From contig JAKLDJ010000001.1 in NCBI GenBank assembly GCA_022703585.1, positions 676,006 to 740,005 on the forward strand: a stretch of DNA of 64,000 nt. Direction: 5' to 3'. Positions 1-64,000 of this stretch are shown here, in pieces. Positions within the stretch are counted from its first letter, which is position 1, and each line of letters starts with the position of its first letter. The stretch comes from Candidatus Omnitrophota bacterium (GTDB taxonomy: Bacteria; Omnitrophota; Gorgyraeia; Zapsychrales; JAKLDJ01). Made by a program: the position numbers and the translations under genes. The notes below the pieces were generated by a model, which had not been told where the DNA came from, searched no databases, and saw only the letters and a list, made by a program, of their open reading frames with translations.

Positions 1-489
1 ATAAACTCGGAATCGGATGACGCGTATCGCGAAATAGGAATTATCTACTATGGCCGCAGGGATTATGAAACAGCTGTTTCCTATCTTGAAAAATCATCCT
101 TTTATGACCCGGATAACGTCGATAGCTTGCTGTATTTAGGCATGTCTTATTTCAGGTTAAATCAACGCGACAAGGCCATGCCTTTTTTGGAGGAGGCGGT
201 TGTTTTAAGTAAAAATGATAGCTTTGCTTGCCGGTTTATTGCCGCGGAATTATACGATCAGCATTATGCCGTGGATGCCCTTGTTTTTCTTAAGAAAGCG
301 GCACAGTTATTCCCGCGTGATTCCGAGATTTGGCTCCTTTTGGGGAAAATCTATTTTAACCTCCATGATATTCCCAAGGCATTGGCTGCGTGGCAAAATA
401 TCTCAAAGTTTGATCCTGCCAATCCTGAACTAAAGGCTTGCCTGGAAAAGGTTGAGGCCTTAAGGGTGGCCGTGCCCGGTAACCCTTAA
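1..489 (+). CDS. TPR-repeat protein, 5'-partial (open reading frame continues upstream of window)
   Basis: Frame 1 is open from nt 1 to the stop at 487-489. TPR-like YxxxG/LG...Y periodicity (AYREIGIIYYGRRDYETAVSYLEKS, LLYLGMSYFRLNQRDKA). Confidence 0.55.
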   Translation: MNSESDDAYREIGIIYYGRRDYETAVSYLEKSSFYDPDNVDSLLYLGMSYFRLNQRDKAMPFLEEAVVLSKNDSFACRFIAAELYDQHYAVDALVFLKKAAQLFPRDSEIWLLLGKIYFNLHDIPKALAAWQNISKFDPANPELKACLEKVEALRVAVPGNP

Positions 490-585
490 GCAAATTATTG
501 TAATATCTTTGTGTTGTGTTATAATACCTCACCGTTAAGACTACAGCGACGGATTTTTATCGGATAATTCTCGTAACCCCAAGAT

Positions 586-1675
586 ATGATTGATATTATA
601 AATAAAAGAATAGAAATTCTTGAATCAAAGCTTACCCACCTCAGGGGGTTTCTTTGATGTCCCCAAGAAGCTAGAAGCTATCGAATCTATCCAAAAACAG
701 ATGTCTCAACCGACATTCTGGGATGATGCTTCCAATTCCGGAAAATTGGTTCAGGAATTAAAGGCCCTTAAATCAGTTACCGAGCCTTTCGCGCATGGCA
801 GCAAGAAATTGGCAGATCTTAAAGAACTTACGGCTATTTCTCAGGCAGAATCCGATTTCTTAAAGCAAATCGAAAATGAGCTGGGCTCTCTTGAAGGTGA
901 AGTAGAGAAGCTTGAAACCCGGGCGACTCTTTCGGGCGAGTTCGACCGCAATAATGCGATTCTTAGTATTAATGCCGGTGCCGGAGGGACCGAGTCCTGC
1001 GATTGGGCCAGCATGCTTTTAAGAATGTACACCCGCTGGGCTGACGGGAAAAAATTTAAAGTAACGACACTGGATATCCTGCCCGGCGAAGAAGCAGGAG
1101 TTAAAAACGTTACGATTCATATCGAAGGCGAAATGAGTTATGGGTTGTTAAAACCCGAAAAGGGCGTCCATCGCCTGGTGCGTATTTCTCCTTTTGATTC
1201 TAATAAAAGACGGCATACCTCTTTTGCCTCGGTGGATGTTATTCCCGAAATTGAAGATGATGTTACCGTCGATATCAAGCCGGACGAACTGAGGATTGAT
1301 ATTTACCGTTCTTCCGGGCCCGGCGGGCAAAGTGTCAACACGGCCGATTCGGCGGTACGCATTACTCATCTTCCGACGGGAATTGTGGTTCAGTGCCAGA
1401 ATGAACGCTCGCAATTGCAAAACCGGCAATCCGCGATGAAGGTCTTACGTGCCCGGCTTTACGAGCTTAAAAGCAAAGAGCAGGATGACCGTATGGCGGT
1501 TGAATACGGAAAGAAACAAAAAATCGAATGGGGCAGCCAGATTCGTTCCTACGTGATGCATCCCTATTCCATGGTCAAAGACCACCGCACCGAGTTTGAA
1601 ACCGGTAATGTGCAAAAAGTGATGGACGGAGATATCGATTCTTTTATCGAAGCATTTTTAAAAATGAAATCTTAA
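586..1675 (+). CDS. prfB: peptide chain release factor 2 with programmed +1 ribosomal frameshift (frame-0 stop TGA at 655-657)
   Basis: The short frame-0 [26 protein letters not shown] ends at CTT TGA preceded by the SD-like AGGGGG. The +1 frame continues [10 protein letters not shown]... and contains the SPF tripeptide and the GGQ motif ([26 protein letters not shown]). The N-terminus parallels E. coli RF2 (LRGYL-stop-DYDAKK). Confidence 0.9.
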
Positions 1676-1688
1676 AAATAATCTACCC

Positions 1689-4661
1689 ATGATCGATTTT
1701 CTGATTAAAAACACCTTCATCCAAAGCGCTCAAAAGTTCATTGACCGGCTGGAGCCCAAGGTCAATGTCCATATCCCCAAAGATTTGACCCTGCCGTCAG
1801 TTTCTCTTATCAAAAGAATGTCTGTTGTTGTTGCGAAGATCAATAGCATGGAGGCGCAAATTGCCAAGCTCGATAACAACCAGCTTGCCTCGACCACGCA
1901 GCATTTTAAAACAAAGATCAAAGAAGCCGTAAAATCTAAGGAAGAAGAGGTTGCAAGAATCGAGGCCCTTTGCCGCCAGGCCCTCCTGGAAGAGGAAAAA
2001 GAACACTTAAGTGTGGAATTAACCCAGGCGCAGGAAGATTTAAAAAAGACACGAGAGAAAATCTTAAATGACATTTTGCCCGAGGCCTTTGCCGTCGTGC
2101 GGGAGGCCTCCAAGCGCACCATTGGGCTACGCCATTTTGACGTGCAGATGATTGGCGGGATGGTTTTGCATGAAGGGAAAATCGCGGAAATGGCGACTGG
2201 TGAAGGAAAAACCCTGGTCGCTACCCTGGCGGTCTATTTAAATGCCTTAAACGATAAAGGTGTTCATGTTGTTACCGTCAATGATTATTTGGCCAGGCGC
2301 GACCGGGAATGGATGGGGCCGATTTACCAATTTTTAGGGCTTACCGTGGGTGTCATTCAGCATGATATGGATCCTGCCCGGCGGCAGCAGGAGTACGGTT
2401 GCGATATCACTTATGGAACTAACAATGAATTTGGTTTTGATTATTTGCGCGACAACATGGTGGGCGACAAGCAGGAGATGGTCCAGCGCGGGCATCATTT
2501 TTCCGTCGTGGATGAGGTGGACAGCATTTTAATTGATGAAGCCAGGACACCCTTGATTATTTCCGGACCGGCCGAGGAATCGACGGACAAATATTACCGC
2601 GCCAATGATATTGCCGGAAAGCTTAAAGGGCGCCGGATTACGGAAAAAGAAGAAATAGACGCTAAATACCGCGGCGAGGATTTATCCAAAGGGTATGATT
2701 ATGTCGGCGATGAAAAAGGCCGCTCGGTGTCCTTAAGCGAACAAGGGGAAATCAAGGCTGCCCAGCTTTTCGGTATTCCTAATCTGCATGATATGGAAAC
2801 GATTGAATATCGCCACCATATCCTGCAGGCCTTAAAGGCCAAGGAGTTTTTTAGGCGGGATGTCGATTATGTGGTGCGTGACGGCGAGGTCATTATCGTC
2901 GATGAATTTACCGGGCGTATGATGCCGGGCCGGCGCTGGTCGGACGGTTTGCATCAGGCGGTCGAGGCCAAGGAAGGCATTAAGATCGAGCGAGAAAATC
3001 AGACCCTGGCGACAATTACCTTCCAAAATTATTTTAGAATGTACGACAAGCTTTCCGGAATGACCGGTACGGCGTATACGGAAGCCAACGAATTTAAACA
3101 GATTTATAAATTAGACTGCGTTGTCATTCCGACTAACCGGATTTTAAGCCGCACCAATCATGCGGACTGTATTTATAAGACAGTTAAAGAAAAATATCAA
3201 GCCGTGGTCGAAGAAATAGCCGATTTGCATGACGAGGGGCGCCCGGTTTTAGTTGGCACCATTTCTATCGAGAAATCCGAAATCTTGTCCGCCATGCTTA
3301 AAAAACGCGGCATTCCCCACCAGGTGTTAAATGCCAAATATCACGATCTTGAAGCCCATATTGTGGCTCAAGCAGGGCGGTACAAGGCGGTGACTATTGC
3401 TACCAACATGGCCGGCCGCGGAACTGACATTATGCTGGGCGGTAACGCGGAATTTTTAGCCAAAAGCCTTGAGGAGCAAAAGAAGAGAGAGGCCAAGGAT
3501 GAAGCGGAAACTGCGGGCCTTTACGAAAAATTTCTTGAGCAATTTAAAAATCAGGTCAAAGAAGAACATGAAAAAGTCGTGGCGGTGGGCGGGTTGCATG
3601 TCCTGGGTACCGAGCGCCATGAGTCGCGGCGTATCGACAATCAGCTTCGGGGCCGTTCCGGCCGCCAGGGCGATCCGGGCTCGTCGAGATTTTATGTTTC
3701 CCTAGAAGACGACCTGATGAGGCTTTTTGGTTCCGACCGCATTATGGGCATTATGGATAAACTCGGCATGGAAGAGGGCCAGGTGATCGAGCATTCGCTG
3801 GTTACCCGCGCGATTGAAATTGCCCAAAAAAGGGTCGAGGGCCACAACTTTGAAATCCGTAAACAACTTCTGGAATATGATAACGTTATGAATAAGCAAA
3901 GGGAAGTTATTTACGGCTTGCGGCGCTCGATTCTCGAGGGTGAAAATGTCAAAGAATATATCTTGCAGGCGATCGAAGAATCTGCCCGCGCCTTGGTGGC
4001 TCAGCACCTTTCTTCCGAATCAGGTGAAGCCGGCTGGGATTTAGACGGTTTGGTGACCACGCTTAAAACGAGATTTAGCCTTGACCTAACTTCCGAAAAA
4101 GATTCTTTCCACAGCATGTCGGTGGCGGAGATCGAAGAGTTGGCCTTAAAAAAGATTTTGGAATTATATGAGGCAAAAGAGAGGACGATGACACCTGAGC
4201 AGACGCGTTGGCTGGAACGGATTTTTCTTTTGCAGACAATCGACGCTAAATGGAAGGACCACTTGTACGCGATGGACCAATTAAGGGAAGGGATCAACTT
4301 AAGGGCATTCGGCCAACGGGATCCTTTAATCGAATACAAGCGCGAAGGTTTTTTAATGTTCAAGTCCATGTATGAGTCGATTAACCAGGACGTAGGCGAG
4401 ATGATTCTCAAAGTCCAGCCTGCCAAAGACCGTGAAAGGCCCAAAAGCGTTTTTGGTTCCCTGCCCCAGGAGCTTGTTCACAATGACTTTACCAGCCTTT
4501 CCGAAGAAGCGGTGCGGTCATCACAGGATGCTGCTTTTCAGAATGACACTGAACAACCCCCCGCCCCAAAACCTTATCAGCACACCGGCCCCAAGGTCGG
4601 ACGCAATGACCCTTGTCCCTGCGGCAGCGGAAAAAAGTATAAAAAGTGCTGCGGGCAATAA
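1689..4661 (+). CDS. secA: preprotein translocase ATPase SecA
   Basis: [27 protein letters not shown] Walker A region, [19 protein letters not shown] motif, and the C-terminal zinc-binding [14 protein letters not shown]. Confidence 0.95.
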
Positions 4662-4665
4662 ACAA

Positions 4666-6276
4666 ATGACGCAACAACTCCTCCAACGATACTCCGTGGT
4701 AGAAAACATCCTAGAGAATATTTCCGAAAGAATCCGTTCGCATTGCCTGAGGCATCCTTTTCTTTCGAGCGTTTGGCTTTGTTTGTGCTCGGCGTGTCTT
4801 TTAGTCGCGGCCTTTCCCCAAGCCGATATCTGGATACTTTCCTGGGTTGCCCTTGTGCCTTTTCTATTTGTTCTCGACGGAAAAAAGCCGGCAGCGTCTT
4901 TCTTTATCGGCTATCTTCTGGGTATCTTGTTTTTTTCCGGCACCCTGTACTGGTTTATTTATGTGACCAAATTAGGGGCGAGCCTCTTGGTTTTGTATTT
5001 TGGAATTTATTTTGCCCTTTTTGGCCTGGGCTATAGTTTGTTTTCCGGCAAAAGTATTCTTGCCAAGATTATTTTCTTGCCCAGTTTTTGGGTTGGCTTA
5101 GAATTTATCCGGGGGCATCTTTTTACCGGTTTCGGCTGGGTTAATCTTGGGCATTCGCAGTACAAGATCTTGCCGCTTATTCAAATTTCCGATACGACCG
5201 GAGTATTTGGTATCTCCTTTCTGATCGTTGCGGCCAACGTGCTTTTAAAGGAATGGCTCGATGCAAAGATAGAAGAGGCGGATTCTGTCCGTAAACAAAG
5301 ATCTCTAGCCACCGGTATTATTTCAATCCTTTTGATTGCAGCTATTGGATATGGTTTTTATCGGTTGAGCATAAAAGTTTCTCGGGGAGAGGTCAATGTT
5401 GCCGTTATCCAGGCTAATACTCCCCAGGAATTAAAGTGGCAGAAATCTGCCTGGCCGTCGATCATGAAAACATATTTGGATTTAACTCAAAAGGCGGCAA
5501 AAGAAAATCCCGATATCATTATATGGCCGGAGACGGCATTTCCCGGTTTTATATGGGAAGCGCCACAGTTATTTGTGGAGTTACGAAGCCTTGTGGCGCA
5601 ACTCAAAGTACCCTTATTGCTTGGTGTTGTTACCCAGCTTGATGATGCTTATTATAATTCCGCCCTGCTTATCGACCGGGAAGGCGAAGTGATTGTGCAA
5701 CATGATAAGCTGCATTTGGTTCCGTTCGGCGAATATGTTCCTTTAAGAAAAGTTTTTCCATTTCTTTCGGATATCGCCCCCATCGGAGATTTTAATGCCG
5801 GAAATAAGTTTACCTTATTTCCTGTTTCCTCCGGCGGGAGTGAGACAAAAGGCCCTGCCGGTTTTTTCTCGGTTCTTATTTGTTTTGAAGATACGGTTCC
5901 GGAGATTTCCGGGGGGTTTGTCCGGACAGGCGCCAACCTTTTGGTTAATATCACCAATGATGCCTGGTTTCAAGATACCAAAGAGCCGTTTTTGCATATG
6001 CAGGATGCTGTTTTTAGGGCCGTCGAGAACCGCAAATATCTTATTCGAGCTGCCAATACGGGCGTAAGCTGCTTTATTGATTCCCGGGGCAAGGTGATCA
6101 ATCGAGTCGAGAATACGGATAAAAAAGCCACGTATGTCTCCGGCTATAAAATCGAACGGGTCGGGTTAAATAATCAAAAAACTTTCTATACAAAATACGG
6201 AGATGTTTTTACATATTTTTGTTTTGGCAGTATACTATGGGGGATAGCGGGAATAATACGCCGTCGTTTATTTTAA
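4666..6276 (+). CDS. lnt: apolipoprotein N-acyltransferase
   Basis: Multi-TM N-terminal region followed by a CN-hydrolase domain (VAVIQANTPQ, IIWPETAFPG, ICFEDTVPE). The start was moved from the track's 4432 to the ATG at 4666, immediately after the secA stop. Confidence 0.8.
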   Translation: MTQQLLQRYSVVENILENISERIRSHCLRHPFLSSVWLCLCSACLLVAAFPQADIWILSWVALVPFLFVLDGKKPAASFFIGYLLGILFFSGTLYWFIYVTKLGASLLVLYFGIYFALFGLGYSLFSGKSILAKIIFLPSFWVGLEFIRGHLFTGFGWVNLGHSQYKILPLIQISDTTGVFGISFLIVAANVLLKEWLDAKIEEADSVRKQRSLATGIISILLIAAIGYGFYRLSIKVSRGEVNVAVIQANTPQELKWQKSAWPSIMKTYLDLTQKAAKENPDIIIWPETAFPGFIWEAPQLFVELRSLVAQLKVPLLLGVVTQLDDAYYNSALLIDREGEVIVQHDKLHLVPFGEYVPLRKVFPFLSDIAPIGDFNAGNKFTLFPVSSGGSETKGPAGFFSVLICFEDTVPEISGGFVRTGANLLVNITNDAWFQDTKEPFLHMQDAVFRAVENRKYLIRAANTGVSCFIDSRGKVINRVENTDKKATYVSGYKIERVGLNNQKTFYTKYGDVFTYFCFGSILWGIAGIIRRRLF

Positions 6277-6321
6277 GGAAACAGTTTTTTCTTAAAGATC
6301 GCACTGCCGATTTTTCTCGAA

Positions 6322-7161
6322 ATGGATAAACTAAAAACTCAAGGAGTTCAAAACATGGTAAGAAGATCGCTTGATCTGACGGTCGTCGGTTTTGGCCTAT
6401 CGATTGCTTACGTAGTCGGGTTGATTGCAGCGTTGGCGGGGCTATTTTTATCGATTTTTAATCAGGGAGCTTTCTTACAATCGCCGATGTTTATCGGGCA
6501 ATATCGCAGCATTGCGGAATTTCAGCAGTACACTGCCGTGTTGTGGTTTTTATATTTTCTGCAGTTGATAGGATTGGTGGCGGTATTAGACTTAAGGGAA
6601 TGGGGCCGTAAACTGGTTATCGCGGCGAATGCGGCGATGTGCGTTTATACGATATTAAGGGCGGTCCTTCTTTCTCAAGGGATGGATTTTTTCCAGCTTC
6701 TTTCTTTATTTATTTATGCCTTGGTTATCTTTTTCTTTATCCAGCCGAAAATTAAAGAACAATTTCAAAAAGCCCTTGCCCGGGCCCCGCGAAACGGCAA
6801 GACCATTTTGGTTATTGACGACGAAAAAGGCCTTTTGGTCATGGCAAAAAATGCTCTTTCCTGGAAAGGGTTTAGAGTCTTGTTGGCGGAGACCGGCGAA
6901 AAAGGCATAGCGGTATCCAGAAGGAAGAAGCCGGATTTAATTGTTCTGGATGTTATTTTGCCGGGAATCAAGGGAAGAGAAGTTTGTGCGCGGCTTAAAA
7001 AAGATCCGCAAACCAAAGACATTCCGGTTATTTTCCTGACATCAAAGGATTCTCCCGATGATATTAAGGCCGAACTTGAGGCCGGAGGCGTTTCCCATTT
7101 GCCCAAGCCGTTTGATGCCGAGAAATTATCAGCGGAGATCAATAGAGTTTTAGGGCTCTAA
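6322..7161 (+). CDS. membrane-anchored stand-alone response-regulator receiver (REC) domain protein
   Basis: About 150 aa with predicted TM helices, then a CheY-like REC domain (KTILVIDDEKG...PDLIVLDVILPGIKGREV...FLTSKD...KPFD). No output domain. Confidence 0.7.
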   Translation: MDKLKTQGVQNMVRRSLDLTVVGFGLSIAYVVGLIAALAGLFLSIFNQGAFLQSPMFIGQYRSIAEFQQYTAVLWFLYFLQLIGLVAVLDLREWGRKLVIAANAAMCVYTILRAVLLSQGMDFFQLLSLFIYALVIFFFIQPKIKEQFQKALARAPRNGKTILVIDDEKGLLVMAKNALSWKGFRVLLAETGEKGIAVSRRKKPDLIVLDVILPGIKGREVCARLKKDPQTKDIPVIFLTSKDSPDDIKAELEAGGVSHLPKPFDAEKLSAEINRVLGL

Positions 7162-7237
7162 TTATTCCAGCCAGCCGGTTCCTCAGCTGAATATTCTTTT
7201 AAAAGGCATTTTGAGAATTATTTTAAGAGGCATTAAG

Positions 7238-7720
7238 ATGGAAATTAAAAACATAAGAATTAATAAGCCGGAAGATGTTAACGTGATTCTGGGGCAATCC
7301 CATTTTATTAAAACCGTCGAGGATATCTATGAGGCGATTGTTTCTGCTGCCCCGGAGATGAAGTTTGGCCTGGCCTTTTGCGAGGCCTCGGGGGCATGCC
7401 TGGTACGCCTTGAGGGCAATGACGATGAATTAAAGAAGCTGGCTGCCGACAATGCCCTGGAGGTTGGCTCCGGCCACAGTTTCATGATTTTTATGCGTAA
7501 GGGGTTTCCGGTAAATATTCTTAACCAGATCAAAAACGTTGCCGAGGTTTGTTCTGTTTTTGCGGCAACGGCGAACACAGTTGAGGTCGTGGTGGCCGAT
7601 AACGGTGCCGGCCGGGGGATCTTAGGGGTTATCGACGGCGTAAAGCCCAAGGGTATTGAAGACGCCAAGGGCGCCCAGTGGCGAAAAGACCTTTTACGTA
7701 AACTGGGTTATAAAAGATAG
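7238..7720 (+). CDS. conserved hypothetical protein (possibly adenosine-specific-kinase-like, PF04008; unverified)
   Basis: 160-aa ORF with the SD AAGAGG 9 nt upstream of the ATG at 7238. The track start at 7211 is a TTG. The family assignment is a recollection only. Confidence 0.4.
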   Translation: MEIKNIRINKPEDVNVILGQSHFIKTVEDIYEAIVSAAPEMKFGLAFCEASGACLVRLEGNDDELKKLAADNALEVGSGHSFMIFMRKGFPVNILNQIKNVAEVCSVFAATANTVEVVVADNGAGRGILGVIDGVKPKGIEDAKGAQWRKDLLRKLGYKR

Positions 7721-7757
7721 AAAGCTTCGGCGTGCTTTTTGGCCGAGTAATAAACGG

Positions 7758-8717
7758 ATGAATTTTCAAGATCGAATCAAGGTATTTAAAAGGACGATGG
7801 CCCGTAACGGGCTGTATGCCTCTTCCTGGATTTTAACCAATCTCCCGTACGGGGTAGTGTGCTTTTTAGCCAATTTGTTTATTGCTGTCGGTTTTGCTCT
7901 GGCCGTAAAACAGCAGCGCCTCGCTCATGAAAGCTTAACCATTGCTTTTGGCAAAGAAAAAGGCAAAGACGAAATTAATAAAATTGCCAAAGAGTGTTTT
8001 AAAAATCTAGGGCGGGGGATGATTGAGCTTATTTATTTTATGGCTCATCCCCAAATGATCAAAGAAAAGGTTTTTTTTGAGGGCAAAGAACATTTAGACG
8101 AAGCGCTTAAAGGCGGCAAGGGTGTTATTGCGGTCAGCGCTCACTTTGGTAATTTTCCTTTGATGCTTTTACGCTGCGCCCAGGAGGGCTATAAGGTTAA
8201 CGCGATTATCCGTCCGGCGCGCGATAAACAAATCGAGGAGTATTTCTTAAATTTAAGAACCATGCTCGGGCTTAATACAGTCTATAGTCATCCAAGAAAA
8301 CAATGCGTGGATACTTCGATCCGGGTATTACGTAATAACGAGTTTTTGTTTATCCCTTTGGACCAGAATTTCGGCAGTGGGGGCGGGGTGTTTGTTGATT
8401 TCTTCGGTCAAAAGGCAGCCACGGCGACAGGGCCGGTCATATTTGCCATGAGGACCGGGGCGCCGCTGTTGCCGGTGTTTACGGTGCGCGAGCGGGGGGA
8501 TTTTCATAAGATTATTATCGCGCCGCCGTTATTCTTAGAGGAAAAAGAGGACGACAAGGAAACAGTTCTTGTTAATACATCGCGCATTACCCAGATTATC
8601 GAAACGTACATCCGCCGGTATCCCCAGGAATGGGGATGGATGCATCGGCGCTGGAAGAGCCGGCCGGCCGGGGAACCCCAGCCGGTTGATAATCCAACTT
8701 TATCCGTCGAGGTCTAA
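7758..8717 (+). CDS. lipid A biosynthesis (Kdo2-lipid IVA) lauroyl/myristoyl acyltransferase family protein
   Basis: LpxL/HtrB-like lysophospholipid acyltransferase architecture: N-terminal TM segment, then the HxxxxD-type region (VSAHFGNFPL) and the PLDQN...G motif. The start was moved to the ATG at 7758 to avoid overlap with the upstream gene. Confidence 0.65.
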   Translation: MNFQDRIKVFKRTMARNGLYASSWILTNLPYGVVCFLANLFIAVGFALAVKQQRLAHESLTIAFGKEKGKDEINKIAKECFKNLGRGMIELIYFMAHPQMIKEKVFFEGKEHLDEALKGGKGVIAVSAHFGNFPLMLLRCAQEGYKVNAIIRPARDKQIEEYFLNLRTMLGLNTVYSHPRKQCVDTSIRVLRNNEFLFIPLDQNFGSGGGVFVDFFGQKAATATGPVIFAMRTGAPLLPVFTVRERGDFHKIIIAPPLFLEEKEDDKETVLVNTSRITQIIETYIRRYPQEWGWMHRRWKSRPAGEPQPVDNPTLSVEV

Positions 8718-8719
8718 AA

Positions 8720-8908
8720 ATGGCATTTAAAATTACAAAAAAACAGGCCAAGCAAGCTGCGTTATTTATCGCAGGCTGGATTGTTTTGATTTTAGGCGTT
8801 GCCCTTATTTTGGATTGGTGGGCTTATGTGGTGGTTGTTTTTAAGGGATGTGCCGGTATCCTGATGGCGTTAGTGGGGCTGCTAATCCTTGTGTTGGCAA
8901 AAGGGTAA
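8720..8908 (+). CDS. small two-TM membrane protein, hypothetical
   Basis: 62-aa ORF with two hydrophobic helices, tightly spaced after the upstream gene. Confidence 0.4.
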   Translation: MAFKITKKQAKQAALFIAGWIVLILGVALILDWWAYVVVVFKGCAGILMALVGLLILVLAKG

Positions 8909-8962
8909 TCTTTTCATCGGGTGGGGGCACGCAGATACAAAAAATCTTAAGGAGAAATTCAA

Positions 8963-9556
8963 TTGAATAGATTAAAACGCTATTTTCTTTATGGGTTAAC
9001 GATATTTTTACCGTTTTTGCTGACGGTTTATATCATCATCATCGTGTTTAATTTCGCTGATGGATTTCTAGGAAAATTTATCAAACCGCTTTTTATCAAC
9101 TTGTTCGGTTTTTATCCCTGGGGGATCAGCATTGTCATATCGGCTCTGCTAATTCTGGTTGCGGGTTTCTTGGCAACCCATTTCTTTGGTAAGGATTTAT
9201 ATCCTGCTATCGAGAGGTTGTTGTTACGATTGCCGTTTTTCAGGGAGGTTTACCCGTCCACCAAGCAACTTGCCTCGTTTCTTTTCTCCCGGGACAAGAA
9301 AACTTTTAAGCAGGTAGTTCTGGTGGAATATCCGCGCAAGGGCATATACTCGATAGGTTTTATAGTCAGTGACCCGTCGAAAGTGATTTGCGAGAAAGTT
9401 GGCAGGGAATTATGCAATATTCTTATACCGGGTTCTCCGAGCCCGTTTAGCGGGTTTGTTATTATGGTTCCTCAAGAAGAAGTAATATTCCTGGATATCC
9501 CCATTGAAGATGCGATAAAGTTTATTGTCTCCGACGGGGTTGTAAGTCCGCAATGA
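8963..9556 (+). CDS. DUF502-family membrane protein
   Basis: TTG start with AAGGAG 8 nt upstream. The N-terminus KRYFLYGLTIFLPFLLTVYIIIIVFNFADG is typical of DUF502. Confidence 0.55.
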   Translation: MNRLKRYFLYGLTIFLPFLLTVYIIIIVFNFADGFLGKFIKPLFINLFGFYPWGISIVISALLILVAGFLATHFFGKDLYPAIERLLLRLPFFREVYPSTKQLASFLFSRDKKTFKQVVLVEYPRKGIYSIGFIVSDPSKVICEKVGRELCNILIPGSPSPFSGFVIMVPQEEVIFLDIPIEDAIKFIVSDGVVSPQ

Positions 9557-9573
9557 TGATTGATTGAGTTCAA

Positions 9574-10218
9574 ATGATTGGCAAAATAGATTTGGTGATC
9601 TTTGATTTGGACGGAACGCTTGTGGATGCCTATGGGGCGATCGCGGGCAGTTTTAATTTTGCCATGCGCCGGCTGGGATTTCCTAGACAAGATAATGCGG
9701 TTATCCGCCGTGCGGTAGGCTGGGGAGACAGGAATCTCTTAAGGCCTTTTGTGGGCGAAAAGAACGCTGTTAAGGCGCTTAGGTTATACCGCAGGCATCA
9801 TGCGATTGCCTTAAAGAAGAAAACAAGATTTCTGCCCGGGGCCAAGCGGCTTTTGATAACTCTAAATAAGAACGGCTATCAGCTGGCCGTGGCCAGTAAC
9901 CGTCCGACGAGATTTTCAAATATTATTCTGAATCATTTAAAGATCCGTCAATATTTTGATTATGTTTTATGCGGCGATAAGCTGAAAAAACCAAAGCCGA
10001 ACGCCGATATTCTTTTGAAAATTCTAAAGAAACTTTCCGTCAAAAAAGGCCGGGCTGTTTACGTCGGTGACATGACGGTGGACATCCTGACAGGGAAAAG
10101 GGCTGGCGTAAAAACAATAGCGATTTTAGGCGGTTCCAGCAGCAAGAAAGAAATCGGTGCCCTAAAGCCCTATCGTGTAATTAAAAACATTTCCCAGGTG
10201 TGGGACATTGTCCGGTAA
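9574..10218 (+). CDS. HAD-superfamily hydrolase (phosphoglycolate-phosphatase-like)
   Basis: Motif I IDLVIFDLDGTLVD, motif II S/T region, and the C-terminal GDMTVD motif. Confidence 0.8.
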   Translation: MIGKIDLVIFDLDGTLVDAYGAIAGSFNFAMRRLGFPRQDNAVIRRAVGWGDRNLLRPFVGEKNAVKALRLYRRHHAIALKKKTRFLPGAKRLLITLNKNGYQLAVASNRPTRFSNIILNHLKIRQYFDYVLCGDKLKKPKPNADILLKILKKLSVKKGRAVYVGDMTVDILTGKRAGVKTIAILGGSSSKKEIGALKPYRVIKNISQVWDIVR

Positions 10219-10272
10219 GAATGAGTTTTATGCTGATTAATTTTTATTTCATAAACAGGAAAGGAGAATTAC

Positions 10273-10356
10273 ATGAGTAAACGAAAACGCAAGGGTAAGT
10301 TAAAATGGCGCTCCAAGAAGGCCAACCACGGAAAAAGCCCCAGCAAGGGCCATTAA
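10273..10356 (+). CDS. 27-aa highly basic small protein (MSKRKRKGKLKWRSKKANHGKSPSKGH), unannotated in the ORF track
   Basis: Strong SD AAGGAG 7 nt upstream of the ATG. Composition resembles a small ribosomal-type protein. Below the 60-aa track cutoff. Confidence 0.35.
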   Translation: MSKRKRKGKLKWRSKKANHGKSPSKGH

Positions 10357-10477
10357 TTTAATTCTTAAATAGCGACGGATAAAACCCGCGTGTTGATTCG
10401 AGGGTTTTCTGTCTGACATGTATAAAGGAATGCAGTATTATTGATGAGTGTAGTTTAACTGTTAGGAGGCGTTATCC

Positions 10478-12895
10478 ATGAAAGATAAAATCGTAATGGC
10501 GGGAAAATCATTTATCCGGTATATCCTGGGAACTTTTATTTTATTGACGTGTGTCCGGCCGGCTTTTGCCGGAGAAGCGGATTTGATTGTCCCGGATTTA
10601 AGCTCGGTCAGCTTTCTTAACATCGACGGGAGAACACTTCTGTTGTGGGGTATGTCGATTTGTGCTTTCGGTTTTATTTTCGGGTTTGTCCAATTCCTGC
10701 AAATCAAGGCTATTAAGGTCCATAAATCGATGTTTGATATATCCGAATTGATTTATGAAACCTGCAAAACGTACTTAATCACGCAGGGAAAATTCTTGAT
10801 TATCTTGGAAATCTTGATCGGCGTCATCATTACGGTTTACTTCGGCTGGTTGCGACATTTCACCGCGGATAAGGTAGTTACTGTCTTGATCGCCAGCGTT
10901 GTCGGTATTGCCGGTAGCTATGCGGTGGCATGGTTCGGGATGCGCATTAATACCATGGCCAATTCTCGGTCTGCTTTCGGAAGTCTTGGGGGCAAACCTT
11001 TTCCGACCTACGATATTCCCTTAAAGGCCGGTATGAGTATCGGGATGCTTTTAATCAGTACCGAATTATTTGTCATGTTGTGTATTCTGCTTTTTATTGA
11101 CCCGAATTACGCGGGCCCGTGTTTTATCGGTTTTGCCATCGGTGAGTCGCTGGGTGCGTCGGTTTTAAGAATGGCGGGAGGGATTTTTACCAAGATCGCG
11201 GATATTGGGTCGGATTTGATGAAAATTGTCTTTAATATCAAAGAAGATGATGCCCGTAATCCCGGCGTTATCGCGGATTGTACGGGTGACAATGCCGGTG
11301 ATTCCGTCGGGCCCACCGCAGACGGATTCGAGACATACGGCGTTACCGGGGTAGCCCTGATCACATTTATTCTTTTGGCGATCCATGACCCTGTTGTTCA
11401 AGTGCAGCTTTTGGTCTGGATTTTTGTCATGAGACTGGTCATGATTATAGCCAGCGGCGTTTCGTACGGAATTAATTCCGTTATTGCCAAGGCCCGTTAC
11501 GGCAATGCCAAAGAGATGAATTTTGAAGTTCCTCTGACGTCGTTGGTATGGATCACTTCGTTTGTGTCCATTGGTTTTACCTACCTGGCTTCGTATCTAT
11601 TGATTGCCAATCTCGGCGACGGAACACTCTGGTGGAAGCTCGCGTCTATTATTACCTGCGGGACAATAGCGGGAGCGGTTATCCCCGAATTGGTTAAGGT
11701 TTTTACTTCAACCGAGTCGTCTTTTGTCCAGAATATCCTTAATTCATCGCGTAAAGGCGGCGCATCATTGAATATTCTCGCGGGTTTGACAGCCGGGAAT
11801 TTCAGCGCGTACTGGCTGGGATTTGCGATTCTGGTTTTAATGGGAATCGCCTATGGGGTGAGCACCTTGGGATTGGGTGCGATTATGCTGGCGCCGGCAG
11901 TCTTTGCCTTGGGCCTTGTTGCTTTTGGATTTTTGGGTATGGGGCCGGTGACGATCGCGGTTGATTCTTACGGCCCGGTGGCTGACAATGCCCAATCTAT
12001 TTATGAACTTTCTCTGATTGAAAATATTCCCGGCATCAGAGAGGAAATCAAGAGAGATTTTGGATTTGACCCTGATTTTAAGAATGCCAAAGATTACCTG
12101 GAGGCCAATGACGGCGCCGGAAATACCTTTAAAGCGACCACCAAACCGGTTTTGATCGGTACAGCGGTGGTCGGTGCCACGACCATGATTTTCTCCATCA
12201 TCTTTATCTTAACCGGCGGCCTAACTTCACAAATCGATAAGCTCTCTATTCTTCATCCGCCGTTTCTGTTAGGGTTAGTGGCCGGAGGGATGGTGATTTA
12301 CTGGTTTACCGGAGCGTCGATTCAGGCGGTTACAGCCGGTGCCTACCATGCGGTAGAATTTATCAAGAATAACATCAAACTGGAAGGGTCAGAAAAGGCC
12401 TCCATGGCGGACAGTAAGAAGGTCGTGGAGATCTGCACCAAATTTGCGCAAAAGGGGATGATCAACATATTCCTCACCATCTTCTTTAGCACGCTGGCTT
12501 TCGCTTGCCTTGATTCATTTTTCTTTATCGGGTACTTGATCTCGATTGCCCTCTTTGGATTATTTCAGGCGATCTTCATGGCTAATGCCGGCGGGGCGTG
12601 GGATAACTGCAAGAAGTTAGTCGAGACTAAGTTTAAGGATCAAAAAGGAACTCCCTTGCATGCGGCGACAATTGTCGGCGACACTGTCGGGGATCCTTTT
12701 AAGGACACATCATCGGTTGCCATGAATCCGATTATTAAATTCACGACACTGTTTGGGCTTCTGGCGATTGAGATGGCTATTGAATTGAGCCAGAGATTAA
12801 ACTTGATCCTGGCGGTTGTTTTCTTTGCGGTTTCTGTCTTTTTTGTCCTGCGTTCGTTTTACGATATGAGGATCAGGACGGAGGAGCCGGCATAA
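10478..12895 (+). CDS. hppA: membrane-bound proton/sodium-translocating pyrophosphatase (V-type H+-PPase)
   Basis: 805 aa with 15-16 TM helices. Acidic PPi-binding motifs (GDNAGDSVGPTADGFETYG, DNCKK, DTVGDPFKDT). AGGAGG SD before the ATG at 10478. Confidence 0.9.
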   Translation: MKDKIVMAGKSFIRYILGTFILLTCVRPAFAGEADLIVPDLSSVSFLNIDGRTLLLWGMSICAFGFIFGFVQFLQIKAIKVHKSMFDISELIYETCKTYLITQGKFLIILEILIGVIITVYFGWLRHFTADKVVTVLIASVVGIAGSYAVAWFGMRINTMANSRSAFGSLGGKPFPTYDIPLKAGMSIGMLLISTELFVMLCILLFIDPNYAGPCFIGFAIGESLGASVLRMAGGIFTKIADIGSDLMKIVFNIKEDDARNPGVIADCTGDNAGDSVGPTADGFETYGVTGVALITFILLAIHDPVVQVQLLVWIFVMRLVMIIASGVSYGINSVIAKARYGNAKEMNFEVPLTSLVWITSFVSIGFTYLASYLLIANLGDGTLWWKLASIITCGTIAGAVIPELVKVFTSTESSFVQNILNSSRKGGASLNILAGLTAGNFSAYWLGFAILVLMGIAYGVSTLGLGAIMLAPAVFALGLVAFGFLGMGPVTIAVDSYGPVADNAQSIYELSLIENIPGIREEIKRDFGFDPDFKNAKDYLEANDGAGNTFKATTKPVLIGTAVVGATTMIFSIIFILTGGLTSQIDKLSILHPPFLLGLVAGGMVIYWFTGASIQAVTAGAYHAVEFIKNNIKLEGSEKASMADSKKVVEICTKFAQKGMINIFLTIFFSTLAFACLDSFFFIGYLISIALFGLFQAIFMANAGGAWDNCKKLVETKFKDQKGTPLHAATIVGDTVGDPFKDTSSVAMNPIIKFTTLFGLLAIEMAIELSQRLNLILAVVFFAVSVFFVLRSFYDMRIRTEEPA

Positions 12896-13058
12896 ATCTG
12901 TTCTTAAAATTGTGCTGCGGATAACCATCGGCTGGGAGGGGGAGAGGTTTTCATTTTATTGAAAATCGTTCGACAATCCTAAATCGGCCGTGTTAGAATA
13001 ATTCTGATTTTGCGAAAATGTTGATGCAAAGAATAACAGTCTAGAAAAGGGAACTCGA

Positions 13059-13463
13059 ATGCATCCACGGTTAGCGAAGGGCAAGGCAGCGGCAATAGTC
13101 GTCGCGCTTGTATTCTTGGGCGTGTCTTTAAGCGGCTGCTTTTATTTGGTTTTGGGTGCCGCGGCCGCGGCCGGGGGCTATGCCATTAGCTCGGATACGA
13201 TTCAAGGGGAGACCGAGAAAGACTTTCAGGAGGTCTGGGATTCCAGCGTTGAGATTGCTTCGATTATGGGCATGGTCAGCAGCAAAAGCCCTGAACTAGG
13301 GAAGATATCGGCTACCATTGACGGCGCTAAGGTTAATATACAAGTGCTTCAGCTGACAACTTCAACCACCCGACTGAAGGTCAAGGCCAGAAAAGGCCTC
13401 TTTCCAAATATTTCGACCGCCCAAAATATTTTTGTCAAGATTATGAATCGCGTTAACGGATAG
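13059..13463 (+). CDS. lipoprotein, hypothetical
   Basis: Signal peptide with the lipobox LSGC. Confidence 0.55.
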   Translation: MHPRLAKGKAAAIVVALVFLGVSLSGCFYLVLGAAAAAGGYAISSDTIQGETEKDFQEVWDSSVEIASIMGMVSSKSPELGKISATIDGAKVNIQVLQLTTSTTRLKVKARKGLFPNISTAQNIFVKIMNRVNG

Positions 13464-13496
13464 CCGTTCTGCTTTTGCGTGGGGCATAGCCTGCTG

Positions 13497-13524
13497 TTGA
13501 CATCTTCAAGAACTTTGCTACAAT
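13497..13524 (+). promoter_or_regulatory. sigma70-type promoter upstream of the tRNA cluster (TTGACA-16-TACAAT)
   Basis: TTGACA at 13497-13502 and TACAAT at 13519-13524, about 25 nt upstream of the first tRNA. Confidence 0.5.
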
Positions 13525-13548
13525 GGTGACCCTGTAAGATAATAAATT

Positions 13549-13621
13549 GCCGAGATAGCTCAGGTAGTAGAGCGCAGGCCTGAAAAGCCTGGCGTCCCCA
13601 GTGCAAGTCTGGGTCTCGGCA
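13549..13621 (+). tRNA. tRNA-Phe(GAA)-like gene with non-canonical D-loop and T-loop (possible pseudogene)
   Basis: The cloverleaf folds: acceptor GCCGAGA/TCTCGGC, anticodon loop CTGAAAA. The D-loop AGGTAGTA lacks G18G19 and the T-loop reads TGCAAGT instead of TTCRANY. Confidence 0.45.
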
Positions 13622-13712
13622 CTTGACTTCCTCTAAACTACAAGGATAGGCATTCAGAAAAGTCAAGTGCAGTCCCGACCTCCTTAGAATATGATTAGAG
13701 GAGGGTCGGGGC
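13619..13712. repeat. hairpin repeat units H1-H2 (GCACTTGACTT...AAGTCAAGTGC; GTCCCGACCTCC...GGAGGGTCGGGGC) abutting the tRNA 3' end
   Basis: Inverted repeats with 11-13 bp stems separated by AGT/AGC linkers. H1 begins inside the last 3 nt of the tRNA-Phe-like gene. Confidence 0.6.
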
Positions 13713-13855
13713 GGCACTTTACTTCTTTAGGGTTTAAAGGCTGTCATGCAGCAAGGTCGGACACGGAGCCACTTTTCCTTCCAAAATCATTGCCAATATT
13801 TTAAATATCCGTTAGAATAAAATTACTCCAAGGCTGTCGAATCGTGCTGAATATT

Positions 13856-13928
<73 letters not shown>

Positions 13929-13955
13929 TTTAAATATCATACATGGCGTAGTTCA

Positions 13956-14146
13956 GCACTTGCCTTCCTTTAAAAGTATGCTAGAAAAGGCAAGTGCAGC
14001 CCTTGACTTTTATAGGATGTAAGTTTCTTAAGTTTAAAGGAAGTCAAGGGCAGCCCAGCTATCCTTAAAATCTTATTCTAGAGGAGGCTGGTGCAGTCTT
14101 CGACCTTTCGGAATACAGTTTTTTAAGTTTAGAGGAAGTCGAAGGC
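13956..14146. repeat. hairpin repeat units H3-H6 (GCACTTGCCTT..., GCCCTTGACTT..., GCCCAGC..., GTCTTCGACCTT... each with a matching 3' arm)
   Basis: Four consecutive 42-53 nt imperfect palindromes. They share loop motifs TAAGTTTAAAGG / TAAGTTTAGAGG and AGT/AGC junctions. Confidence 0.6.
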
Positions 14147-14206
<60 letters not shown>

Positions 14207-14226
14207 TTTTTCTACCTCAAAACCCG

Positions 14227-16218
14227 TTGCCGACGGGTGCGTGCTACGTGGAGAAAATAAATATTTCTAAAAGAATTCCCCTCGAGTTTATCGTATTTCT
14301 CTTTCTCCTTGCCCTGTGTTTTATTCTTTACACCCCAAGCCTTAAAGCTGATTTTGTCCTGGACGATAATGTTGTTGTTGCCCAGAATCCCGCCATTAAG
14401 CAAGCCGGGCTTTACCGGTATATCTTTGCAAAGAGTTTCTTCAGTCCCTATAAATCTTCGGCCGATCTCAAGCTCGGCTATTACCGCCCGATGACGCTGT
14501 CGTCCCTGGCGCTAGATTACCGCATCTGGGGATTAAGGCCTTGGGGATACCGATTAACAAATATTTTTCTGCATGCCCTCAACGGAATACTTCTCTTTCT
14601 GCTGGTTCGCAGAATCTTCCAGAAAGAAGGGGCGGCGTTTCTCAGTGCTGTATTATTTTGTATTCTTCCGGTTCACGGGGTGACAGTTAATACGATTTCC
14701 TGTCGGGGTGATTTATTGCAGGCCTTCTTTTTATTGATGGCGTCCATTACCTTTGTCGGGTATCTCGGACAAAGAATTCGCGGAAAATTATTCTTAAGCA
14801 TTCTTTTTTTTATATGCGCCATCTTATCGCGGGAGACCTCTTTGGTATATCCCCTGCTAGCCATTTTACTATCGTGGAATCATGACAGGGATATGAAGGC
14901 TGCCGTGAGGAAATCTTTGCCTTTTTTTGCGGTTGCCGTATTGTATTATATCGTTCGTCTTGCTCTTTTTCCTATTGCCAGTGAGGGGCTGTCGGCGTTT
15001 TTATCGGCGGATAGGTTGTTGAGATGGTTTTTGATTATTGAAGAATACAGCGTGTGTTTTATTTTTCCCTGGTCCGCACAAACGGCTACGAAAATTTTAT
15101 TTGCACCCGTAGGCCTTAAATCTCTTATATTCTTGCTCGGTGTGATCGTTTTAATTGCCGGGATCTTTCTTGAGCGAAAAAAACAGCTTCGAAAAAGTCA
15201 GCTGATTTTTGGGCTCATCTGGATTTTCGTCACCATGCTGCCTTTTTTGGTGATGGAAAAACTTATCGAGAGAATGGGCCCCTATTTTTCAGAAGCCTAC
15301 CTGTATCTTTCTTCCGTCGGATTTGTCATTGTTTTGGGCAGCATTATTCTTAACCTCAACAGGACTTTTCGATACGGCATCTTGATATTTCTTGTGTCGT
15401 ACTATGTTCTTTTCAGTATTTATAATAACTATTCCTGGGATAGCGAGAAGAATATTCTCGATAGGGTCTTTCGCATCGAGCAGAGTTATGCGCATATCGC
15501 GGGGATGCAGCTCTTAATGAAGTACGAAGACAACGAAAGGGAAACGAGGAAAATTATTGATGCTCAAGGCAATCCCGCCTCCCGGAGCATGTGGGTCAAA
15601 AGATTGGGAGGTATCTACCGCCATCGAAAAGATTACCCCGGAGCTATCCCGCTGTTTAAAGAGGCGATCCGGTTGAATCCCGGGAACATTGAGGCGTATA
15701 ATGAACTCGCGGTGGCGTATTTTGAAGCAGGGGACGTGGACAACGGCATCCGCTACTTAAGGGAATCGCTCCTTCGGGACGGAGAATACGCCGAGACGTA
15801 TCGGATTTTAGGGCAGGTGTTGTATCAAAAGAATGATTATGCGGGTGCGGCCGGGAACCTGTCCAAGGCCTATTACTATAATCCCGACGATATGGAAACG
15901 CTGCTGTATCTGGCCATGGCAAATTTTTTTAACAAGCAGGATGACCAATATGCAAAATGGATGGATGTACTGATCAGGAAATTCGGCAATACACGGCTGA
16001 TTGTTCGATTTGTTGTCCATGAGCTGTACAATCACGGCTATTTTCGTAATGCGGCCCGGTTGATCGAAGATTCGCAGGAATATTTTACGGATGATGCCCG
16101 GATGTTTATGATATTGTCACGTGCCTATTTTTATATGGGGCAGGAGCAGAAAGCGACGGACGCCTGGAAGAAGGCAAGGATGATGAAATCATTTGCGTCA
16201 GTGGCCGGCAATCCATAG
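14227..16218 (+). CDS. TMTC/DUF1736-like polytopic membrane glycosyltransferase (GT-C fold) with C-terminal TPR repeats, paralog 1
   Basis: The N-terminal motif DDNVVVAQNPAI...YYRPMTLSSLALDYRIWGLRPWGYRLTNIFLHAL matches the TMTC/DUF1736 signature. About 10 TM helices and a C-terminal TPR array. Confidence 0.65.
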   Translation: MPTGACYVEKINISKRIPLEFIVFLFLLALCFILYTPSLKADFVLDDNVVVAQNPAIKQAGLYRYIFAKSFFSPYKSSADLKLGYYRPMTLSSLALDYRIWGLRPWGYRLTNIFLHALNGILLFLLVRRIFQKEGAAFLSAVLFCILPVHGVTVNTISCRGDLLQAFFLLMASITFVGYLGQRIRGKLFLSILFFICAILSRETSLVYPLLAILLSWNHDRDMKAAVRKSLPFFAVAVLYYIVRLALFPIASEGLSAFLSADRLLRWFLIIEEYSVCFIFPWSAQTATKILFAPVGLKSLIFLLGVIVLIAGIFLERKKQLRKSQLIFGLIWIFVTMLPFLVMEKLIERMGPYFSEAYLYLSSVGFVIVLGSIILNLNRTFRYGILIFLVSYYVLFSIYNNYSWDSEKNILDRVFRIEQSYAHIAGMQLLMKYEDNERETRKIIDAQGNPASRSMWVKRLGGIYRHRKDYPGAIPLFKEAIRLNPGNIEAYNELAVAYFEAGDVDNGIRYLRESLLRDGEYAETYRILGQVLYQKNDYAGAAGNLSKAYYYNPDDMETLLYLAMANFFNKQDDQYAKWMDVLIRKFGNTRLIVRFVVHELYNHGYFRNAARLIEDSQEYFTDDARMFMILSRAYFYMGQEQKATDAWKKARMMKSFASVAGNP

Positions 16219-16230
16219 AAAGGGTTAGCG

Positions 16231-18027
16231 ATGTCTATTCAAGAAGTTATTCTCCGGCATAAGAAACCATTGTCCTTAATCGTTGCCGCCATCGTGCTAA
16301 CCTATGCCGTTTCTCTGCTGAACGGTTTTGTAGGTGACGACCATTTTCTTTTTGAAAATAATGGTTTTTATAAGGATTTGAAGAATGTCTCCCGATTGGT
16401 GCAAAAGAATTTCATCACCGGTTTCGATGATATCGATAACGCTGCCATGAGAGGAAGTGTATCGATGTCGGGGTGTGTCTCGTATCGGCCGGTCACCGCG
16501 CTGTCGTTTTTTATCGATTATGCCGTCTGGAAACATAATCCCTTTGGCCATCATCTGACCAACATACTCATCCACATTCTTGCCTGCCTTTTTATTTACA
16601 CGCTGGTATTCTGGACCCTTAAAAACGCCAAGATCGCTGTCATGGCTGCTGTGTTATTTGCCGTTCATCCGATCAACGCGGAAGCGGTGAACAGCATCGG
16701 CTACCGGTCCGATCTTTTGTGTCTGGTTTTTTATTTGGCTACCTTTGTTTTCTTTATCCAATACCGCCGTTGCGGTAATTGTCAAAAATGGCAGTGGCTT
16801 GCGGCTTGCTATGGGGCATTTTTTCTTTCCCTGTTTTCAAAGGAAGGGTCTGCAACCCTGCCGCTTTTGTTGGCGGTTTACGACTGGTTTTTCTTAAAGA
16901 GTTACCGGCCGAAGGACCGCCGGCAGCTTATGCTCGAATACGCGGGTTTTGTCGGCCTATTGTTCTTTTACCTCTATCTATATTTCTTTGTTTTTCCAAA
17001 CTCGAATCATCCTCAGGATTATCTTCAATCAACCGATTTTGTAAGACAATTTCTTATTGCGACTAAAATCTTTTACAGCTATTTGATTGTTTTGATTTTC
17101 CCGCCTAAAATCACGATTTTGCCTACGCTGTATGTCCCGCCTTTAGCCGCAATCCGGCCCTATGAAGTTACCGCTGTCTTTGTTTTTATGCTTGTCTGTT
17201 TTTTTGCCGCGTTTCGATCGTTTAAGAAATCGAAAATAGTTTTGTTCTTTATCCTGTGGTTTTTTATAACCTACCTGCCTACGGCCAATCTTTTTCCCGT
17301 ACCCAACCCGTTTGCTTTTCGTTTTATGTACATGCCGTCGGTAGGCTTTTTTGTTATCGTTGCGATTTTTATCGAGAAATTATGTTCTCGGTTGACCCAA
17401 CGGTTCGGTTCGGTTCATTTCGAATACATTCTAAAGTTCGGGTTAGTCGGACTGTGTATGGTCATAACAATTCCTCACAATATGCTTTTTAAAAATGACT
17501 TTACCGTTTGCCAGGAACAAATCAAGCGATATCCGGACTGCTCAAAGCCGTACTGGGCGATAGGAGAGATTTATCTGAGCCACGGGGAATATAAAAAGGC
17601 GATAGAGAATCTCAGCGCATACTTAAGGATTGATAAAAACAATCCGTTTGTTGAAGCGATGAGCAGGGATTATTTTGTCTATAACCGCCTGGGGATGTGT
17701 TATGTCGATGATCCCGACAAGGCGATTGCCGAGTTTCAGACGTCGATTCGCCTGCGCCCTGAGTATGCACTGGCCTATGCCAATATGGCCAAGGCCTATA
17801 TTTTGAAAAAGGATTTTCAAAAATCTTTGGCTTATTCCCTGAAGGCAATTGAGCTTAATGACGGACTCGTGCTCGGCTATATTTATGCGATTTACTCTTG
17901 CCTTATGGCTGAAGATTTAGAGAAAGCCAAGGGGCTTTTAGAAAAAGCTGTTGAACTTTCCCCTGATGACGAGGGTGTGCAGTATCTGAAGAAACAAATT
18001 GATAGATATGAAAATAGCCGTAGATAA
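16231..18027 (+). CDS. TMTC/DUF1736-like membrane glycosyltransferase with C-terminal TPR repeats, paralog 2
   Basis: GDDHFLFENN...SYRPVTALSFFIDYAVWKHNPFGHHLTNILIHIL, multiple TM helices, and C-terminal TPRs. Confidence 0.65.
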   Translation: MSIQEVILRHKKPLSLIVAAIVLTYAVSLLNGFVGDDHFLFENNGFYKDLKNVSRLVQKNFITGFDDIDNAAMRGSVSMSGCVSYRPVTALSFFIDYAVWKHNPFGHHLTNILIHILACLFIYTLVFWTLKNAKIAVMAAVLFAVHPINAEAVNSIGYRSDLLCLVFYLATFVFFIQYRRCGNCQKWQWLAACYGAFFLSLFSKEGSATLPLLLAVYDWFFLKSYRPKDRRQLMLEYAGFVGLLFFYLYLYFFVFPNSNHPQDYLQSTDFVRQFLIATKIFYSYLIVLIFPPKITILPTLYVPPLAAIRPYEVTAVFVFMLVCFFAAFRSFKKSKIVLFFILWFFITYLPTANLFPVPNPFAFRFMYMPSVGFFVIVAIFIEKLCSRLTQRFGSVHFEYILKFGLVGLCMVITIPHNMLFKNDFTVCQEQIKRYPDCSKPYWAIGEIYLSHGEYKKAIENLSAYLRIDKNNPFVEAMSRDYFVYNRLGMCYVDDPDKAIAEFQTSIRLRPEYALAYANMAKAYILKKDFQKSLAYSLKAIELNDGLVLGYIYAIYSCLMAEDLEKAKGLLEKAVELSPDDEGVQYLKKQIDRYENSRR

Positions 18028-19882
18028 TTTAGCAAAAAGCCGGGTTATGATGGCGGCGTTTATTGTGCTGTTGGGATTGGCGGCATATTCTTTCGCCTTA
18101 AGCGCGCCTTTTAAGACGATGGACGACCAGTTTTCCATCGTCAATAATCCCGATATCCAGGATTTTTCAAATATCGGCAAAGTATTCCGGACAGGTTATT
18201 TCCAAGACCGTGCCTATTACCGGCCCCTTGTGATTGTCAGCTATATGATTGATTGTCACTTTTTCGGTGTCGACCCGCTCTTTTTTAAACTAAGCAACAT
18301 CATTATCCATCTTATAACGGCACTGGTTATCTTTCTTATTATTGCCCGCATCTTTCAGGATAAGAACATCGGGTTTTTTGTTGCGCTTCTCTTTGCTATT
18401 CACCCTGTTCACTGGAAATCGGTCTCCCATATTCCCGATCGGTCGATACTTTTAGCGTCGCTTTTTGAAATATCCGCCTTTTATTTCTTTTGCCTCTCTA
18501 AGACCGGCAAGAGAAGGCTGATGCACTACGCTGCATCACTTGTTTTCTTCGCGCTGGCGCTTTTGTCTAAAGAAGCCGTGATGGCCTTTCCCTTGATTGT
18601 ACTGAGCTATGAACTGATCTTAAGAGGGAAAGAGAAGAAACGATGGCTGTCGATAGCACAAAGCGTTTTGCCTTTCTTGGCGGTTTTAGTTTTTTATTTT
18701 CTAATCCGTCGACTTTTTGGGATCACGCAAGCTGATTACTGGGATTCTGCCCGAGAGCTTATTTTAGCGATGATAACATTTTTAAGGGCTGAGATCACCT
18801 ATCTAAGGATTTTATTTGCTCCGCTTGACCTTTATTTTGACAGGTCTATGGTGATTTTTACAAATTTCTCCGATCCCCAGGTTTTGCTGACGTTTTTATT
18901 TTTTGGTCTGTCGGCCCTAATATTATTCAGATTTAGAAAAAAAGTGTCGCCACCGGCGCTGTTTTTCGGATTGTGGTTTTTGATCGGCCTTTTACCCGTC
19001 TCCCAGATCTTGCCCATATGCGTACAGCCGGGGGCTATTTCTACGACCGAGCATTTTCTCTACGCGCCCTGTTTGGGGGTATTTGTTTTGTTTGTTTTAA
19101 TAGGCCGGTGGCTTTATCGCGAGGGTTTACGACGTAAAGTCTTTTCTGCCGGCGTATTTTGTTTTGGTGTTATCGGTTTATATGCTTTTCTTTTTATCAC
19201 CCTTGTCCAGCAAAACATCTATTCGGCCAATGAGTTGGCGATGCTCAGGCAATCCGTCATGCGCAATCCTCAAAATAGCCGCGTTCAACTTTGTTTAGGG
19301 TTGGTGTATGCCCGGAAATGGTTATTTAAAGAAGCGGAGGGACATTTTCGAGAGGCCCTCAATCTTTTTCCGGGGTACGTGGAAGCCCGCATTGCTTTGG
19401 GCAAAGCCCTGTGCGACCAGGGCCGTCTTCTCGAAGGGCTGAACGAATATGAGAGAGTCGCCGATGCCGGCCGGCACGCGCAGCTTTTAGAAAATAACAT
19501 GCGTTTAACCCGGGGGTTATTGATTAAGCAGTATCAGGCGGCGATTGCCCGCGATGAGGGCAACGCCGATTTGCATTACAGCCTGGGCGTTGCTTATTCA
19601 AAGAACAAGGAAACTGAGAACGCTATGGAACAATATCTCAGGGCGGTGGAGCTGCGTCCGGATTTTAAGAATGCCCTTTTTAATCTGGCGTCCAGTTATG
19701 AATCGATCGGTCGGATTGATGAGGCGGTTTTCTATTACGAGAAAATAACTTTTCCGGATGACCAGCCGGATTTATTAACGGCGCGTGTTTATTTTCAGCT
19801 AGCCAATATTTACAAAAAAAGAGGGGATTTTCAGAAAGCCGAAGAATATTTTCAAAAGAGCCGTGCCGTAAAACCCAGATAA
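17999..19882 (+). CDS. TMTC/DUF1736-like membrane glycosyltransferase with C-terminal TPR repeats, paralog 3
   Basis: MDDQFSIVNNPDI...YYRPLVIVSYMIDCHFFGVDPLFFKLSNIIIHLI, TM helices, and C-terminal TPRs. It overlaps paralog 2 by 29 nt. Confidence 0.65.
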   Translation: MIDMKIAVDNLAKSRVMMAAFIVLLGLAAYSFALSAPFKTMDDQFSIVNNPDIQDFSNIGKVFRTGYFQDRAYYRPLVIVSYMIDCHFFGVDPLFFKLSNIIIHLITALVIFLIIARIFQDKNIGFFVALLFAIHPVHWKSVSHIPDRSILLASLFEISAFYFFCLSKTGKRRLMHYAASLVFFALALLSKEAVMAFPLIVLSYELILRGKEKKRWLSIAQSVLPFLAVLVFYFLIRRLFGITQADYWDSARELILAMITFLRAEITYLRILFAPLDLYFDRSMVIFTNFSDPQVLLTFLFFGLSALILFRFRKKVSPPALFFGLWFLIGLLPVSQILPICVQPGAISTTEHFLYAPCLGVFVLFVLIGRWLYREGLRRKVFSAGVFCFGVIGLYAFLFITLVQQNIYSANELAMLRQSVMRNPQNSRVQLCLGLVYARKWLFKEAEGHFREALNLFPGYVEARIALGKALCDQGRLLEGLNEYERVADAGRHAQLLENNMRLTRGLLIKQYQAAIARDEGNADLHYSLGVAYSKNKETENAMEQYLRAVELRPDFKNALFNLASSYESIGRIDEAVFYYEKITFPDDQPDLLTARVYFQLANIYKKRGDFQKAEEYFQKSRAVKPR

Positions 19883-19967
19883 AAACTTCCCCGGGCCTAT
19901 AGTGAGAATTCAAAGAGAGTGGTATAATACAATCCCCTTATGCTAGTAACGGAAATTCAGGAGAAAT

Positions 19968-21251
19968 ATGGTTGGATTGATTGCAAAGCTTAAAAACAGC
20001 AGATTTCTCCGGCTATGGCTGGGTCAAGTTTTTTCTCAGTTTGGCGATCGCATTAACCAGATGGCCTTGATTGGGCTTATTGCCGGCCGCACCCCCGGCT
20101 CGGCGGTTGAGTTGGCTAAATTGTTGTCATTTACCATCATCCCGGTTTTTATTATCGGTCCTGTCGCGGGTGTTTATGTGGACCGCTGGGATAAACGCAC
20201 CACCCTTTTCGTCTGTGATTTTCTGCGCGGTCTTCTGGTTTTAACCATACCGTTTATTTTCATCGACCGCGGTTCGATGATCCCTATTTATGCGGTTGTC
20301 TTCCTGGCATTTTGTCTCAGCCGTTTTTATGTCCCTGCCAAGATGTCTATTATTCCCGATCTGGTAGGAGAAAAAGACCTGTTGATGGCTAATTCCCTGG
20401 TAACGACAACGGGGATGATTGCTTTTATCCTGGGGTGTGTATCGGGCGGATTTATCGTCGAGAAATTTGGCGCCAAGGGCGGATTTATTTGCGATGCGGC
20501 CACGTTTTTCGTTTCAGGGATTCTCGTATTTTCTATCGGCAGCCAGTTCCGGATGAAAATCAATACTTCCGAAATTATTGGCATCAGCAAAGAAGTCATG
20601 ACGGTTATCAAAAAGTCGGTTTTAAGCGAGATTAAAGAAGGCGTCAGCTATCTCATCAATCATAAAGACATACGCTTTATCGTTAGCACACTTTTTATCC
20701 TTTTTTCGGCGGCGGGCGCTATCTATGTCGTGATTATCGTTTTTGTGCAGGAGGCCTTTCACAGCGTAACCCGCGACTTGGGGCTATTAGCGGTCTTTTT
20801 GGGGCTGGGGCTTTTCTTAGGGTCCCTGATCTATGGCCGTTGGGGGCAGAGACCGTCAAAATTTAAGGTGATTTTTTTCTGTTTGTTCTTAGGGGGCCTG
20901 ATGGTAATATTATTTTCGGCGGTGGTGCATAAAGTACAAAATCTTTCAGTGGCGGCAAGCTTGACGTTTCTATTGGGCCTTATCTTGGGACCGATTATGA
21001 TTGCTGCGAACACGGTAGTTCATGAGGTGAGCGACGAGGGCATGCGCGGCAAAGTTTTTAGCTTCCTTGAAATTGTCATGCATTTAGGTTTCTTGATCGC
21101 GATGCTGGTTAGTTCTATTCTCGCAGAATATATCGCGCATTTTTGGATTCTGATCGGCGTGGGCTCGGTTTTTTCTTTTATCGGCCTGATCGGCCTTCTA
21201 CGGTACAAGAAAGAAGGGTCCAACCTTGCAACTGAAAGGGTTTTTCAATGA
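19968..21251 (+). CDS. MFS transporter
   Basis: 12-TM architecture and an N-terminus (FLRLWLGQVFSQFGDRINQMALIGL) typical of MFS_1. GGAG SD. Confidence 0.8.
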   Translation: MVGLIAKLKNSRFLRLWLGQVFSQFGDRINQMALIGLIAGRTPGSAVELAKLLSFTIIPVFIIGPVAGVYVDRWDKRTTLFVCDFLRGLLVLTIPFIFIDRGSMIPIYAVVFLAFCLSRFYVPAKMSIIPDLVGEKDLLMANSLVTTTGMIAFILGCVSGGFIVEKFGAKGGFICDAATFFVSGILVFSIGSQFRMKINTSEIIGISKEVMTVIKKSVLSEIKEGVSYLINHKDIRFIVSTLFILFSAAGAIYVVIIVFVQEAFHSVTRDLGLLAVFLGLGLFLGSLIYGRWGQRPSKFKVIFFCLFLGGLMVILFSAVVHKVQNLSVAASLTFLLGLILGPIMIAANTVVHEVSDEGMRGKVFSFLEIVMHLGFLIAMLVSSILAEYIAHFWILIGVGSVFSFIGLIGLLRYKKEGSNLATERVFQ

Positions 21252-21850
21252 TGAACTTTGCGGTCTTTGCTTCGGGAAACGGCAGTAACCTGCAGGCCAT
21301 TATTAACGCTGTTAAAAAAGGCCGTGTCCGGGCCAATCTGAAACTTGTTGTTTCCGATAACCCGTCGGCTTATGCCTTGAAGCGTGCCAAGAAAGCAAAC
21401 ATCAGATCAATTGTGGTTGAGCCAATTGGTTTTCCCGACCGGGAAAGTTTTGACCGGGAAATAATTAAGCGCTTGGAGCAGGAGCAAATTGATTTTATTG
21501 TGCTGGCCGGTTTTATGCGTATCTTAAGCCCGGTTTTTATCCGGAAATACCCGCATAAAATCCTTAATATCCACCCCGCGATTTTGCCTGCGTTTAAAGG
21601 CGCACATGCGATTAAGGATGCCTTTGAATATGGGGTTAAGGTTACGGGCGTAACCGTTCATTTCATCGACGAAAAAGTTGACCACGGCCCGATTATCCTG
21701 CAGGAACTCGTTAAAGTCTCTCCTCGGGGCACACTCGCCAGCCTCGAGAAGAAAATCCACGCGATCGAGCACAAAATCTATCCCAAAGCGGTCGATCTCT
21801 TTGCCCGCGGCTGTATAAAAATCCATGGGCGCACGGTTAAAATTCGTTGA
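21248..21850 (+). CDS. purN: phosphoribosylglycinamide formyltransferase
   Basis: FASGNGSNLQAII, HPAILPAFKG and VTGVTVHFIDEKVDHGPII motifs. ATGATGA overlap with the upstream stop. Confidence 0.9.
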   Translation: MMNFAVFASGNGSNLQAIINAVKKGRVRANLKLVVSDNPSAYALKRAKKANIRSIVVEPIGFPDRESFDREIIKRLEQEQIDFIVLAGFMRILSPVFIRKYPHKILNIHPAILPAFKGAHAIKDAFEYGVKVTGVTVHFIDEKVDHGPIILQELVKVSPRGTLASLEKKIHAIEHKIYPKAVDLFARGCIKIHGRTVKIR

Positions 21851-21939
21851 CCTTCCGGAATATTTCCCAGAATTCTGCTATTAAATTTCTTGAATCAAAG
21901 CCAAGGACAGAATTTTATTAGGAAAGATTTCTAGCGGAT

Positions 21940-22908
21940 TTACTTGAAAGCAGATAGCTGTGATTTGTCAAACAGATAGGTATCGTTAGTACGCAAATCC
22001 AGAAGTTTTACGCCGGTAAAGTCGCTAAAATTATACGCCGATGTTGCCTCAATGATCATACGGGCAATTTCGACCGGCGTGTTGTCGCCGGGCGGAAAAC
22101 TGCTTGTCTGGTATCGAAAAGTGACGCGGTTTAAAATCTGTTTGGTCAGGAATTCTTCCCAAGAAATATCCCGATATTCCAGATATTTTCCTTTCGTGTC
22201 TCCGATTATTCTCTCATCACCGCTGAATTCTGAAATATATCTTTGGCTATATTCCTCAAACGGCATCTCCTGGGCCATATAACGCCTGAAGTCCTGAAAG
22301 TAAAATATCCCCCTTGATTCGATGCCGTTGGTGATATCTGCGATTACGACGACAAAAAACAGAGGAGTTTTTTGCCTGCTGACGTAATCGTTAATAAGGT
22401 CTATACGTTTTTGTTCCGCTTCGGGGTCGTTCGATTCGGTTTCACCGGGCATTTCTTCGATATTAAAATAAACCCTGGTAATGGTGGTCAGGATATTGTT
22501 CTGTTTCTTGGTGTACTCTGGCGAGTAAGCATTGCCGTATCCGTAATCCTTGGGCGGTTTAGTCGCGGGGATAATATCGTATTCCAGGGAGAAGTTTCTG
22601 AAAGAATTTTTAATTTCAAAACGGACGTCTAAGAATTGAACAGAAAACTTCTTTTTCTCCGCGGGCGCGGACTTTCCGTTGGCCTTGAAAGCAAAAATAC
22701 TTTCCTTAATCGGCAGATAAATCCACTGGGTGTTGCCGACGGTCTTGGTGATGACGTCGTAACTGAATTCTTCCTTACAGATTTTAAGAAATTTCTGATC
22801 GGCCTGGCTTTGGCTGTAGAGGGGGGACTTGAATGGATCCGAACAGCTTGACAGCAGGCCCAATGAGAGGCAGGCGATCACAAAAGCGGAGATTTTCTTG
22901 AATGGCAT
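21940..22908 (-). CDS. lipoprotein, hypothetical
   Basis: Signal peptide with the lipobox LSSC. No recognisable domain. Confidence 0.5.
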   Translation of the reverse strand: MPFKKISAFVIACLSLGLLSSCSDPFKSPLYSQSQADQKFLKICKEEFSYDVITKTVGNTQWIYLPIKESIFAFKANGKSAPAEKKKFSVQFLDVRFEIKNSFRNFSLEYDIIPATKPPKDYGYGNAYSPEYTKKQNNILTTITRVYFNIEEMPGETESNDPEAEQKRIDLINDYVSRQKTPLFFVVVIADITNGIESRGIFYFQDFRRYMAQEMPFEEYSQRYISEFSGDERIIGDTKGKYLEYRDISWEEFLTKQILNRVTFRYQTSSFPPGDNTPVEIARMIIEATSAYNFSDFTGVKLLDLRTNDTYLFDKSQLSAFK

Positions 22909-22914
22909 TTTTAA

Positions 22915-25404
22915 TTACGCCTGTTCGCGGGATAAAGGCTTAAGACCAAATTGGTTAAAGATCGCCGTGATTTCGTCGTATTCAAGTTCCTGGCGGCGTA
23001 GCAGTTCCTGGGCAAAGCGTTCGAATAAATCCCGGTGCTCTAGAAGGGTGTTTTCGACTTCTTTTATGCAGGATTGCAGGATGTTTTGAATATCTTCATC
23101 CAAGGTTTCTTTTGTCTTCTCAGAAACGTTTAGCGTTCCCTGATAGGATTGCACGGAGAGAAAATCGCCGACCAGGCCGGATTTTCCCATACCTAAACTC
23201 AGTACCATATGACGGGCAATCGACATGGCATTGTAAAAATCGCTGCCGCGCCCGCCGCCGACACCCGAACCGGTCAGGCCGAATTTTATTTTTTCCGCGG
23301 CATAAGCGGCAACACCGACCTTGATATCGGCCAGCAATTTTTCTTTATTCGCGGAATGGGTTTCTTCTATGGGCCGGCTGGAGACCATGCCTAAATTCCC
23401 CTTACGGGGAATGATGGTCGCCTTGATAACATCATCGGTAGGATGGAGCAGGTAACCGATAATGGCGTGTCCGGCTTCATGGTAGGCGGTCCAGACCTTT
23501 TCTTTTTCCGTCATCAAGATGTTGGATTTGTCTCCGTATTGAATGCGGTCGTAGGCGGCGGAAAGGTCTTTGTAGGTGAGCACGCCTCTTTTTTCTCTTA
23601 ACGCAAAGATGCCGGCTTCACGGATCATGCTATCGATTTGAGAGGGGGAGAAGTAGAGTGTTTTACGTGCCAAAAGATCGGGATCGCAGGAATGATCGGT
23701 TTTAACCCGCGATAAATAAAATTTAAAGAGGGATTTACGTTCTTCCAGGTTGGGCAAGGCAATATAGATTTTGCGGTCAAACCGTCCGGCACGCATCAGG
23801 GCCGGGTCAAGCATGTTTTCCGGCGCGTTGGTAGCGGCCAGGACAAAGATATTATTTTCTTCGTGCCGCAGGCCGTCCATTTCGGTTAAGAGCTGGTTGA
23901 TGGCGGCGTTCATGCTGGCGGTGCCGCCGAATCCCTGATCGAGCACGCGCGGAAAAGCAAAGGCATCAATTTCGTCGATAAAAATAATACACCCGCCTTC
24001 GGCCCGGGCGAGTTTTCTGGCTTCGCTAAAGGTTTCTTCTACCTTGCGGGCGCCTTCACCCACCCACATGCGGACAAAATCGCTGCCGGTCCGGGAGATA
24101 AATGGAAATCCTGATTCGGTGGCCATGGCCTTAGCCAGATAAGTTTTTCCGCAACCCGGCGGGCCCAAAAAGATGACTCCTTTAATGATTTTTCCGCCGA
24201 CGGCCTGCAACTTGATGCGGTCTTTAAGTAATTCGACGACTTCCCAGGCCTCTTTCTTGGCGCCCTCCATGCCGATGACGTTTTCCCAAGGGACATTGAC
24301 TCTTTCCCCGAGGATCTTATCTCCTCCGACTTTTTCCAAAGACGAAATAATGCGGCGCAGGGCAACGTCAAGATTGTTTTGCGAAATAGTTGCGGAAGAT
24401 TCGCGCATGGCGATCACATTGGCTTCTCGCACCAGGTTGTTGATGTCGGAAGCCGAAAACCATTTGGCTTTCTCCGCGAAGGCCTCGATATTGATGACGG
24501 GATCGTATTTGACCTTTGATAAATAATACTTAAGCAGCGCGGCCCGTTCGCGGGCATTGGGTTTTTCCACGTAAATCTTGCGGTCGAAGCGCCCCGAACG
24601 TAAAATAGCCGGGTCGATTTCTTCCTCGTTCATGTTGGTGGCGGCGATGACGATGACATTTTTGTCTGCGTTACGCAATCCGTCCATCTCGGTCAAGAAC
24701 TGGTTGATGGTGGCATTATAGGAAGTGTCGGCCATGGAATAGGAGGGAATCTGTTTGGCGGTCTGCCTTTGCCGGGCGAAAGCGTCGATTTCGTCAATAA
24801 AGATAATGCACCCGCCGTGAATCTTGGCTAATTCCCGTGCCTGCTTAAAAAGGGACTTCATGCGCGCGGCGCCCTGGCCCATGAACATCGCGACAAATTC
24901 GCTGCCCACCGCCGAAATCATTGGCAGCCCGCATTCGGTGGCCATGGCCTTGGCCAGATAGGTTTTTCCACAGCCCGGCGGCCCGATGAGAAGGGTCCCT
25001 TTGATAATACTGCCTTTGGCATCTTTTTGTTGGGCGTGATCTTTAAGCAGCTTGACCACTTCCATGGCGTCTTTTTTAGCCTCATCGATGCCGATGATAT
25101 CCTCCCATTTGACATTGACGGCGTCGATTTTTGTCCGACGGAATGTCCCTAAGCCTTTGCCTGTCATAATGTAGTAGTACATTGCGAAAATAAAGGGGAG
25201 GGTCAAAAGTTGTGCGAAGAACATCATGGGCAGATAGAGCGCCATCTGGCCGGCCATCTGTCTCTTTGAAAAGCTTTCCAGGGACCGGAACCCGTGGAAC
25301 GTTAAAATGATAAATGTTACAAGTCCGGACAAGAGGGCGGCAAAAATGAGGATGAGGAGGATTTTAAGCCAGTTAACCTTAAGCCAGATAATGAATTTTT
25401 GCAT
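22915..25404 (-). CDS. FtsH-family membrane zinc metalloprotease with two tandem AAA+ modules
   Basis: Two N-terminal TM helices. AAA module 1 has GPPGCGKT, IIFIDEIDA and ATNMNEEEIDPAILRSGRFDRKIYV. AAA module 2 has GPPGCGKT, IIFIDEIDA and ATNAPENMLDPALMRAGRFDRKIYI. An M41 peptidase domain with HEAGH follows. Confidence 0.85.
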   Translation of the reverse strand: MQKFIIWLKVNWLKILLILIFAALLSGLVTFIILTFHGFRSLESFSKRQMAGQMALYLPMMFFAQLLTLPFIFAMYYYIMTGKGLGTFRRTKIDAVNVKWEDIIGIDEAKKDAMEVVKLLKDHAQQKDAKGSIIKGTLLIGPPGCGKTYLAKAMATECGLPMISAVGSEFVAMFMGQGAARMKSLFKQARELAKIHGGCIIFIDEIDAFARQRQTAKQIPSYSMADTSYNATINQFLTEMDGLRNADKNVIVIAATNMNEEEIDPAILRSGRFDRKIYVEKPNARERAALLKYYLSKVKYDPVINIEAFAEKAKWFSASDINNLVREANVIAMRESSATISQNNLDVALRRIISSLEKVGGDKILGERVNVPWENVIGMEGAKKEAWEVVELLKDRIKLQAVGGKIIKGVIFLGPPGCGKTYLAKAMATESGFPFISRTGSDFVRMWVGEGARKVEETFSEARKLARAEGGCIIFIDEIDAFAFPRVLDQGFGGTASMNAAINQLLTEMDGLRHEENNIFVLAATNAPENMLDPALMRAGRFDRKIYIALPNLEERKSLFKFYLSRVKTDHSCDPDLLARKTLYFSPSQIDSMIREAGIFALREKRGVLTYKDLSAAYDRIQYGDKSNILMTEKEKVWTAYHEAGHAIIGYLLHPTDDVIKATIIPRKGNLGMVSSRPIEETHSANKEKLLADIKVGVAAYAAEKIKFGLTGSGVGGGRGSDFYNAMSIARHMVLSLGMGKSGLVGDFLSVQSYQGTLNVSEKTKETLDEDIQNILQSCIKEVENTLLEHRDLFERFAQELLRRQELEYDEITAIFNQFGLKPLSREQA

Positions 25405-25681
25405 AGGGACGTTTTACCTTTTTCGGGTTTATAGATTAATAGTAATATAACATATTATTCCAAAATTTCATTATTAACCTTTTTCTTTCCAACGACAGGG
25501 GCGTAGAGTTCACTTTCGTCGGGAAAAAGGTAATATTGACATCCTTATGTTTCTTTGGTCATAAGAAAGTCAATAAATATCGGGATGAAAGAATGAACCC
25601 CTTGACTTCAAATACAATATGTGTTAATTTGGTCATAATTTATTTAAAAGAAAATCACTCTTTCGGGTGTTCTGGTTCTAA

Positions 25682-26974
<1,293 letters not shown>

Positions 26975-27000
26975 TAGCGTCAGTCTTCAGCTGTTGGTTT

Positions 27001-27028
27001 GACAGCTGACAGCTGACAGCTGACAGCT
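27001..27028. repeat. tandem heptamer (GACAGCT)x4 directly upstream of the ftsB start codon
   Basis: gacagctgacagctgacagctgacagct. It forms overlapping CAGCTG palindromes. Confidence 0.8.
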
Positions 27029-27029
27029 T

Positions 27030-27311
27030 ATGTTAAAAAACGCTATTTGGCTTTTTGTTATTACGGTTATTATCCTGGTTGTTTTCTTGCCGTCATACAC
27101 GCAGATGCAGGATTTGAAGCAGAAGAATGCCGAGTACACCCGCCAGATCCGGGTGCTTAAGCAGGAAAATAACCGTATGGGTTTAGAAATAAACCGCCTG
27201 GAGAATGACCCGATTTATTTGGAAAAAATTGCCCGCGAAAGAATGGGGCTTGTCCGCGAGGGCGAAGTGGTTTACAGAATTACGCCGGTCTTAAATAAGC
27301 AAGGAAAATAG
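27030..27311 (+). CDS. ftsB: cell-division protein FtsB/DivIC family (septum formation initiator)
   Basis: N-terminal TM helix, then a coiled-coil (QDLKQKNAEYTRQIRVLKQENNRMGLEINRLENDPIYLEKIARE). Confidence 0.75.
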   Translation: MLKNAIWLFVITVIILVVFLPSYTQMQDLKQKNAEYTRQIRVLKQENNRMGLEINRLENDPIYLEKIARERMGLVREGEVVYRITPVLNKQGK

Positions 27312-27519
27312 ACGGCTGGATCAAGATAATAGCGTTTCGGCGGATTCGTGCTATACTATACCGGCTTGAGTAGGAATTTAACGGAAGTGCTTGTAGAGCG
27401 GGGCAGCCATTTGGCTTCCTCAGCCTAAAAGGGCGATTTAAGAAAAGCCAAATGCAGCCCCGCGATATGAGCGCTTCCTGAAGATAAAGAACTTGTTCTT
27501 TATAATGAAGCGCTCATAT

Positions 27520-27593
<74 letters not shown>

Positions 27594-27604
27594 TGGTTCG
27601 ACGC

Positions 27605-27668
27605 GCCCTTCGCTTCGCTCAGGGCTTGCTCACCACAAGCCAAAATTGAGTGAGGCGAAGGGCTTTTT
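27605..27668 (+). terminator. rho-independent terminator after tRNA-fMet
   Basis: GCCCTTCGCTTCGCTCA...TGAGTGAGGCGAAGGGC followed by TTTTT. Confidence 0.6.
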
Positions 27669-27744
27669 CATATAGGGCGCGGAGGACCACCCTGAGCGAG
27701 CCCAAAGGGCGAGCCGAAGGGCCAATTTATGATATAATCTTTCC

Positions 27745-27993
27745 ATGTGGTATCTGTATATCCTCGAATGTAAAAACGGTCAATTTTATACCGGCATAAC
27801 AGATGATATTGAGCAGCGTTTCATGGAACACAAAGACGGTAAAGGCGGCCATTTCACGAAAAAGTACGGCACGAACAGACTCCTTTATCATAAATCATTT
27901 CCAGCCAAGCATGAGGCTGTGCTAAGAGAGAAACAAGTCAAAGGCTGGTCCCGGAAAAAGAAGCTCATGCTTATTGAGGGGGTATTAAAATAG
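27745..27993 (+). CDS. GIY-YIG nuclease family protein (UPF0213-type)
   Basis: WYLYILECKNGQFYTGITDDIEQRFMEHK. TATAAT at 27729-27734. Confidence 0.8.
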   Translation: MWYLYILECKNGQFYTGITDDIEQRFMEHKDGKGGHFTKKYGTNRLLYHKSFPAKHEAVLREKQVKGWSRKKKLMLIEGVLK

Positions 27994-28110
27994 AAAGGCC
28001 AGGGTGCCGCAACCAGATCAAGCCCGTGTCCACGCTTGCCTATTCTAACTAATATGCTATACTTTTCCGCATCTTATCCCGTAAACAACCATTTCATAAA
28101 GGAGACTAAA

Positions 28111-28827
28111 GTGAATACAAAAAGAAACATCGTTGTCCTGGCGCTGGCTATCGTTGCCTTCGCCAGCCAGGGAGCCTTAGCCCAGACCAATGAACAGGAA
28201 CCGTTGGTTCCTCAGGTCATGAAGGGAAGAGGCGTCACGATCAATCAGGTTGATTCGAAATACGTCGAGCAAAACGGCATGGTTGAATTGATTCCGTCGC
28301 ATCAAGTCGTATTTAATGCGGCAGATGATGTCGCCGTGGTCCATTTCATAGACCCGGATTATCCGGGCTGGGTTTATTCGAACAGCTTTGATATTGATAT
28401 GATGATTAGTAGCGAAGGAAAATTATCAGCTCGCCGGGCGTTTGTCTCGATGACCGTAACACAGGGCCCGAGGACGAATACCGTTAAAATTATTATGGAT
28501 GCAGAAAATAAAAAAGTGGTTTTTGAGCAATATTACGGGTCCACTCTGGCCTTGGTGCATGAAGAGCCGGTTAGCCTGCGTCCCGACTGGACGTATCATG
28601 TGAACATTATCCGCGATATCAATGATCCCGACCATGATGTTTTCGGAATATTTCCTGCCGGACCGCTGCCGCCTGACGTCGAGCCTCATTCGGTGACATT
28701 TGTTAAAAGCTTTAAGGATATCGGGTTTCCGATGCAGACCGACCTTAGAGGCGCGTTCTATTTTGTCGGAGCGGAGAAATCAAAGGTTTCTTTTTGGAAG
28801 GAGTCCTTGCGGCTGGTACGGGAATAA
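28111..28827 (+). CDS. secreted protein, hypothetical
   Basis: GTG start with the SD AAGGAG 8 nt upstream. The signal peptide ends ALA-QT. The track's ATG at 28036 lies upstream without an SD. Confidence 0.55.
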   Translation: MNTKRNIVVLALAIVAFASQGALAQTNEQEPLVPQVMKGRGVTINQVDSKYVEQNGMVELIPSHQVVFNAADDVAVVHFIDPDYPGWVYSNSFDIDMMISSEGKLSARRAFVSMTVTQGPRTNTVKIIMDAENKKVVFEQYYGSTLALVHEEPVSLRPDWTYHVNIIRDINDPDHDVFGIFPAGPLPPDVEPHSVTFVKSFKDIGFPMQTDLRGAFYFVGAEKSKVSFWKESLRLVRE

Positions 28828-28854
28828 TAATGTAGTATTTAATGCCAAGAAGAT

Positions 28855-28887
28855 GCCGCATAACAAAACCGTTATGCGGCATTTTTT
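28855..28887 (+). terminator. rho-independent terminator
   Basis: GCCGCATAAC-aaaacc-GTTATGCGGC followed by ATTTTTT. Confidence 0.8.
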
Positions 28888-28928
28888 AGCGACAGACACT
28901 TACGCGGCATACTGCCTTGCCCCACAAT

Positions 28929-28947
28929 CTGAAGGTCGCACGTTCAA
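28929..28947 (+). repeat. 19-nt direct repeat of the tRNA-fMet 3' half (CTGAAGGTCGCACGTTCAA); 22 of 23 nt match with flanks
   Basis: Identical to 27560-27578 inside the tRNA-fMet gene. It bounds the GIY-YIG plus secreted-protein islet, in an att-site-like arrangement. Confidence 0.7.
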
Positions 28948-29163
28948 CGCTTGTGAGCGAAGCGAACACATACGACTTCGTGTCTTTCTAATGATTCGCT
29001 TTATTTTTAAAGATAGGGTTCGCTGATCGTGTTCCGCAACCAGACAAGCACCCTAAGCCGTTTCGGTTTCTTTTTTGGGGAGGGTATATCCGGATGCGTT
29101 CCTCTGGCAACCTGCCGTCTCTAGATTTAGTTTGGAAAACAGGAAAAAAAGGAAGTAAACAGT

Positions 29164-31272
29164 ATGGCTTGGATTGAGCGATGCCTTTTCGAAGAGAATA
29201 TCAGCCACAGCGAAGAGAATCCATCAAAGCAGTCTTTTCTTAAAAGGCAGAAATGGGTGATGGTAGGTTTTGCGATGCTTATATTCGGAATAAGTTTTCT
29301 TGAGTATAGGCAGCCATATTATTTCGTGCAGGATGATAATTTTGCGCAGTTTCTTTCTGTTGTTTTGGAAGGCTGTCGTGCTTTTATGAAAGGCGCAATT
29401 TTAGATTGGAGCCCGTATCAATTTCTCGGTTTTCCTGTCGCGAGTACGGGAGAGTATGCCTTAACGTATCCCCCCACATATTTTTCGTTCATTATAGCCC
29501 GCTATCTTCTGGGGAATGAACTATTGACTCTTGATGTGTTTTGCATTCTTCACCTTGTTGCGGGATATTTTGCCGCCTATTGGCTCTTATGGCGTAATAA
29601 ATTGCATCCTTTTCTTGCGGCGGCCGGTAGTTTGTCATTTATCCTGTCAGGGTATACGCTTATCGCAGGGCGCTCCTGGTTTCCTATGATTGCTTCGGTT
29701 GTGTGGATACCGCTTTTATTCTTATCGGTTACTGTGCTTAAGCAAGGCAATCCTGGCTGGAAGTGGATTATCGGCACAGGGTCTATGGTAGGTATTTTCT
29801 TCCATGCCGGGCATGCGCAGATGTGGATGTATGCGATAATGTTTTTTTTATTTTCGCTTACAGTTTTGTTTTGTTCGGGTCAACTGTCTTTCCGTAAAGT
29901 TTTATATGCGATCCCTGCGCTTCTATTCGGCTTAGCGATTGCCATGCCGTTGCTCATTCCTCAATGGTCAATCGTCCGAGGTATTCCGAGAGATCCCTTT
30001 CTGGTATCGGGTATCCCCTATAAGGGCATAGGGGCAATGCTCTTGCCTTTTCCTTTTATCCGTGCCCCATTCCCGGAAACAAGCTGGGGGACTGTCTATG
30101 ACCAAGGGCACCTGACGCCCTTCTATTATTCAGGAACGATATTTTTCGCGGTTTTTTTGGGAGCCATTTTAGCTATTTCGATTTTGTTATTATTTGGAAA
30201 GAATAAGCGGCTATTGCTCAAACGATTCATAGCGGATAATATTTGGATCATCTTAGCCTTGTTAGCCTTGGTGCTTGCGATGGGCCATCGCGGCTTATTA
30301 TGGACTATTCAGGCTCAACTCCCTATCTTTAATAAATTCAGGATGCCCTTTAAGTTTTTACACTACTTTAATTTATTTGCCGTAATGGGAGGGGGCGTGA
30401 TTATAGAGCGGTGTCTTCGCACGGCGCGCAAGAAGGAGCTCTGGGCATTGTTTCTCGGTACAGCTGTCTGCAGCTTAATGCTGTATCATGTCAGCCTTTC
30501 CAGTGCCAGTTTTTATTCCTATGGCGATAGGCCCTCTCGTTTGCAATCATACAAAGATAGATTCAATATTTCAGATTTTTCTGATCGCGGGAATATTCGG
30601 CGAGTCTTAAGTTTAACTTCCGATCGTAGCCCTAAAAGCGGCTATGTATTTTCTCTCAACCATAATTTTCCAACTTTCTTCCATGTCCATGCTTTCGGGG
30701 GATACGACTACTTTATTGATAAATCTCCTTATTTTTCCAAGGCAAAGGAAAATCTGTTCTCTCGTCCTTCGGAAGCGGCTATTGCTTACGGCATACGGTG
30801 GGTTGTTATCGACAGAGATATTGAAGAAAAGAAAATGGCAGATGCGCGTAGTTTAGGATTGGCAAGTTTCTTGCTTGCGCAGGGCGTAAAACGCCGGGTT
30901 ACTCCGGATTATGTCCTCGTTCGGCTTAACAATGCGCATCCCCTTGTATTTGTTGAGGGTCATCCCCGGGGAGCGTTGCCGTTTTCTGTCAAGAATAACG
31001 GCCTTGATATCGATACTTCGCGTATCTTGATTGCCGGAGGGCGCATCGTCATCAATATGCTTTGGCGGCCGGAAATCATGGTCATGCACGGCAAAGAGAA
31101 ATTAAAGTGCGAGGCCGATCTCTGGGGGAGGGTTGTTGCCGAGGTCCCTGCCCAGGTAAAAATTGTCAGTTTCCGGTATCTCCCGCCGTGGAAGGCAGGT
31201 TTTGCGGGAGGAATATTGTGTTTGGCCGGTGCTATCGCTGCCTATTTCTTACTAAGAATGAGAATTCTCTAA
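29164..31272 (+). CDS. YfhO-like polytopic membrane protein (putative GT-C glycosyltransferase)
   Basis: 702 aa with about 12 or more TM helices and a C-terminal soluble domain. Translationally coupled (TAAATG) to the downstream GT2 gene. Confidence 0.5.
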   Translation: MAWIERCLFEENISHSEENPSKQSFLKRQKWVMVGFAMLIFGISFLEYRQPYYFVQDDNFAQFLSVVLEGCRAFMKGAILDWSPYQFLGFPVASTGEYALTYPPTYFSFIIARYLLGNELLTLDVFCILHLVAGYFAAYWLLWRNKLHPFLAAAGSLSFILSGYTLIAGRSWFPMIASVVWIPLLFLSVTVLKQGNPGWKWIIGTGSMVGIFFHAGHAQMWMYAIMFFLFSLTVLFCSGQLSFRKVLYAIPALLFGLAIAMPLLIPQWSIVRGIPRDPFLVSGIPYKGIGAMLLPFPFIRAPFPETSWGTVYDQGHLTPFYYSGTIFFAVFLGAILAISILLLFGKNKRLLLKRFIADNIWIILALLALVLAMGHRGLLWTIQAQLPIFNKFRMPFKFLHYFNLFAVMGGGVIIERCLRTARKKELWALFLGTAVCSLMLYHVSLSSASFYSYGDRPSRLQSYKDRFNISDFSDRGNIRRVLSLTSDRSPKSGYVFSLNHNFPTFFHVHAFGGYDYFIDKSPYFSKAKENLFSRPSEAAIAYGIRWVVIDRDIEEKKMADARSLGLASFLLAQGVKRRVTPDYVLVRLNNAHPLVFVEGHPRGALPFSVKNNGLDIDTSRILIAGGRIVINMLWRPEIMVMHGKEKLKCEADLWGRVVAEVPAQVKIVSFRYLPPWKAGFAGGILCLAGAIAAYFLLRMRIL

Positions 31273-32085
31273 ATGAACCCGAAGGGAAATGCGTCATTAC
31301 CAGAGAGAAACCCATCATTAAATTTCCAGAGCTTCGCAGGGTCCGTGAGCATGAATAGCCTATCGCTTATTATCCCGGTCTACAACGAAGAAGAAAATAT
31401 CTTGCCCCTTTTATCGGCGGTTAGGAAAACGATACCTCTGGTATGCGGTGATTTTGAGGTCATTTTAATCGATGATGCCAGCACAGACGGAACTCCGGGG
31501 ATACTTGATGCTGTCGCCGCGACCGACGGGAAGATAAAAATTCTGCATAATCAGAAAAACAGGACATCAGGCGGAGCCTTAAAAGAAGGTTTTAAAGTTG
31601 CCGGTAAAGAATTGGTATTATATTTCGATGCGGATTTGCCGTTCGATTTAAGCGAGACAGGGAAAGCCATAGCACTGTTGGGAAAAGAAAATGCAGATTT
31701 TATATCTGCCTACAGGCTGAATAGAAACGCAGACGGGATACAAAGATCGATTTACAGCTATATTTATAACGCAATGGTCAATTCCTTGTTTGACCTGGGC
31801 TTAAAGGATGTCGGTTTTTCGTTTAAGCTGTTTAAGCGTGAAATATTAGAGAATATTGTATTACATTCCGAAAGCCCATTTATTAATGCCGAAATGCTCA
31901 TTAGCGCGCGACAGGCGGGGTACAGGATACTGCAATTTCCGACAGTTTATTATCCTCGTACTAAGGGGCGATCGAATATTTTTAGGGTTGCAGTTGTTGC
32001 AAAGATGATTCAGGAGCTGTTCCGTTTTTATTTCTATATACGTAAGTGCCAAGTGCAAGAACAAAAAAGACGCAAAAAAAAGTGA
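31273..32085 (+). CDS. GT2 family glycosyltransferase (polyprenyl-phosphate sugar transferase, DPM1/GtrB-like)
   Basis: LSLIIPVYNEEENI, ILIDDASTDGT and DADL motifs. An alternative start is the ATG at 31351. Confidence 0.8.
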   Translation: MNPKGNASLPERNPSLNFQSFAGSVSMNSLSLIIPVYNEEENILPLLSAVRKTIPLVCGDFEVILIDDASTDGTPGILDAVAATDGKIKILHNQKNRTSGGALKEGFKVAGKELVLYFDADLPFDLSETGKAIALLGKENADFISAYRLNRNADGIQRSIYSYIYNAMVNSLFDLGLKDVGFSFKLFKREILENIVLHSESPFINAEMLISARQAGYRILQFPTVYYPRTKGRSNIFRVAVVAKMIQELFRFYFYIRKCQVQEQKRRKKK

Positions 32086-32180
32086 AATGCAAAAAAGCGT
32101 GACAGTTACCCAAATTTCTGCTTTTAAAGAAATCTTATAGGTTCAATATAGAATCCTTTGGGTTGCCCCCCATGCTTCAT

Positions 32181-32405
32181 CTAATTTCCTATTGTTACCG
32201 GAATCCCTTCTGATAACGCTCCGTTATCATCAACAATATAAATCCAGGTTGGCTGGCCGGGTTGAAATGCCCCTTGATTGATAGCAAACGTGATCGTTTC
32301 GTCGCTCCAATCTGTGACCGGCTGATAATCTCTTGATGTGCAGGAACTCCAGTGGGCTGCTCCTGCGGTTGTCGTGCAGCAGCAAGACGCAGGGGCAGCC
32401 CCAAT
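32181..32405 (-). pseudogene. start-less duplicate of the C-terminal ~70-aa domain of the upstream MopE-like protein (domain cassette / gene remnant)
   Basis: Its translation ...AHWSSCTSRDYQPVTDWSDETITFAINQGAFQPGQPTWIYIVDDNGALSEGIPVTIGN* aligns with ...ATWDSCTIRDYQTILGWSENSITVKLNQGAYEAGQTAWLYVINNDGIPSSGYPVTIGQ* of the 32419..33921 gene. The frame has no start codon (a TAA at 32406-32408 precedes it). Confidence 0.6.
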
Positions 32406-32418
32406 TTAAATTAATTCA

Positions 32419-33921
32419 TTATTGGCCGATCGTTACCGGATATCCGGACGACGGTATGCCGTCATTGTTGATCACGTATAACCAGGCTGTTTGCCCAGCT
32501 TCATACGCGCCTTGGTTCAATTTGACCGTGATGGAGTTCTCGGACCAGCCTAAAATCGTCTGGTAATCGCGAATCGTACAGGAATCCCAGGTGGCGGCAT
32601 TGCCCAGGACAACCCGCGCCCATGTGCCTTTCTGGAATACGATATCATCGAAACGCATGATGTCTGTTCTTGTTTCCAGATCGACGCAGCTCGTTGGCTG
32701 CCACTGAATATAATTCCTTAATAACGTCCCGTCATACACATAACCATTGGCGATGACGTTATTGTTCTGTTCATCAGTGCACCAGGACTGTGTCGGCCCC
32801 TCTCCGGCCAGCTGTCCGTTAAACCACACCCGGAGATACCCATCGTTGGCATAGCGCGCTGTGGCAACTTGATATTCAAATTCAATCTGCCACCAGGTCC
32901 TTTCCTCGGGCTGAATACCCCAACCGTAAGAGGTGATGCTATCAGATCCGTCACCGCATTCATGCTGGACCCCTACGAAAGGTGCGCCTAATGGGGGCAC
33001 ATCGTTAGGGCCTCCGGCTGCATTCCATCCAACTCTCATGCCCGGGGGTGTTAAGCTTGCGGGATTTCCGTGATTGAGGGGGCCCCAAATTTTCCACTGC
33101 TGGGGGCAGTCGGGCCCGTACTGTTGTGCCCCACCGTAGGTTGACCAGATGAACGTACTCATGTAGACCTTGTCTCCGGGCCGGACATTTAACCCGCTTC
33201 TCCAGGTAATATCATTGATCTGGCTCCCTGTAATTCTATCCGGGCGGATTGACCTTGCGTTTAGGCCGTGACCATTACGAAGATCTTCGTTAGAAAACCT
33301 TTCCGCATCGCGCGAACCGGGAGGATTACCGGAAGATACGCTCCAGGGAGAATCGTCAATATCCACAAAAGACTCATTGACCCCCCAGTCCCATGTCTCA
33401 AAAAACGATTCCGGTGCGATTTCCCTGTTCCCAAATCCGCTTCCGGTCATAGTGAACGTCTGGTCGTGAACTAAGCTGGAGGGAAAAACAGAATTTACTA
33501 CGACATCGCCCTCCTGCGGGCATTGCTCTATTGTTCCATCGCAGTTTTCATCGATGTCATTACCGCAGATCTCATCGGCACCGGGGTTGACGGCAGGGTC
33601 GTTGTCGTTGCAATCGTCACCGTAAGGAATAGCATCATAACCGTCATTGTCGCTGTCGTAATCGCAAGGCAAATCCGTACCTGAACAGTCTTCGTCAATA
33701 CCATTGCCGCAGATTTCAACAGCATTAGGATGGATGGCGGGGTTAAGATCGTTGCAGTCATCACCGCCGTATTTTACGTAGATATACCCATCCCGGTCAG
33801 CATCACGAACAGGTGGATTGCTGCCGCCCATGTTCCCTATGTCTCTGTTGGCCCCATAGGCGCTACAGGTGATTATAATGAATGCAGAAAACAAGCTCAG
33901 AATAATCATTAGTTTCTTCAT
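32419..33921 (-). CDS. secreted protein with two MopE-like Cys/Asp-rich putative metal-binding repeats and a C-terminal beta-rich domain
   Basis: Signal peptide. Repeats of the form DxDxDGY...DDCNDxxPAxxPxAxExCGNxIDExC, recalled as the PF11617-type motif. Confidence 0.6.
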   Translation of the reverse strand: MKKLMIILSLFSAFIIITCSAYGANRDIGNMGGSNPPVRDADRDGYIYVKYGGDDCNDLNPAIHPNAVEICGNGIDEDCSGTDLPCDYDSDNDGYDAIPYGDDCNDNDPAVNPGADEICGNDIDENCDGTIEQCPQEGDVVVNSVFPSSLVHDQTFTMTGSGFGNREIAPESFFETWDWGVNESFVDIDDSPWSVSSGNPPGSRDAERFSNEDLRNGHGLNARSIRPDRITGSQINDITWRSGLNVRPGDKVYMSTFIWSTYGGAQQYGPDCPQQWKIWGPLNHGNPASLTPPGMRVGWNAAGGPNDVPPLGAPFVGVQHECGDGSDSITSYGWGIQPEERTWWQIEFEYQVATARYANDGYLRVWFNGQLAGEGPTQSWCTDEQNNNVIANGYVYDGTLLRNYIQWQPTSCVDLETRTDIMRFDDIVFQKGTWARVVLGNAATWDSCTIRDYQTILGWSENSITVKLNQGAYEAGQTAWLYVINNDGIPSSGYPVTIGQ

Positions 33922-34262
33922 GGCGCTATCCTCCTCAACCCCTGTTTATTATTCCGTAAAGCTTTCTAAAAATTGATCATGTCCGGCAAGTTGCCTTAAT
34001 CGAGCAACACAATTAAAGGATATCATCACTATCGGGGGTTTACAAGGTAGCCCGGCCGTCCTCAGGAAAGCGTTTTTATCGTTGGGAAGGGGCCAGCGGC
34101 CCTTGGTATCTCTTTAATATTATTAAAAGGAAGAAATATAGCTATGGGGAAATTCCATTAGGAAAATGGGCTAAGATGCCGGGGAGAGAAGTATGGACAA
34201 AGAGACGGGTGCAAGCTTGAAGGCCGTTGACTTTTTAAAGGGCGAGGATAATCCGCGATTGC

Positions 34263-34297
34263 CTTAGGGCGCCGTTGCCGAGCAACGGCGCCCTAAG
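34263..34297. promoter_or_regulatory. perfect 16-bp-arm palindrome (CTTAGGGCGCCGTTGC cga GCAACGGCGCCCTAAG) followed by a T-run, 12 nt upstream of the marR -35
   Basis: Seen directly in the sequence. It could be a terminator/insulator or a MarR operator. Confidence 0.5.
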
Positions 34298-34309
34298 TTA
34301 TTTTTCCCC

Positions 34310-34338
34310 TTGACAACTCGATTCGTATAGGCTAATAT
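34310..34338 (+). promoter_or_regulatory. sigma70-type promoter of the marR-efflux operon (TTGACA-17-TAATAT)
   Basis: TTGACA at 34310-34315 and TAATAT at 34333-34338. Confidence 0.5.
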
Positions 34339-34381
34339 TTAGTATAAGCTAAGTAAATCCATTTGACTCGGACAGGAGCCT

Positions 34382-34825
34382 ATGACTGTAACAAACCGAA
34401 AAGATTTAAGCCGTGCCATTGCGAGGATGGTTCCCTATATTATCCAGGGGGCCCAGCTGGGCTTTTTAGCCGGACGGGCTATTACCCATACGCAATTTTT
34501 TGTGCTTGTGTCTGTTCATTCGGCTGAAAGTTGCGCCATGAAAACCTTAGCCGAAAATATGAAGGTCAGTATGCCCACGATGTCGGGGATCGTTGAGCGT
34601 TTGGTTAAAGCCGGATTGCTGCGCCGGTTGGATAATCCCGGCGACCGCCGCCAGGTCATGGTGGGTTTAACGGCGGAAGGAAAAAATGTTATCAGCCAAT
34701 TTCAGGATGTCATCAGCCGTCGCTGGGAAGAAGTTCTGGAAATCTTAAACGCCGGCGAAATGGATTCGTTGCGCGTCGTTATGGAAAAAATCGCGCAAGG
34801 ATTAGGAAGGAAGAATAAGGAATGA
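34382..34825 (+). CDS. MarR family transcriptional regulator
   Basis: Winged-helix region MSGIVERLVKAGLLRRLDNPGDRRQVMVGLTAEGK. Confidence 0.8.
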   Translation: MTVTNRKDLSRAIARMVPYIIQGAQLGFLAGRAITHTQFFVLVSVHSAESCAMKTLAENMKVSMPTMSGIVERLVKAGLLRRLDNPGDRRQVMVGLTAEGKNVISQFQDVISRRWEEVLEILNAGEMDSLRVVMEKIAQGLGRKNKE

Positions 34826-36147
34826 AATTTTATAGATTCATAGCGGTGATTGTCTTTGCGGTTGCGGCTATCGCCTATCCGTCGTTCGCCCAGGACAAGG
34901 CCGAGATTTTATCGTTAGGCTTGGGCGATGTCCTTAAGATGGCCGTTCAGCGGGATGCCCGCATTATCATGGCCGAAGAAAGAGTGGCGCAGTCCGTGGC
35001 GCGTTTGGGCCAGAGCCGTTCGGTTTTTTTGCCGCAGTTAACGGCCTCGGCTTCCCAAAAAAGACAGACGAGCGATTTACGCTCTGTCGGTATTTCCTTA
35101 GGGGGGAATCCGAAGATTGGCCCGTACAATTCTTTTGACGCGCGGATCAAATTAACCCAAACCATTTTTGATGCCGCGGCCATCAAACGATTGCAGGCGG
35201 CGGGAGAAAACCGGCAGTTGTCGCTGGCCGAACAAAGAAAGACGCGCGAAGATGTTTTGGCGCTGGTCGCCGTCCTTTTTATCGATGCTCAAAGAGCCGA
35301 GGAAAGAGTTGAGCCTTTGAAACTTTGTTTAAAGCGGGATGAAAAACTTCTTTCTATTGCCGAAAAACGGTTTTCTCTCGGCACAGCCTCGGCGCTGGAA
35401 TTAAAGCAGGCCAAGGCCGATTATTTCTTAAGCCGGCACAACCTTACCGCGGCGCACAGAGAGCAAAACGAACGCAAGCTGGATCTGCTGGCGGCGCTGG
35501 GAATACCTTTTGAACAATCTGTTGTCCTGGTTAAGGCCGAATCCTTGCCCGAAATATTTCTGCCGCCGGAGGAAAAAGATTTTGACGTATCCCGCCATCC
35601 CGATGTCGAAGTTGCTCAAAAGCAGCTGGATCAGAACAAAAAGATCTCTTCCGCCGAGCGGGCGGATTTCTTGCCGAAGATCTCCGGCATCGCGGATTAC
35701 GGTTCCAACGGCGAGAACCCGGATAATTCAAGCAATGTTTACATGCTCGGCGTTCAGGCCACGTTGCCGATCTTTGAAGGGGGAAACAGGATATCCCGCA
35801 TCCGCGAGGCGGATAGCCGGGTTAAAGAGAATCAGGCCAATGTCGAAAGCGTTAAGCGCTACGCCCGGGCCGGCACAATCGTTACCCGCGAGAAAATCGA
35901 AGAGGCCCGGGCGCTTGTCGAGCAGCGGCAGGCCGAATGGGAAGTTCTCCGTCAGGCTTTGGATGTAGCCGCGAACCGTTTTCAGTCGGGGCTCGGCAGT
36001 GAAACCGATGTTATTGAAGCCGAAACTGATCTTGCCCTGGCCGCTGACCAAAGAGATGAAGCGTTGGCGTTTTATCTGACGGCCCAAATCAACCGGGTGC
36101 ATGCCTTGGGGCAGATAAGCGTTTTAAGCGAACAATTTAGAAAATAG
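34822..36147 (+). CDS. TolC-family outer-membrane efflux protein
   Basis: Signal peptide and two-repeat OEP architecture with heptad-rich helices. Its start overlaps the marR stop. Confidence 0.75.
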   Translation: MKFYRFIAVIVFAVAAIAYPSFAQDKAEILSLGLGDVLKMAVQRDARIIMAEERVAQSVARLGQSRSVFLPQLTASASQKRQTSDLRSVGISLGGNPKIGPYNSFDARIKLTQTIFDAAAIKRLQAAGENRQLSLAEQRKTREDVLALVAVLFIDAQRAEERVEPLKLCLKRDEKLLSIAEKRFSLGTASALELKQAKADYFLSRHNLTAAHREQNERKLDLLAALGIPFEQSVVLVKAESLPEIFLPPEEKDFDVSRHPDVEVAQKQLDQNKKISSAERADFLPKISGIADYGSNGENPDNSSNVYMLGVQATLPIFEGGNRISRIREADSRVKENQANVESVKRYARAGTIVTREKIEEARALVEQRQAEWEVLRQALDVAANRFQSGLGSETDVIEAETDLALAADQRDEALAFYLTAQINRVHALGQISVLSEQFRK

Positions 36148-36171
36148 AAAATTTAAAAACAGGAGAGTCCC

Positions 36172-36861
36172 GTGAGAAATTATTGTTTGGGTTTGATGTT
36201 TTTCGCCGCTTTTGTTCTGGCGGGTTGCAATGGCAATGGAGGAACTAAAGAGCTTAAGTTTTCCGGAACCCTGGAATTAAATGAACATTCCGTCGGTGCC
36301 AGGGCCGCCGGGCGTATCGTGAGCCTTTCAGTGGATGAGGGAAGCGAGGTAAAGAAGGGCCAGCTTTTAGCCACCCTGGACCGCTACGAACAATTCAAGA
36401 AAGATTTTGACCGCGTCCGGCAACTTTTTGAACAGGGCGGTACCAACCAACAAGGGGTAGAGAATGCCCAGCTTATCTGGGATGACCAGGCGGTTTTTTC
36501 TCCGGTGGATGGTGTGGTCTTAGTCAAGGTACGGGAAATGGGAGAGGTGGTTTCCGCCGGGTCGCCGGTCGCGGTTATCGGGGACCGTTCTAATGTATGG
36601 GTTAGGATTTATGTCCCGGAAGGGGTGATCAATAAAATTAAAATGAATCAGCCGGCTGTATTATATTTTGACGGCCTTAAAAAAACATTTAACGGCCGCG
36701 TGAGTTTTATTGCTTCTCAAGCGGAATTTACTCCCCGCAACGTCCAGACCCAGGAAGAGCGGATCACCCAGACCTTTGCGGTTAAAGTGACCTTGGAAAA
36801 CCCGGAACCATTCTTGCGCCCTGGCGTTTCCTGTGATGTTATGATCCGGGTGGCGCCGTAA
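36172..36861 (+). CDS. efflux periplasmic adaptor (HlyD/MFP family) lipoprotein
   Basis: Lipobox LAGC. Biotinyl-lipoyl-like hairpin and beta-barrel motifs (GQLLATLD, VRIYVPE). Confidence 0.7.
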   Translation: MRNYCLGLMFFAAFVLAGCNGNGGTKELKFSGTLELNEHSVGARAAGRIVSLSVDEGSEVKKGQLLATLDRYEQFKKDFDRVRQLFEQGGTNQQGVENAQLIWDDQAVFSPVDGVVLVKVREMGEVVSAGSPVAVIGDRSNVWVRIYVPEGVINKIKMNQPAVLYFDGLKKTFNGRVSFIASQAEFTPRNVQTQEERITQTFAVKVTLENPEPFLRPGVSCDVMIRVAP

Positions 36862-36874
36862 ACCAATATTTCCT

Positions 36875-37813
36875 ATGAATACTTCTGTCGCGATTGATGT
36901 CAGGGATTTAAGCCGCCATTTTGGCAAATTCATCGCCGTCGATAAGGTCAATTTCTCTATCGATTACGGAGAGATATTTGGTTTCTTGGGCCCCAACGGC
37001 GCGGGGAAAAGCACGACCATCCGCATGCTCTGCGGCATTCTTGCTTCCACCGGCGGGACAGCCTCGGTGGGCGGGTTTGATGTCAATCGTCAATCCGAAC
37101 AAATAAAAGAGGTCATTGGCTATGTCTCGCAGCGTTTTAGTCTCTATAATGATTTGACTGCCCAGGAAAATTTGGAATTTTACGGCCGGATATATGGTAT
37201 TACCGGCAAAGACTTAGACGATCGTATTGAAGAGATCTTACGGCTGACCGGACTACAGCAATGGCGGCATCAGTTGGCGGGGATTCTTTCCGGCGGCATG
37301 AAACAAAAATTGGCCCTGGCTAACGCCATTCTACATAAACCGAAGGTCTTATTCCTGGATGAACCTACCGCCGGTATCGATCCTTTGTCGCGCCGCGCTT
37401 TGTGGGAACTTTTATATCAGATTGCCGATAGCGGCGTGGCTTTGTTTGTTACTACCCATTATATGGAGGAGGCGGAGCGCTGCAGTCATATCGCGTTTAT
37501 CAGCCAGGGAAGGATTCTAAAAATCGGCCGGCCCAATGACCTTAAAGACGAGATGACCGGGACTCTTCTGGAGGTGGAATGTTCGCCGCTGATGAAGGCC
37601 TCGAGCCTTTTTCAAAAAATTGCCGGTGTTAAGGGCGTGACCGCTTTCGGAACGACTTTGCATCTTAATACAAGTGACATGGAGCGGGTGAAGGCGGAGG
37701 TTCTAAACGCGGCGCGCTCCGGCGGGATTGACATTAAAGCGATGCGGCCTATCGGGGCTTCCTTGGAAGATGTTTTTGCATCGCTATCGGATAAACAAGA
37801 TGAAAAACATTAA
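36875..37813 (+). CDS. ABC transporter ATP-binding protein (ABC-2 type)
   Basis: Walker A GPNGAGKST, signature LSGGMKQKLALA, and Walker B LFLDEPTAGIDP. Confidence 0.9.
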   Translation: MNTSVAIDVRDLSRHFGKFIAVDKVNFSIDYGEIFGFLGPNGAGKSTTIRMLCGILASTGGTASVGGFDVNRQSEQIKEVIGYVSQRFSLYNDLTAQENLEFYGRIYGITGKDLDDRIEEILRLTGLQQWRHQLAGILSGGMKQKLALANAILHKPKVLFLDEPTAGIDPLSRRALWELLYQIADSGVALFVTTHYMEEAERCSHIAFISQGRILKIGRPNDLKDEMTGTLLEVECSPLMKASSLFQKIAGVKGVTAFGTTLHLNTSDMERVKAEVLNAARSGGIDIKAMRPIGASLEDVFASLSDKQDEKH

Positions 37814-38903
37814 GGCGATTGCCAAAAAAGAATTTCTTCATATCATCCGCGACCGGCGGACACTGGCGATGATTGTTCTCATGCCTTTAGTCCAACTGCT
37901 GATTTACGGCTATGCCATCAGCACTGACATTAAGCATCTGGCTCTCTATGTCTATGACGAAGACCAAAAATACTTAAGCCGCCGGCTGATCGATACGTTC
38001 GAGCAGTCGGCCTATTTTGATATTAAAAAACGTGTCTCCTCCGCCGATGAACTCTACCAGGCATTAGATAGAGGAAAGGCAAAGGCCGGTGTTTTGATTC
38101 CGCCGAACTTTACCAAGGATCTGCTGGCCGGGCGGGGGCCGAAATTGCAGCTTTTAATCGACGGCACGGATTCCAACCCGGCCACTGTTGCCCTCAATAC
38201 CAGCCAGGCTATTGTCACGGCCTTTATGCAAAGGGAAGGATTGGTTCCGGTAAGCGTGGCACCAATCGATTTTCGCCCCAGGCTCTGGTATAACCCGGAT
38301 TTAAAGAGTTCATTTTTCATGGTGCCGGGCTTGATCGGGCTTTTGTTGCAGATGTTGATTCCGATGATCACGGCCTCTGCGATTGTTCGGGAGAAGGAAA
38401 GGGGAAATATCGAACAGTTGATCGTTACCCCGATTAAGCCTTTTGAGCTTATCTTGGGAAAAATTATCCCCTATATCGCTATCGGGCTTTTGATCACGGT
38501 AACTATTGTTGTGACGTCGGGGATCCTGTTTCATATTCCGGTGCGGGGCAATCCTTTTACCTTACTTGTCTTAACATTTTTGTTTATTGTCGTCTGCCTG
38601 GGGATAGGGCTTTTGGCTTCGACGTTGGCCGACAATCAGCAGCAGGCGACCCAGGTGATTATGTTTTTTATGCCGCCGTCAATTCTATTATCGGGTTTTA
38701 TCTTTCCCCGGGAGACCATGCCGCTTTTTGTCTATTACCTTAGTTACGCCATTCCGCTTACGTATTTTGTAAAAATTATCCGCGGGATTATTTTAAAAGG
38801 GCTGGGTTTTGCCGGGCTGTGGGACCAGATTTTGCCTCTGGTCCTGATGGCTGCTATTGTCTTGATTTTAAGCGTTAAAAGGTTCCATAAACGGCTTGCG
38901 TAA
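37800..38903 (+). CDS. ABC-2 family transporter permease
   Basis: Six-TM ABC-2 permease. The start ATG at 37800 overlaps the ATPase stop. Confidence 0.8.
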   Translation: MKNIKAIAKKEFLHIIRDRRTLAMIVLMPLVQLLIYGYAISTDIKHLALYVYDEDQKYLSRRLIDTFEQSAYFDIKKRVSSADELYQALDRGKAKAGVLIPPNFTKDLLAGRGPKLQLLIDGTDSNPATVALNTSQAIVTAFMQREGLVPVSVAPIDFRPRLWYNPDLKSSFFMVPGLIGLLLQMLIPMITASAIVREKERGNIEQLIVTPIKPFELILGKIIPYIAIGLLITVTIVVTSGILFHIPVRGNPFTLLVLTFLFIVVCLGIGLLASTLADNQQQATQVIMFFMPPSILLSGFIFPRETMPLFVYYLSYAIPLTYFVKIIRGIILKGLGFAGLWDQILPLVLMAAIVLILSVKRFHKRLA

Positions 38904-39014
38904 GATCGATTACTCTTCGAAATTCCTGCCCTTGATTGCCGCGTTATTTAGTTCTTGCCAGTAAGATTAAAAAAAGATAAGATCATAGAAACAAATTTCC
39001 GGAAAGGAGGCCAT

Positions 39015-39386
39015 ATGAAAAGGTTAACAGTGTGGATGTTTATTGTTGCGTTGGCTTTGCTGCCCAGGGTTGCCTTGGCCCAGGACAAGGGCTTACATTT
39101 AGGCGGCCTGGACAAAGATGCCAAGAAGGCGAAGATCGAGGCCAAGAAGGCCGCCCAGAAGGCTGAAGTCGAGGCCAAGAAGGCCGATGTCAAGGCTGAA
39201 AAAGAGGCCAAAAAAATTAAGAAGGAAGCCGAAATAAAGGCTGAAGAAGTAAAAGAAAAGGCTGCCAAAGAGGCCGACAAGGCCCAGAAGGAAGCCGAAG
39301 AGAAAACCAGGAAAGCCAAGAAGGAAGTCGAAAAAAAGACCGAGAAAGCAAAAAAGAAGCTCAAAGAAGCGAATATCACTAAGTAG
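39015..39386 (+). CDS. secreted Lys/Ala/Glu-rich low-complexity repeat protein
   Basis: GGAGG SD and a signal peptide (ALLPRVALAQD), then KAEVEAKKA-type repeats. Confidence 0.55.
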   Translation: MKRLTVWMFIVALALLPRVALAQDKGLHLGGLDKDAKKAKIEAKKAAQKAEVEAKKADVKAEKEAKKIKKEAEIKAEEVKEKAAKEADKAQKEAEEKTRKAKKEVEKKTEKAKKKLKEANITK

Positions 39387-39432
39387 TTTTCGATTGTTTT
39401 TCTAAAGAGATTAGTAGGTGGGTGTAGTTTGA

Positions 39433-39472
39433 GGGCGCCCCCCGCCAAAGGCGGGGGGCGCCCTTCGTTTTT
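39433..39472 (+). terminator. GC-rich hairpin terminator GGGCGCCCCCCGCC-aaag-GCGGGGGGCGCCC followed by TTCGTTTTT
   Basis: Perfect 14-bp stem. The same 31-nt element recurs inverted at 43771-43801. Confidence 0.75.
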
Positions 39473-39619
39473 ATCTCTCCTCGCCTTTCGACAGCCGCGT
39501 CTTATTTATTTCCCCTTTTTTAAATAGACCCAAAATTAATTTTATGGAACTTTTTCCCCTTTCTTGCTGTCTAAGCAGTAGGAAGACGGAGAAACTAAAC
39601 ATAAAAAGGAGGGGGGGAG

Positions 39620-40207
39620 ATGAGTAAGGGATTTAATAAAAATAAGTTCTGGGTGGTTGTGGGTCTTTGCTTGACGCTTGTGCTATCTTCATCCAACGCA
39701 TTTGCCCGGGATAGAGGCGGGGAAAGAAATCATGACAGGGGCAGAAATGGAGATATATCACATCATAGAGAGGTTATTGTTGTCGGGCACCACCGATATC
39801 ATTACCGGGATGGGCACTTCTTCAGGCCGGGTTGGTTTGGTTTTGAATTCCTGATTTCTGCTCCTCCGATAGGCGCGGTTATTCGTTTTCTTCCGGCGGG
39901 GCACAGGGTTATTGTCGTCAGGAACACGACCTACTATTATTATGATAATATTTATTACCAACCCTGCCCTTCCGGATACATTGTTGTTCCGGCACCGGTG
40001 GTCAGCCCGAATGTTATTGTTGTTTCTTCTACTGTTCAGCCTCAAACATTATCCGGCGAAACAATGATTGTCAATGTTCCTAATAAAGACGGAAGTTATA
40101 CGGCGGTTACCTTGATCAAGAGTAATAACGGCTACGTCGGGCCTCAAGGGGAATTTTATTCCGGCAATCCCACCGTGGAGCAGTTGAAAGTTCTCTACGG
40201 AAAATAA
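39620..40207 (+). CDS. secreted His/Arg-rich protein, hypothetical
   Basis: Signal peptide (SSSNAFA), then RDRGGERNHDRGRNGDISHHREVIVVGHHRYHYRDGH. Confidence 0.5.
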   Translation: MSKGFNKNKFWVVVGLCLTLVLSSSNAFARDRGGERNHDRGRNGDISHHREVIVVGHHRYHYRDGHFFRPGWFGFEFLISAPPIGAVIRFLPAGHRVIVVRNTTYYYYDNIYYQPCPSGYIVVPAPVVSPNVIVVSSTVQPQTLSGETMIVNVPNKDGSYTAVTLIKSNNGYVGPQGEFYSGNPTVEQLKVLYGK

Positions 40208-40316
40208 GGGATATAATCATGTTATTGAAAATGATGTAGCAGCGTATATAATGCAAGAAGGATTTGGTTAAAAGAAACGAAGATTGATCAATTTTAACGT
40301 AACAACCGTGATAAAA

Positions 40317-40880
40317 ATGAATAGCATTGTTCCGGATGTATTGGCGCGCGCTTCCCAGGGAGATATGGAGGCCTTTGAACAGATGTATAAGGAAACCAGT
40401 GGGTTTGTCTATAGCGTGGCTTTACGGATTACTCGAAACAGCGTAGATGCCGAAGAAGTTACCCAGGATGTTTTTATGAAAATATACCATAGCTTAAAAG
40501 ATTTTGAATTTCGTTCGGCATTTAAGACATGGATATATAGAATTACAGTTAATGCGGCGATCAACCGTTATCGCAAAACCATACGGGAAGGAAAAGGCAG
40601 GGTTAATTACGACAATATCATCGAATCATTGCCCGGCGGTTCTCTGGCATCCGAAGAAGCTGTCCAAAATGATAATGAAGTCAGGGTCGATGCCCTCCTG
40701 GAATTGTTGAGTTCGGAGCATAAGTCGTGTTTAATATTGCGTGAGATCGAGGGGCTAAGTTACCAGGAAATTGCCGCGGCATTAGCTATTCCTGTAAATA
40801 CGGTGCGTTCCCGGCTCAAACGGGCGCGCGAGGCTTTGCTTGAGGCGGCGAGAAAGGGTCTGGTGAAACATGCAATGTAA
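40317..40880 (+). CDS. RNA polymerase sigma-70 factor, ECF subfamily
   Basis: Region 2 (FEQMYKETSGFVYSVALRITRNSVDAEEVTQDVFMKIY) and region 4 (LSYQEIAAALAIPVNTVRSRLKRAREAL). Confidence 0.85.
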   Translation: MNSIVPDVLARASQGDMEAFEQMYKETSGFVYSVALRITRNSVDAEEVTQDVFMKIYHSLKDFEFRSAFKTWIYRITVNAAINRYRKTIREGKGRVNYDNIIESLPGGSLASEEAVQNDNEVRVDALLELLSSEHKSCLILREIEGLSYQEIAAALAIPVNTVRSRLKRAREALLEAARKGLVKHAM

Positions 40881-41355
40881 GAAAATACAAGAATGGCTTA
40901 AATCCGATCACCTAGACGGTGAATGCAGCCCAAAAGAACAAAAGCAGATCAACGAACACTTGGCAAAGTGCGCGCCGTGCCGTCGCCTGGAAAAAGAATT
41001 ACAGGCCCAACGCGTTGTTTTTAATCAGGCAAAACAACTGCAGCCGCCGGAGTATATTTGGAATAATATCCGCGAGGCTATCGCAGCAGAAAATCTAGAG
41101 AACACGGATTGTGTGCGCTCCGGCATTATTGAACGGTTAAGAGAGCTGATCTTAAAACCGCGCCCGGTCTTTGTCCTGTCCAGTGCGCTTACAACGGTCA
41201 TTCTTATTACTGTTTTGACTTCTGCCGTAATCCACAAAAAGCAATTGGCCAGCCAGGAGAATGGACGCGAAATTCTTGCGGAGTATGGTCTAAACGGCGA
41301 TAGTGAGGCATTGCTCTTGGGCCTGGGAACCAGTATTGAAGAATATTTCCTGTAA
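40870..41355 (+). CDS. anti-sigma factor with N-terminal zf-HC2 zinc finger and a single TM helix
   Basis: CxxxxxxxHLAKCAPCRR motif. Overlaps the sigma factor stop by 11 nt. Confidence 0.7.
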   Translation: MQCKKIQEWLKSDHLDGECSPKEQKQINEHLAKCAPCRRLEKELQAQRVVFNQAKQLQPPEYIWNNIREAIAAENLENTDCVRSGIIERLRELILKPRPVFVLSSALTTVILITVLTSAVIHKKQLASQENGREILAEYGLNGDSEALLLGLGTSIEEYFL

Positions 41356-41408
41356 GGGAACTTTTTTGAATTGAGAAATGTCTAAGTTAGTGAAAGGAGG
41401 AACGAAAA

Positions 41409-41951
41409 ATGGATAAACTAAAAACGGTGCTCGTTGGTTTGGCAGTAATTTTCTTAATAGGGGGTGTGGCCTATGCCCAGCCGGAAGGTGAAGGTTTGGT
41501 TTCGGATGATGGTTCCGGGCCAGAGGCAAGTATGCCTCGGCATGATCAAAATTTACAAAAAGGAGATAGGCGTGGGTCCAAGGGCGGCATTTTAAAGGAA
41601 CTGAATCTGACTCCGGAACAGCAGGAAAAACTGGAGGCTAATCGTAAGGCCCAGCGCGAAGAAACAGCCAAGTTATTTGCCGCGATGAAAGAAAAGCAGG
41701 CAAAGTTGAAAGAAGAGCTTACAAATCCCGCTGTCACCAAAGAGGCTGTTGCGCCCATCGTTAGCGAAATAAAATCTTTGCAGGAGCAGTTAACCGACCG
41801 CAGGGTTGACGGCATTCTTGCGGTAAAGGAGATCTTAACTCCTGAGCAGTTTGAAAAGTTTCAGCAGCTGACAGAAAAGCGTCCGGAAAAAGGAAAAGGC
41901 CGTTTTGGTAACCGGCGCGAAAAGAGGGAAAATAAAAAAGGCATGGAATAG
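41409..41951 (+). CDS. periplasmic CpxP/Spy/ZraP-family (LTxxQ motif) stress protein
   Basis: Signal peptide, then two LTPEQ motifs (LTPEQQEKLEANRK, LTPEQFEKFQQL). Confidence 0.65.
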   Translation: MDKLKTVLVGLAVIFLIGGVAYAQPEGEGLVSDDGSGPEASMPRHDQNLQKGDRRGSKGGILKELNLTPEQQEKLEANRKAQREETAKLFAAMKEKQAKLKEELTNPAVTKEAVAPIVSEIKSLQEQLTDRRVDGILAVKEILTPEQFEKFQQLTEKRPEKGKGRFGNRREKRENKKGME

Positions 41952-42006
41952 AACGAGAAGCAGGAAATTTTATCCCTCTTGTTTTATCGGAGATTAGTGT
42001 TTAAAA

Positions 42007-42040
42007 GGGCAACTCGCTAGCGCGAGTTGCCCTTTTTCGT
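42007..42040 (+). terminator. rho-independent terminator GGGCAACTCGC-tagc-GCGAGTTGCCC followed by TTTTTCG
   Basis: Perfect 11-bp stem and a T-run. Confidence 0.8.
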
Positions 42041-42069
42041 TTGTGCATAATGGATGCATGGAGTAGAAT

Positions 42070-42807
42070 GTGGACATGCGGATTTTCAATAACCTATTTG
42101 GGTGGTCGACAATGATTAAATCAGCAAAGCTCGTAGGGACAGGAGGCCTGAGGGCTGTTATTTTATACGGATTCTTTCTAAGCGGATGTTCGACGGTCAA
42201 TTTTTCTGCCAATTATTATACCCCTCCGGAAAATTATCAATATGAGATTGTACAATTATGGCAAAAATTGCAGGTGCAGCTTAAACTCCAAGACGGATAC
42301 AAGGTTAACCTGATCGAAGGCAAAGACGCGAACAAACAAAAAGGCATCCCCTTTATTTCCGGCCAAACTGTATTTCTTCCCAAAGACTTTGTCAAATACG
42401 TCTACCAAAACTATTATGATGACCGTTTCAAAATACTGACCAATGTCATCGCGCATGAGGTGTGCCATCCGGAATATAATCTGCCCAGCAAGCCGCCGGA
42501 TGAACATGCTAAGACGGATTTCGCGGCCATAAAGCTTTTAGGGTCGAATGCGGAAACCGCCGAGTATTATTATAAATCTCTGTATGTGATGAGAAATTAT
42601 TGGTTTGCCCGTAAGGGCATGGCCGGGCATGCCCTCAATGCCGGGTGGAATATGATGAGTGCCGCTTCCCTGGTTTTCGGTGGCCCGACGTTCTTTATGG
42701 ATTTGTACGCTACGGACTTGGACCGAAGAATGAAACTGATTTCAAAAGAATATAAGTTGAGTTCCAACGCATGTTTTAAACAAACTCACGAAACGATAAA
42801 GAACTAA
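42070..42807 (+). CDS. lipoprotein with HExxH zinc-metallopeptidase motif, hypothetical
   Basis: Lipobox LSGC and IAHEVCHPEY. An alternative start is the ATG at 42112. Confidence 0.5.
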   Translation: MDMRIFNNLFGWSTMIKSAKLVGTGGLRAVILYGFFLSGCSTVNFSANYYTPPENYQYEIVQLWQKLQVQLKLQDGYKVNLIEGKDANKQKGIPFISGQTVFLPKDFVKYVYQNYYDDRFKILTNVIAHEVCHPEYNLPSKPPDEHAKTDFAAIKLLGSNAETAEYYYKSLYVMRNYWFARKGMAGHALNAGWNMMSAASLVFGGPTFFMDLYATDLDRRMKLISKEYKLSSNACFKQTHETIKN

Positions 42808-42914
42808 GAAGTCAAGGCCCAGGCCCCAAAACATGTTGGTGGCCAAGGATACCCGGCAGAGGTTCCTAAATTATCTTGAAAAAAGCATTAGTCCGTATAG
42901 AATATAGCTAACCG

Positions 42915-43736
42915 ATGGATAAAATGATCGAATTTTTTAAGGATCTTTCCCCTATAGCACAGGCTGGTCTCGCCGGTATTTTTACATGGGCAGTTACTGC
43001 TGTCGGAGCCGCCTGCGTATTTGCGGCAAGGACTGCCAGCCAGAAAATCCTTGACGCTATGCTGGGTTTTGCCGCCGGTGTTATGATCGCTGCCAGCTTC
43101 TGGTCATTGTTAGCTCCGGCCATAGAAATGTCGCAAGAACAGGGCGGTCTTTCCTGGTTTCCGGCTGCCTGTGGTTTTCTCTTAGGGGCGGCTTTTTTAA
43201 GGCTCATTGACAAAATACTTCCGCATCTTCATCTCGGGTTTTCTATGGGGGAGGAGGAAGGTGTTAAAACCTCGTGGAAGCGCACGACTCTGCTTTTTTT
43301 GGCGATAACATTGCATAATATTCCCGAAGGCCTTGCTATAGGGGTTGCCTTTGGAGCTGTGGCGGCAGGATTTTCTTCGGCGACACTGATAGGGGCGGTG
43401 GCGTTAACCATAGGGATAGGCATTCAGAATTTCCCCGAGGGGTTTGCCGTGTCAATGCCGTTACGCAGAGAAGGGATGTCGCGGTTAAAGAGTTTTTGGT
43501 ATGGGCAGTTGTCGGCCGTTGTCGAACCTTTGGCGGCTGTTACCGGAGCGGCTGCGGTATTGGCCGCGAAGCCCTTATTGCCGTATGCCCTGGCGTTTGC
43601 GGCGGGGGCGATGATTTTTGTCGTGGTCGAACAGGTTATTCCAGAATCCCAGCATAAAGGCAATACGGATATCGCTACGGCGGGAACTATTATGGGCTTT
43701 TTGGTTATGATGATTCTGGATGTGGCTCTTGGGTAG
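42915..43736 (+). CDS. zupT: ZIP-family zinc transporter ZupT
   Basis: HNIPEGLAIGVAFGA and QNFPEGFAVSMPL motifs, with 8 TM helices. Confidence 0.85.
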   Translation: MDKMIEFFKDLSPIAQAGLAGIFTWAVTAVGAACVFAARTASQKILDAMLGFAAGVMIAASFWSLLAPAIEMSQEQGGLSWFPAACGFLLGAAFLRLIDKILPHLHLGFSMGEEEGVKTSWKRTTLLFLAITLHNIPEGLAIGVAFGAVAAGFSSATLIGAVALTIGIGIQNFPEGFAVSMPLRREGMSRLKSFWYGQLSAVVEPLAAVTGAAAVLAAKPLLPYALAFAAGAMIFVVVEQVIPESQHKGNTDIATAGTIMGFLVMMILDVALG

Positions 43737-43770
43737 AGGATAAAACGACAATACCAAGAGGATAGTTTAA

Positions 43771-43811
43771 GGGCGCCCCCCGCCTTTGGCGGGGGGCGCC
43801 CCGTTTATTTT
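43771..43811 (+). terminator. GC-rich hairpin terminator GGGCGCCCCCCGCC-tttg-GCGGGGGGCGCCC followed by CGTTTATTTTT
   Basis: Exact reverse-complement copy of the hairpin at 39433-39463. Confidence 0.75.
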
Positions 43812-43999
43812 TCTACTTTCAAAAAATAAAAATTTAGTATACAATACTGCCCATATGATTGGCACGGTATTGAGCAGGCACGCTTAAAAGACAACTCCCG
43901 CGGGGGTTGTCTTTTTTTGTAATTTCTTAAAACTCTAAGGCCCGTGCGGTTTAAGGTATTTTAAGGGATAAAAATTATCTAAAGAAGAAAGAGGGAGTC

Positions 44000-46900
44000 A
44001 TGCCCAGACGTAAAGACATCAAGAAGGTTCTCATTATCGGTTCCGGTCCCATTATTATCGGCCAGGCCTGCGAGTTTGATTATTCCGGGACGCAAGCCTG
44101 CAAGGCCCTTAAAGAGGAAGGCTTTGAGGTGGTTTTGGTTAATTCCAATCCCGCCACCATTATGACCGATCCCGGCATGGCGGATAAAACCTATATTGAA
44201 CCTCTTACTCTGGAAAGCCTGACAGCCGTTATTGAAAAAGAGCGGCCCGACGGACTTTTGCCTAACTTAGGCGGCCAGACGGGGCTTAATCTTTCTTCTC
44301 TTCTAAATAAATCCGGCGTTTTAAAGAAATACGGTGTCGAAATTATCGGTGTTAAGGCCGATGCCATTGAACGCGGCGAAGACCGTATTGCTTTTAAAGA
44401 TACAATGAACAAACTCGGAATCGGTATGCCAAAATCCGAGCCCTCGCATTCGGTGGAAGAAGCGGAAAAGATCGCAGAAAAACTGGGATATCCGGTTGTG
44501 TTGCGGCCTGCTTATACTTTGGGCGGGACCGGCGGCGGAATGGCGTACAATGTTGAAGAATTGCGTACGATTGTCACCCGCGGACTGGCGGCGAGTATTG
44601 TCCACCAAGTCTTGGTCGAAGAATCGGTATTCGGGTGGGAAGAGCTTGAGTTGGAAGTAGTCCGAGATGAAAAGAATCACAAGATTACGGTTTGTTTTAT
44701 TGAGAATATCGATGCCATGGGCGTTCACACCGGAGACAGTTTTTGCGCGGCACCGATGCTGACCGTCCCCTTGCCGTTACAAAAACGGATGCAGGAATTA
44801 TCTTACAAAATTGTCGATGCCATCGGCGTTATCGGCGGCACCAATATTCAGTTTGCCCATAATCCCAAAGACGACCGGCTGGTGGTTATCGAGATCAATC
44901 CCCGCACCTCGCGCTCCTCGGCTCTGGCGTCTAAGGCGACGGGCTTTCCCATCGCCCGAATATCGACAAAGCTGGCCGCGGGTCTCAACATGGAGGAGAT
45001 CCCTTATTGGAAGAAAGGGACGCTGGAAAAATATGAACCCAGCGGCGACTATGTGGTCATTAAATTTGCCCGATGGGCCTTTGAAAAATTCCCCCAGGCC
45101 AAAGATATTTTGGGAACGCAAATGAGGGCCGTGGGTGAAGTCATGAGCATTGCTAAAACATTTAAAGAAGCTTTTCAAAAATCTATCCGGTCTCTGGAGA
45201 TCAAACGTTACGGCTTGGGCGGGGCCAAGGATTTTAAAGAGATGCCGTTAGATAAGCTCAAGCAAAAACTCGCTGTGCCTTCCAGTGAACGGGTATTTTT
45301 GATGTATGAGGCGCTGCGAAAAGGGATGAGCGTCGAGGAGCTTCACCGCATGACCTTTATCGGCCGCTGGTTTATTGAACAGATGAAAGAGTTGGTCGAA
45401 TTTGAAGAAGGGCTGTTGAAGTTGAAATGGTCCAGTCTTCCTAAGGAGAAATTAGCGGAGGCAAAAGAATTAGGATTCGCGGATCGCTATTTGGCCAATC
45501 TTTTTGGAATTACGGAAAAAGAAGTCAGGGAAAAACGCATCGCGATCGGTAAAACCGTGCGCTTTGAGGCCGTGCCGGTGAGCGGTGTTAAAAACGCCGC
45601 CTATTATTATTCAACATACCACGATGTCAAAGACCAGGTACCGGTTTCAAAAAAGAAAAAGATCATGATTTTAGGCGGCGGCCCAAACCGTATCGGCCAG
45701 GGAATCGAATTTGATTATACCTGTGTGCATGCGGCCTTTGCGCTGCGCGACGGAGGTTACGAATCGATCATGGTCAACTGTAATCCGGAGACGGTTTCCA
45801 CGGATTACGATACGTCGGATAAACTTTATTTTGAACCCTTGACTGTTGAAGACGTTTTAAATATTTACCATAAAGAAAAACCCGACGGGGTTATTGTTCA
45901 GTTCGGCGGGCAGACACCTTTAAATATTGCCCAAGAATTAAAGGATAACGGCGTTACGATTTTAGGGACGAGCCCGGAGAGTATTCATTTTGCCGAAGAC
46001 CGGGAACGTTTCCGCGAGAAAATGATTGAGCTAAATATCCTTCAGCCGGAAGGCGCGACGGCTAGGTCTTATAAAGAGGCGATTACGATTGCCCATAAAA
46101 TCGGTTATCCCTTGATGGTCCGGCCTTCGTATGTACTCGGCGGCAGGGGTATGGAGGTTATTTATGACGATGCCTCGCTGGAAAAATATGCCCTCGAGGC
46201 CATAAAGGTCAGCCCCGAGCATCCGATGCTGATTGACCGATTCTTAGAAAAGGCCATTGAAACCGAAGTCGATGCCTTAGCCGACGGCGAAGAGACATTT
46301 GTCGCTTCAGTTATGGAACATATCGAATTGGCGGGAGTTCATTCCGGTGATTCCGCCTGCTCGATACCGACTAGAACGATAAAAGAAGAGCATCTTAAAA
46401 CCATTCAGAAATATACCGAGGCTATTACGAAAGAATTAAAGGTCGTGGGGCTGATGAATATTCAGTTTGCCATTTGCGATGACAAGGTCTATATCCTTGA
46501 GGCCAATCCCCGCGCCTCCCGGACCGTGCCTATCGTTTCAAAGGTAACCGGTGTTTCCATGGCGCGGATAGCGACTGAAATCATGATGGGAAAGAAGCTT
46601 AAGGATTTTCCCGAGCTTAAAGTCAAAAAGATCCCTTATGTGGGAGTTAAAGAGGCTGTCTTTCCTTTTAATATGTTCCCCGAGGTTGACCCGGTGCTGG
46701 GCCCGGAAATGAGGGCTACCGGCGAGGTCATGGGTCTCGCGGATACCTTCGGGCTCGCTTTTTATAAGGCCCAGGAGGCGGCAGGCTACAAATTACCCTT
46801 GGAAGGTAACGTGCTGTTAACCGTAGCCGAAAAAAACAAAGAAGAATTGTTGCCTATCGCGAAAGCCATCGAATCGTTAGGGTTCACGATCTTTGCGACT

Positions 46901-47203
46901 GAAGGAACAAGCCTGTATTTAAATAAACATCACGTAAAAAATACTTTGATCAAGAAACTGCACGAGGGAAGGCCCAATATTGCCGACGCCATCAAGAATG
47001 ACGAGCTGCAACTTATCATTAATACGCCCGTGGGCAAAGATAGCAAGTACGATGACAGCTATATTCGCATGATGGCGATTCAACGTAAAATTCCTTATGT
47101 GACCTCGATTGCGGCGGCGCAGGCAACTGTTGCCGGCATCGAAGAGACAAAGAAAAATAAAACCGCGCCCAAATCATTGCAGGAATATCACTCCTTACTT
47201 TAG
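44000..47203 (+). CDS. carB: carbamoyl-phosphate synthase large subunit
   Basis: 1067 aa with duplicated ATP-grasp halves and a C-terminal MGS-like domain. N-terminus KKVLIIGSGPIIIGQACEFDYSGTQA. Confidence 0.95.
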   Translation: MPRRKDIKKVLIIGSGPIIIGQACEFDYSGTQACKALKEEGFEVVLVNSNPATIMTDPGMADKTYIEPLTLESLTAVIEKERPDGLLPNLGGQTGLNLSSLLNKSGVLKKYGVEIIGVKADAIERGEDRIAFKDTMNKLGIGMPKSEPSHSVEEAEKIAEKLGYPVVLRPAYTLGGTGGGMAYNVEELRTIVTRGLAASIVHQVLVEESVFGWEELELEVVRDEKNHKITVCFIENIDAMGVHTGDSFCAAPMLTVPLPLQKRMQELSYKIVDAIGVIGGTNIQFAHNPKDDRLVVIEINPRTSRSSALASKATGFPIARISTKLAAGLNMEEIPYWKKGTLEKYEPSGDYVVIKFARWAFEKFPQAKDILGTQMRAVGEVMSIAKTFKEAFQKSIRSLEIKRYGLGGAKDFKEMPLDKLKQKLAVPSSERVFLMYEALRKGMSVEELHRMTFIGRWFIEQMKELVEFEEGLLKLKWSSLPKEKLAEAKELGFADRYLANLFGITEKEVREKRIAIGKTVRFEAVPVSGVKNAAYYYSTYHDVKDQVPVSKKKKIMILGGGPNRIGQGIEFDYTCVHAAFALRDGGYESIMVNCNPETVSTDYDTSDKLYFEPLTVEDVLNIYHKEKPDGVIVQFGGQTPLNIAQELKDNGVTILGTSPESIHFAEDRERFREKMIELNILQPEGATARSYKEAITIAHKIGYPLMVRPSYVLGGRGMEVIYDDASLEKYALEAIKVSPEHPMLIDRFLEKAIETEVDALADGEETFVASVMEHIELAGVHSGDSACSIPTRTIKEEHLKTIQKYTEAITKELKVVGLMNIQFAICDDKVYILEANPRASRTVPIVSKVTGVSMARIATEIMMGKKLKDFPELKVKKIPYVGVKEAVFPFNMFPEVDPVLGPEMRATGEVMGLADTFGLAFYKAQEAAGYKLPLEGNVLLTVAEKNKEELLPIAKAIESLGFTIFATEGTSLYLNKHHVKNTLIKKLHEGRPNIADAIKNDELQLIINTPVGKDSKYDDSYIRMMAIQRKIPYVTSIAAAQATVAGIEETKKNKTAPKSLQEYHSLL

Positions 47204-47243
47204 TTCTGGGGAGAGAATAGGTATCTAAGATTTAGCGATGATT

Positions 47244-47282
47244 GGGCGCACAAAAAGCCCCGGAAGGCGGGGCTTTTTGTGC
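47244..47282. terminator. long perfect hairpin GGGCGCACAAAAAGCCCCG-gaag-GCGGGGCTTTTTGTGCGCCC (bidirectional-terminator-like)
   Basis: 19-bp perfect stem containing internal A5/T5 tracts, directly after carB. Confidence 0.7.
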
Positions 47283-47324
47283 GCCCACTATAAAATTTAA
47301 TTTGTTCCGATAGCGGAGATCGTC

Positions 47325-48326
47325 TTGAAAGAACCGAAAGAGACCCCGGACAAGGTAAAGCTTCCCAGCCATTTTGTTACCCCTGAGAAAGCGAAACATC
47401 ACGCGGAAATTCTATCGAACCGCGTGCGCAATCGTTTTCGCCATTTGGCAAAACGTTTTAAGCGCCAGAATATTGATTGTTTTCGCCTCTACGATTGGGA
47501 TATCCCGGAGGTACGCGCGGTCGTGGATTGGTACGCCGGCCACATTGTTGTTGCGGAATACGAGAGGCTACAGACCGGGCCCGAATGGCTGCCTCAAATG
47601 GCAGCAGCCGTAGCCGCGACGTTGAGCCTTCCTTCGGAGAAGGTGCACATCAAGCGCCGCCATACCAATACTAAAGAAGGGCCGCGTTACGAAAAACTGG
47701 ATTCCAAGGGATTGCGCTTTGAGGTGCGCGAACGCAACCTGCGCTTCTGGGTGAATCTGGATGATTTTCTGGATACGGGATTGTATTCGGATCACCGGGA
47801 TACCCGCGTTATTGTGGGAAATCTCGCCAAGAATCAGGATTTCCTAAATCTTTATGCCTATACGGGCGCATTTACCTGCGCGGCAGCGGCAGGCAATGCC
47901 AAGATGACGCTGACGGTGGACCGGTCCGCCAATTACCTTAAGTGGGCCAAGGATAATATGGTATTAAACGGGCTTGCCGGCCCACAGCATACTTTTGTCC
48001 AATCCGATGCCAGGAAGTTCTTATCCGAAGCCTACCATGACGGCCGTCGATTTACGCTGGCGTTCGTCGACCCGCCGTCATTTTCCCGGGATGAAAAAGA
48101 GGGGATGTCCTTTGATGTTAACAAAGATCACCCGGATCTGATCCGAAGTGTTTTAAAGGTGATGGCGCCGAATTCAATTGTATTCTTTTCAACCAATCAC
48201 CAGCGTTTTGAGCCCCGCTTAGAAGGTTTGCCGTTTAAGGGTTTGATTGAGTTGACTCCCAAAACCATTCCCGAAGACTACCGTAACCGTGCAATTCACC
48301 GTTGCTGGAAAATAACGACAGCGTAA
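47325..48326 (+). CDS. class I SAM-dependent rRNA methyltransferase (RlmI/RlmK-like)
   Basis: TTG start. SAM-binding LNLYAYTGAFTCAAA, FVDPPSFS and DxF motifs typical of the RlmI/YwbD family. Confidence 0.6.
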   Translation: MKEPKETPDKVKLPSHFVTPEKAKHHAEILSNRVRNRFRHLAKRFKRQNIDCFRLYDWDIPEVRAVVDWYAGHIVVAEYERLQTGPEWLPQMAAAVAATLSLPSEKVHIKRRHTNTKEGPRYEKLDSKGLRFEVRERNLRFWVNLDDFLDTGLYSDHRDTRVIVGNLAKNQDFLNLYAYTGAFTCAAAAGNAKMTLTVDRSANYLKWAKDNMVLNGLAGPQHTFVQSDARKFLSEAYHDGRRFTLAFVDPPSFSRDEKEGMSFDVNKDHPDLIRSVLKVMAPNSIVFFSTNHQRFEPRLEGLPFKGLIELTPKTIPEDYRNRAIHRCWKITTA

Positions 48327-48408
48327 ATACAGCGTGTTTTGTGTTAAAATGATCTTACAATAACGACTGGAACCCTATAGTCCGGCTATCATAGAATGGA
48401 GAGGCAAA

Positions 48409-48771
48409 ATGAATAAAAACATGTTTGGAAAATTTATCCCAAATACGTTCTCGGTGCTTTTGATTGTCTTGACGGTGACGGTCTTTATGGGAAAAGACAA
48501 TTGCCTTGCCCAGGCTCCCGTAACCTTTAGTTTTAATGAGCAAACCCTCTACGATATTTATATTGGCGGAGAAAATGCCGCGGTGATCCGCGGTGTCAAT
48601 ATTCTGCGTCAGGCAGAGATCAACGGAAAGGTTTTTATCGTTATCAAGCCCTCGGGGTTTGCCTTGACCGAACACCAGGGCTATATCAGTTTTGACGCTA
48701 TTCAGGCGGTTTTGCCGGCGATTAGTTATCGGGTGGATGTAATGAAAGGATTTAATTTCATTCACCGGTAA
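48409..48771 (+). CDS. small secreted protein, hypothetical
   Basis: Signal peptide (LAQA). 120 aa. Confidence 0.45.
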   Translation: MNKNMFGKFIPNTFSVLLIVLTVTVFMGKDNCLAQAPVTFSFNEQTLYDIYIGGENAAVIRGVNILRQAEINGKVFIVIKPSGFALTEHQGYISFDAIQAVLPAISYRVDVMKGFNFIHR

Positions 48772-48788
48772 GTGTGCCTAAAAGCGAA

Positions 48789-48834
48789 GGGGCAGCACCC
48801 TTTTTTGATTATTCTTTTAAAAGGGTGCTGCCCC
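48789..48834. terminator. hairpin GGGGCAGCACCCTTTT...AAAAGGGTGCTGCCCC
   Basis: 16-bp perfect arms flanking a 10-nt AT-rich loop. Confidence 0.6.
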
Positions 48835-48976
48835 AGACCATTTAATAATAAATTTTTAAAGCCGTACTTACCCCTAGAATTTCTTGCCAGAGAGGAATGT
48901 TGCTCATATAATACCTTTAGGATCGCGTGCTCAGAGTTTATCAAAAGCGGGCACGGCTCAAAACACTTCTCATCGT

Positions 48977-50146
48977 ATGACCGAAACCAAAAAAATACTG
49001 CTTGTCGATTCCAGAAAAGACTTTAGAGACCTTTGGGGCGGGGTATTAACGGCCGAGGGTTACCAGGTCTTTTTGGCCAGAGACGGCGAAGACGGGGTCA
49101 AAAAGGCCGATGAAATTGTTCCCGACCTGATTATTTCCGATGTCCTGATGCCCAAAATGAGCGGAAACGATTTTTACAAAGAGGTGCGAAAGCGGTATTA
49201 CGGAAAAGATATCCCTTTTTTGGTCGTTTTGGAACGACCGAAGATGAAAGATTATTTTGACACTATCGGGGTTACTAATTTTATCCAAGAGCCGGTGACA
49301 AAAGAAGCCCTGTTGTCAAAAGTCCAAAGTGCTTTGGCCGGACCCGGCCCGGAAATGCAGCCGGAGAGGAATAGGCGGGTCCTGGTGGTTGGCCGCTATG
49401 AAAAAGAATGCGTCCAGGAGATGATTAGCCAGCTTAAGGAAGAGGGCTGCCACACGGATTTTGTTGTTTCCGGCGAACAGGTGGTTTCCAAAGCGATTAT
49501 GTTCCTTCCCCGGATCATCCTTATCGAGAGCCGTATGCCGGATATGAGCTCGAATGCTGTGGTTAGAATTCTACGCCAGATGCCGCAATTTAAGAAAATT
49601 CCTATTCTGATTTATAGTTTTTACCATAAATCGGAGCTCAAAATAGGGGAAGACGAAAACACGAGAGAAGCGAATATGCAATACTTTGTCCAGGAATGCC
49701 TGGAGGCAGGGGCGACGAAATATCTGGGGCCCTATATTCAGGGTGCTTTTAAAGACAAGGTAAAACGATATTTGACCGAAGGGGTTATTCTTATTATTGA
49801 CGATGACGAAGGCATTGTGCATTTGCTTAAGAAATCCCTGGAAGGCAAAGGCTATGCTGTTTTTGCGGCGAGTGATGCCAACAGCGGCTTTGAGCTGGCT
49901 AAAAATATCAATCCCAGCCTGATTGTGCTCGATGTGGTGATGCCAAAGAAAGACGGATTTGAGGCGCTCAAGGACCTTAAGACAACTCCGTCCACCAAGG
50001 ACATACCGGTTGTGATGCTCACGGTTCAGGGTGGAGACGGCGATATCCAAAAGGGGCTGAAGTTAGGTGTTGAGGATTATTTGGTCAAGCCCGTTAATAC
50101 AAGCTTATTTTTAAAAAGGGTCCAGACGATCTTAAAGGCGCGTTAA
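48977..50146 (+). CDS. stand-alone protein with three receiver (REC) domains, the middle one degenerate, and no output domain
   Basis: REC1: KKILLVDS...DLIISDVLMPKMSG. REC2: RVLVVGRY...IILIESRMPD (Glu at the phospho-acceptor position). REC3: VILIIDDDEG...SLIVLDVVMPKKDG...YLVKPV. Confidence 0.65.
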   Translation: MTETKKILLVDSRKDFRDLWGGVLTAEGYQVFLARDGEDGVKKADEIVPDLIISDVLMPKMSGNDFYKEVRKRYYGKDIPFLVVLERPKMKDYFDTIGVTNFIQEPVTKEALLSKVQSALAGPGPEMQPERNRRVLVVGRYEKECVQEMISQLKEEGCHTDFVVSGEQVVSKAIMFLPRIILIESRMPDMSSNAVVRILRQMPQFKKIPILIYSFYHKSELKIGEDENTREANMQYFVQECLEAGATKYLGPYIQGAFKDKVKRYLTEGVILIIDDDEGIVHLLKKSLEGKGYAVFAASDANSGFELAKNINPSLIVLDVVMPKKDGFEALKDLKTTPSTKDIPVVMLTVQGGDGDIQKGLKLGVEDYLVKPVNTSLFLKRVQTILKAR

Positions 50147-50216
50147 CTCTCGATTTGGTCCGAAAGCTTTTCTAACTAAAAAAGATAAAATCTTGCCCAA
50201 CAATATCCCTCAACCA

Positions 50217-50897
50217 ATGGCCGCTGGCGGCCTCGTCAAGAAAATCATCCGTTCAAAAAGAAGGACGCTGGAGTTGCAGATTGCTTCCGACGCCACGCTT
50301 ATCGTCCGGGCGCCGTTTAAAGCGCCGTTAGCCGATATCGAAAGGGTAGTCCGGGAGAAAACCCCTTGGATTGTTAGAAAACAGGTTCAAGTTCGCCAGA
50401 GGCCGCGGCCTCCGGAAAGACAGGGATTTATTGACGGAGAAAAATTTCTTTATCTGGGGGAGCCGTATGCGCTTCGCGTTGTTTCCGGGCTCCATGTCCC
50501 GCTTGATTTTGACGGAAAAGAATTTTTGCTAAGGGATGTGTACCGTTCGGTGGCACGCAACCGGTTTGCGGAATGGTATAAACAAAAGGCTTTTAATGTT
50601 ATCAGCCAGCGTGTCAACTATTATGCGGGTGGTGCAGATTTAAAGTTCGGTAAAATTATGATCACTGATGCCAACAGCCGCTGGGGCTCCTGCGGGCCCA
50701 AGGGGACGCTTAATTTCAGCTGGCGTCTGATTATGGCGCCGATGGAGGTTGTTGATTACGTGGTTGTTCACGAGTTGATGCATTTAACTGAACGCAACCA
50801 TTCAAGGAAATTCTGGCGGGAGGTGGAGGCCGTGTTTCCCGGCTACAAACAGGTTCACCGCTGGCTGCGCACTAACCATCATTTGCTGGTGTTTTAA
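50217..50897 (+). CDS. YgjP-like metal-dependent hydrolase (DUF45 / SprT-like zincin)
   Basis: WGSCGPKGTLNFSWRL and VVVHELMHLTERNHSRKFW motifs. Confidence 0.7.
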   Translation: MAAGGLVKKIIRSKRRTLELQIASDATLIVRAPFKAPLADIERVVREKTPWIVRKQVQVRQRPRPPERQGFIDGEKFLYLGEPYALRVVSGLHVPLDFDGKEFLLRDVYRSVARNRFAEWYKQKAFNVISQRVNYYAGGADLKFGKIMITDANSRWGSCGPKGTLNFSWRLIMAPMEVVDYVVVHELMHLTERNHSRKFWREVEAVFPGYKQVHRWLRTNHHLLVF

Positions 50898-50903
50898 TTT
50901 CGA

Positions 50904-51761
50904 ATGCACATCGAAGACGTCACCCTTAGACACAAAGATCTCCTTATCGGACGGCTCAAAGAATCCCGAGCCTTATTATCGGAATACAGCTTTCCCAATC
51001 TCTACCTTTTTCGCAAGGCTCATCATTATCAGGTCCTTAAGGATCACCAGGAAATATTTATTGCCGGCAAGACCTATGACGGCCGCAGCTTTATTATGCC
51101 GACCGGAGATATCCGCGTGCTTAATGTCGAATATCTTCTGAAAACCGCAGCCGGCTATGACTTTATCTTTCCCATTGCCGAGGAATGGCTCGGTATGTTT
51201 GAAGAAAAACGCTTCGCCAAAGAATTTTCGGAGGGAGATTCAGATTATATTTATAAAACTGATAAAATATCGACCTACAAAGGCCCTAAGCTGCACGGAA
51301 AGAAAAATCTGCTGAACCAATTTCTGTCGTTATATACTCCCCAAGCCTTTCCTTTGACGCAAGAGCGGATGGATGATGCCCGTGACATCCTGGAGGCCTG
51401 GCAGCAGGATGTCGGGGAACAAAAAGAGCAAACCGATTATTATCCCTGTCGCGAGGCCTTTGAACTTTATGATGCGCTGGTTCTTTGCGGCGGTATTTAT
51501 TACGTCGACAATGAACCGGCGGGGTTTATTATCGGCGAGGAAATCGATGCAACGATGTTTGCCCTGCATTTTGCGAAGGGAAAAAGAAAATTTAAAGGAA
51601 TGTACCAGTACATGTATAATCATTTTGCCAATATTTTGCCTAAAAAATACGAGTATCTGAATTTTGAACAAGACCTGGGAAAACTGGCGCTGAAGATTGC
51701 CAAGTCGTCCTATCACCCGGATAAGGTCTTGAAAAAATACCGGATTAGCGTTTTAAGATAA
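50904..51761 (+). CDS. hypothetical protein, possibly DUF2156-like (GNAT-fold, aminoacyl-phosphatidylglycerol-synthase C-domain-like); unverified
   Basis: The FPNLYLFR motif and overall size resemble DUF2156. This is a recollection only. Confidence 0.3.
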   Translation: MHIEDVTLRHKDLLIGRLKESRALLSEYSFPNLYLFRKAHHYQVLKDHQEIFIAGKTYDGRSFIMPTGDIRVLNVEYLLKTAAGYDFIFPIAEEWLGMFEEKRFAKEFSEGDSDYIYKTDKISTYKGPKLHGKKNLLNQFLSLYTPQAFPLTQERMDDARDILEAWQQDVGEQKEQTDYYPCREAFELYDALVLCGGIYYVDNEPAGFIIGEEIDATMFALHFAKGKRKFKGMYQYMYNHFANILPKKYEYLNFEQDLGKLALKIAKSSYHPDKVLKKYRISVLR

Positions 51762-51789
51762 AAGAATATTAACGAGAACATAAGGGAAT

Positions 51790-53916
51790 ATGATGGCGAA
51801 TGATCGATTGACGATGCGGGAAGTTTTTCATCTTGCGCTGCTTTCGCTGGCGGCGGTGATTGCCGGGCTGCAGGTGCTGGTTATTATTGGGATAGTGTAT
51901 AGCCGCATTCCGCTCAACACAGGTTTAGACAATCTGATCCTGGTGGAATGGCTGGGAACATTTTATCCGAGCCGGAATTTATTTCTTTACCGGTTGCTGG
52001 TGTGTATTGTTCTCTTTTTTCAAGCTGCCGCATTTCTTATTTTCGCAAAGAAAATAAAGGCAGCTGCCTTTATCCAATCGCTGAAAAAGTTTGTTGTTGT
52101 CGAGTCGTTTGTCCTGGCGGTATCCTTCTGGGGTTTATTTCAGATTTTTTATCACGGGGATTCCTCTCTGGGCAAGTATATTATTGGATTCGCTATTTTC
52201 TTAATGGCCGTAACGAAATTATTTCGCGCGGTTGTATTTCGTCTTGCGGACCGGGCAGGGCTATTGTTTTCACTTGATAAGAATATTGATTTGCTTTCGC
52301 GATGTGCGGACTACTTTTTCCCGTTTGTCATTTTCCTCATTGTCTATATCCCGGACCGGACGATGGCCATGGCAAAGATTTTACAGTACGACAATTTATA
52401 TCATTTTGACGGCGTGATTATGGGGGCGGCGTGGGCCTCGCTTAAAGGGCTTGTTCTAAACATGGACGTGATTAGCCAGTACGGTATCGGGATGCCGATT
52501 GTGATTGGCCGTTTAAGCTGGTTATGGGGAGGTTTTTCGTACGAAAATGTGCTGGCAGTGCTTAACGTCTTAACGATTATTTGCCTGATACTCGGTTATT
52601 TCTTATTAAGGATTTGGCTTAAAGATCCTTTTCTGGCAATGGCGGGTATTCTGGCTTCTATTATTTTGAGGTTGTATTCTCAGTCGAGCCCGTTTATTTG
52701 GGCGTATCCCAACGGGGTGATTGCCTCCCGTTACCTTTTTGAAGCGGCTTTCTTTATCCTGTTGTTGCTCTGTTTAAGAAATTCCCGTTTTTGGCTTAAG
52801 GCTGCCACGGGATTTATTGTGGGGTGTTCTCTTTTTTATGTCGTTGACACGGGGCTTTATTTGTTGGCGACGTATTATTGCTACCTGGTCGTATCTTTTG
52901 TCAAAGAGCGGTATTATCCGTCGGGAAGCGCCAAGAAGCAAAGTGTCGCGGGGTGGGTCGCTTGTTTTCTTCTTCCCTTTGCGGTTGCCTTTGTGTCTCT
53001 TTGGGCTGTGACCGGCAGTGCAATCTTTAGGGACGTTTTTTGGAACAACTGCTTTGAATTTACCGAACTCTTTTTAAGTGGATTAGGCGCAACGCCGGCA
53101 AGCGTTTATTTGAAACAAAAAGATTTTGTCGGAATCTTCCTGGCCCTTGCCATGTTCTTGGAATATCTTTTGACTATCGCGGTGGTGGGGAAATTGTGCT
53201 TTGCCCGCAAGATCGCCTGGGAGAATATCCTGGCTGTTTTGCTGAGTATCTATGGGCTGTGCCTCTTTAATTATTTTATATGCCGTCCGGGAGCGGCCTA
53301 TTATCGCGCGGTGTCGTTTCCGTTTATTGTAGTAACCTGTTATTGGATCAGCAAAGGGCTTAGGTTCAACCCGTATCCGTTCAAAGAAAAGGTCACGGTT
53401 ATCCTGGCCGGAGCCGTTTTTGTTATTCTGATAACCTGCCGTTCTTTCATTGACTATCCGCATCTGTTCCATATCTATTCGGGCAATGATGCCGTGTCCG
53501 TAAAAGATATCAAGGACAACCTTCTCTCCCCGGTGGATATTGCCCTGATTGACAAATTGACTGTGCCCGGCGAACGGGTATGCCTGTTCAGCGATTTTGA
53601 GACCATGGTTCTTATGGAGGCGGACAGGCCTCCGTTTTTCTATTGTTTTCCTATGGTGCATTCTGCGCCGAGAAAATCCAGTACATTCGGCGGGATCTAT
53701 CTGCTGACCCAGAAACACCTGCGAAGGACCTTGGGTCAGCTTGAGGGAAGCCGGCCGAAATTTGTTTTTATCGACAGGAAGCTCATTAGTGAATTGCCGG
53801 CTGCGTATTATCTTCAAGAGAGATCATTTAGCCTGCTACTTTTATACCTCAGTAAAAATTATGACCGCTTTCTTGAGGGGAAGAGTTTAATTGTTTTTAA
53901 GAGAAAAACTAGGTAG
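51790..53916 (+). CDS. large polytopic membrane protein (708 aa), hypothetical
   Basis: About 14 or more hydrophobic helices with no recognisable catalytic motif. Confidence 0.5.
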   Translation: MMANDRLTMREVFHLALLSLAAVIAGLQVLVIIGIVYSRIPLNTGLDNLILVEWLGTFYPSRNLFLYRLLVCIVLFFQAAAFLIFAKKIKAAAFIQSLKKFVVVESFVLAVSFWGLFQIFYHGDSSLGKYIIGFAIFLMAVTKLFRAVVFRLADRAGLLFSLDKNIDLLSRCADYFFPFVIFLIVYIPDRTMAMAKILQYDNLYHFDGVIMGAAWASLKGLVLNMDVISQYGIGMPIVIGRLSWLWGGFSYENVLAVLNVLTIICLILGYFLLRIWLKDPFLAMAGILASIILRLYSQSSPFIWAYPNGVIASRYLFEAAFFILLLLCLRNSRFWLKAATGFIVGCSLFYVVDTGLYLLATYYCYLVVSFVKERYYPSGSAKKQSVAGWVACFLLPFAVAFVSLWAVTGSAIFRDVFWNNCFEFTELFLSGLGATPASVYLKQKDFVGIFLALAMFLEYLLTIAVVGKLCFARKIAWENILAVLLSIYGLCLFNYFICRPGAAYYRAVSFPFIVVTCYWISKGLRFNPYPFKEKVTVILAGAVFVILITCRSFIDYPHLFHIYSGNDAVSVKDIKDNLLSPVDIALIDKLTVPGERVCLFSDFETMVLMEADRPPFFYCFPMVHSAPRKSSTFGGIYLLTQKHLRRTLGQLEGSRPKFVFIDRKLISELPAAYYLQERSFSLLLLYLSKNYDRFLEGKSLIVFKRKTR

Positions 53917-54005
53917 GTTCCGTTTTGTTATGCGGAAAATATTAAAATCTTAAACAGCCTTATTTGTGAAGGAAAACGTGTCTTTACCTTAAGGAGAAAA
54001 TTCCT

Positions 54006-54545
54006 GTGGTGTTTCTTGATCTTGTAAAAAGGCGGCAAAGCACCAGAAAATATATGACGAAACCCGTTTCCCGGGAAATTATCGAACGGTGCCTTGAGGC
54101 GGCACGGCTGGCGCCTTCGGCATGCAACTCTCAGCCCTGGCATTTTATCGTGGTTGACAGCGAAGAGCTAAAAAACAAAGTGGCTGATGCGGCTTTTTCC
54201 GGGATCCATTCCATGAATGCATTCGCGAAAAATGCGCCGGTGTTGGTGGTTGTGGTCAGGGAAGGGTCGAGTTATCTGGCGGCCCTGGGCGGTTGCTGTC
54301 GCGGGGTGGCTTTTAGCCTCATCGATATCGGCATTGCCTGTGAACATTTTGCGCTGCAGGCCGCCGAGGAAGGGCTAGGGACTTGTTATTTGGGGTGGCT
54401 TAACGAAAAGAGAGTTAAAAAAGTTTTGGGCTTACCTGTCGGCAAGAAAATCGATATGATTATCAGCATGGGGTATCCCATAGATGAGCAGGAGAGGGTT
54501 AAAACGAGAAAGCTGCTAAGCGAAATCAGTCGGTTCAATCAGTAG
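54006..54545 (+). CDS. nitroreductase family protein
   Basis: LAPSACNSQPWHFIVVDS motif. Confidence 0.8.
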   Translation: MVFLDLVKRRQSTRKYMTKPVSREIIERCLEAARLAPSACNSQPWHFIVVDSEELKNKVADAAFSGIHSMNAFAKNAPVLVVVVREGSSYLAALGGCCRGVAFSLIDIGIACEHFALQAAEEGLGTCYLGWLNEKRVKKVLGLPVGKKIDMIISMGYPIDEQERVKTRKLLSEISRFNQ

Positions 54546-54630
54546 CTTTAGAGTTGCCCATTTCCTGTTAAAAAAAGCTATCAGTTTTTGTGCGCAATTG
54601 TTATAATATGGCTAAAGAAAGGAGCTGCTT

Positions 54631-54798
54631 ATGCAAATAGTTAAGATTATCTGCTGTATCTTTCTTCCACCCGTTGCCGCGTACCTTCAGGTCGGATTGA
54701 CGAATCATTTCTGGATTAACTTGGTTCTGACCCTTTTGGGCGGTGTCCCGGGTGTCATTCACGCCTTATGGCTGGTGTTGACAAATAAAAAAGCTTAA
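54631..54798 (+). CDS. Pmp3/YqaE (UPF0057) family small proteolipid membrane protein, 55 aa
   Basis: AAGGAG SD. MQIVKIICCIFLPPVAAYLQVGLTNHFWINLVLTLLGGVPGVIHALWLV. Missed by the 60-aa ORF cutoff. Confidence 0.7.
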   Translation: MQIVKIICCIFLPPVAAYLQVGLTNHFWINLVLTLLGGVPGVIHALWLVLTNKKA

Positions 54799-54832
54799 AA
54801 AAGAACTTAAAGCAATTTAAGAAATAATTTTT

Positions 54833-54914
54833 GAGGGGAATGGGCGCTATTTAGCGCCCATTCCCCTCGATGTTATAGGGGGGGGCAGGTCGCGCTTAAG
54901 CGCGGCCTGCCCCC
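54833..54914 (+). terminator. two tandem GC-rich hairpins (GAGGGGAATGGGCGCTA-ttt-TAGCGCCCATTCCCCTC; GGGGGCAGGTCGCGC-ttaa-GCGCGGCCTGCCCCC)
   Basis: Both are perfect or near-perfect palindromes, seen in sequence. Confidence 0.6.
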
Positions 54915-54996
54915 AGGGATAATCCCTCAGATTATTCTCAAAACTCTTTAGAATTTTCTGCCGTATCTATTTTACGAATGTATACTATAAGATATT

Positions 54997-55440
54997 ATGA
55001 CCTACCTTATTTCGCTTATTAAAAATACCTCCTATAAGGCCGTTAACTTTTTGTTTGGCCAGACGAGAATCTTTATTGTCATCCTGGCTTGGTTTTTGGT
55101 CATTACCGGCATTTTATTTTTGTCTCAGCCGGAAAAGGCGCGGAAGAAAATCCTGGCCCAAGGCTTTGGTTTCTTCAAGGGATGGTTATTGGTAGTTTCG
55201 ATATTTCTGGCCATGTTTCTAATATCCCTTTCTTCTAAAACGGATTTCAGGGCGCTTCATATTCTGACGCTGGTTGCGGTCATCCTGATTATTAGGTCGT
55301 ATTTCCTGCTTAAAAGAAAAATCTATCAGAAACTCGTTGAGCAATTCGCTAAAATTCCCATATCGGCCTTAAAGGTATTTGCCTATATCCAAATTGCCGT
55401 GGGTGCCCTCATGCTTATCTTCGAGAGGCGCATATGGTAA
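54997..55440 (+). CDS. membrane protein, hypothetical
   Basis: Four hydrophobic helices. 147 aa. Confidence 0.45.
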   Translation: MTYLISLIKNTSYKAVNFLFGQTRIFIVILAWFLVITGILFLSQPEKARKKILAQGFGFFKGWLLVVSIFLAMFLISLSSKTDFRALHILTLVAVILIIRSYFLLKRKIYQKLVEQFAKIPISALKVFAYIQIAVGALMLIFERRIW

Positions 55441-56381
55441 CGCTCCCGTCTGTATTCCTGGAACGCCTGCAAGGAATCATTCCTCCGGGATATTATGATA
55501 CCTGCTTGAAAAGCTTCACCCGGGATAGATTGCTGAGCGTCCGGGTTAATACATTAAAAATATCCCGGGACCGGGTCCTTGCCGTTTTAGATGAGCAAAA
55601 AATCGAATATACCCCTATCGGCTGGTGCCCTGACGCGCTGATTTTGCGCGGCATTGATTCCAGGCAATTAACGGAAAGTGATTTGATTAAGCAGGGATTT
55701 TTATATATCCAAAGCCTGTCGAGCATGTTGCCGGTCATCGCCCTTAATCCTCAGCCGGGCGACCGTGTTCTCGACATGTGTGCGGCCCCGGGCGGCAAGA
55801 CGACCCAAATGGCGGCCCTGATGAATAACGCGGGATCAATTTTGGCCGTTGAGAAAGTAAAAGAACGTTTCTATAAACTTAAAACTATTGTGGCGCAGTC
55901 GGGTGCCGGCAATGTTACGGTGCGGTTGATGGATGCCAAAAGGCTGCACGCCCAAGGCAGCGAACCTGAACTTTACGACAAGGTTCTTCTCGATGTCCCT
56001 TGCACCACGGAAGGGCGTTTCAAGGTTTTTGACCCAAAGACCTACGCCTACTGGAGCCCGCGCAAAATAAAAGAAATGGTCCAAAAACAGAGGGGCCTTA
56101 TCTTGACCGCCAGCCGTCTCCTGAAGCCGGACGGTGTTATTGTATACTCGACCTGCACCTTTGCACCCGAGGAAAACGAAGCCGTGATGGACTGGTTTTT
56201 AAAGAAAACAAAGAGTGAAATGGCTGTTGAGCCGGTTGCCCTTGATGGCATCAGAACCTATCCGGCGATTTTGGAATGGAAGGGTAAACGATTTAACCCT
56301 AAGCTGCGGGGGTGTTTGCGTGTTCTGCCCGACGAGATGATGGAAGGATTTTTTGTGGCGAGGTTAAAAAGGTCAAGTTAG
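55434..56381 (+). CDS. RsmB/RsmF (NOL1/NOP2/Sun) family rRNA m5C methyltransferase
   Basis: DMCAAPGGKT, LLDVPCTTEGRF and VYSTCTFAPEENE motifs. Confidence 0.8.
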   Translation: MVTLPSVFLERLQGIIPPGYYDTCLKSFTRDRLLSVRVNTLKISRDRVLAVLDEQKIEYTPIGWCPDALILRGIDSRQLTESDLIKQGFLYIQSLSSMLPVIALNPQPGDRVLDMCAAPGGKTTQMAALMNNAGSILAVEKVKERFYKLKTIVAQSGAGNVTVRLMDAKRLHAQGSEPELYDKVLLDVPCTTEGRFKVFDPKTYAYWSPRKIKEMVQKQRGLILTASRLLKPDGVIVYSTCTFAPEENEAVMDWFLKKTKSEMAVEPVALDGIRTYPAILEWKGKRFNPKLRGCLRVLPDEMMEGFFVARLKRSS

Positions 56382-56387
56382 GAAAAT

Positions 56388-56795
56388 TTAAGTTGAGAGT
56401 TTCTCCAGCTTTTCTATCAGCCTGTCGGTATCGACGGGCTTGGTGATATATTCGTCCCATCCCATGTTATAGTGCTCCATGAGGGAATCTTTGTAGGCCG
56501 TGATCATGATGATCCGGGAGGGCGTCAGATTCTTTTCTTCCTCTTCTTTGCGGATAGAGCGCAGTACCTCAAAGCCGTCCGCGACGGGCATGGTGACGTC
56601 CAGAAGGATAAAATCAAAAGCCTTTTTTTTCTTGAAGGCCTTGCGGTAGGTTTCCATGGCCTGTTCGCCGTTTTCGACGACCGTGCACGTTGCTCTACGG
56701 CTTAAGGCTTTTAAAAGCAGGGCGCGGCTCGCCAAGTCATCTTCGGCAATCAGGATATTCCAACGTCTGGCAGACTCTTTATTCTGACGGGCCAT
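56388..56795 (-). CDS. single-domain CheY-like response regulator receiver
   Basis: ILIAEDDLASRALL...FDFILLDVTMPVADGFEVLR...IIMITAYKD. The start was chosen at the internal Met matching REC domain boundaries. Confidence 0.7.
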   Translation of the reverse strand: MARQNKESARRWNILIAEDDLASRALLLKALSRRATCTVVENGEQAMETYRKAFKKKKAFDFILLDVTMPVADGFEVLRSIRKEEEEKNLTPSRIIMITAYKDSLMEHYNMGWDEYITKPVDTDRLIEKLEKLST

Positions 56796-56983
56796 AACAA
56801 TTATTAGATTATCGCCGTTAGGGTCGGTTGTCAAGTAAATGGTCGGACAAAAAAGGATGAAATCGTGGTTATATTTCTTGTGCAGCATTTGTCTTAGCGG
56901 TAAAATACGTCTGTAGTAGAAAAGCTATTAAGAAATTCCGGCAGAAAATATTTCTTAAATGACGGCCAATAAAGGAGGATGCA

Positions 56984-57175
56984 ATGGGCAATATCGGGAT
57001 AGGGGAATTAATTATTATTTTTTTGATTATTCTGGTTATCTTCGGCGCCAAAAGACTTCCCGAAATCGGCCAGGCCTTGGGAAAGGCGGTATATGAGTTT
57101 AAGAAATCGATGAGCGGCAGCCAAGAGGGAGATAAGCAATCAAAGAAAGAGTCCGAGAGTGGAAAAAAGGGATAA
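56984..57175 (+). CDS. tatA: twin-arginine translocase subunit TatA/E
   Basis: MGNIGIGELIIIFLIILVIFGAKRLPEIGQALGKAV, with a GGAGG SD. Confidence 0.9.
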   Translation: MGNIGIGELIIIFLIILVIFGAKRLPEIGQALGKAVYEFKKSMSGSQEGDKQSKKESESGKKG

Positions 57176-57884
57176 CGCATTTACCCTTCTTGATCATCTT
57201 GAAGAATTAAGATCCCGCCTTATAAAATCTGTCGTTTTTTTTATTATCTGTTCCTGTTTCTTCTATAAATATGCTGACCAGGCCTTTTTCTTCTTTATCC
57301 AGCCCGTGGGAAGGCTTGTTTTTACTTCACCGACAGAAGGATTTTCTGCCTACCTGTCTCTGACCCTGTTGGGCGGGATTTTTCTCTCCATGCCGTTTAT
57401 CTTTTATCAGGCATGGCGGTTTATTTCGGCCGGCCTTTCCGATGATGAAAGAAGATATACGATTTTTTTTGTGCCGTTGTCTTTTCTCTTTTTTGCCGGC
57501 GGGGCCTTTTTTGGTTACGCGGTGATTTTGCCGATCGCCCTAAAGTTTCTTTTAAGTTTTTCCAGCCCCTGGCTTATGCCGATGATTACAGCTGGAAAAT
57601 ATATTTCTTTTGCGGGAACGCTTATTTTATCGTTCGGGATTGCCTTTGAGCTTCCCCTTATCATAGTATTTTTAACCAAGATGGGAATCGTGAATCCGAA
57701 GTCTTTGGCGGAGAAAAGACGGTATGTCATCGTTTTGTTATTTATTGTAAGCGCCCTGTTGACTCCGCCGGATTGCGTCTCGCAAATTTTGATGGCGCTT
57801 CCGCTATGGGGGCTCTATGAAGCGGGCATTCTTCTCTCCCGGTGGATTTGGGGTTGTAGGCAAAGCAAGGATATTTCAGGGTAA
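57159..57884 (+). CDS. tatC: twin-arginine translocase subunit TatC
   Basis: GTG start. LLDHLEELRSRLIKS, six TM helices, and PLIIVFLTKMGIV. Confidence 0.85.
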   Translation: MEKRDNAFTLLDHLEELRSRLIKSVVFFIICSCFFYKYADQAFFFFIQPVGRLVFTSPTEGFSAYLSLTLLGGIFLSMPFIFYQAWRFISAGLSDDERRYTIFFVPLSFLFFAGGAFFGYAVILPIALKFLLSFSSPWLMPMITAGKYISFAGTLILSFGIAFELPLIIVFLTKMGIVNPKSLAEKRRYVIVLLFIVSALLTPPDCVSQILMALPLWGLYEAGILLSRWIWGCRQSKDISG

Positions 57885-58019
57885 TGACCGCAGTCTAATT
57901 TTTATCTTGCAATTATAAATTTTTAATATAGAATACGCCTTACTAAGAATAATCGAACTGCCGCTTGTCTTAAGGCGGAAAAATAAATCAGCGATGTCTT
58001 TACGGTAAAGGAGGAGAGG

Positions 58020-58244
58020 ATGAAGATTTCTGACTTGAAGGAGTTATTAAAAGACAAAAGGGTAACAGAAGAGATCAACAAGCATCTTTGGATTGAAAGT
58101 CAGAAAGCTGGCTACTCTATCGGCACCGAACGGGCAACTGATGAGTGGTTCAGGCTCTATGCCGAAGGATGGATGAAGTACCATATGCCGGAAAAGTTCA
58201 GGCAATTGCAGGCTCAAAAAGCAAAAGAAAAGAATTCCAGATAA
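58020..58244 (+). CDS. small hypothetical protein
   Basis: AAAGGAGG SD. 74 aa, charged. Confidence 0.45.
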   Translation: MKISDLKELLKDKRVTEEINKHLWIESQKAGYSIGTERATDEWFRLYAEGWMKYHMPEKFRQLQAQKAKEKNSR

Positions 58245-58283
58245 CCGCAACAGCGGTCCGATAAAACCGGATAGTTTTAATAA

Positions 58284-58314
58284 TTGGGCAGATTGATTTC
58301 TGCCCAATTTTTTT
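58284..58314. terminator. bidirectional terminator TTGGGCAG-attgattt-CTGCCCAA followed by TTTTTTT
   Basis: Lies between convergent genes. Confidence 0.75.
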
Positions 58315-58322
58315 ATGAGCTT

Positions 58323-59693
58323 TTATTGTCTTTTTTGTTCTTCTTCTCGTTGCCGGGAAACATAAAAAACAAAGAACAAAAATGACGGCAGGAGGGTGAA
58401 TAAAATGCGTTGCGCCGTCCTTGATAGCCGCCACAGCAAATCAAAATTGACGGTCGTCAGATAAACAAGAATGACAACCAGAAGATAGGCTACAAAAAAC
58501 AACGACAGTATTTTGTTTTCCCCCCGGAAACATTGCCGTGCCCCGAGAATAATTGCCGCGCCGGCCAGGGGCCAGAGAAAATGCCAGTGTGCGCCCAGCA
58601 ATTCCTGCCCGAGAAAGTTTATTGTCAGGCAGAGGCCCTCCCAATTTAAGAATGGAAATGATTCCGAAAATTTTGTTAGGGCGATGTCGCGGTTAGGCAC
58701 GGTCATAAATAATTTAAAGATAAGGATGGGCAACAACGACAGGGCCGTCGCCATGACCAAACATTTGATAAGTTTTAAGTTTTCCGCGCGCCTTGGAGAT
58801 TCCTTAAAAGACAAATAGAGGATAGTGATGCCAACCAATAGGAGCGTTATGACAATTCCTTCGTTCTTGGAAAAAGACATAAACCCGAGCATCAGGCCGG
58901 CAAGATAAGCGCATCCGTTGTCTTTTTCGCGGACAGTCGATGTCAGCACAATCAGAGTCGCCAACAAATAATAGGCCAGGATAATGTCGGCGTATTGCGA
59001 AGTCCCCAGCCCTATGTACGCCGGCAGGGATATAAGGGCTACGCAGACAAGGAAGGCTTTGGGGTTGTTTATGCGATACATGAGGCCTCCAAACAACAAT
59101 CCGGCGCAAGAGACCGTAAAGATCACAGAAACCAGTAGCGGAATTTCTGTTAAGGGACGATGTGATAAGCTCCAGCCCCAGACGTTTATAAAGGGTAACA
59201 GCAAGGGATAATCCGGCTGGGTGTGCCAGTGCAGTTTTGTGCTCACATCAGCCCAGCGGCTGCTGCTTAAAAGAAGAAACCGGGATTTCATGTTCCAAAT
59301 AGCCCAACCGTCCCACTCGCCAAAAGGATGCCCTTGAGCAAGGGCGTATATCACGAAAGCCGCCGCGGCAAAAAATCCCCAGCAAAAAAGATAAATCCAG
59401 GGAGAATTGCCGGATTTTATGGCAGGCCCCGGGAATATTTTAGTGCCGGAGAAATAGAGTATCGCACTGAGCAAGACGAAGAGAATGGTGTGAAGGCCCC
59501 AAATAGCGGCCGGATTAAATCCGTTGCATAAAAGAAAAGAGAGAAATGTTGTGAAAGAAGAGATCCCCAGGCCTGTCCCTATCGAAATAAAGAAATATAG
59601 AAAGGCATTAACGGATTTTGTTTCCTTAAGGAGAATACGGCATAACAAATAGCCGATTACAAATGAAACCAGAAACGGCAGAAGAGAAATCAT
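58323..59693 (-). CDS. polytopic membrane protein (456 aa), hypothetical
   Basis: About 12 TM helices. Overlaps the upstream minus-strand gene by 4 nt. Confidence 0.5.
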   Translation of the reverse strand: MISLLPFLVSFVIGYLLCRILLKETKSVNAFLYFFISIGTGLGISSFTTFLSFLLCNGFNPAAIWGLHTILFVLLSAILYFSGTKIFPGPAIKSGNSPWIYLFCWGFFAAAAFVIYALAQGHPFGEWDGWAIWNMKSRFLLLSSSRWADVSTKLHWHTQPDYPLLLPFINVWGWSLSHRPLTEIPLLVSVIFTVSCAGLLFGGLMYRINNPKAFLVCVALISLPAYIGLGTSQYADIILAYYLLATLIVLTSTVREKDNGCAYLAGLMLGFMSFSKNEGIVITLLLVGITILYLSFKESPRRAENLKLIKCLVMATALSLLPILIFKLFMTVPNRDIALTKFSESFPFLNWEGLCLTINFLGQELLGAHWHFLWPLAGAAIILGARQCFRGENKILSLFFVAYLLVVILVYLTTVNFDLLWRLSRTAQRILFTLLPSFLFFVFYVSRQREEEQKRQ

Positions 59694-60112
59694 AGGCCCC
59701 TTTGCGCCAGGATTTTTCCGTAAGGATTAATGAATGCCGGTTCGGCGGAGATTCCCTGCATGATGCCGAAGGCGTCGGCTAAATTCGTGCAGTCTAAGAT
59801 ATTTAACCGGTAATTGGGATTATTCAAATCCAGGATAACGGGCGCGAGGGTATATTGAGCAGCCAGAAACTGCCCGTCGTTTCGCTCGGGAGACATGTTT
59901 TTATCGGTTAAAAATCCAATTGCATTTATGCCCGTTAGCTTATCCTTGAAGTCGGCAAATTCAAATCCGGGACTTTTGCGGAAAATGCGGGATGCCCTAT
60001 GAAAAGCGACCGAACGATAGGCCTCTTTAAGGGAAGAGAAGTTAAGGCTGATGACGAAAAGAAGAAAGGCGGTAAGTATTAGTTTCGAGTTTAGATATTT
60101 GTGGGTTGCCAT
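59690..60112 (-). CDS. membrane-anchored or secreted protein, hypothetical
   Basis: N-terminal hydrophobic segment. 140 aa. Confidence 0.45.
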   Translation of the reverse strand: MATHKYLNSKLILTAFLLFVISLNFSSLKEAYRSVAFHRASRIFRKSPGFEFADFKDKLTGINAIGFLTDKNMSPERNDGQFLAAQYTLAPVILDLNNPNYRLNILDCTNLADAFGIMQGISAEPAFINPYGKILAQRGL

Positions 60113-60339
60113 AGTTGATAATTTTCTTTTTTAAGTATTTTACTACAATTTCCTCTTTTCTGCCCGAAAATGCCGTTATTGTCTTTTGGAAAGAATTAGA
60201 GTAAAATCATCGCTGGATTTTGTTTTTGGCAGAGGGGGGCGGCCCTCGATGTTATTCAACCGCCCCTGGGCGATAGGTCAACGGGCCGGGCCGCCCCTCC
60301 GGGTAACAATCGATTTTGTTCTCCTAAAATATTCCTTCT

Positions 60340-61455
60340 ATGGCAAACGAAGAAACTTCCCTTTATGTCCATATCCCTTTCTGCAAAAGTAAATGTTCTT
60401 TTTGCTCTTTCGTTGTTTGTGTTGCCAGAGAGCATCGCATTGACGATTACCTTACGAGCCTTGCTGTTGAAGCCGAACAGTACAAAGGCACAACTGTCAA
60501 AACCGTTTATATCGGCGGTGGAACGCCTACCTTACTGGGCACCAACCAGCTTCGGAAACTCCTTAAAGTCATTGATGAGAATTTCAAGTTTGATTCCACT
60601 GCCGAATTTACTATCGAGGCAAATCCTGAGACGATTGACTGTCTTAAATTAGAATTACTAAAAGATTCAAAAGTTAATCGTATCAGCCTCGGCATTCAAT
60701 CGCTGAATGACAAGTATTTAAATTTCTTAGGAAGAAACCACGATGCCGATTGCGCTTTAAGGGCGCTAGCGAATTTAAGAAAATCCGGTTTCTTGAACAT
60801 CAATCTGGACTTAATGTTTTCTTTTCCCGGGCAAACCCTCCCGGAACTTATCCAGGACGTGCGGGCCATAGCGGCGCTGGGCAGCGAACATTTATCGCTG
60901 TATACGCTGATGCCCGAGGAGGGGAGTCGGTTTTACAGGCAGGACATAAAAGTAAAAGATGATTTATTGCAGGCCGAATATTATGTCCGCATGGTAGAGC
61001 TTTTAGGAAAATCGGGTTTTGCGCAATACGAGATTAGCAATTTTGCAAAGTCCGGCCAAGAGTCGAGGCATAACTGCGTATATTGGCAAGGGGGAAATTA
61101 TATCGGCCTGGGGATAGGCGCGCATTCCCATAGGGACGGGATACGGTCTTGGAATACGTCTGACTTTCAGGAATATGTCTCCGGCACGAAAGAAAATCTT
61201 AAAATCATCGCGGGGAAAGAACAGCTTGACCCTTCCCAGCGGTTGGTTGAGACGCTGCTTTTCGGTCTGCGCATGACGCAAGGAGTAAACGTATCTAACC
61301 TTGAAGAACGATTCGGCTGCCTGTTACCGGATGACAAGGCTGATGCCCTTAATGATTTTATTGAAAACGGATTTCTTGTAAAAGAGGACGGCAAAATCAA
61401 GACAACCTTTAAGGGCCGCCTTGTTTTAGATGAGTTGTGCGCGAGGATGATTTGA
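60340..61455 (+). CDS. hemW: radical SAM family heme chaperone HemW (coproporphyrinogen III oxidase-like)
   Basis: LYVHIPFCKSKCSFCSF, a CxxxCxxC-type radical SAM motif, and a HemN C-terminal domain. Confidence 0.85.
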   Translation: MANEETSLYVHIPFCKSKCSFCSFVVCVAREHRIDDYLTSLAVEAEQYKGTTVKTVYIGGGTPTLLGTNQLRKLLKVIDENFKFDSTAEFTIEANPETIDCLKLELLKDSKVNRISLGIQSLNDKYLNFLGRNHDADCALRALANLRKSGFLNINLDLMFSFPGQTLPELIQDVRAIAALGSEHLSLYTLMPEEGSRFYRQDIKVKDDLLQAEYYVRMVELLGKSGFAQYEISNFAKSGQESRHNCVYWQGGNYIGLGIGAHSHRDGIRSWNTSDFQEYVSGTKENLKIIAGKEQLDPSQRLVETLLFGLRMTQGVNVSNLEERFGCLLPDDKADALNDFIENGFLVKEDGKIKTTFKGRLVLDELCARMI

Positions 61456-61482
61456 GAATATTTCTTTTGAAGAGCGCCGGAT

Positions 61483-61959
61483 TTAATCCTTTGGAATAAA
61501 AACTCTCTGGCAGCTGTGGCAGAAATATTGTTTTTCCCAGACCGCCTTTATTTTTTTGTAACGGTAAAGGCCCCGCCTGAAATTTTCAATCACAAGGCTT
61601 AAAATCGAATAAAACGGAATGGTGACGGCGCAGACAATCGCAACCGAGAGCCAGAAATAAATCTTGGGGCCGATACGGCTGGAGATAAGAGAACCCGTCG
61701 ATAGCCAGGAGACCACCAGGGCCATGAGGACAATCGCCCCGGCGGGGAGTTTTGTCTTCGGTTCCGAAGGCGGCGTTAAATGTTCGATTAATTTTGCCTT
61801 TTTATGGGGAGGCAGGCGGGATATTTCGGTCGCGATGGAGCCTTCGGCGAGAAATTTTATTCCTGCGTCGTTGGATTTTAGACGCTGGTACATCAAGGGC
61901 ACGGATTCGGTTTTATCTTTACGGCAGAAAGGGCAGGTTATCTCTTTTTCAAAATACAT
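61483..61959 (-). CDS. membrane protein with N- and C-terminal zinc-ribbon-like Cys pairs, hypothetical
   Basis: CPFCRK...CHSCQRVF pairs flanking two TM helices. Confidence 0.45.
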   Translation of the reverse strand: MYFEKEITCPFCRKDKTESVPLMYQRLKSNDAGIKFLAEGSIATEISRLPPHKKAKLIEHLTPPSEPKTKLPAGAIVLMALVVSWLSTGSLISSRIGPKIYFWLSVAIVCAVTIPFYSILSLVIENFRRGLYRYKKIKAVWEKQYFCHSCQRVFIPKD

Positions 61960-61992
61960 CGCCTGATTTTTTCTGTTAAAAATGCGCCTCGG

Positions 61993-63084
61993 CTACATGA
62001 TCCTAAAATCGATTCCGTTAGTTTGCGCAATTTCATCGCTGGTCTTAAAAAGTGATTGCAGCGAATCCGCAATCAATTTGCGGTAAGGGTCCTTCATTTT
62101 AACATTGCCAAGGATTGTTCGCGCTTGCCCCAAAAGGGATTTTATTTTCTTCAAGCTATATGTGAGGCTCTGGGATTCGATCAGGAATTCTCGTATAACC
62201 GCCAGGTCGTGATATGATTTTTTGGTTTTAGAAAAATAGCGCATGAAAACAGTGCGCCTTTTCGGGCTTAATTTTCGGTAGGCGCGGCAGACGAGGATAG
62301 TTTTCTTGAATTCCTCGATGTCGCTTAAGACCGATTTACCGATTGCTTTTTCAGAACCGAAAACCCCCAGGATGTCATCCTGTATCTGAAAGGCCTGCCC
62401 GATCATGATTCCCAGCTGTGAAAGTTTGCGGATATCATCCGGCTTTGCTCCGGCTAAGATGGCTCCGATGACCAAGGGACAAGCAAAGGTGTAGCGTGCG
62501 GTTTTAAGGGTATAGTTAAGAAAGATATCTTTTTCGGTTATGTTTTCTATTTTATCGACGCCGTGGATGATATCGATAAATTCTCCCATGGCGGTAAAGG
62601 CGGCGGTCTGGATAAAATATTTTAAAGCCTCTTCTTTGCGCTTTGGCGCTTCGTCAATCGACAAGAACGCGTCGATCGCCATGGCGTAGACGATGTCACC
62701 GGCGACAATACTTAAATCGTAACCCAGCCGTTCCTTATCCGTGGTCTTAACGGCCTTGGCTAAAAGTTTGTGCATGGTTGGTTTTCCCCGGCGCAGATCG
62801 GAGCGGTCGATAATGTCATCGTGGATAAGCATGAAATTATGTAAAAACTCGATACAGGTCGAGGCATTATAGAGCTTTCGTGATATGGCGCCTTTATTTT
62901 TGGAATACCCTTGGTAGCTGAGGATTAAAAGAAGGGGGCGGATACGTTTTCCCTTGCGCAAGGTGAAATCTTTGATGCTTTCAAAAAGGATGGGGTTGAT
63001 CAGGTGCAGTTTGTATTCGCGCTTGATGCGTTTTAAAAAATCTCCCAAGCTGACATCAATGTGTTTTTTAATGCGTTCAATCAT
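61993..63084 (-). CDS. polyprenyl diphosphate synthase family protein
   Basis: First DDxxD motif (LIHDDIIDRSDLRRGKPT) and second (FQIQDDILGVFG). Confidence 0.85.
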   Translation of the reverse strand: MIERIKKHIDVSLGDFLKRIKREYKLHLINPILFESIKDFTLRKGKRIRPLLLILSYQGYSKNKGAISRKLYNASTCIEFLHNFMLIHDDIIDRSDLRRGKPTMHKLLAKAVKTTDKERLGYDLSIVAGDIVYAMAIDAFLSIDEAPKRKEEALKYFIQTAAFTAMGEFIDIIHGVDKIENITEKDIFLNYTLKTARYTFACPLVIGAILAGAKPDDIRKLSQLGIMIGQAFQIQDDILGVFGSEKAIGKSVLSDIEEFKKTILVCRAYRKLSPKRRTVFMRYFSKTKKSYHDLAVIREFLIESQSLTYSLKKIKSLLGQARTILGNVKMKDPYRKLIADSLQSLFKTSDEIAQTNGIDFRIM

Positions 63085-63375
63085 TTCGGCCTCTTTTGAG
63101 CCCAGACACAGGGATAGCGGCTATTTTCTAAATTTTGTAAATCGGGATATATGGTAACACATGCGCACTCCGGCTTCAACCTGGATTTTGCACAGCCCTT
63201 GCCGAAGGCGGGGCAGGAAAAATCCACTCTCTGGGTTCAGCTAAGTTTTACGGCCGGGAATAGGCCGGCGCGGTGCGTAAAAATCATTTTTGGCCATACG
63301 AATATATTGACCGGGAACGGTAAAAAGAATACAATAAAACTCACTTTTAATAAAACGACAAAGAGGAGCCGCAGG

Positions 63376-64000
63376 ATGACTAAAAAAATGGTTTCTTTCG
63401 CATGCTGTCTATTTCTTCTAACCGGAATTTGTTCTGCCGAAACGATTTATCTTAAGAGCGGAAAAAAAATTCAGGGGCAGATCAGCGAGAGGGACGCAAA
63501 GAAAATCAAGGTTAGCGTTAGCGGTATTAATATGACCTACTATTTAGATGAGATCGAGCGTATTGAGATGGGGGTTTCGGCTCCGGCGGAAAGCAAGCCT
63601 CAGGCTAAACCGATCGAAATCTTAAGGCCTGTAAGTTCCACGCCCTCGATGCCGATGGTAAACTCTCCGGCTGCTCCTTCTCAGCCTCAAGGCAAAAGCC
63701 AGGCCCAGTCTCAAATATCGGATGTGTCGGTTTCCGTCTCGACAGCACCTGCCGTCAGCAAGCGTGAATTGATCTTAAATTATATCGAAGTGACCGGTGA
63801 GAAGCAAAATATGCGCCAACGGTTAGACCAGACGATGAGCCAGGTCCCCGCGGCGGATAGGGAAAAGATAAAGTCCCTGTTTAACGTTGATGAAATTATC
63901 GAGCAGATTATCCCTATTTATGATAAGTATTTTACGGAAGAAGACCTAGCAACTTTGATCGGATTTTATAAAAGTCCCCTGTATCGGAAATTGGCCATGA
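63376..64000 (+). CDS. secreted protein, 3'-partial (continues beyond window), possibly DUF2059-like
   Basis: GGAG SD and a signal peptide (ICSA). Frame open to the window end. C-terminal FYKSPLYRKL resembles DUF2059. Confidence 0.5.
   Translation, partial: MTKKMVSFACCLFLLTGICSAETIYLKSGKKIQGQISERDAKKIKVSVSGINMTYYLDEIERIEMGVSAPAESKPQAKPIEILRPVSSTPSMPMVNSPAAPSQPQGKSQAQSQISDVSVSVSTAPAVSKRELILNYIEVTGEKQNMRQRLDQTMSQVPAADREKIKSLFNVDEIIEQIIPIYDKYFTEEDLATLIGFYKSPLYRKLAM

What the first reader, a model, noticed from the sequence alone, without database searches (positions are those of the whole stretch)
14227..19882. Three tandem TMTC/DUF1736-like TPR-containing membrane glycosyltransferase paralogs
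Three consecutive genes of 663, 598 and 627 aa each combine an N-terminal polytopic domain with a C-terminal TPR array. The polytopic domain carries the DUF1736/TMTC signature: an acidic DD/DDxF loop, then YYRP(L/M/V)xxLSxxxDY...GxxPxGYHLxNIxxH. In eukaryotes this family (TMTC1-4, GT105) O-mannosylates proteins. The bacterial members are uncharacterised. Three diverged paralogs in an apparent operon suggest either different acceptor specificities or a multi-step protein or glycan O-glycosylation system in this organism's envelope. A further TPR protein ends at nt 489, and YfhO-like plus GT2 genes lie at 29-32 kb.
Basis: partly seen in the sequence, partly recalled or inferred. Interest (0 to 1): 0.55.

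Follow-up and report, generated by a model that had tools for sequence, protein, structure and literature searches.

The report
Bacterial TMTC-like membrane glycosyltransferase gene cluster
Three adjacent genes (plus a fourth just upstream) in an uncultured Omnitrophota bacterium encode bacterial relatives of the animal TMTC protein O-mannosyltransferases; this is a very large, already noticed but still uncharacterised family, so the finding is real but not a new kind of system.

Summary
Three same-strand ORFs of 663, 598 and 627 aa (A, B, C) are full-length paralogs at 24-26% identity. Each has an 11-helix membrane domain and a periplasmic TPR array.

The TMTC interpretation holds, but not for the stated reason. 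A profile built from 12 animal TMTC N-domains hits A, B and C at 78-125 bits. The bacterial-family profile hits all 12 TMTCs at 166-237 bits. hhalign gives probability 100%, E 2.5e-57. ArnT is not hit by sequence, though it is the top structural match (GT-C fold).

There are four paralogs. The TPR ORF ending at nt 489 is the tail of a 672-aa gene (D), 35% identical to A.

B-C-MFS is an old, co-conserved, overlapping operon. A is lineage-specific and sits beside a partial duplicate of tRNA-Thr.

All window paralogs keep the catalytic DD. Each clade carries fixed, orthologue-conserved changes in donor-binding motifs, and dN/dS is 0.13-0.20.

The most likely function is periplasmic transfer of a sugar from a polyprenyl-phosphate donor to protein acceptors. 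Donor, sugar and acceptor are unknown. The family has more than 70,000 clusters. It is a new member of a known, uncharacterised kind.

The parts
14227..16218 (+). Gene A, TMTC-family GT-C + TPR protein (663 aa from TTG 14227; public aa from GTG 14248). The GT-C membrane domain is about aa 1-405 and the TPR-like helical array about aa 437-659. Lineage-specific, fast-evolving, sister to paralog D.
   Evidence: PMT_2 29.1 bits vs cutoff 26.1, plus TPRs; 100% identical to an Omnitrophota MAG protein; next best hit 31%; AF2 pLDDT 82.4; TMTC HMM 107.5 bits; 66% identity to the L001 orthologue; dN/dS 0.16.
14362..14367 (+). Codons for A D46-D47, the GT-C catalytic 'DD' (TMTC motif M1) in periplasmic loop 1.
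   Evidence: D47 invariant and D46 >=90% conserved across 46 family members.
16231..18027 (+). Gene B, TMTC-family GT-C + TPR protein (598 aa). The GT-C domain is aa 1-420 (11 TM helices) and the TPRs about aa 425-598. This is the most conserved paralog, with many orthologues at 40-78% identity.
   Evidence: P0087 100% identical, orthologues abundant; AF2 pLDDT 87.3, pTM 0.91; Foldseek top hits ArnT, AglB, STT3, PglB, Pmt4; TMTC HMM 125 bits; positive-inside topology; dN/dS 0.13.
16336..16341 (+). Codons for B D36-D37, catalytic DD (M1).
   Evidence: 'F[VI]GDD' is conserved in all B-clade orthologues.
17999..19882 (+). Gene C, TMTC-family GT-C + TPR protein (627 aa from TTG 17999; public aa from ATG 18008). 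It overlaps the 3' end of B by 20-29 nt. It is the only window paralog that keeps an acidic residue at the TMTC M5 (DW) position (LYFDRS).
   Evidence: orthologues 83/47/39% identical in L001/L003/L002; motifs; TMTC HMM 77.6 bits, one alignment spanning profile positions 5-401; dN/dS 0.20.
18122..18127 (+). Codons for C D42-D43, catalytic DD (M1).
   Evidence: 'FTMDDQ' is conserved in the C-clade.
19968..21251 (+). MFS transporter (427 aa, about 11-12 TM), co-conserved immediately downstream of C in every B-C locus examined. It is a candidate lipid-linked donor flippase or exporter; this role is inferred, not shown.
   Evidence: MFS_1, MFS_3; best NCBIfam matches TIGR00900, the Aas MFS part and LplT, all below cutoffs; synteny in L001, L002, L003; 4-nt overlap with C in L002, 8-nt gap in L003; 55-95% identity; dN/dS 0.04.
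21248..21850 (+). PurN-like formyltransferase. It overlaps the MFS stop by 4 nt and is probably a co-transcribed passenger, not a functional part of the system.
1..489 (+). 3' end (last 162 codons) of paralog D, a 672-aa TMTC-family GT-C + TPR gene that starts 1530 nt upstream of the window (L011:6783-8801). It is the sister of A. Its M1 is D-A (second Asp lost).
   Evidence: TPR; colinear with A 518-649, E 9e-20; 672-aa gene with PMT_2 weak hit + TPR, next to a T2SSE ATPase; 35.5% identity to A over 642 aa, E 1.5e-126; TMTC HMM 106 bits.
13549..13622 (+). tRNA-Phe(GAA), syntenic with the cluster in L002 and L003.
13856..13928 (+). tRNA-Thr(CGT). In L003 (no gene A) the same tRNA lies 35 nt upstream of B. 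In L002 it lies between B and C.
14146..14209 (+). 5'-truncated duplicate of tRNA-Thr(CGT), 64 nt and 86% identical to 13868-13931. It ends 17 nt before A's TTG. It is a footprint of a rearrangement or integration at the tRNA where the lineage-specific gene A sits.
   Evidence: Rfam tRNA 30.5 bits vs 29; sequence; direct repeat D1.
31273..32085 (+). GT2 glycosyltransferase of the polyprenyl-phosphate-sugar synthase type (ArnC/PgfS/AglJ/Dol-P-hexose-transferase-like). It is the only candidate in the window for making a lipid-linked monosaccharide donor. A link to A-C is inferred only.
   Evidence: Glycos_transf_2, 98 bits; best NCBIfam matches ArnC 68.6 and PgfS 65.2 bits, all far below equivalog cutoffs.
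29164..31272 (+). 702-aa polytopic ORF abutting the GT2, with no family hit. It has TM1 followed by 'FVQDDNF', about 8-10 TM segments, a soluble domain of about 300 aa and a C-terminal TM. It is a possible unrelated GT-C-like enzyme; the 'YfhO-like' label is unverified.
   Evidence: no Pfam/NCBIfam hit at E<=10; sequence and hydropathy; not hit by the TMTC-family HMMs.

Best explanation
A, B and C, plus D just upstream, are bacterial members of the TMTC family of GT-C-fold (class A) integral-membrane glycosyltransferases, in a Candidatus Omnitrophota bacterium.

Shown:
- Each protein has a cytoplasmic N-terminus and 11 TM helices. All conserved motif loops face the periplasm, and the C-terminal TPR domain of about 5-7 repeats is also periplasmic.
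- The domain is homologous end to end to the animal TMTC N-domain.
- The fold matches ArnT, OST and PMT.
- The loop-1 Asp-Asp, the YRP motif and the (K/R)-E motif are conserved.
- All four genes are under purifying selection or carry clade-conserved signatures.

Inferred mechanism:
1. A cytoplasmic GT2 loads a monosaccharide onto undecaprenyl phosphate.
2. The lipid-linked sugar is flipped to the periplasmic face.
3. The GT-C domain binds its phosphate and sugar through the EL2/EL3/EL5 motifs.
4. With the loop-1 Asp as catalytic base or metal ligand, the sugar is transferred to a hydroxyl of an acceptor held by the TPR domain. The acceptor is most likely Ser/Thr of periplasmic, outer-membrane or surface proteins, as for TMTC1-4 and for P. 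aeruginosa TfpW.

Gene history:
- B-C-MFS is an ancient, translationally coupled, co-conserved unit.
- A belongs to a second subfamily (with D) and was added next to tRNA-Thr in this lineage.
- The subfamilies differ by fixed substitutions in the motifs that contact sugar, metal and phosphate in TMTC models (M3, M5, M7). They are therefore functionally differentiated (different donor, acceptor or role) and not redundant.
For: Homology to TMTC:
- An HMM of 12 animal TMTC N-domains (alignment from PMC7801869 Additional file 1) hits B at 125 bits (E 2e-34), A at 107.5 (5e-29), C at 77.6 (6e-20) and D at 106, with Z set to 1e6.
- The TM-only bacterial profile hits all 12 TMTCs at 166-237 bits. ArnT is not hit in either direction at E<=1000.
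- hhalign gives probability 100%, E 2.5e-57, 385 aligned columns.

Fold:
- The AF2 TM-only model of B (pLDDT 87.3, pTM 0.91) has only GT-C class A enzymes as top PDB matches: ArnT 5f15/5ezm E 2e-4, then AglB, STT3, PglB, Pmt4, Pmt1/2, AftA, EmbB, DPY19.

Topology:
- K+R density is 0.24 in predicted cytoplasmic loops and 0.07 in periplasmic loops. This matches the TMTC model (PMC7801869) and the TfpW PhoA/LacZ data (bioRxiv 10.1101/2020.04.19.049825).

Motifs:
- D47 is invariant and D46, K202 and Y360 are >=90% conserved in 46 homologues.
- Clade-specific motif states are conserved across orthologues at 39-83% identity.

Selection:
- dN/dS is 0.16 (A), 0.13 (B) and 0.20 (C).

Operon:
- A-B gap is 12 nt. 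B-C overlap is 29, 20 and 11 nt in the window, L001 and L003.
- B-C-MFS is conserved in L001, L002 and L003.

Donor logic and precedents:
- An ArnC/PgfS-like GT2 lies in the window, and a GT2 overlaps the start of B in L002.
- GT2 + flippase + GT-C systems are described in PMC11127046.
- GT-C-mediated Ser/Thr O-glycosylation from Und-P-sugars in streptococci is described in PMC12041528.
Against: - No biochemical data exist for any bacterial TMTC-like protein other than TfpW, whose sequence relationship to this family I could not test.
- None of A, B or C has the complete TMTC motif set. The SHK part of M2 is absent in all. M5 (DW, the DUF1736 loop) is absent in A and B. The M7 Arg, called 'strictly conserved' and phosphate-binding in TMTC models, is Ala in A and His in C. 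The M3 acid is Ile in C. The HPxHxE His and Glu are lost in A. So A and possibly C could be catalytically impaired or use a different chemistry.
- No polyprenyl-phosphate GT2 or recognised flippase sits in the A-B-C operon itself. The nearest suitable GT2 is 11 kb away and paired with another membrane protein. The GT2 next to B in L002 is not its orthologue.
- No acceptor candidate is identifiable. The flanking genes are housekeeping.
- ArnT, the closest solved structure, modifies a lipid and not a protein.
Confidence: 0.6

Rival explanations
1. The enzymes are active GT-C glycosyltransferases, but the acceptor is a glycan or lipid (lipid A/LPS core, O-antigen-like polymer, exopolysaccharide or peptidoglycan-linked polymer) and not a protein. 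This would resemble ArnT or the periplasmic three-component glycan-modification systems. The TPR domain would dock onto polysaccharide export or assembly machinery.
For: - ArnT is the best structural match.
- Most characterised bacterial GT-C enzymes modify glycans or lipids (PMC11127046).
- The cluster sits in an envelope-biogenesis neighbourhood: LpxL-type acyltransferase 7656-8717, Lnt 4432-6276, and LptE, BamD-like and MurJ upstream of D.
- The B-like single-gene paralog in L005-L008 directly follows an Omp85-family gene.
- From general knowledge, TPR domains also occur in polysaccharide export proteins (BcsC, PgaA, AlgK). Weak NCBIfam TPR hits to PgaA and BcsC appear.
Against: - Sequence relationship is far closer to the protein-modifying TMTCs (78-125 bits) than to ArnT (no hit).
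- The only characterised bacterial enzyme with this exact architecture (TfpW: 11 TM + DDx + periplasmic TPR) glycosylates a protein.
- No polysaccharide synthesis or export genes are adjacent.
- The LpxL/Lnt neighbours are simply conserved gene order and are separated from A by several housekeeping genes.
Confidence: 0.22
2. Some or all paralogs are non-catalytic. Pseudo-glycosyltransferases, especially the A/D subfamily and perhaps C, would serve as TPR scaffolds, chaperone-like receptors or regulatory partners of the one fully equipped enzyme (B).
For: - A has Ala at the M7 Arg position, unique among 46 aligned homologues. It has also lost the HPxHxE His and Glu.
- D has lost the second Asp of DD.
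- C has Ile at the M3 acid and His at the M7 Arg.
- A evolves fastest: 66% identity to its L001 orthologue against 79-83% for B and C.
- From general knowledge, eukaryotic TMTC1/2 were first described as ER calcium-homeostasis adaptors.
Against: - The first loop-1 Asp, which is the residue conserved in every GT-C (PMC7801869), is retained in A, B, C and D.
- The deviating residues are conserved within each clade across distant orthologues.
- dN/dS is 0.13-0.20 over the whole genes.
- His at the M7 Arg position occurs in about 10 other family members, so it is an accepted variant.
- The membrane domains are as conserved as the TPR domains, which is not expected if only the scaffold mattered.
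Confidence: 0.13
3. The cluster is a TfpW-like pilin (type IV or Tad pilus subunit) glycosylation and polymerisation system. The enzymes would add and possibly polymerise a sugar on pilins in the periplasm.
For: - The architecture is identical to TfpW: about 646 aa, N-in, 11 TM, essential DDx in loop 1, periplasmic TPR, ArnT as best template (bioRxiv 10.1101/2020.04.19.049825).
- TfpW's loop-4 YX6P motif corresponds to the nearly invariant Y274-X6-P281 of this family.
- Paralog D lies directly downstream of a 363-aa T2SSE/PilT-like ATPase.
Against: - No pilin gene is adjacent to A, B, C or D in the 64-kb window or the 8 kb upstream, whereas tfpW always follows pilA.
- No D-Araf or other dedicated sugar-donor genes are present.
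- Direct sequence homology to TfpW was not tested because no TfpW sequence was available in the tools.
- The family is far too large (>70,000 clusters) to be pilin-specific as a whole.
Confidence: 0.05

Closest known systems
Animal TMTC1-4 (protein O-mannosyltransferases for cadherins/protocadherins; CAZy GT105 from my own knowledge; motif definitions from Eisenhaber et al. 2021, PMC7801869)
   Same: - Same two-part architecture: an 11-TM GT-C domain followed by a TPR array on the extracytoplasmic/luminal side.
- End-to-end profile homology (hhalign probability 100%, E 2.5e-57; reciprocal HMM hits of 78-237 bits).
- Shared motifs: FVxDD (M1), YRP (core of M2), HPxHxE-like segment, RxD (M3; A, B), KE (M4), P in TM9, (E/x)(R/x)xxY-PS-G (M7).
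- ArnT is the closest solved structure for both.
   Different: - Bacterial and periplasmic instead of ER-resident. The donor would be undecaprenyl-P-sugar, not dolichyl-P-mannose.
- The DUF1736 loop (EL4, motif M5 DW) has diverged beyond Pfam detection. A and B lack the acid entirely.
- The SHK part of M2 is absent.
- No paralog has the full ERxxY.
- In a rough NJ tree, animal TMTCs are a single clade (100/100) nested among other bacterial members (next to DUF1736-positive P0133). They do not sit next to A, B or C.
- Sugar and acceptors are unknown.
Uncharacterised prokaryotic TMTC-like proteins (e.g. AMJ42_05695 of Deltaproteobacteria bacterium DG_8, noted in PMC7801869; annotated in databases as 'tetratricopeptide repeat protein' or 'protein O-mannosyl-transferase')
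   Same: This is the family A, B, C and D belong to. The TM-only profile finds 148,182 / 117,228 / 73,245 50%-identity clusters at E 1e-3 / 1e-10 / 1e-30, and most are 500-700 aa. Pfam hits are equally patchy across the family: PMT_2 in 5/17, DUF1736 in 3/17, PMT in 1/17.
   Different: Nothing categorical. Specific to this locus are the conserved B-C-MFS operon, the two-subfamily set of four paralogs within 20 kb, and the clade-fixed motif substitutions.
Pseudomonas aeruginosa TfpW (group IV pilin D-arabinofuranosyl transferase/oligosaccharyltransferase; bioRxiv 10.1101/2020.04.19.049825)
   Same: It is the only characterised bacterial enzyme I found with the same architecture: about 646 aa, cytoplasmic N-terminus, 11 TM, essential DDx in periplasmic loop 1, YX6P-type motif in loop 4, large periplasmic C-terminal TPR domain, and ArnT as best template. 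It modifies Ser/Thr of a protein from a polyprenyl-P-sugar donor.
   Different: tfpW is always next to pilA and depends on a D-Araf donor gene cluster, and neither is present here. Sequence-level relatedness was not tested.
ArnT (GT83; 5ezm/5f15) and PMT/Pmt1-Pmt2/Pmt4 (GT39)
   Same: GT-C class A fold (Foldseek E 2e-4 for ArnT; TM-score up to 0.53 for Pmt4). Acidic residue pair in loop 1. Lipid-phosphate-sugar donor chemistry. From knowledge and PMC7759382, Pmt proteins work as dimers (the Pmt1-Pmt2 heterodimer), which is a precedent for paired paralogs.
   Different: No detectable sequence similarity to ArnT by HMM. Only A reaches the Pfam PMT_2 threshold, and only marginally (29.1 vs 26.1 bits). 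ArnT has 13 TM and no TPR, and its acceptor is lipid A. PMTs carry a MIR domain instead of TPRs.
Three-component periplasmic glycosylation systems (GtrA/GtrB/Gtr*; C. youngae ORF12/14/15, PMC11127046) and streptococcal Pgf/GtrB-PgtC2 protein O-glycosylation (PMC12041528)
   Same: Same expected logic: a GT2 makes Und-P-sugar, a flippase exports it, and a GT-C transfers it outside the cytoplasm. The streptococcal systems show that this logic is used for Ser/Thr O-glycosylation of envelope proteins in bacteria.
   Different: Those GT-Cs belong to other families (GtrC types, GT136, YfhO) and lack TPRs. Here no GT2 or known flippase family is in the operon. The co-conserved transporter is an MFS, which has not been described in that role.

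Membership tests
TMTC family (as defined in PMC7801869) | N-terminal 11-TM domain homologous over its whole length to TMTC N-domains | tested here: met
   The TMTC HMM hits A at 107.5, B at 125 and C at 77.6 bits. The bacterial profile hits all 12 TMTCs at 166-237 bits. hhalign gives probability 100%, E 2.5e-57, 385 columns. The AF2 models show 11 TM helices.
TMTC family (as defined in PMC7801869) | C-terminal TPR array on the same (extracytoplasmic) side as the catalytic loops | tested here: met
   TPR Pfam hits in all three. The AF2 model of A shows about 14 helices after TM11. The positive-inside rule gives N-in, C-out.
TMTC family (as defined in PMC7801869) | M1: DD in loop EL1 | tested here: met
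   A D46/D47, B D36/D37, C D42/D43. D47 is invariant in 46 homologues. Paralog D has D-A.
TMTC family (as defined in PMC7801869) | M2: SHKSYRP in EL1 | tested here: inconclusive
   The YRP core is present in A (YYRP), B (SYRP) and C (YYRP), at the same spacing from DD as in TMTC1. The S-H-K part, which includes the disease-linked His, is absent in all three and in the bacterial consensus.
TMTC family (as defined in PMC7801869) | M3: RxD/E in EL2 | tested here: inconclusive
   Met in A (RGD) and B (RSD). Not met in C (RSI), and Ile is conserved in all C orthologues.
TMTC family (as defined in PMC7801869) | M4: KE(T/Q)xxT in EL3 | tested here: met
   B has KEGSAT, C has KEAVMA and A has RETSLV (conservative K->R, also seen in D and in the L001 A orthologue). 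K is >=90% conserved in the family.
TMTC family (as defined in PMC7801869) | M5: DW in EL4, i.e. the segment modelled by Pfam DUF1736 (PF08409) | tested here: not met
   No PF08409 hit at E<=1 for A, B or C. The TMTC HMM alignment of A and B breaks at profile positions ~220-320. A and B have no acid at the D position. C has D-R (LYFDRS).
TMTC family (as defined in PMC7801869) | M6: PxxP in TM9 | tested here: not met
   Only one Pro aligns (B YLPTAN, C LLPVSQ, A MLPFLV), against PF(I/L)P in TMTCs.
TMTC family (as defined in PMC7801869) | M7: ERxxY in EL5 (Arg 'strictly conserved', phosphate contact) | tested here: inconclusive
   A has E-A-Y-L-Y (Arg lost). B has F-R-F-M-Y (Arg kept, Glu lost). 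C has E-H-F-L-Y (Arg->His). Tyr and the following PSxG are kept in all. Each state is conserved in that clade's orthologues.
TMTC family (as defined in PMC7801869) | Protein O-mannosyltransferase activity from a polyprenyl-P-mannose donor | not testable with these tools
   Requires biochemistry or glycoproteomics.
GT-C fold, class A (ArnT/OST/PMT-like) | Structural similarity of the membrane domain to solved GT-C enzymes | tested here: met
GT-C fold, class A (ArnT/OST/PMT-like) | Conserved acidic residue in the first extracytoplasmic loop | tested here: met
Pfam PMT_2 (PF13231) | HMM score above the gathering threshold | tested here: inconclusive
   A scores 29.1 bits against 26.1 (met, marginally). 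B and C have no hit at E<=1.
TfpW-like pilin glycosyltransferases | Architecture: N-in, 11 TM, DDx in loop 1, YX6P in loop 4, periplasmic TPR | tested here: met
   compared with the description in bioRxiv 10.1101/2020.04.19.049825.
TfpW-like pilin glycosylltransferases | Gene immediately downstream of the major pilin gene; dedicated sugar-donor cluster | tested here: not met
   No pilin or D-Araf genes are near A-D. Only a PilT-like ATPase lies next to D.
TfpW-like pilin glycosyltransferases | Sequence homology to TfpW | not tested
   No TfpW sequence was available in the accessible collections.
Three-component periplasmic glycosylation system | Polyprenyl-phosphate GT2 and a flippase encoded with the GT-C | tested here: inconclusive
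   No GT2 is in the A-B-C-MFS operon. An ArnC/PgfS-like GT2 lies 11 kb downstream, paired with another membrane protein. A non-orthologous GT2 overlaps B in L002. No GtrA, SMR or MATE gene is present. An MFS is co-conserved.

The most novel reading that the evidence does not exclude
B, C and the downstream MFS form a self-contained, previously undescribed type of periplasmic protein-glycosylation module. B and C would work as an obligate heteromer, analogous to Pmt1-Pmt2, with complementary active-site equipment: B keeps the M3 acid and the M7 phosphate-binding Arg, and C keeps the M5-like metal acid and the M7 Glu. The LplT-like MFS would be the flippase that delivers the undecaprenyl-phosphate-sugar donor. 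The A/D subfamily would then be accessory specificity or regulatory subunits. The evidence does not exclude this reading. Supporting observations are the conserved gene overlap, co-conservation across 39-83% identity, the complementary motif states, at least one natural two-module fusion with a topology-restoring extra TM (P0206), and the fact that the flippase family is known to vary between systems.
Probability: 0.15. Interest if true: 0.65.

Novelty: new member of a known kind. Interest (0 to 1): 0.4.

Why it matters
TMTC enzymes matter in human development and disease (cadherin O-mannosylation, cobblestone lissencephaly, hearing loss). No TMTC structure turned up in the PDB copy searched here, and their direct enzymology remains limited. 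Their bacterial relatives form a family of more than 70,000 sequence clusters for which essentially no function is known, although their existence has been noted.

This locus does not reveal a new kind of system. It does offer compact prokaryotic models, in particular B, which has many orthologues. It also yields a concrete hypothesis: a B-C pair plus a conserved MFS. That hypothesis could make bacterial TMTC-like glycosylation testable by heterologous expression. It also shows that the Pfam DUF1736 model is a poor diagnostic for this family, because only the EL4 loop diverges while the rest of the catalytic domain is conserved.

Tried and rejected
1. Pfam DUF1736 as the membership test. No hit for A, B or C at E<=1. 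I rejected it as a decisive criterion after seeing that it models only the TM7-TM8 loop (PMC7801869).
2. Sequence searches of the PDB with the TM domain alone (phmmer) and with a TM-only profile. Zero hits at E<=10. Full-length queries and profiles are swamped by TPR proteins.
4. The search for related loci with the TM-only alignment failed because no stretch was conserved enough. With B alone, the genome collection returned only one distant Phycisphaerales locus, so taxonomic spread in named genomes was not obtained.
5. The idea that the GT2 fused to B in L002 is the orthologue of the window's GT2. Rejected: 32% identity over 92 aa only.
6. The 'YfhO-like' label for 29164-31272. No support from Pfam or NCBIfam. 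It is not a TMTC-family member either. Similarity to the other unannotated 708-aa membrane ORF is marginal (E 0.001).
7. The idea that A arose by recent tandem duplication of B or C. Rejected. A is about 25% identical to both, its closest relative is D (35.5%), and an A+C grouping has only 35% bootstrap support.
8. The idea that A is a decaying pseudogene. Rejected by dN/dS of 0.16 and by conserved A-clade motifs.
9. PDB search with the MFS found no relatives.
10. P0266 as a Rosetta-stone fusion. Its junction looks like read-through of two adjacent genes, so it was set aside. P0206 is more convincing.

Full report
**Observation.** Base composition is unremarkable across the region. Public gene calls for the same DNA start A seven codons later (656 aa) and C at the ATG at 18008 (624 aa). 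The three proteins align over their whole lengths at 24-26% identity, with E 1e-29 to 1e-34. Each has C-terminal TPR hits and an N-terminal polytopic domain. The window comes from a Candidatus Omnitrophota MAG. A and B are 100% identical to proteins annotated there as 'tetratricopeptide repeat protein' and 'hypothetical protein'.

Pfam finds no DUF1736/TMTC_DUF1736 (PF08409) match at E<=1 in any of the three. Only A reaches PMT_2, and only marginally (29.1 bits against a cutoff of 26.1). NCBIfam gives only TPR-type matches. However, in a homologue that does hit DUF1736 (P0025), the model covers residues 259-310. Eisenhaber et al. [quoted passage not shown] A missing DUF1736 hit therefore says only that one loop has diverged.

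**Direct test of TMTC homology.**
- I took the published alignment of TMTC N-terminal domains (Additional file 1 of PMC7801869) and built an HMM from human, zebrafish and fly TMTC1-4.
- With the database size set to 1e6, it hits B at 125.0 bits (E 2.4e-34), A at 107.5 (4.7e-29), C at 77.6 (5.6e-20), and all 217 family proteins I had collected.
- In the reverse direction, a profile of 17 bacterial TM-only domains (A, B, C and 14 homologues) hits all twelve animal TMTCs at 166-237 bits. It does not hit ArnT even at E<=1000, and the TMTC profile does not hit ArnT either.
- Profile-profile comparison gives probability 100%, E 2.5e-57, with 385 aligned columns covering positions 17-402 of 403 and 6-428 of 432.
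- For A and B the TMTC-HMM alignment splits into profile positions ~5-220 and ~320-430. The gap is the DUF1736 loop, which explains the Pfam result.

**Fold and topology.**
- AF2 models are confident: A full length has pLDDT 82.4 and pTM 0.84. The B membrane domain has pLDDT 87.3 and pTM 0.91.
- The full-length model only retrieves TPR proteins from the PDB. The TM-only model retrieves ArnT (5f15/5ezm, E 2-4e-4), then AglB, STT3, PglB, Pmt4, Pmt1/2, AftA, EmbB and DPY19. All of these are GT-C enzymes.
- No TMTC structure appears. Sequence-level PDB searches with the TM domain find nothing.
- The B model has 11 TM helices. K+R density is 0.24 per residue in the loops predicted to be cytoplasmic and 0.07 in the short periplasmic loops.
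- This gives an N-in/C-out topology with loop 1 (DD, YRP), EL2, EL3, EL4, EL5 and the TPR domain all periplasmic. It agrees with the TMTC topology model (PMC7801869) and with reporter-fusion data for TfpW.

**Motif-by-motif membership.** TMTC motifs are M1 DD, M2 SHKSYRP, M3 RxD, M4 KE(T/Q)xxT, M5 DW, M6 PxxP and M7 ERxxY. Scoring on MAFFT alignments and on the TMTC HMM gives the following.
- M1 is present in A, B and C. D47 is invariant and D46 is >=90% conserved in 46 homologues.
- The YRP core of M2 is present in all three at the TMTC spacing. The SHK part is absent.
- M3 is RGD in A, RSD in B and RSI in C.
- M4 is RET in A, KEG..T in B and KEA in C.
- M5 is absent in A and B. C has D-R, as in LYFDRS; DUF1736-positive bacterial members have SADYS.
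- M6 has only one Pro in each.
- M7 is E-A-xx-Y in A, F-R-xx-Y in B and E-H-xx-Y in C.
- A additionally lacks the His and Glu of the strongly conserved HPxHxE segment.
- These states are not noise. Each is conserved in the orthologues of that paralog, which range from 39% to 83% identity.

**Gene history and context.**
- Orthologue loci show that B-C-MFS(-PurN) is the conserved unit. L003 (B 46%, C 47%) has the window's full synteny (lipid A acyltransferase, HAD, H+-PPase ... B, C, MFS, PurN, FtsH-like, enolase) but no A. L002 (39%/39%) has GT2-B-C-MFS-PurN. L001 (79%/83%) has A-B-C-MFS-PurN, with A at only 66%.
- B and C overlap by 29, 20 and 11 nt in the window, L001 and L003. C and the MFS are 85, 8 and -4 nt apart in the window, L003 and L002.
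- A separate B-like clade occurs as a single gene directly after a Peptidase_M1+Omp85 gene.
- The TPR ORF that ends at window position 489 is the tail of a 672-aa gene (D) lying after a PilT-like T2SSE ATPase. D is 35.5% identical to A over 642 residues (E 1.5e-126). It shares A's signature (LSRE, ILPxx, FVFPW, Arg lost in M7) and has D-A instead of DD. The genome region therefore carries four family members in at least two subfamilies.
- No other window ORF matches the family profiles.
- The 763 nt upstream of A contain tRNA-Phe(GAA), tRNA-Thr(CGT) and a 64-nt 5'-truncated duplicate of tRNA-Thr that ends 17 nt before A. In L003 the intact tRNA-Thr sits 35 nt before B, and in L002 it sits between B and C. 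A therefore occupies a site marked by a tRNA-flank rearrangement.
- dN/dS between the window and L001 is 0.16 (A), 0.13 (B), 0.20 (C), 0.04 (MFS) and 0.07 (PurN). All are under purifying selection. dS for A is near saturation, so the values are approximate.

**Size and position of the family.**
- The TM-only profile finds 148,182 representative clusters at E<=1e-3, 117,228 at E<=1e-10 and 73,245 at E<=1e-30 among 1.84 billion representatives. Typical lengths are 500-700 aa.
- Among 17 TM domains, 5 hit PMT_2, 3 hit DUF1736 and 1 hits PMT.
- A rough NJ tree (381 columns, 100 bootstraps, ArnT outgroup) recovers animal TMTCs as one clade (100%) nested within the bacterial diversity, next to the DUF1736-positive P0133 (58%). 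The A clade has 100% support, the C clade 87% and the B clade including the single-gene relatives 96%. A+C is unsupported (35%). The deep topology should not be trusted without ML analysis.
[quoted passage not shown] The existence of the family is therefore known, while its function is not.

**Mechanism.**
- *Shown:* GT-C fold, TMTC homology, periplasmic orientation of the conserved loops and TPRs, conservation of the loop-1 Asp pair, and purifying selection.
- *Inferred from the established chemistry of GT-C enzymes* (PMC7801869, PMC11127046, PMC12041528): the donor is a polyprenyl-phosphate-linked sugar made by a GT2 on the cytoplasmic face and flipped outward. The loop-1 Asp activates or positions the acceptor hydroxyl. 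EL3 K/E and EL5 R/H contact the phosphate and metal.
- *Inferred from TMTC and TfpW:* the TPR domain selects protein acceptors.
- A suitable GT2 (ArnC/PgfS/AglJ-like) exists at 31273-32085. It abuts a different, unclassifiable 702-aa membrane protein carrying 'FVQDDNF' after its first TM, so its link to A-C is only a possibility.
- The conserved MFS (closest NCBIfam matches are LplT and the Aas MFS part, all below cutoff) is a candidate flippase or exporter. Known three-component systems use flippases from different families (GtrA, SMR, MATE).
- B and C have complementary motif retention and overlapping genes. One database protein (P0206) fuses two such modules with an extra TM that restores topology. 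A B-C heteromer is therefore plausible but untested.

**Rivals.**
- A glycan or lipid acceptor (ArnT-like or three-component-like) cannot be excluded. It draws support from the structural match to ArnT and the envelope-biogenesis neighbourhood.
- Non-catalytic roles are possible for A/D and perhaps C, given the lost Arg, His, Glu or second Asp. The retained first Asp, the clade-conserved substitutions and the low dN/dS argue against this.
- A TfpW-like pilin system matches the architecture and the PilT-like neighbour of D. It lacks an adjacent pilin gene and donor genes.

**Verdict.** The finding is real and the TMTC-like reading is correct in substance, although the reasoning about DUF1736 was wrong and the description incomplete (four paralogs; a B-C-MFS core; A as a later addition). 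It is a new member of a known but functionally uncharacterised kind. Interest is moderate. The value lies in providing tractable bacterial models and a specific operon-level hypothesis for a very large orphan glycosyltransferase family, not in a new category of system.

Noticed in passing
window 14146-14209 (with 13856-13928 and 13549-13622): There is a 64-nt 5'-truncated duplicate of tRNA-Thr(CGT), 86% identical to the intact gene 278 nt upstream. It shares 34 identical nt from the D-loop to the T-arm and has a T-arm with paired changes. It ends 17 nt before gene A. tRNA-Phe and tRNA-Thr are syntenic with the B-C cluster in L002 and L003, and L003 lacks both A and (as far as ARAGORN shows) the duplicate. 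This looks like a footprint of integration or rearrangement at the tRNA where the lineage-specific gene A sits.
   Followed up: partly
window 1-489; L011:6783-8801 and L011:5606-6697: The truncated TPR ORF at the window start is the tail of a fourth TMTC-family paralog (D, 672 aa). It is 35.5% identical to A, and its DD motif has changed to D-A. It lies directly downstream of a 363-aa PilT-like T2SSE ATPase. MurJ, LptE and a BamD-like gene lie further upstream.
   Followed up: partly
window 29164-32085: A 702-aa polytopic ORF has no Pfam or NCBIfam hit even at E<=10. It has 'FVQDDNF' right after its first TM, a soluble domain of about 300 aa and a C-terminal TM. Its stop abuts the start of an ArnC/PgfS/Dpm1-type GT2. 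This may be an unclassified GT-C plus polyprenyl-P-sugar synthase pair. The 'YfhO-like' label is unverified.
   Followed up: partly
window 13617-14150: A family of short direct and inverted repeats (core GCACTTGACTTCC / GGAAGTCAAGTGC, 4 or more copies) forms hairpins after each tRNA gene in the tRNA-Phe/tRNA-Thr region. Its function is unknown; it could be terminators, processing sites or a small repeat element.
   Followed up: no
L005:5170-9767, L007:5178-9761 (also L006, L008): In other (likely Omnitrophota-related) genomes, a B-like single-copy TMTC-family gene starts 3-4 nt after a gene of about 940 aa that combines Peptidase_M1 and Omp85 domains. That gene is itself preceded by a small TPR protein. 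The fusion is unusual, and the tight coupling hints at outer-membrane biogenesis.
   Followed up: no
window 22915-25404 (- strand): An FtsH-like protease of 829 aa has two AAA modules (Pfam AAA, two stretches) plus Peptidase_M41. The syntenic gene in L003 is 560 aa with one AAA module.
   Followed up: no
window 50904-53916: A stand-alone LPG_synthase_C gene (aminoacyl-phosphatidylglycerol synthase C-terminal domain, 285 aa) is followed 29 nt later by an unannotated 708-aa membrane ORF (strong T-skew, no Pfam hit). This may be a split or rearranged MprF-like system.
   Followed up: no
P0206 (969 aa) and P0266 (1270 aa), database proteins: These proteins contain two complete TMTC-like modules. 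P0206 has an extra TM segment between the modules that would restore correct topology, so it looks like a genuine fusion. P0266's Arg-rich junction with an internal Met looks like read-through of two adjacent genes. Tandem TMTC-like genes therefore recur outside Omnitrophota.
   Followed up: partly
window 14227-19882 vs L001:3-5744: Synonymous divergence between the window and its sister genome differs markedly among adjacent genes: dS is 1.47 for A, 0.98 for B, 0.51 for C and 0.81 for the MFS. This is unexplained. It could reflect recombination within the cluster, saturation or noise.
   Followed up: no
window 32419-33921 (- strand): A 500-aa protein carries repeated MopE-type putative metal (Cu)-binding motifs. 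It lies next to a MarR - outer-membrane efflux protein (OEP family) - HlyD - ABC-2 efflux cluster (34382-38903).
   Followed up: no

Follow-up and report, generated by a model that had tools for sequence, protein, structure and literature searches.

The window, by which we mean the whole 64 kb stretch of DNA that was analyzed, carries on its minus strand a gene of 500 codons, here termed gene A, and, directly 3' of it, an open stretch without a start codon that contains a piece with homology to the end of gene A, here termed the fragment. For the identical gene A protein and the genes around it, annotations exist in MAGs of Candidatus Omnitrophota bacterium (HOW35523.1 and others), and the NCBI name of the protein is 'putative metal-binding motif-containing protein' (HOW35523.1). 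Gene A was present on 11 contigs. Two independent assemblies, L001 (ENA) and L002 (Logan), agreed completely (100% identity) over 4 kb; the arrangement is therefore real and no assembly artefact. When gene A and four neighbouring genes were clustered at 90% identity the clusters held this sequence alone; the three members of the gene A cluster differed solely in the called start. All sampled genomes are thus effectively one clone. The features of the locus are listed in Table 1.

Table 1. Position of genes, domains and other elements at the gene A locus (window coordinates).
Feature	Position	Strand	Description
Convergent neighbours of gene A and the fragment	29164..32085	+	YfhO-like membrane protein and family-2 glycosyltransferase; glycan-related context
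Spacer from fragment to convergent GT2 gene	32086..32180	.	95 nt, non-coding
TAG stop of fragment	32181..32183	-	Same alignment position as gene A stop; natural gene end of the family
Orphan fragment	32184..32360	-	59 codons homologous to the family C-piece; start-less; +1 frame relative to gene A
GC-rich RNA hairpin	32354..32401	-	Junction of gene A and fragment; -31.8 kcal/mol, z -2.3
Gene A	32419..33921	-	Intact expressed gene, 500 aa; signal peptide, two PF11617 motifs, 364-aa family unit
Gene A C-terminal piece	32422..32598	-	Residues 442-500; apparent last two-thirds of IPT/TIG domain; 78.5 bits (C-piece HMM)
Inserted ConA-like beta-jelly-roll core	32632..33420	-	Residues ~168-430; polysaccharide-lyase or glucanase-like by fold
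N-terminal two strands of apparent split IPT/TIG domain	33421..33513	-	Residues ~137-167, GSGFG hairpin at end
Two MopE-type PF11617 Cys/Asp-rich motifs	33529..33759	-	Residues ~55-83 and 103-131

An earlier note on this DNA, made from the letters of the sequence, had described gene A as encoding a secreted protein of 500 amino acids with two MopE-type repeats. This was confirmed. The protein starts with a Sec-type signal peptide (judged by eye), and PF11617 (Cu-binding_MopE motif) matched two stretches at 76.5 bits (E 1.8e-21, cut-off 27 bits). A repeat finder detected the same motifs in the DNA as a repeat of 81 nt, 72% identical and with a spacing of 144 nt. The name MopE-like is justified for this short motif alone; the remainder of the protein is accounted for by another family and appears to consist of a split IPT/TIG domain and a lyase-like jelly roll. 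The likeness to the MopE/CorA copper proteins of methanotrophs seems limited to the Cys/Asp-rich motif, present twice in gene A. PF11617 alone is not specific (PMC6189053), and a literature search on Omnitrophota and MopE found nothing.

The region past the MopE motifs was matched end to end by the family-unit HMM (positions 2-354, 513 bits). At its beginning, residues 141-166 gave a weak match to positions 2-29 of the TIG profile, and the AlphaFold (AF2) model contained N-terminal strands E5-10 and E19-25. The C-terminal piece of the unit (the C-piece) did not match TIG on its own. When the N-terminal 30 amino acids of gene A were joined to the C-terminal 70 amino acids, Pfam TIG was matched over positions 2-83/84 at 22.7 bits (cut-off 20.9), and the joined N- and C-terminal pieces of two homologues scored 26.2 and 22.5 bits. 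A profile of the joined pieces matched the solved IPT/TIG protein 8co1_Q2 over positions 7-96 (E 9.5e-6). From these profile matches the 'C-terminal domain' of gene A would seem to make up the final two-thirds of an Ig-like IPT/TIG domain that is interrupted by a jelly roll. The fragment, corresponding to this piece, would then be an incomplete domain.

The core between the two IPT/TIG pieces belongs to the ConA-like jelly-roll class in the AF2 model (pLDDT 71, pTM 0.75). The best Foldseek matches of the core in the PDB were the PL20 glucuronan lyase 2zzj (E 7e-8), PL36, PL7 and PL14 alginate lyases, and GH16 glucanases. The fold match was significant but loose (TM 0.35-0.50, ~10% identity). 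Relatives of gene A had sub-threshold matches to the polysaccharide-lyase models PF14099 and PF21294. Members of the gene A family are secreted and probably glycan-active proteins. The genomic context of gene A points to a link with glycans. The neighbouring genes encode the YfhO-like membrane protein (29164-31272, 702 aa) and the family-2 glycosyltransferase (GT2; 31273-32085), both converging on gene A, and the gene A homologue P0004 is located in a Wzy/flippase/glycosyltransferase cluster. No recombinase, integrase or reverse transcriptase was found among the genes within ~10 kb.

When 1.84 billion proteins were searched with a profile of the family unit (the region past the MopE motifs), 5,015 representative clusters were found at E <= 0.001, and 1,276 of these reached E <= 1e-30. 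Nearly all were matched over profile positions 2-354, and since the matches run nearly end to end the unit of ~350 amino acids constitutes one conserved module, for which Pfam holds no model. Few of the nearest hits of gene A were homologous beyond the MopE motifs, namely P0002 (58% identity) and P0003 to P0005 (45-49%), with others more distant. Within the unit the C-piece evolves most slowly, with 40-56% identity between members where their cores share ~25-30%.

Elsewhere members of the family lie side by side. Five adjacent paralogs in locus L012 are followed by a member split over three reading frames (12560-13570) and then by another unit match; locus L005 has three paralogs, and loci L015-L017 carry tandem pairs. 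The family is evolving by tandem duplication and loss. An isolated start-less C-piece was not found in any of 8 other distinct family loci (L003, L004/L010, L005/L006, L011, L012, L013, L014, and L015-L017). A scan of genome contigs for the family recovered the P0004 locus alone and no conserved relative of the locus with gene A and the fragment, and the same scan of metagenome contigs gave no match. Four loci, all with complete family genes, were found when metagenomes were scanned with the fragment peptide. A synteny scan of genomes by means of the YfhO-like neighbour found no relative; YfhO homologues at 69, 60, and 49% identity were located on short contigs or in other contexts, with different neighbours.

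The open stretch 3' of gene A comprises 74 stop-free codons (32405 to 32184), and it is bounded by a TAA (32406-32408) and by the TAG at its end. There is no in-frame ATG, GTG or TTG among these codons, and the description of a start-less open stretch just past the stop of the gene was therefore correct. The first 15 codons (IGAAPASCCCTTTAG) had no similarity to anything. The 59 that follow are homologous to the end of gene A. BLASTP aligned them to residues 442-499 without gaps (30/58 identical, 52%; E 5e-20), and our own count over residues 442-500 gave 30 identical residues in 59 (~51%). The earlier note had put the alignment at ~70 amino acids and ~55% identity; the homology stands, while both figures were too high. 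The two copies have their stops where genes of the family naturally end, which indicates that they represent two genes rather than one protein with two units.

The hairpin at the junction spans the open codons without homology and extends with its 3' arm into the first two homologous ones. It lacks a U tract, and no intrinsic terminator was called between gene A and the fragment. Neither a MITE nor any other repeat element was found at the junction, and the spacer downstream of the fragment (32086-32180) had no similarity to the sequence past the gene A stop.

The fragment and the end of gene A are 58% identical in DNA sequence over the 59 codons (42% differences). The differences are unevenly distributed, with identities of 0.53, 0.80, and 0.41 at first, second and third codon positions, and 18 of the 30 codons for the same residue differ synonymously. 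We simulated neutral divergence by mutating the end of gene A to the same DNA identity in 20,000 runs. The simulated copies retained an amino acid identity of 30% (sd 4%), and none of the 20,000 reached the observed 51%. No more than 8% of the runs were free of stops, and a third-position identity as low as that observed occurred in 0.08%. The codon-position pattern together with the outcome of the simulation demonstrates that both sequences diverged while they were translated and under selection, i.e., the divergence of the fragment took place under purifying selection at the protein level.

The fragment also shows no decay. It has neither stops nor indels, and a C-piece HMM built from 206 instances in other family members scored it at 79.7 bits, the corresponding end of gene A reaching 78.5 bits. 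This places the fragment at the 45th percentile of 193 genuine C-piece instances. It retains consensus residues that are changed in gene A, e.g., YQP and VDDxG. From the stop-free and indel-free state we estimate that neutral drift since loss of expression amounts to at most roughly 0.1-0.3 substitutions per site, where the tighter end of the range depends on the assumed indel rate; the total divergence between fragment and gene A far exceeds this bound. GC3 was 0.42 for the fragment and 0.66 for the end of gene A. Both values are within the background spread of the window, and GC3 was rejected as a sign of foreign origin.

Among 212 C-piece instances those nearest to the fragment were P0002 (56%), P0303 (54%), P0204 and P0256 (both 52%), and P0212 (51%). 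The end of gene A came sixth with 50%. As the fragment is equally near to homologues of other organisms, it represents the end of some family member and not specifically that of gene A.

We consider the fragment to be a recent relic, namely what is left, at the 3' end, of a second family gene after the loss of its 5' part, and assign this reading a probability of about 75%. A second gene of the same family would once have been located downstream of gene A, either as a tandem paralog or as the earlier resident of the locus. Its promoter, its start and the first ~85% of its sequence would have been removed, either by a deletion within the tandem pair or because an incoming gene A, bringing its own stop, displaced the 5' part. 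The hairpin just past the gene A stop would mark the breakpoint. The 3' end of gene A reads CAA TAA TGA, and the fragment would go untranslated, having no start, lying in the +1 frame and being shielded by three stops (the TAA and TGA in the frame of gene A and the TAA in its own). By itself it would encode merely a part of the split IPT/TIG domain. We infer that the deletion or displacement was recent, since a remnant of an old event would be expected to carry disabling mutations; the intact look of the fragment would thus reflect recency and not function. A related genome with a conserved locus was not found in the genome and metagenome scans, and the ancestral arrangement was not observed.

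Other origins of the fragment have to be weighed against this. A local tandem duplication of the last ~240 bp of gene A, with the unexpressed copy then decaying neutrally, would account for two adjacent pieces in the same orientation that share their end point including the stop. It is, however, hardly compatible with the rejection of the neutral model, as divergence at third positions greatly exceeds that at second positions and the amino acid identity is far above that expected, nor with an undamaged fragment of family-median HMM score that resembles homologues of other organisms as closely as it resembles gene A. We regard such a duplication as extremely unlikely. The earlier note had offered a decaying tandem duplication as its second explanation; what remains of this is a leftover that is not expressed, whereas the origin is not a drifted gene A end and decay is absent. 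The undamaged frame, open over 74 codons, would also be in keeping with ongoing expression of the fragment, whether as a small protein translated from a non-canonical start, e.g., the ATT (32403-32405) that opens the frame, or by recoding from gene A. The ATT is preceded by AT-rich DNA without a Shine-Dalgarno-like sequence, though, and for expression from gene A ribosomes would have to read through TAA and TGA and shift by +1 within the few bases before a further TAA. The resulting protein would lack a signal peptide as well as the first two strands of its domain, and no gene caller in any source produced it. Continued expression is therefore scarcely to be expected.

The reading favoured in the earlier note was that of a gene-conversion cassette. 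The fragment would in that case be a reserve C-terminal piece that is moved into gene A and alters its surface or ligand specificity, by gene conversion or by a deletion of 238 nt between equivalent positions of the direct copies that leaves an in-frame chimera. The layout fits such a donor in that a fully intact piece without promoter or start lies immediately downstream of a gene for a secreted protein in direct orientation, and a deletion between homologous positions is in frame by construction. The coding-type divergence fits as well; an occasionally expressed silent donor would leave the same coding signature as a relic. RecA-mediated recombination needs tens of identical bases, but the longest tract shared by fragment and gene A is 9 nt (TCCGGTAAC), and the repeat finder reported solely a 15-nt match of 87% between them. 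There is no similarity past the stops or upstream of the piece that could serve as shared flanks, and the conserved family segment RFDDIVFQxGTWARV, a possible recombination anchor upstream of the piece, is missing from the fragment. The earlier note had proposed a hunt for more copies of the domain. In the 64 kb window, searched in all six frames by tblastn and HMM, the fragment was the one C-piece besides gene A's own. No G4 motif (G3+N1-7 x4) was found on either strand between 31000 and 35500, and the absence of nearby recombinase and reverse transcriptase genes, as well as of orphan C-pieces in the other family loci, also argues against a cassette. Moreover, the C-piece represents the conserved core of the apparent Ig-like domain and not a hypervariable exposed tip. 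None of 5.8 billion protein clusters shared three 5-mers with the fragment, so that no recorded protein qualifies as its parent or as a chimera. After the identical sequence, the next homologue of gene A was 58% identical; since every sampled genome is identical, rare recombinants may still exist in the population. We therefore find it improbable that the fragment is a donor cassette. A narrower version, in which a one-copy reserve is kept by selection and fused to gene A by rare microhomology-mediated exchange or by the in-frame 238-nt deletion, is in our view highly improbable. If true, a minority of cells would exchange the C-terminal two-thirds of the IPT/TIG domain in a secreted protein active on glycans, and this uncultivated Omnitrophota bacterium would possess a minimal C-terminal switch that is independent of RecA.

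The locus can be compared to several known systems. In Neisseria pilE/pilS, too, a promoterless partial copy of the C-terminal region of a surface protein is located near the expressed gene. pilS cassettes are numerous, with eight per locus in the isolates described, pilE conversion requires an upstream G4 motif and is enhanced by the 66-bp Sma/Cla 3' repeat, and pilS cassettes without the G4/Sma/Cla motifs do not act as donors (PMC4023411). The gene A locus differs in having a single copy at 58% DNA identity, with neither a G4 motif nor a shared 3' repeat. Orphan modules of CDI (cdiA-CT/cdiI) and Rhs systems are similar in that a start-less 3' end lies downstream of an intact family gene in the same orientation. 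Many of these modules have kept a stretch with homology to the gene upstream and are accompanied by immunity genes (PMC4927057). The fragment, by contrast, begins past RFDDIVFQxGTWARV and is followed by the non-coding spacer and then the GT2 gene, with no cognate gene; furthermore, gene A does not encode a polymorphic toxin, and the fragment corresponds to a conserved part of an Ig-like domain rather than to a variable tip. DGR, shufflon and invertase readings were rejected as well, since the two copies are too dissimilar and lie in direct orientation, with no reverse transcriptase or recombinase nearby. The template and variable repeats of a DGR are near-identical and differ mainly at adenines, whereas the copies here, at 58% identity, differ at all bases and codon positions.

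The closest likeness is to gene remnants in tandem paralog arrays evolving by birth-and-death. There, as here, a truncated start-less 3' piece lies beside an intact member, and in other organisms the gene A family itself forms tandem arrays and includes a fragmented pseudogene. The present case is unlike these remnants in that the 5' part of the lost gene is wholly gone while what is left carries no disabling mutation.

As a gene relic the fragment is of little import in itself; it would record one recent loss or replacement in a tandemly duplicating family of secreted proteins. It also calls for caution, because a start-less intact copy beside the gene for a surface protein is insufficient to call a variation system; copy number, tracts of DNA identity and initiation elements are needed as well. 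A by-product of the analysis is possibly more useful, namely the recognition of a large family without a Pfam model, spread over the 5,015 representative clusters and often encoded near polysaccharide-synthesis genes, whose unit looks, by profile matching, like an IPT/TIG domain into which a lyase-like jelly roll is inserted.

The part of the 500-aa protein that lies downstream of its PF11617 motifs is a unit of a large family, which is without a Pfam model. With a cut-off of E <= 0.001 the family comprises 5,015 representative clusters, 1,276 of them reaching E <= 1e-30. The unit appears to be an IPT/TIG domain interrupted by a polysaccharide-lyase-like jelly roll of ~265 aa, apparently inserted after the GSGFG hairpin. 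Many members are secreted proteins with a single unit; 2-6 units occur in some.

Family paralogs were found arrayed in tandem in locus L012 (4653-15821), and this array, which includes a member broken across three reading frames, is a clear example of birth-and-death evolution of the family. Tandem family genes were also observed at L015 1782-4006, where the open frames of two neighbouring members (1782-2885 and 2783-4006) overlap by ~100 nt; the arrangement is identical in L016 and L017. Locus L005 holds three further tandem members (99-8485). A type IX secretion C-terminal sorting domain is present in each of the three, and additional genes with sorting domains are interspersed among them.

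Positions of the family unit and of tandem family members
Feature	Sequence	Position	Strand	Length
Family unit of the 500-aa gene	window	32422-33513	minus	~360 aa
Five adjacent family genes	L012	4653-11036		
Member broken across three frames	L012	12560-13570		
Additional family match	L012	14574-15821		
Family member	L005	99-1520		
Family member	L005	5726-7183		
Family member	L005	7187-8485		

Window 34263-34297 (plus strand) holds a perfect inverted repeat of 16 nt whose loop is 3 nt long, and a run of Ts comes after it. The repeat separates the start of the 500-aa gene from a promoter-like site (34310) upstream of a marR-tolC efflux operon, and may serve as terminator or operator. The GT2 gene (31273-32085, plus strand) begins directly where the YfhO-like gene ends (31272/31273); the GT2 start differs between sources (270-aa call vs. 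NCBI's 244-aa call). Elsewhere in the window tRNA genes are clustered at 13549-14206 (plus strand). The final match (14148-14206) spans only 59 nt, scores 30.5 bits against an Rfam threshold of 29, and may be a truncated tRNA.

P0004, a homologue 49% identical to the 500-aa protein, is located within an exopolysaccharide biosynthesis cluster (L004 1-21203) encoding a Wzy polymerase, a flippase, several glycosyltransferases and a polysaccharide deacetylase. This location supports a role of the family in glycan processing.
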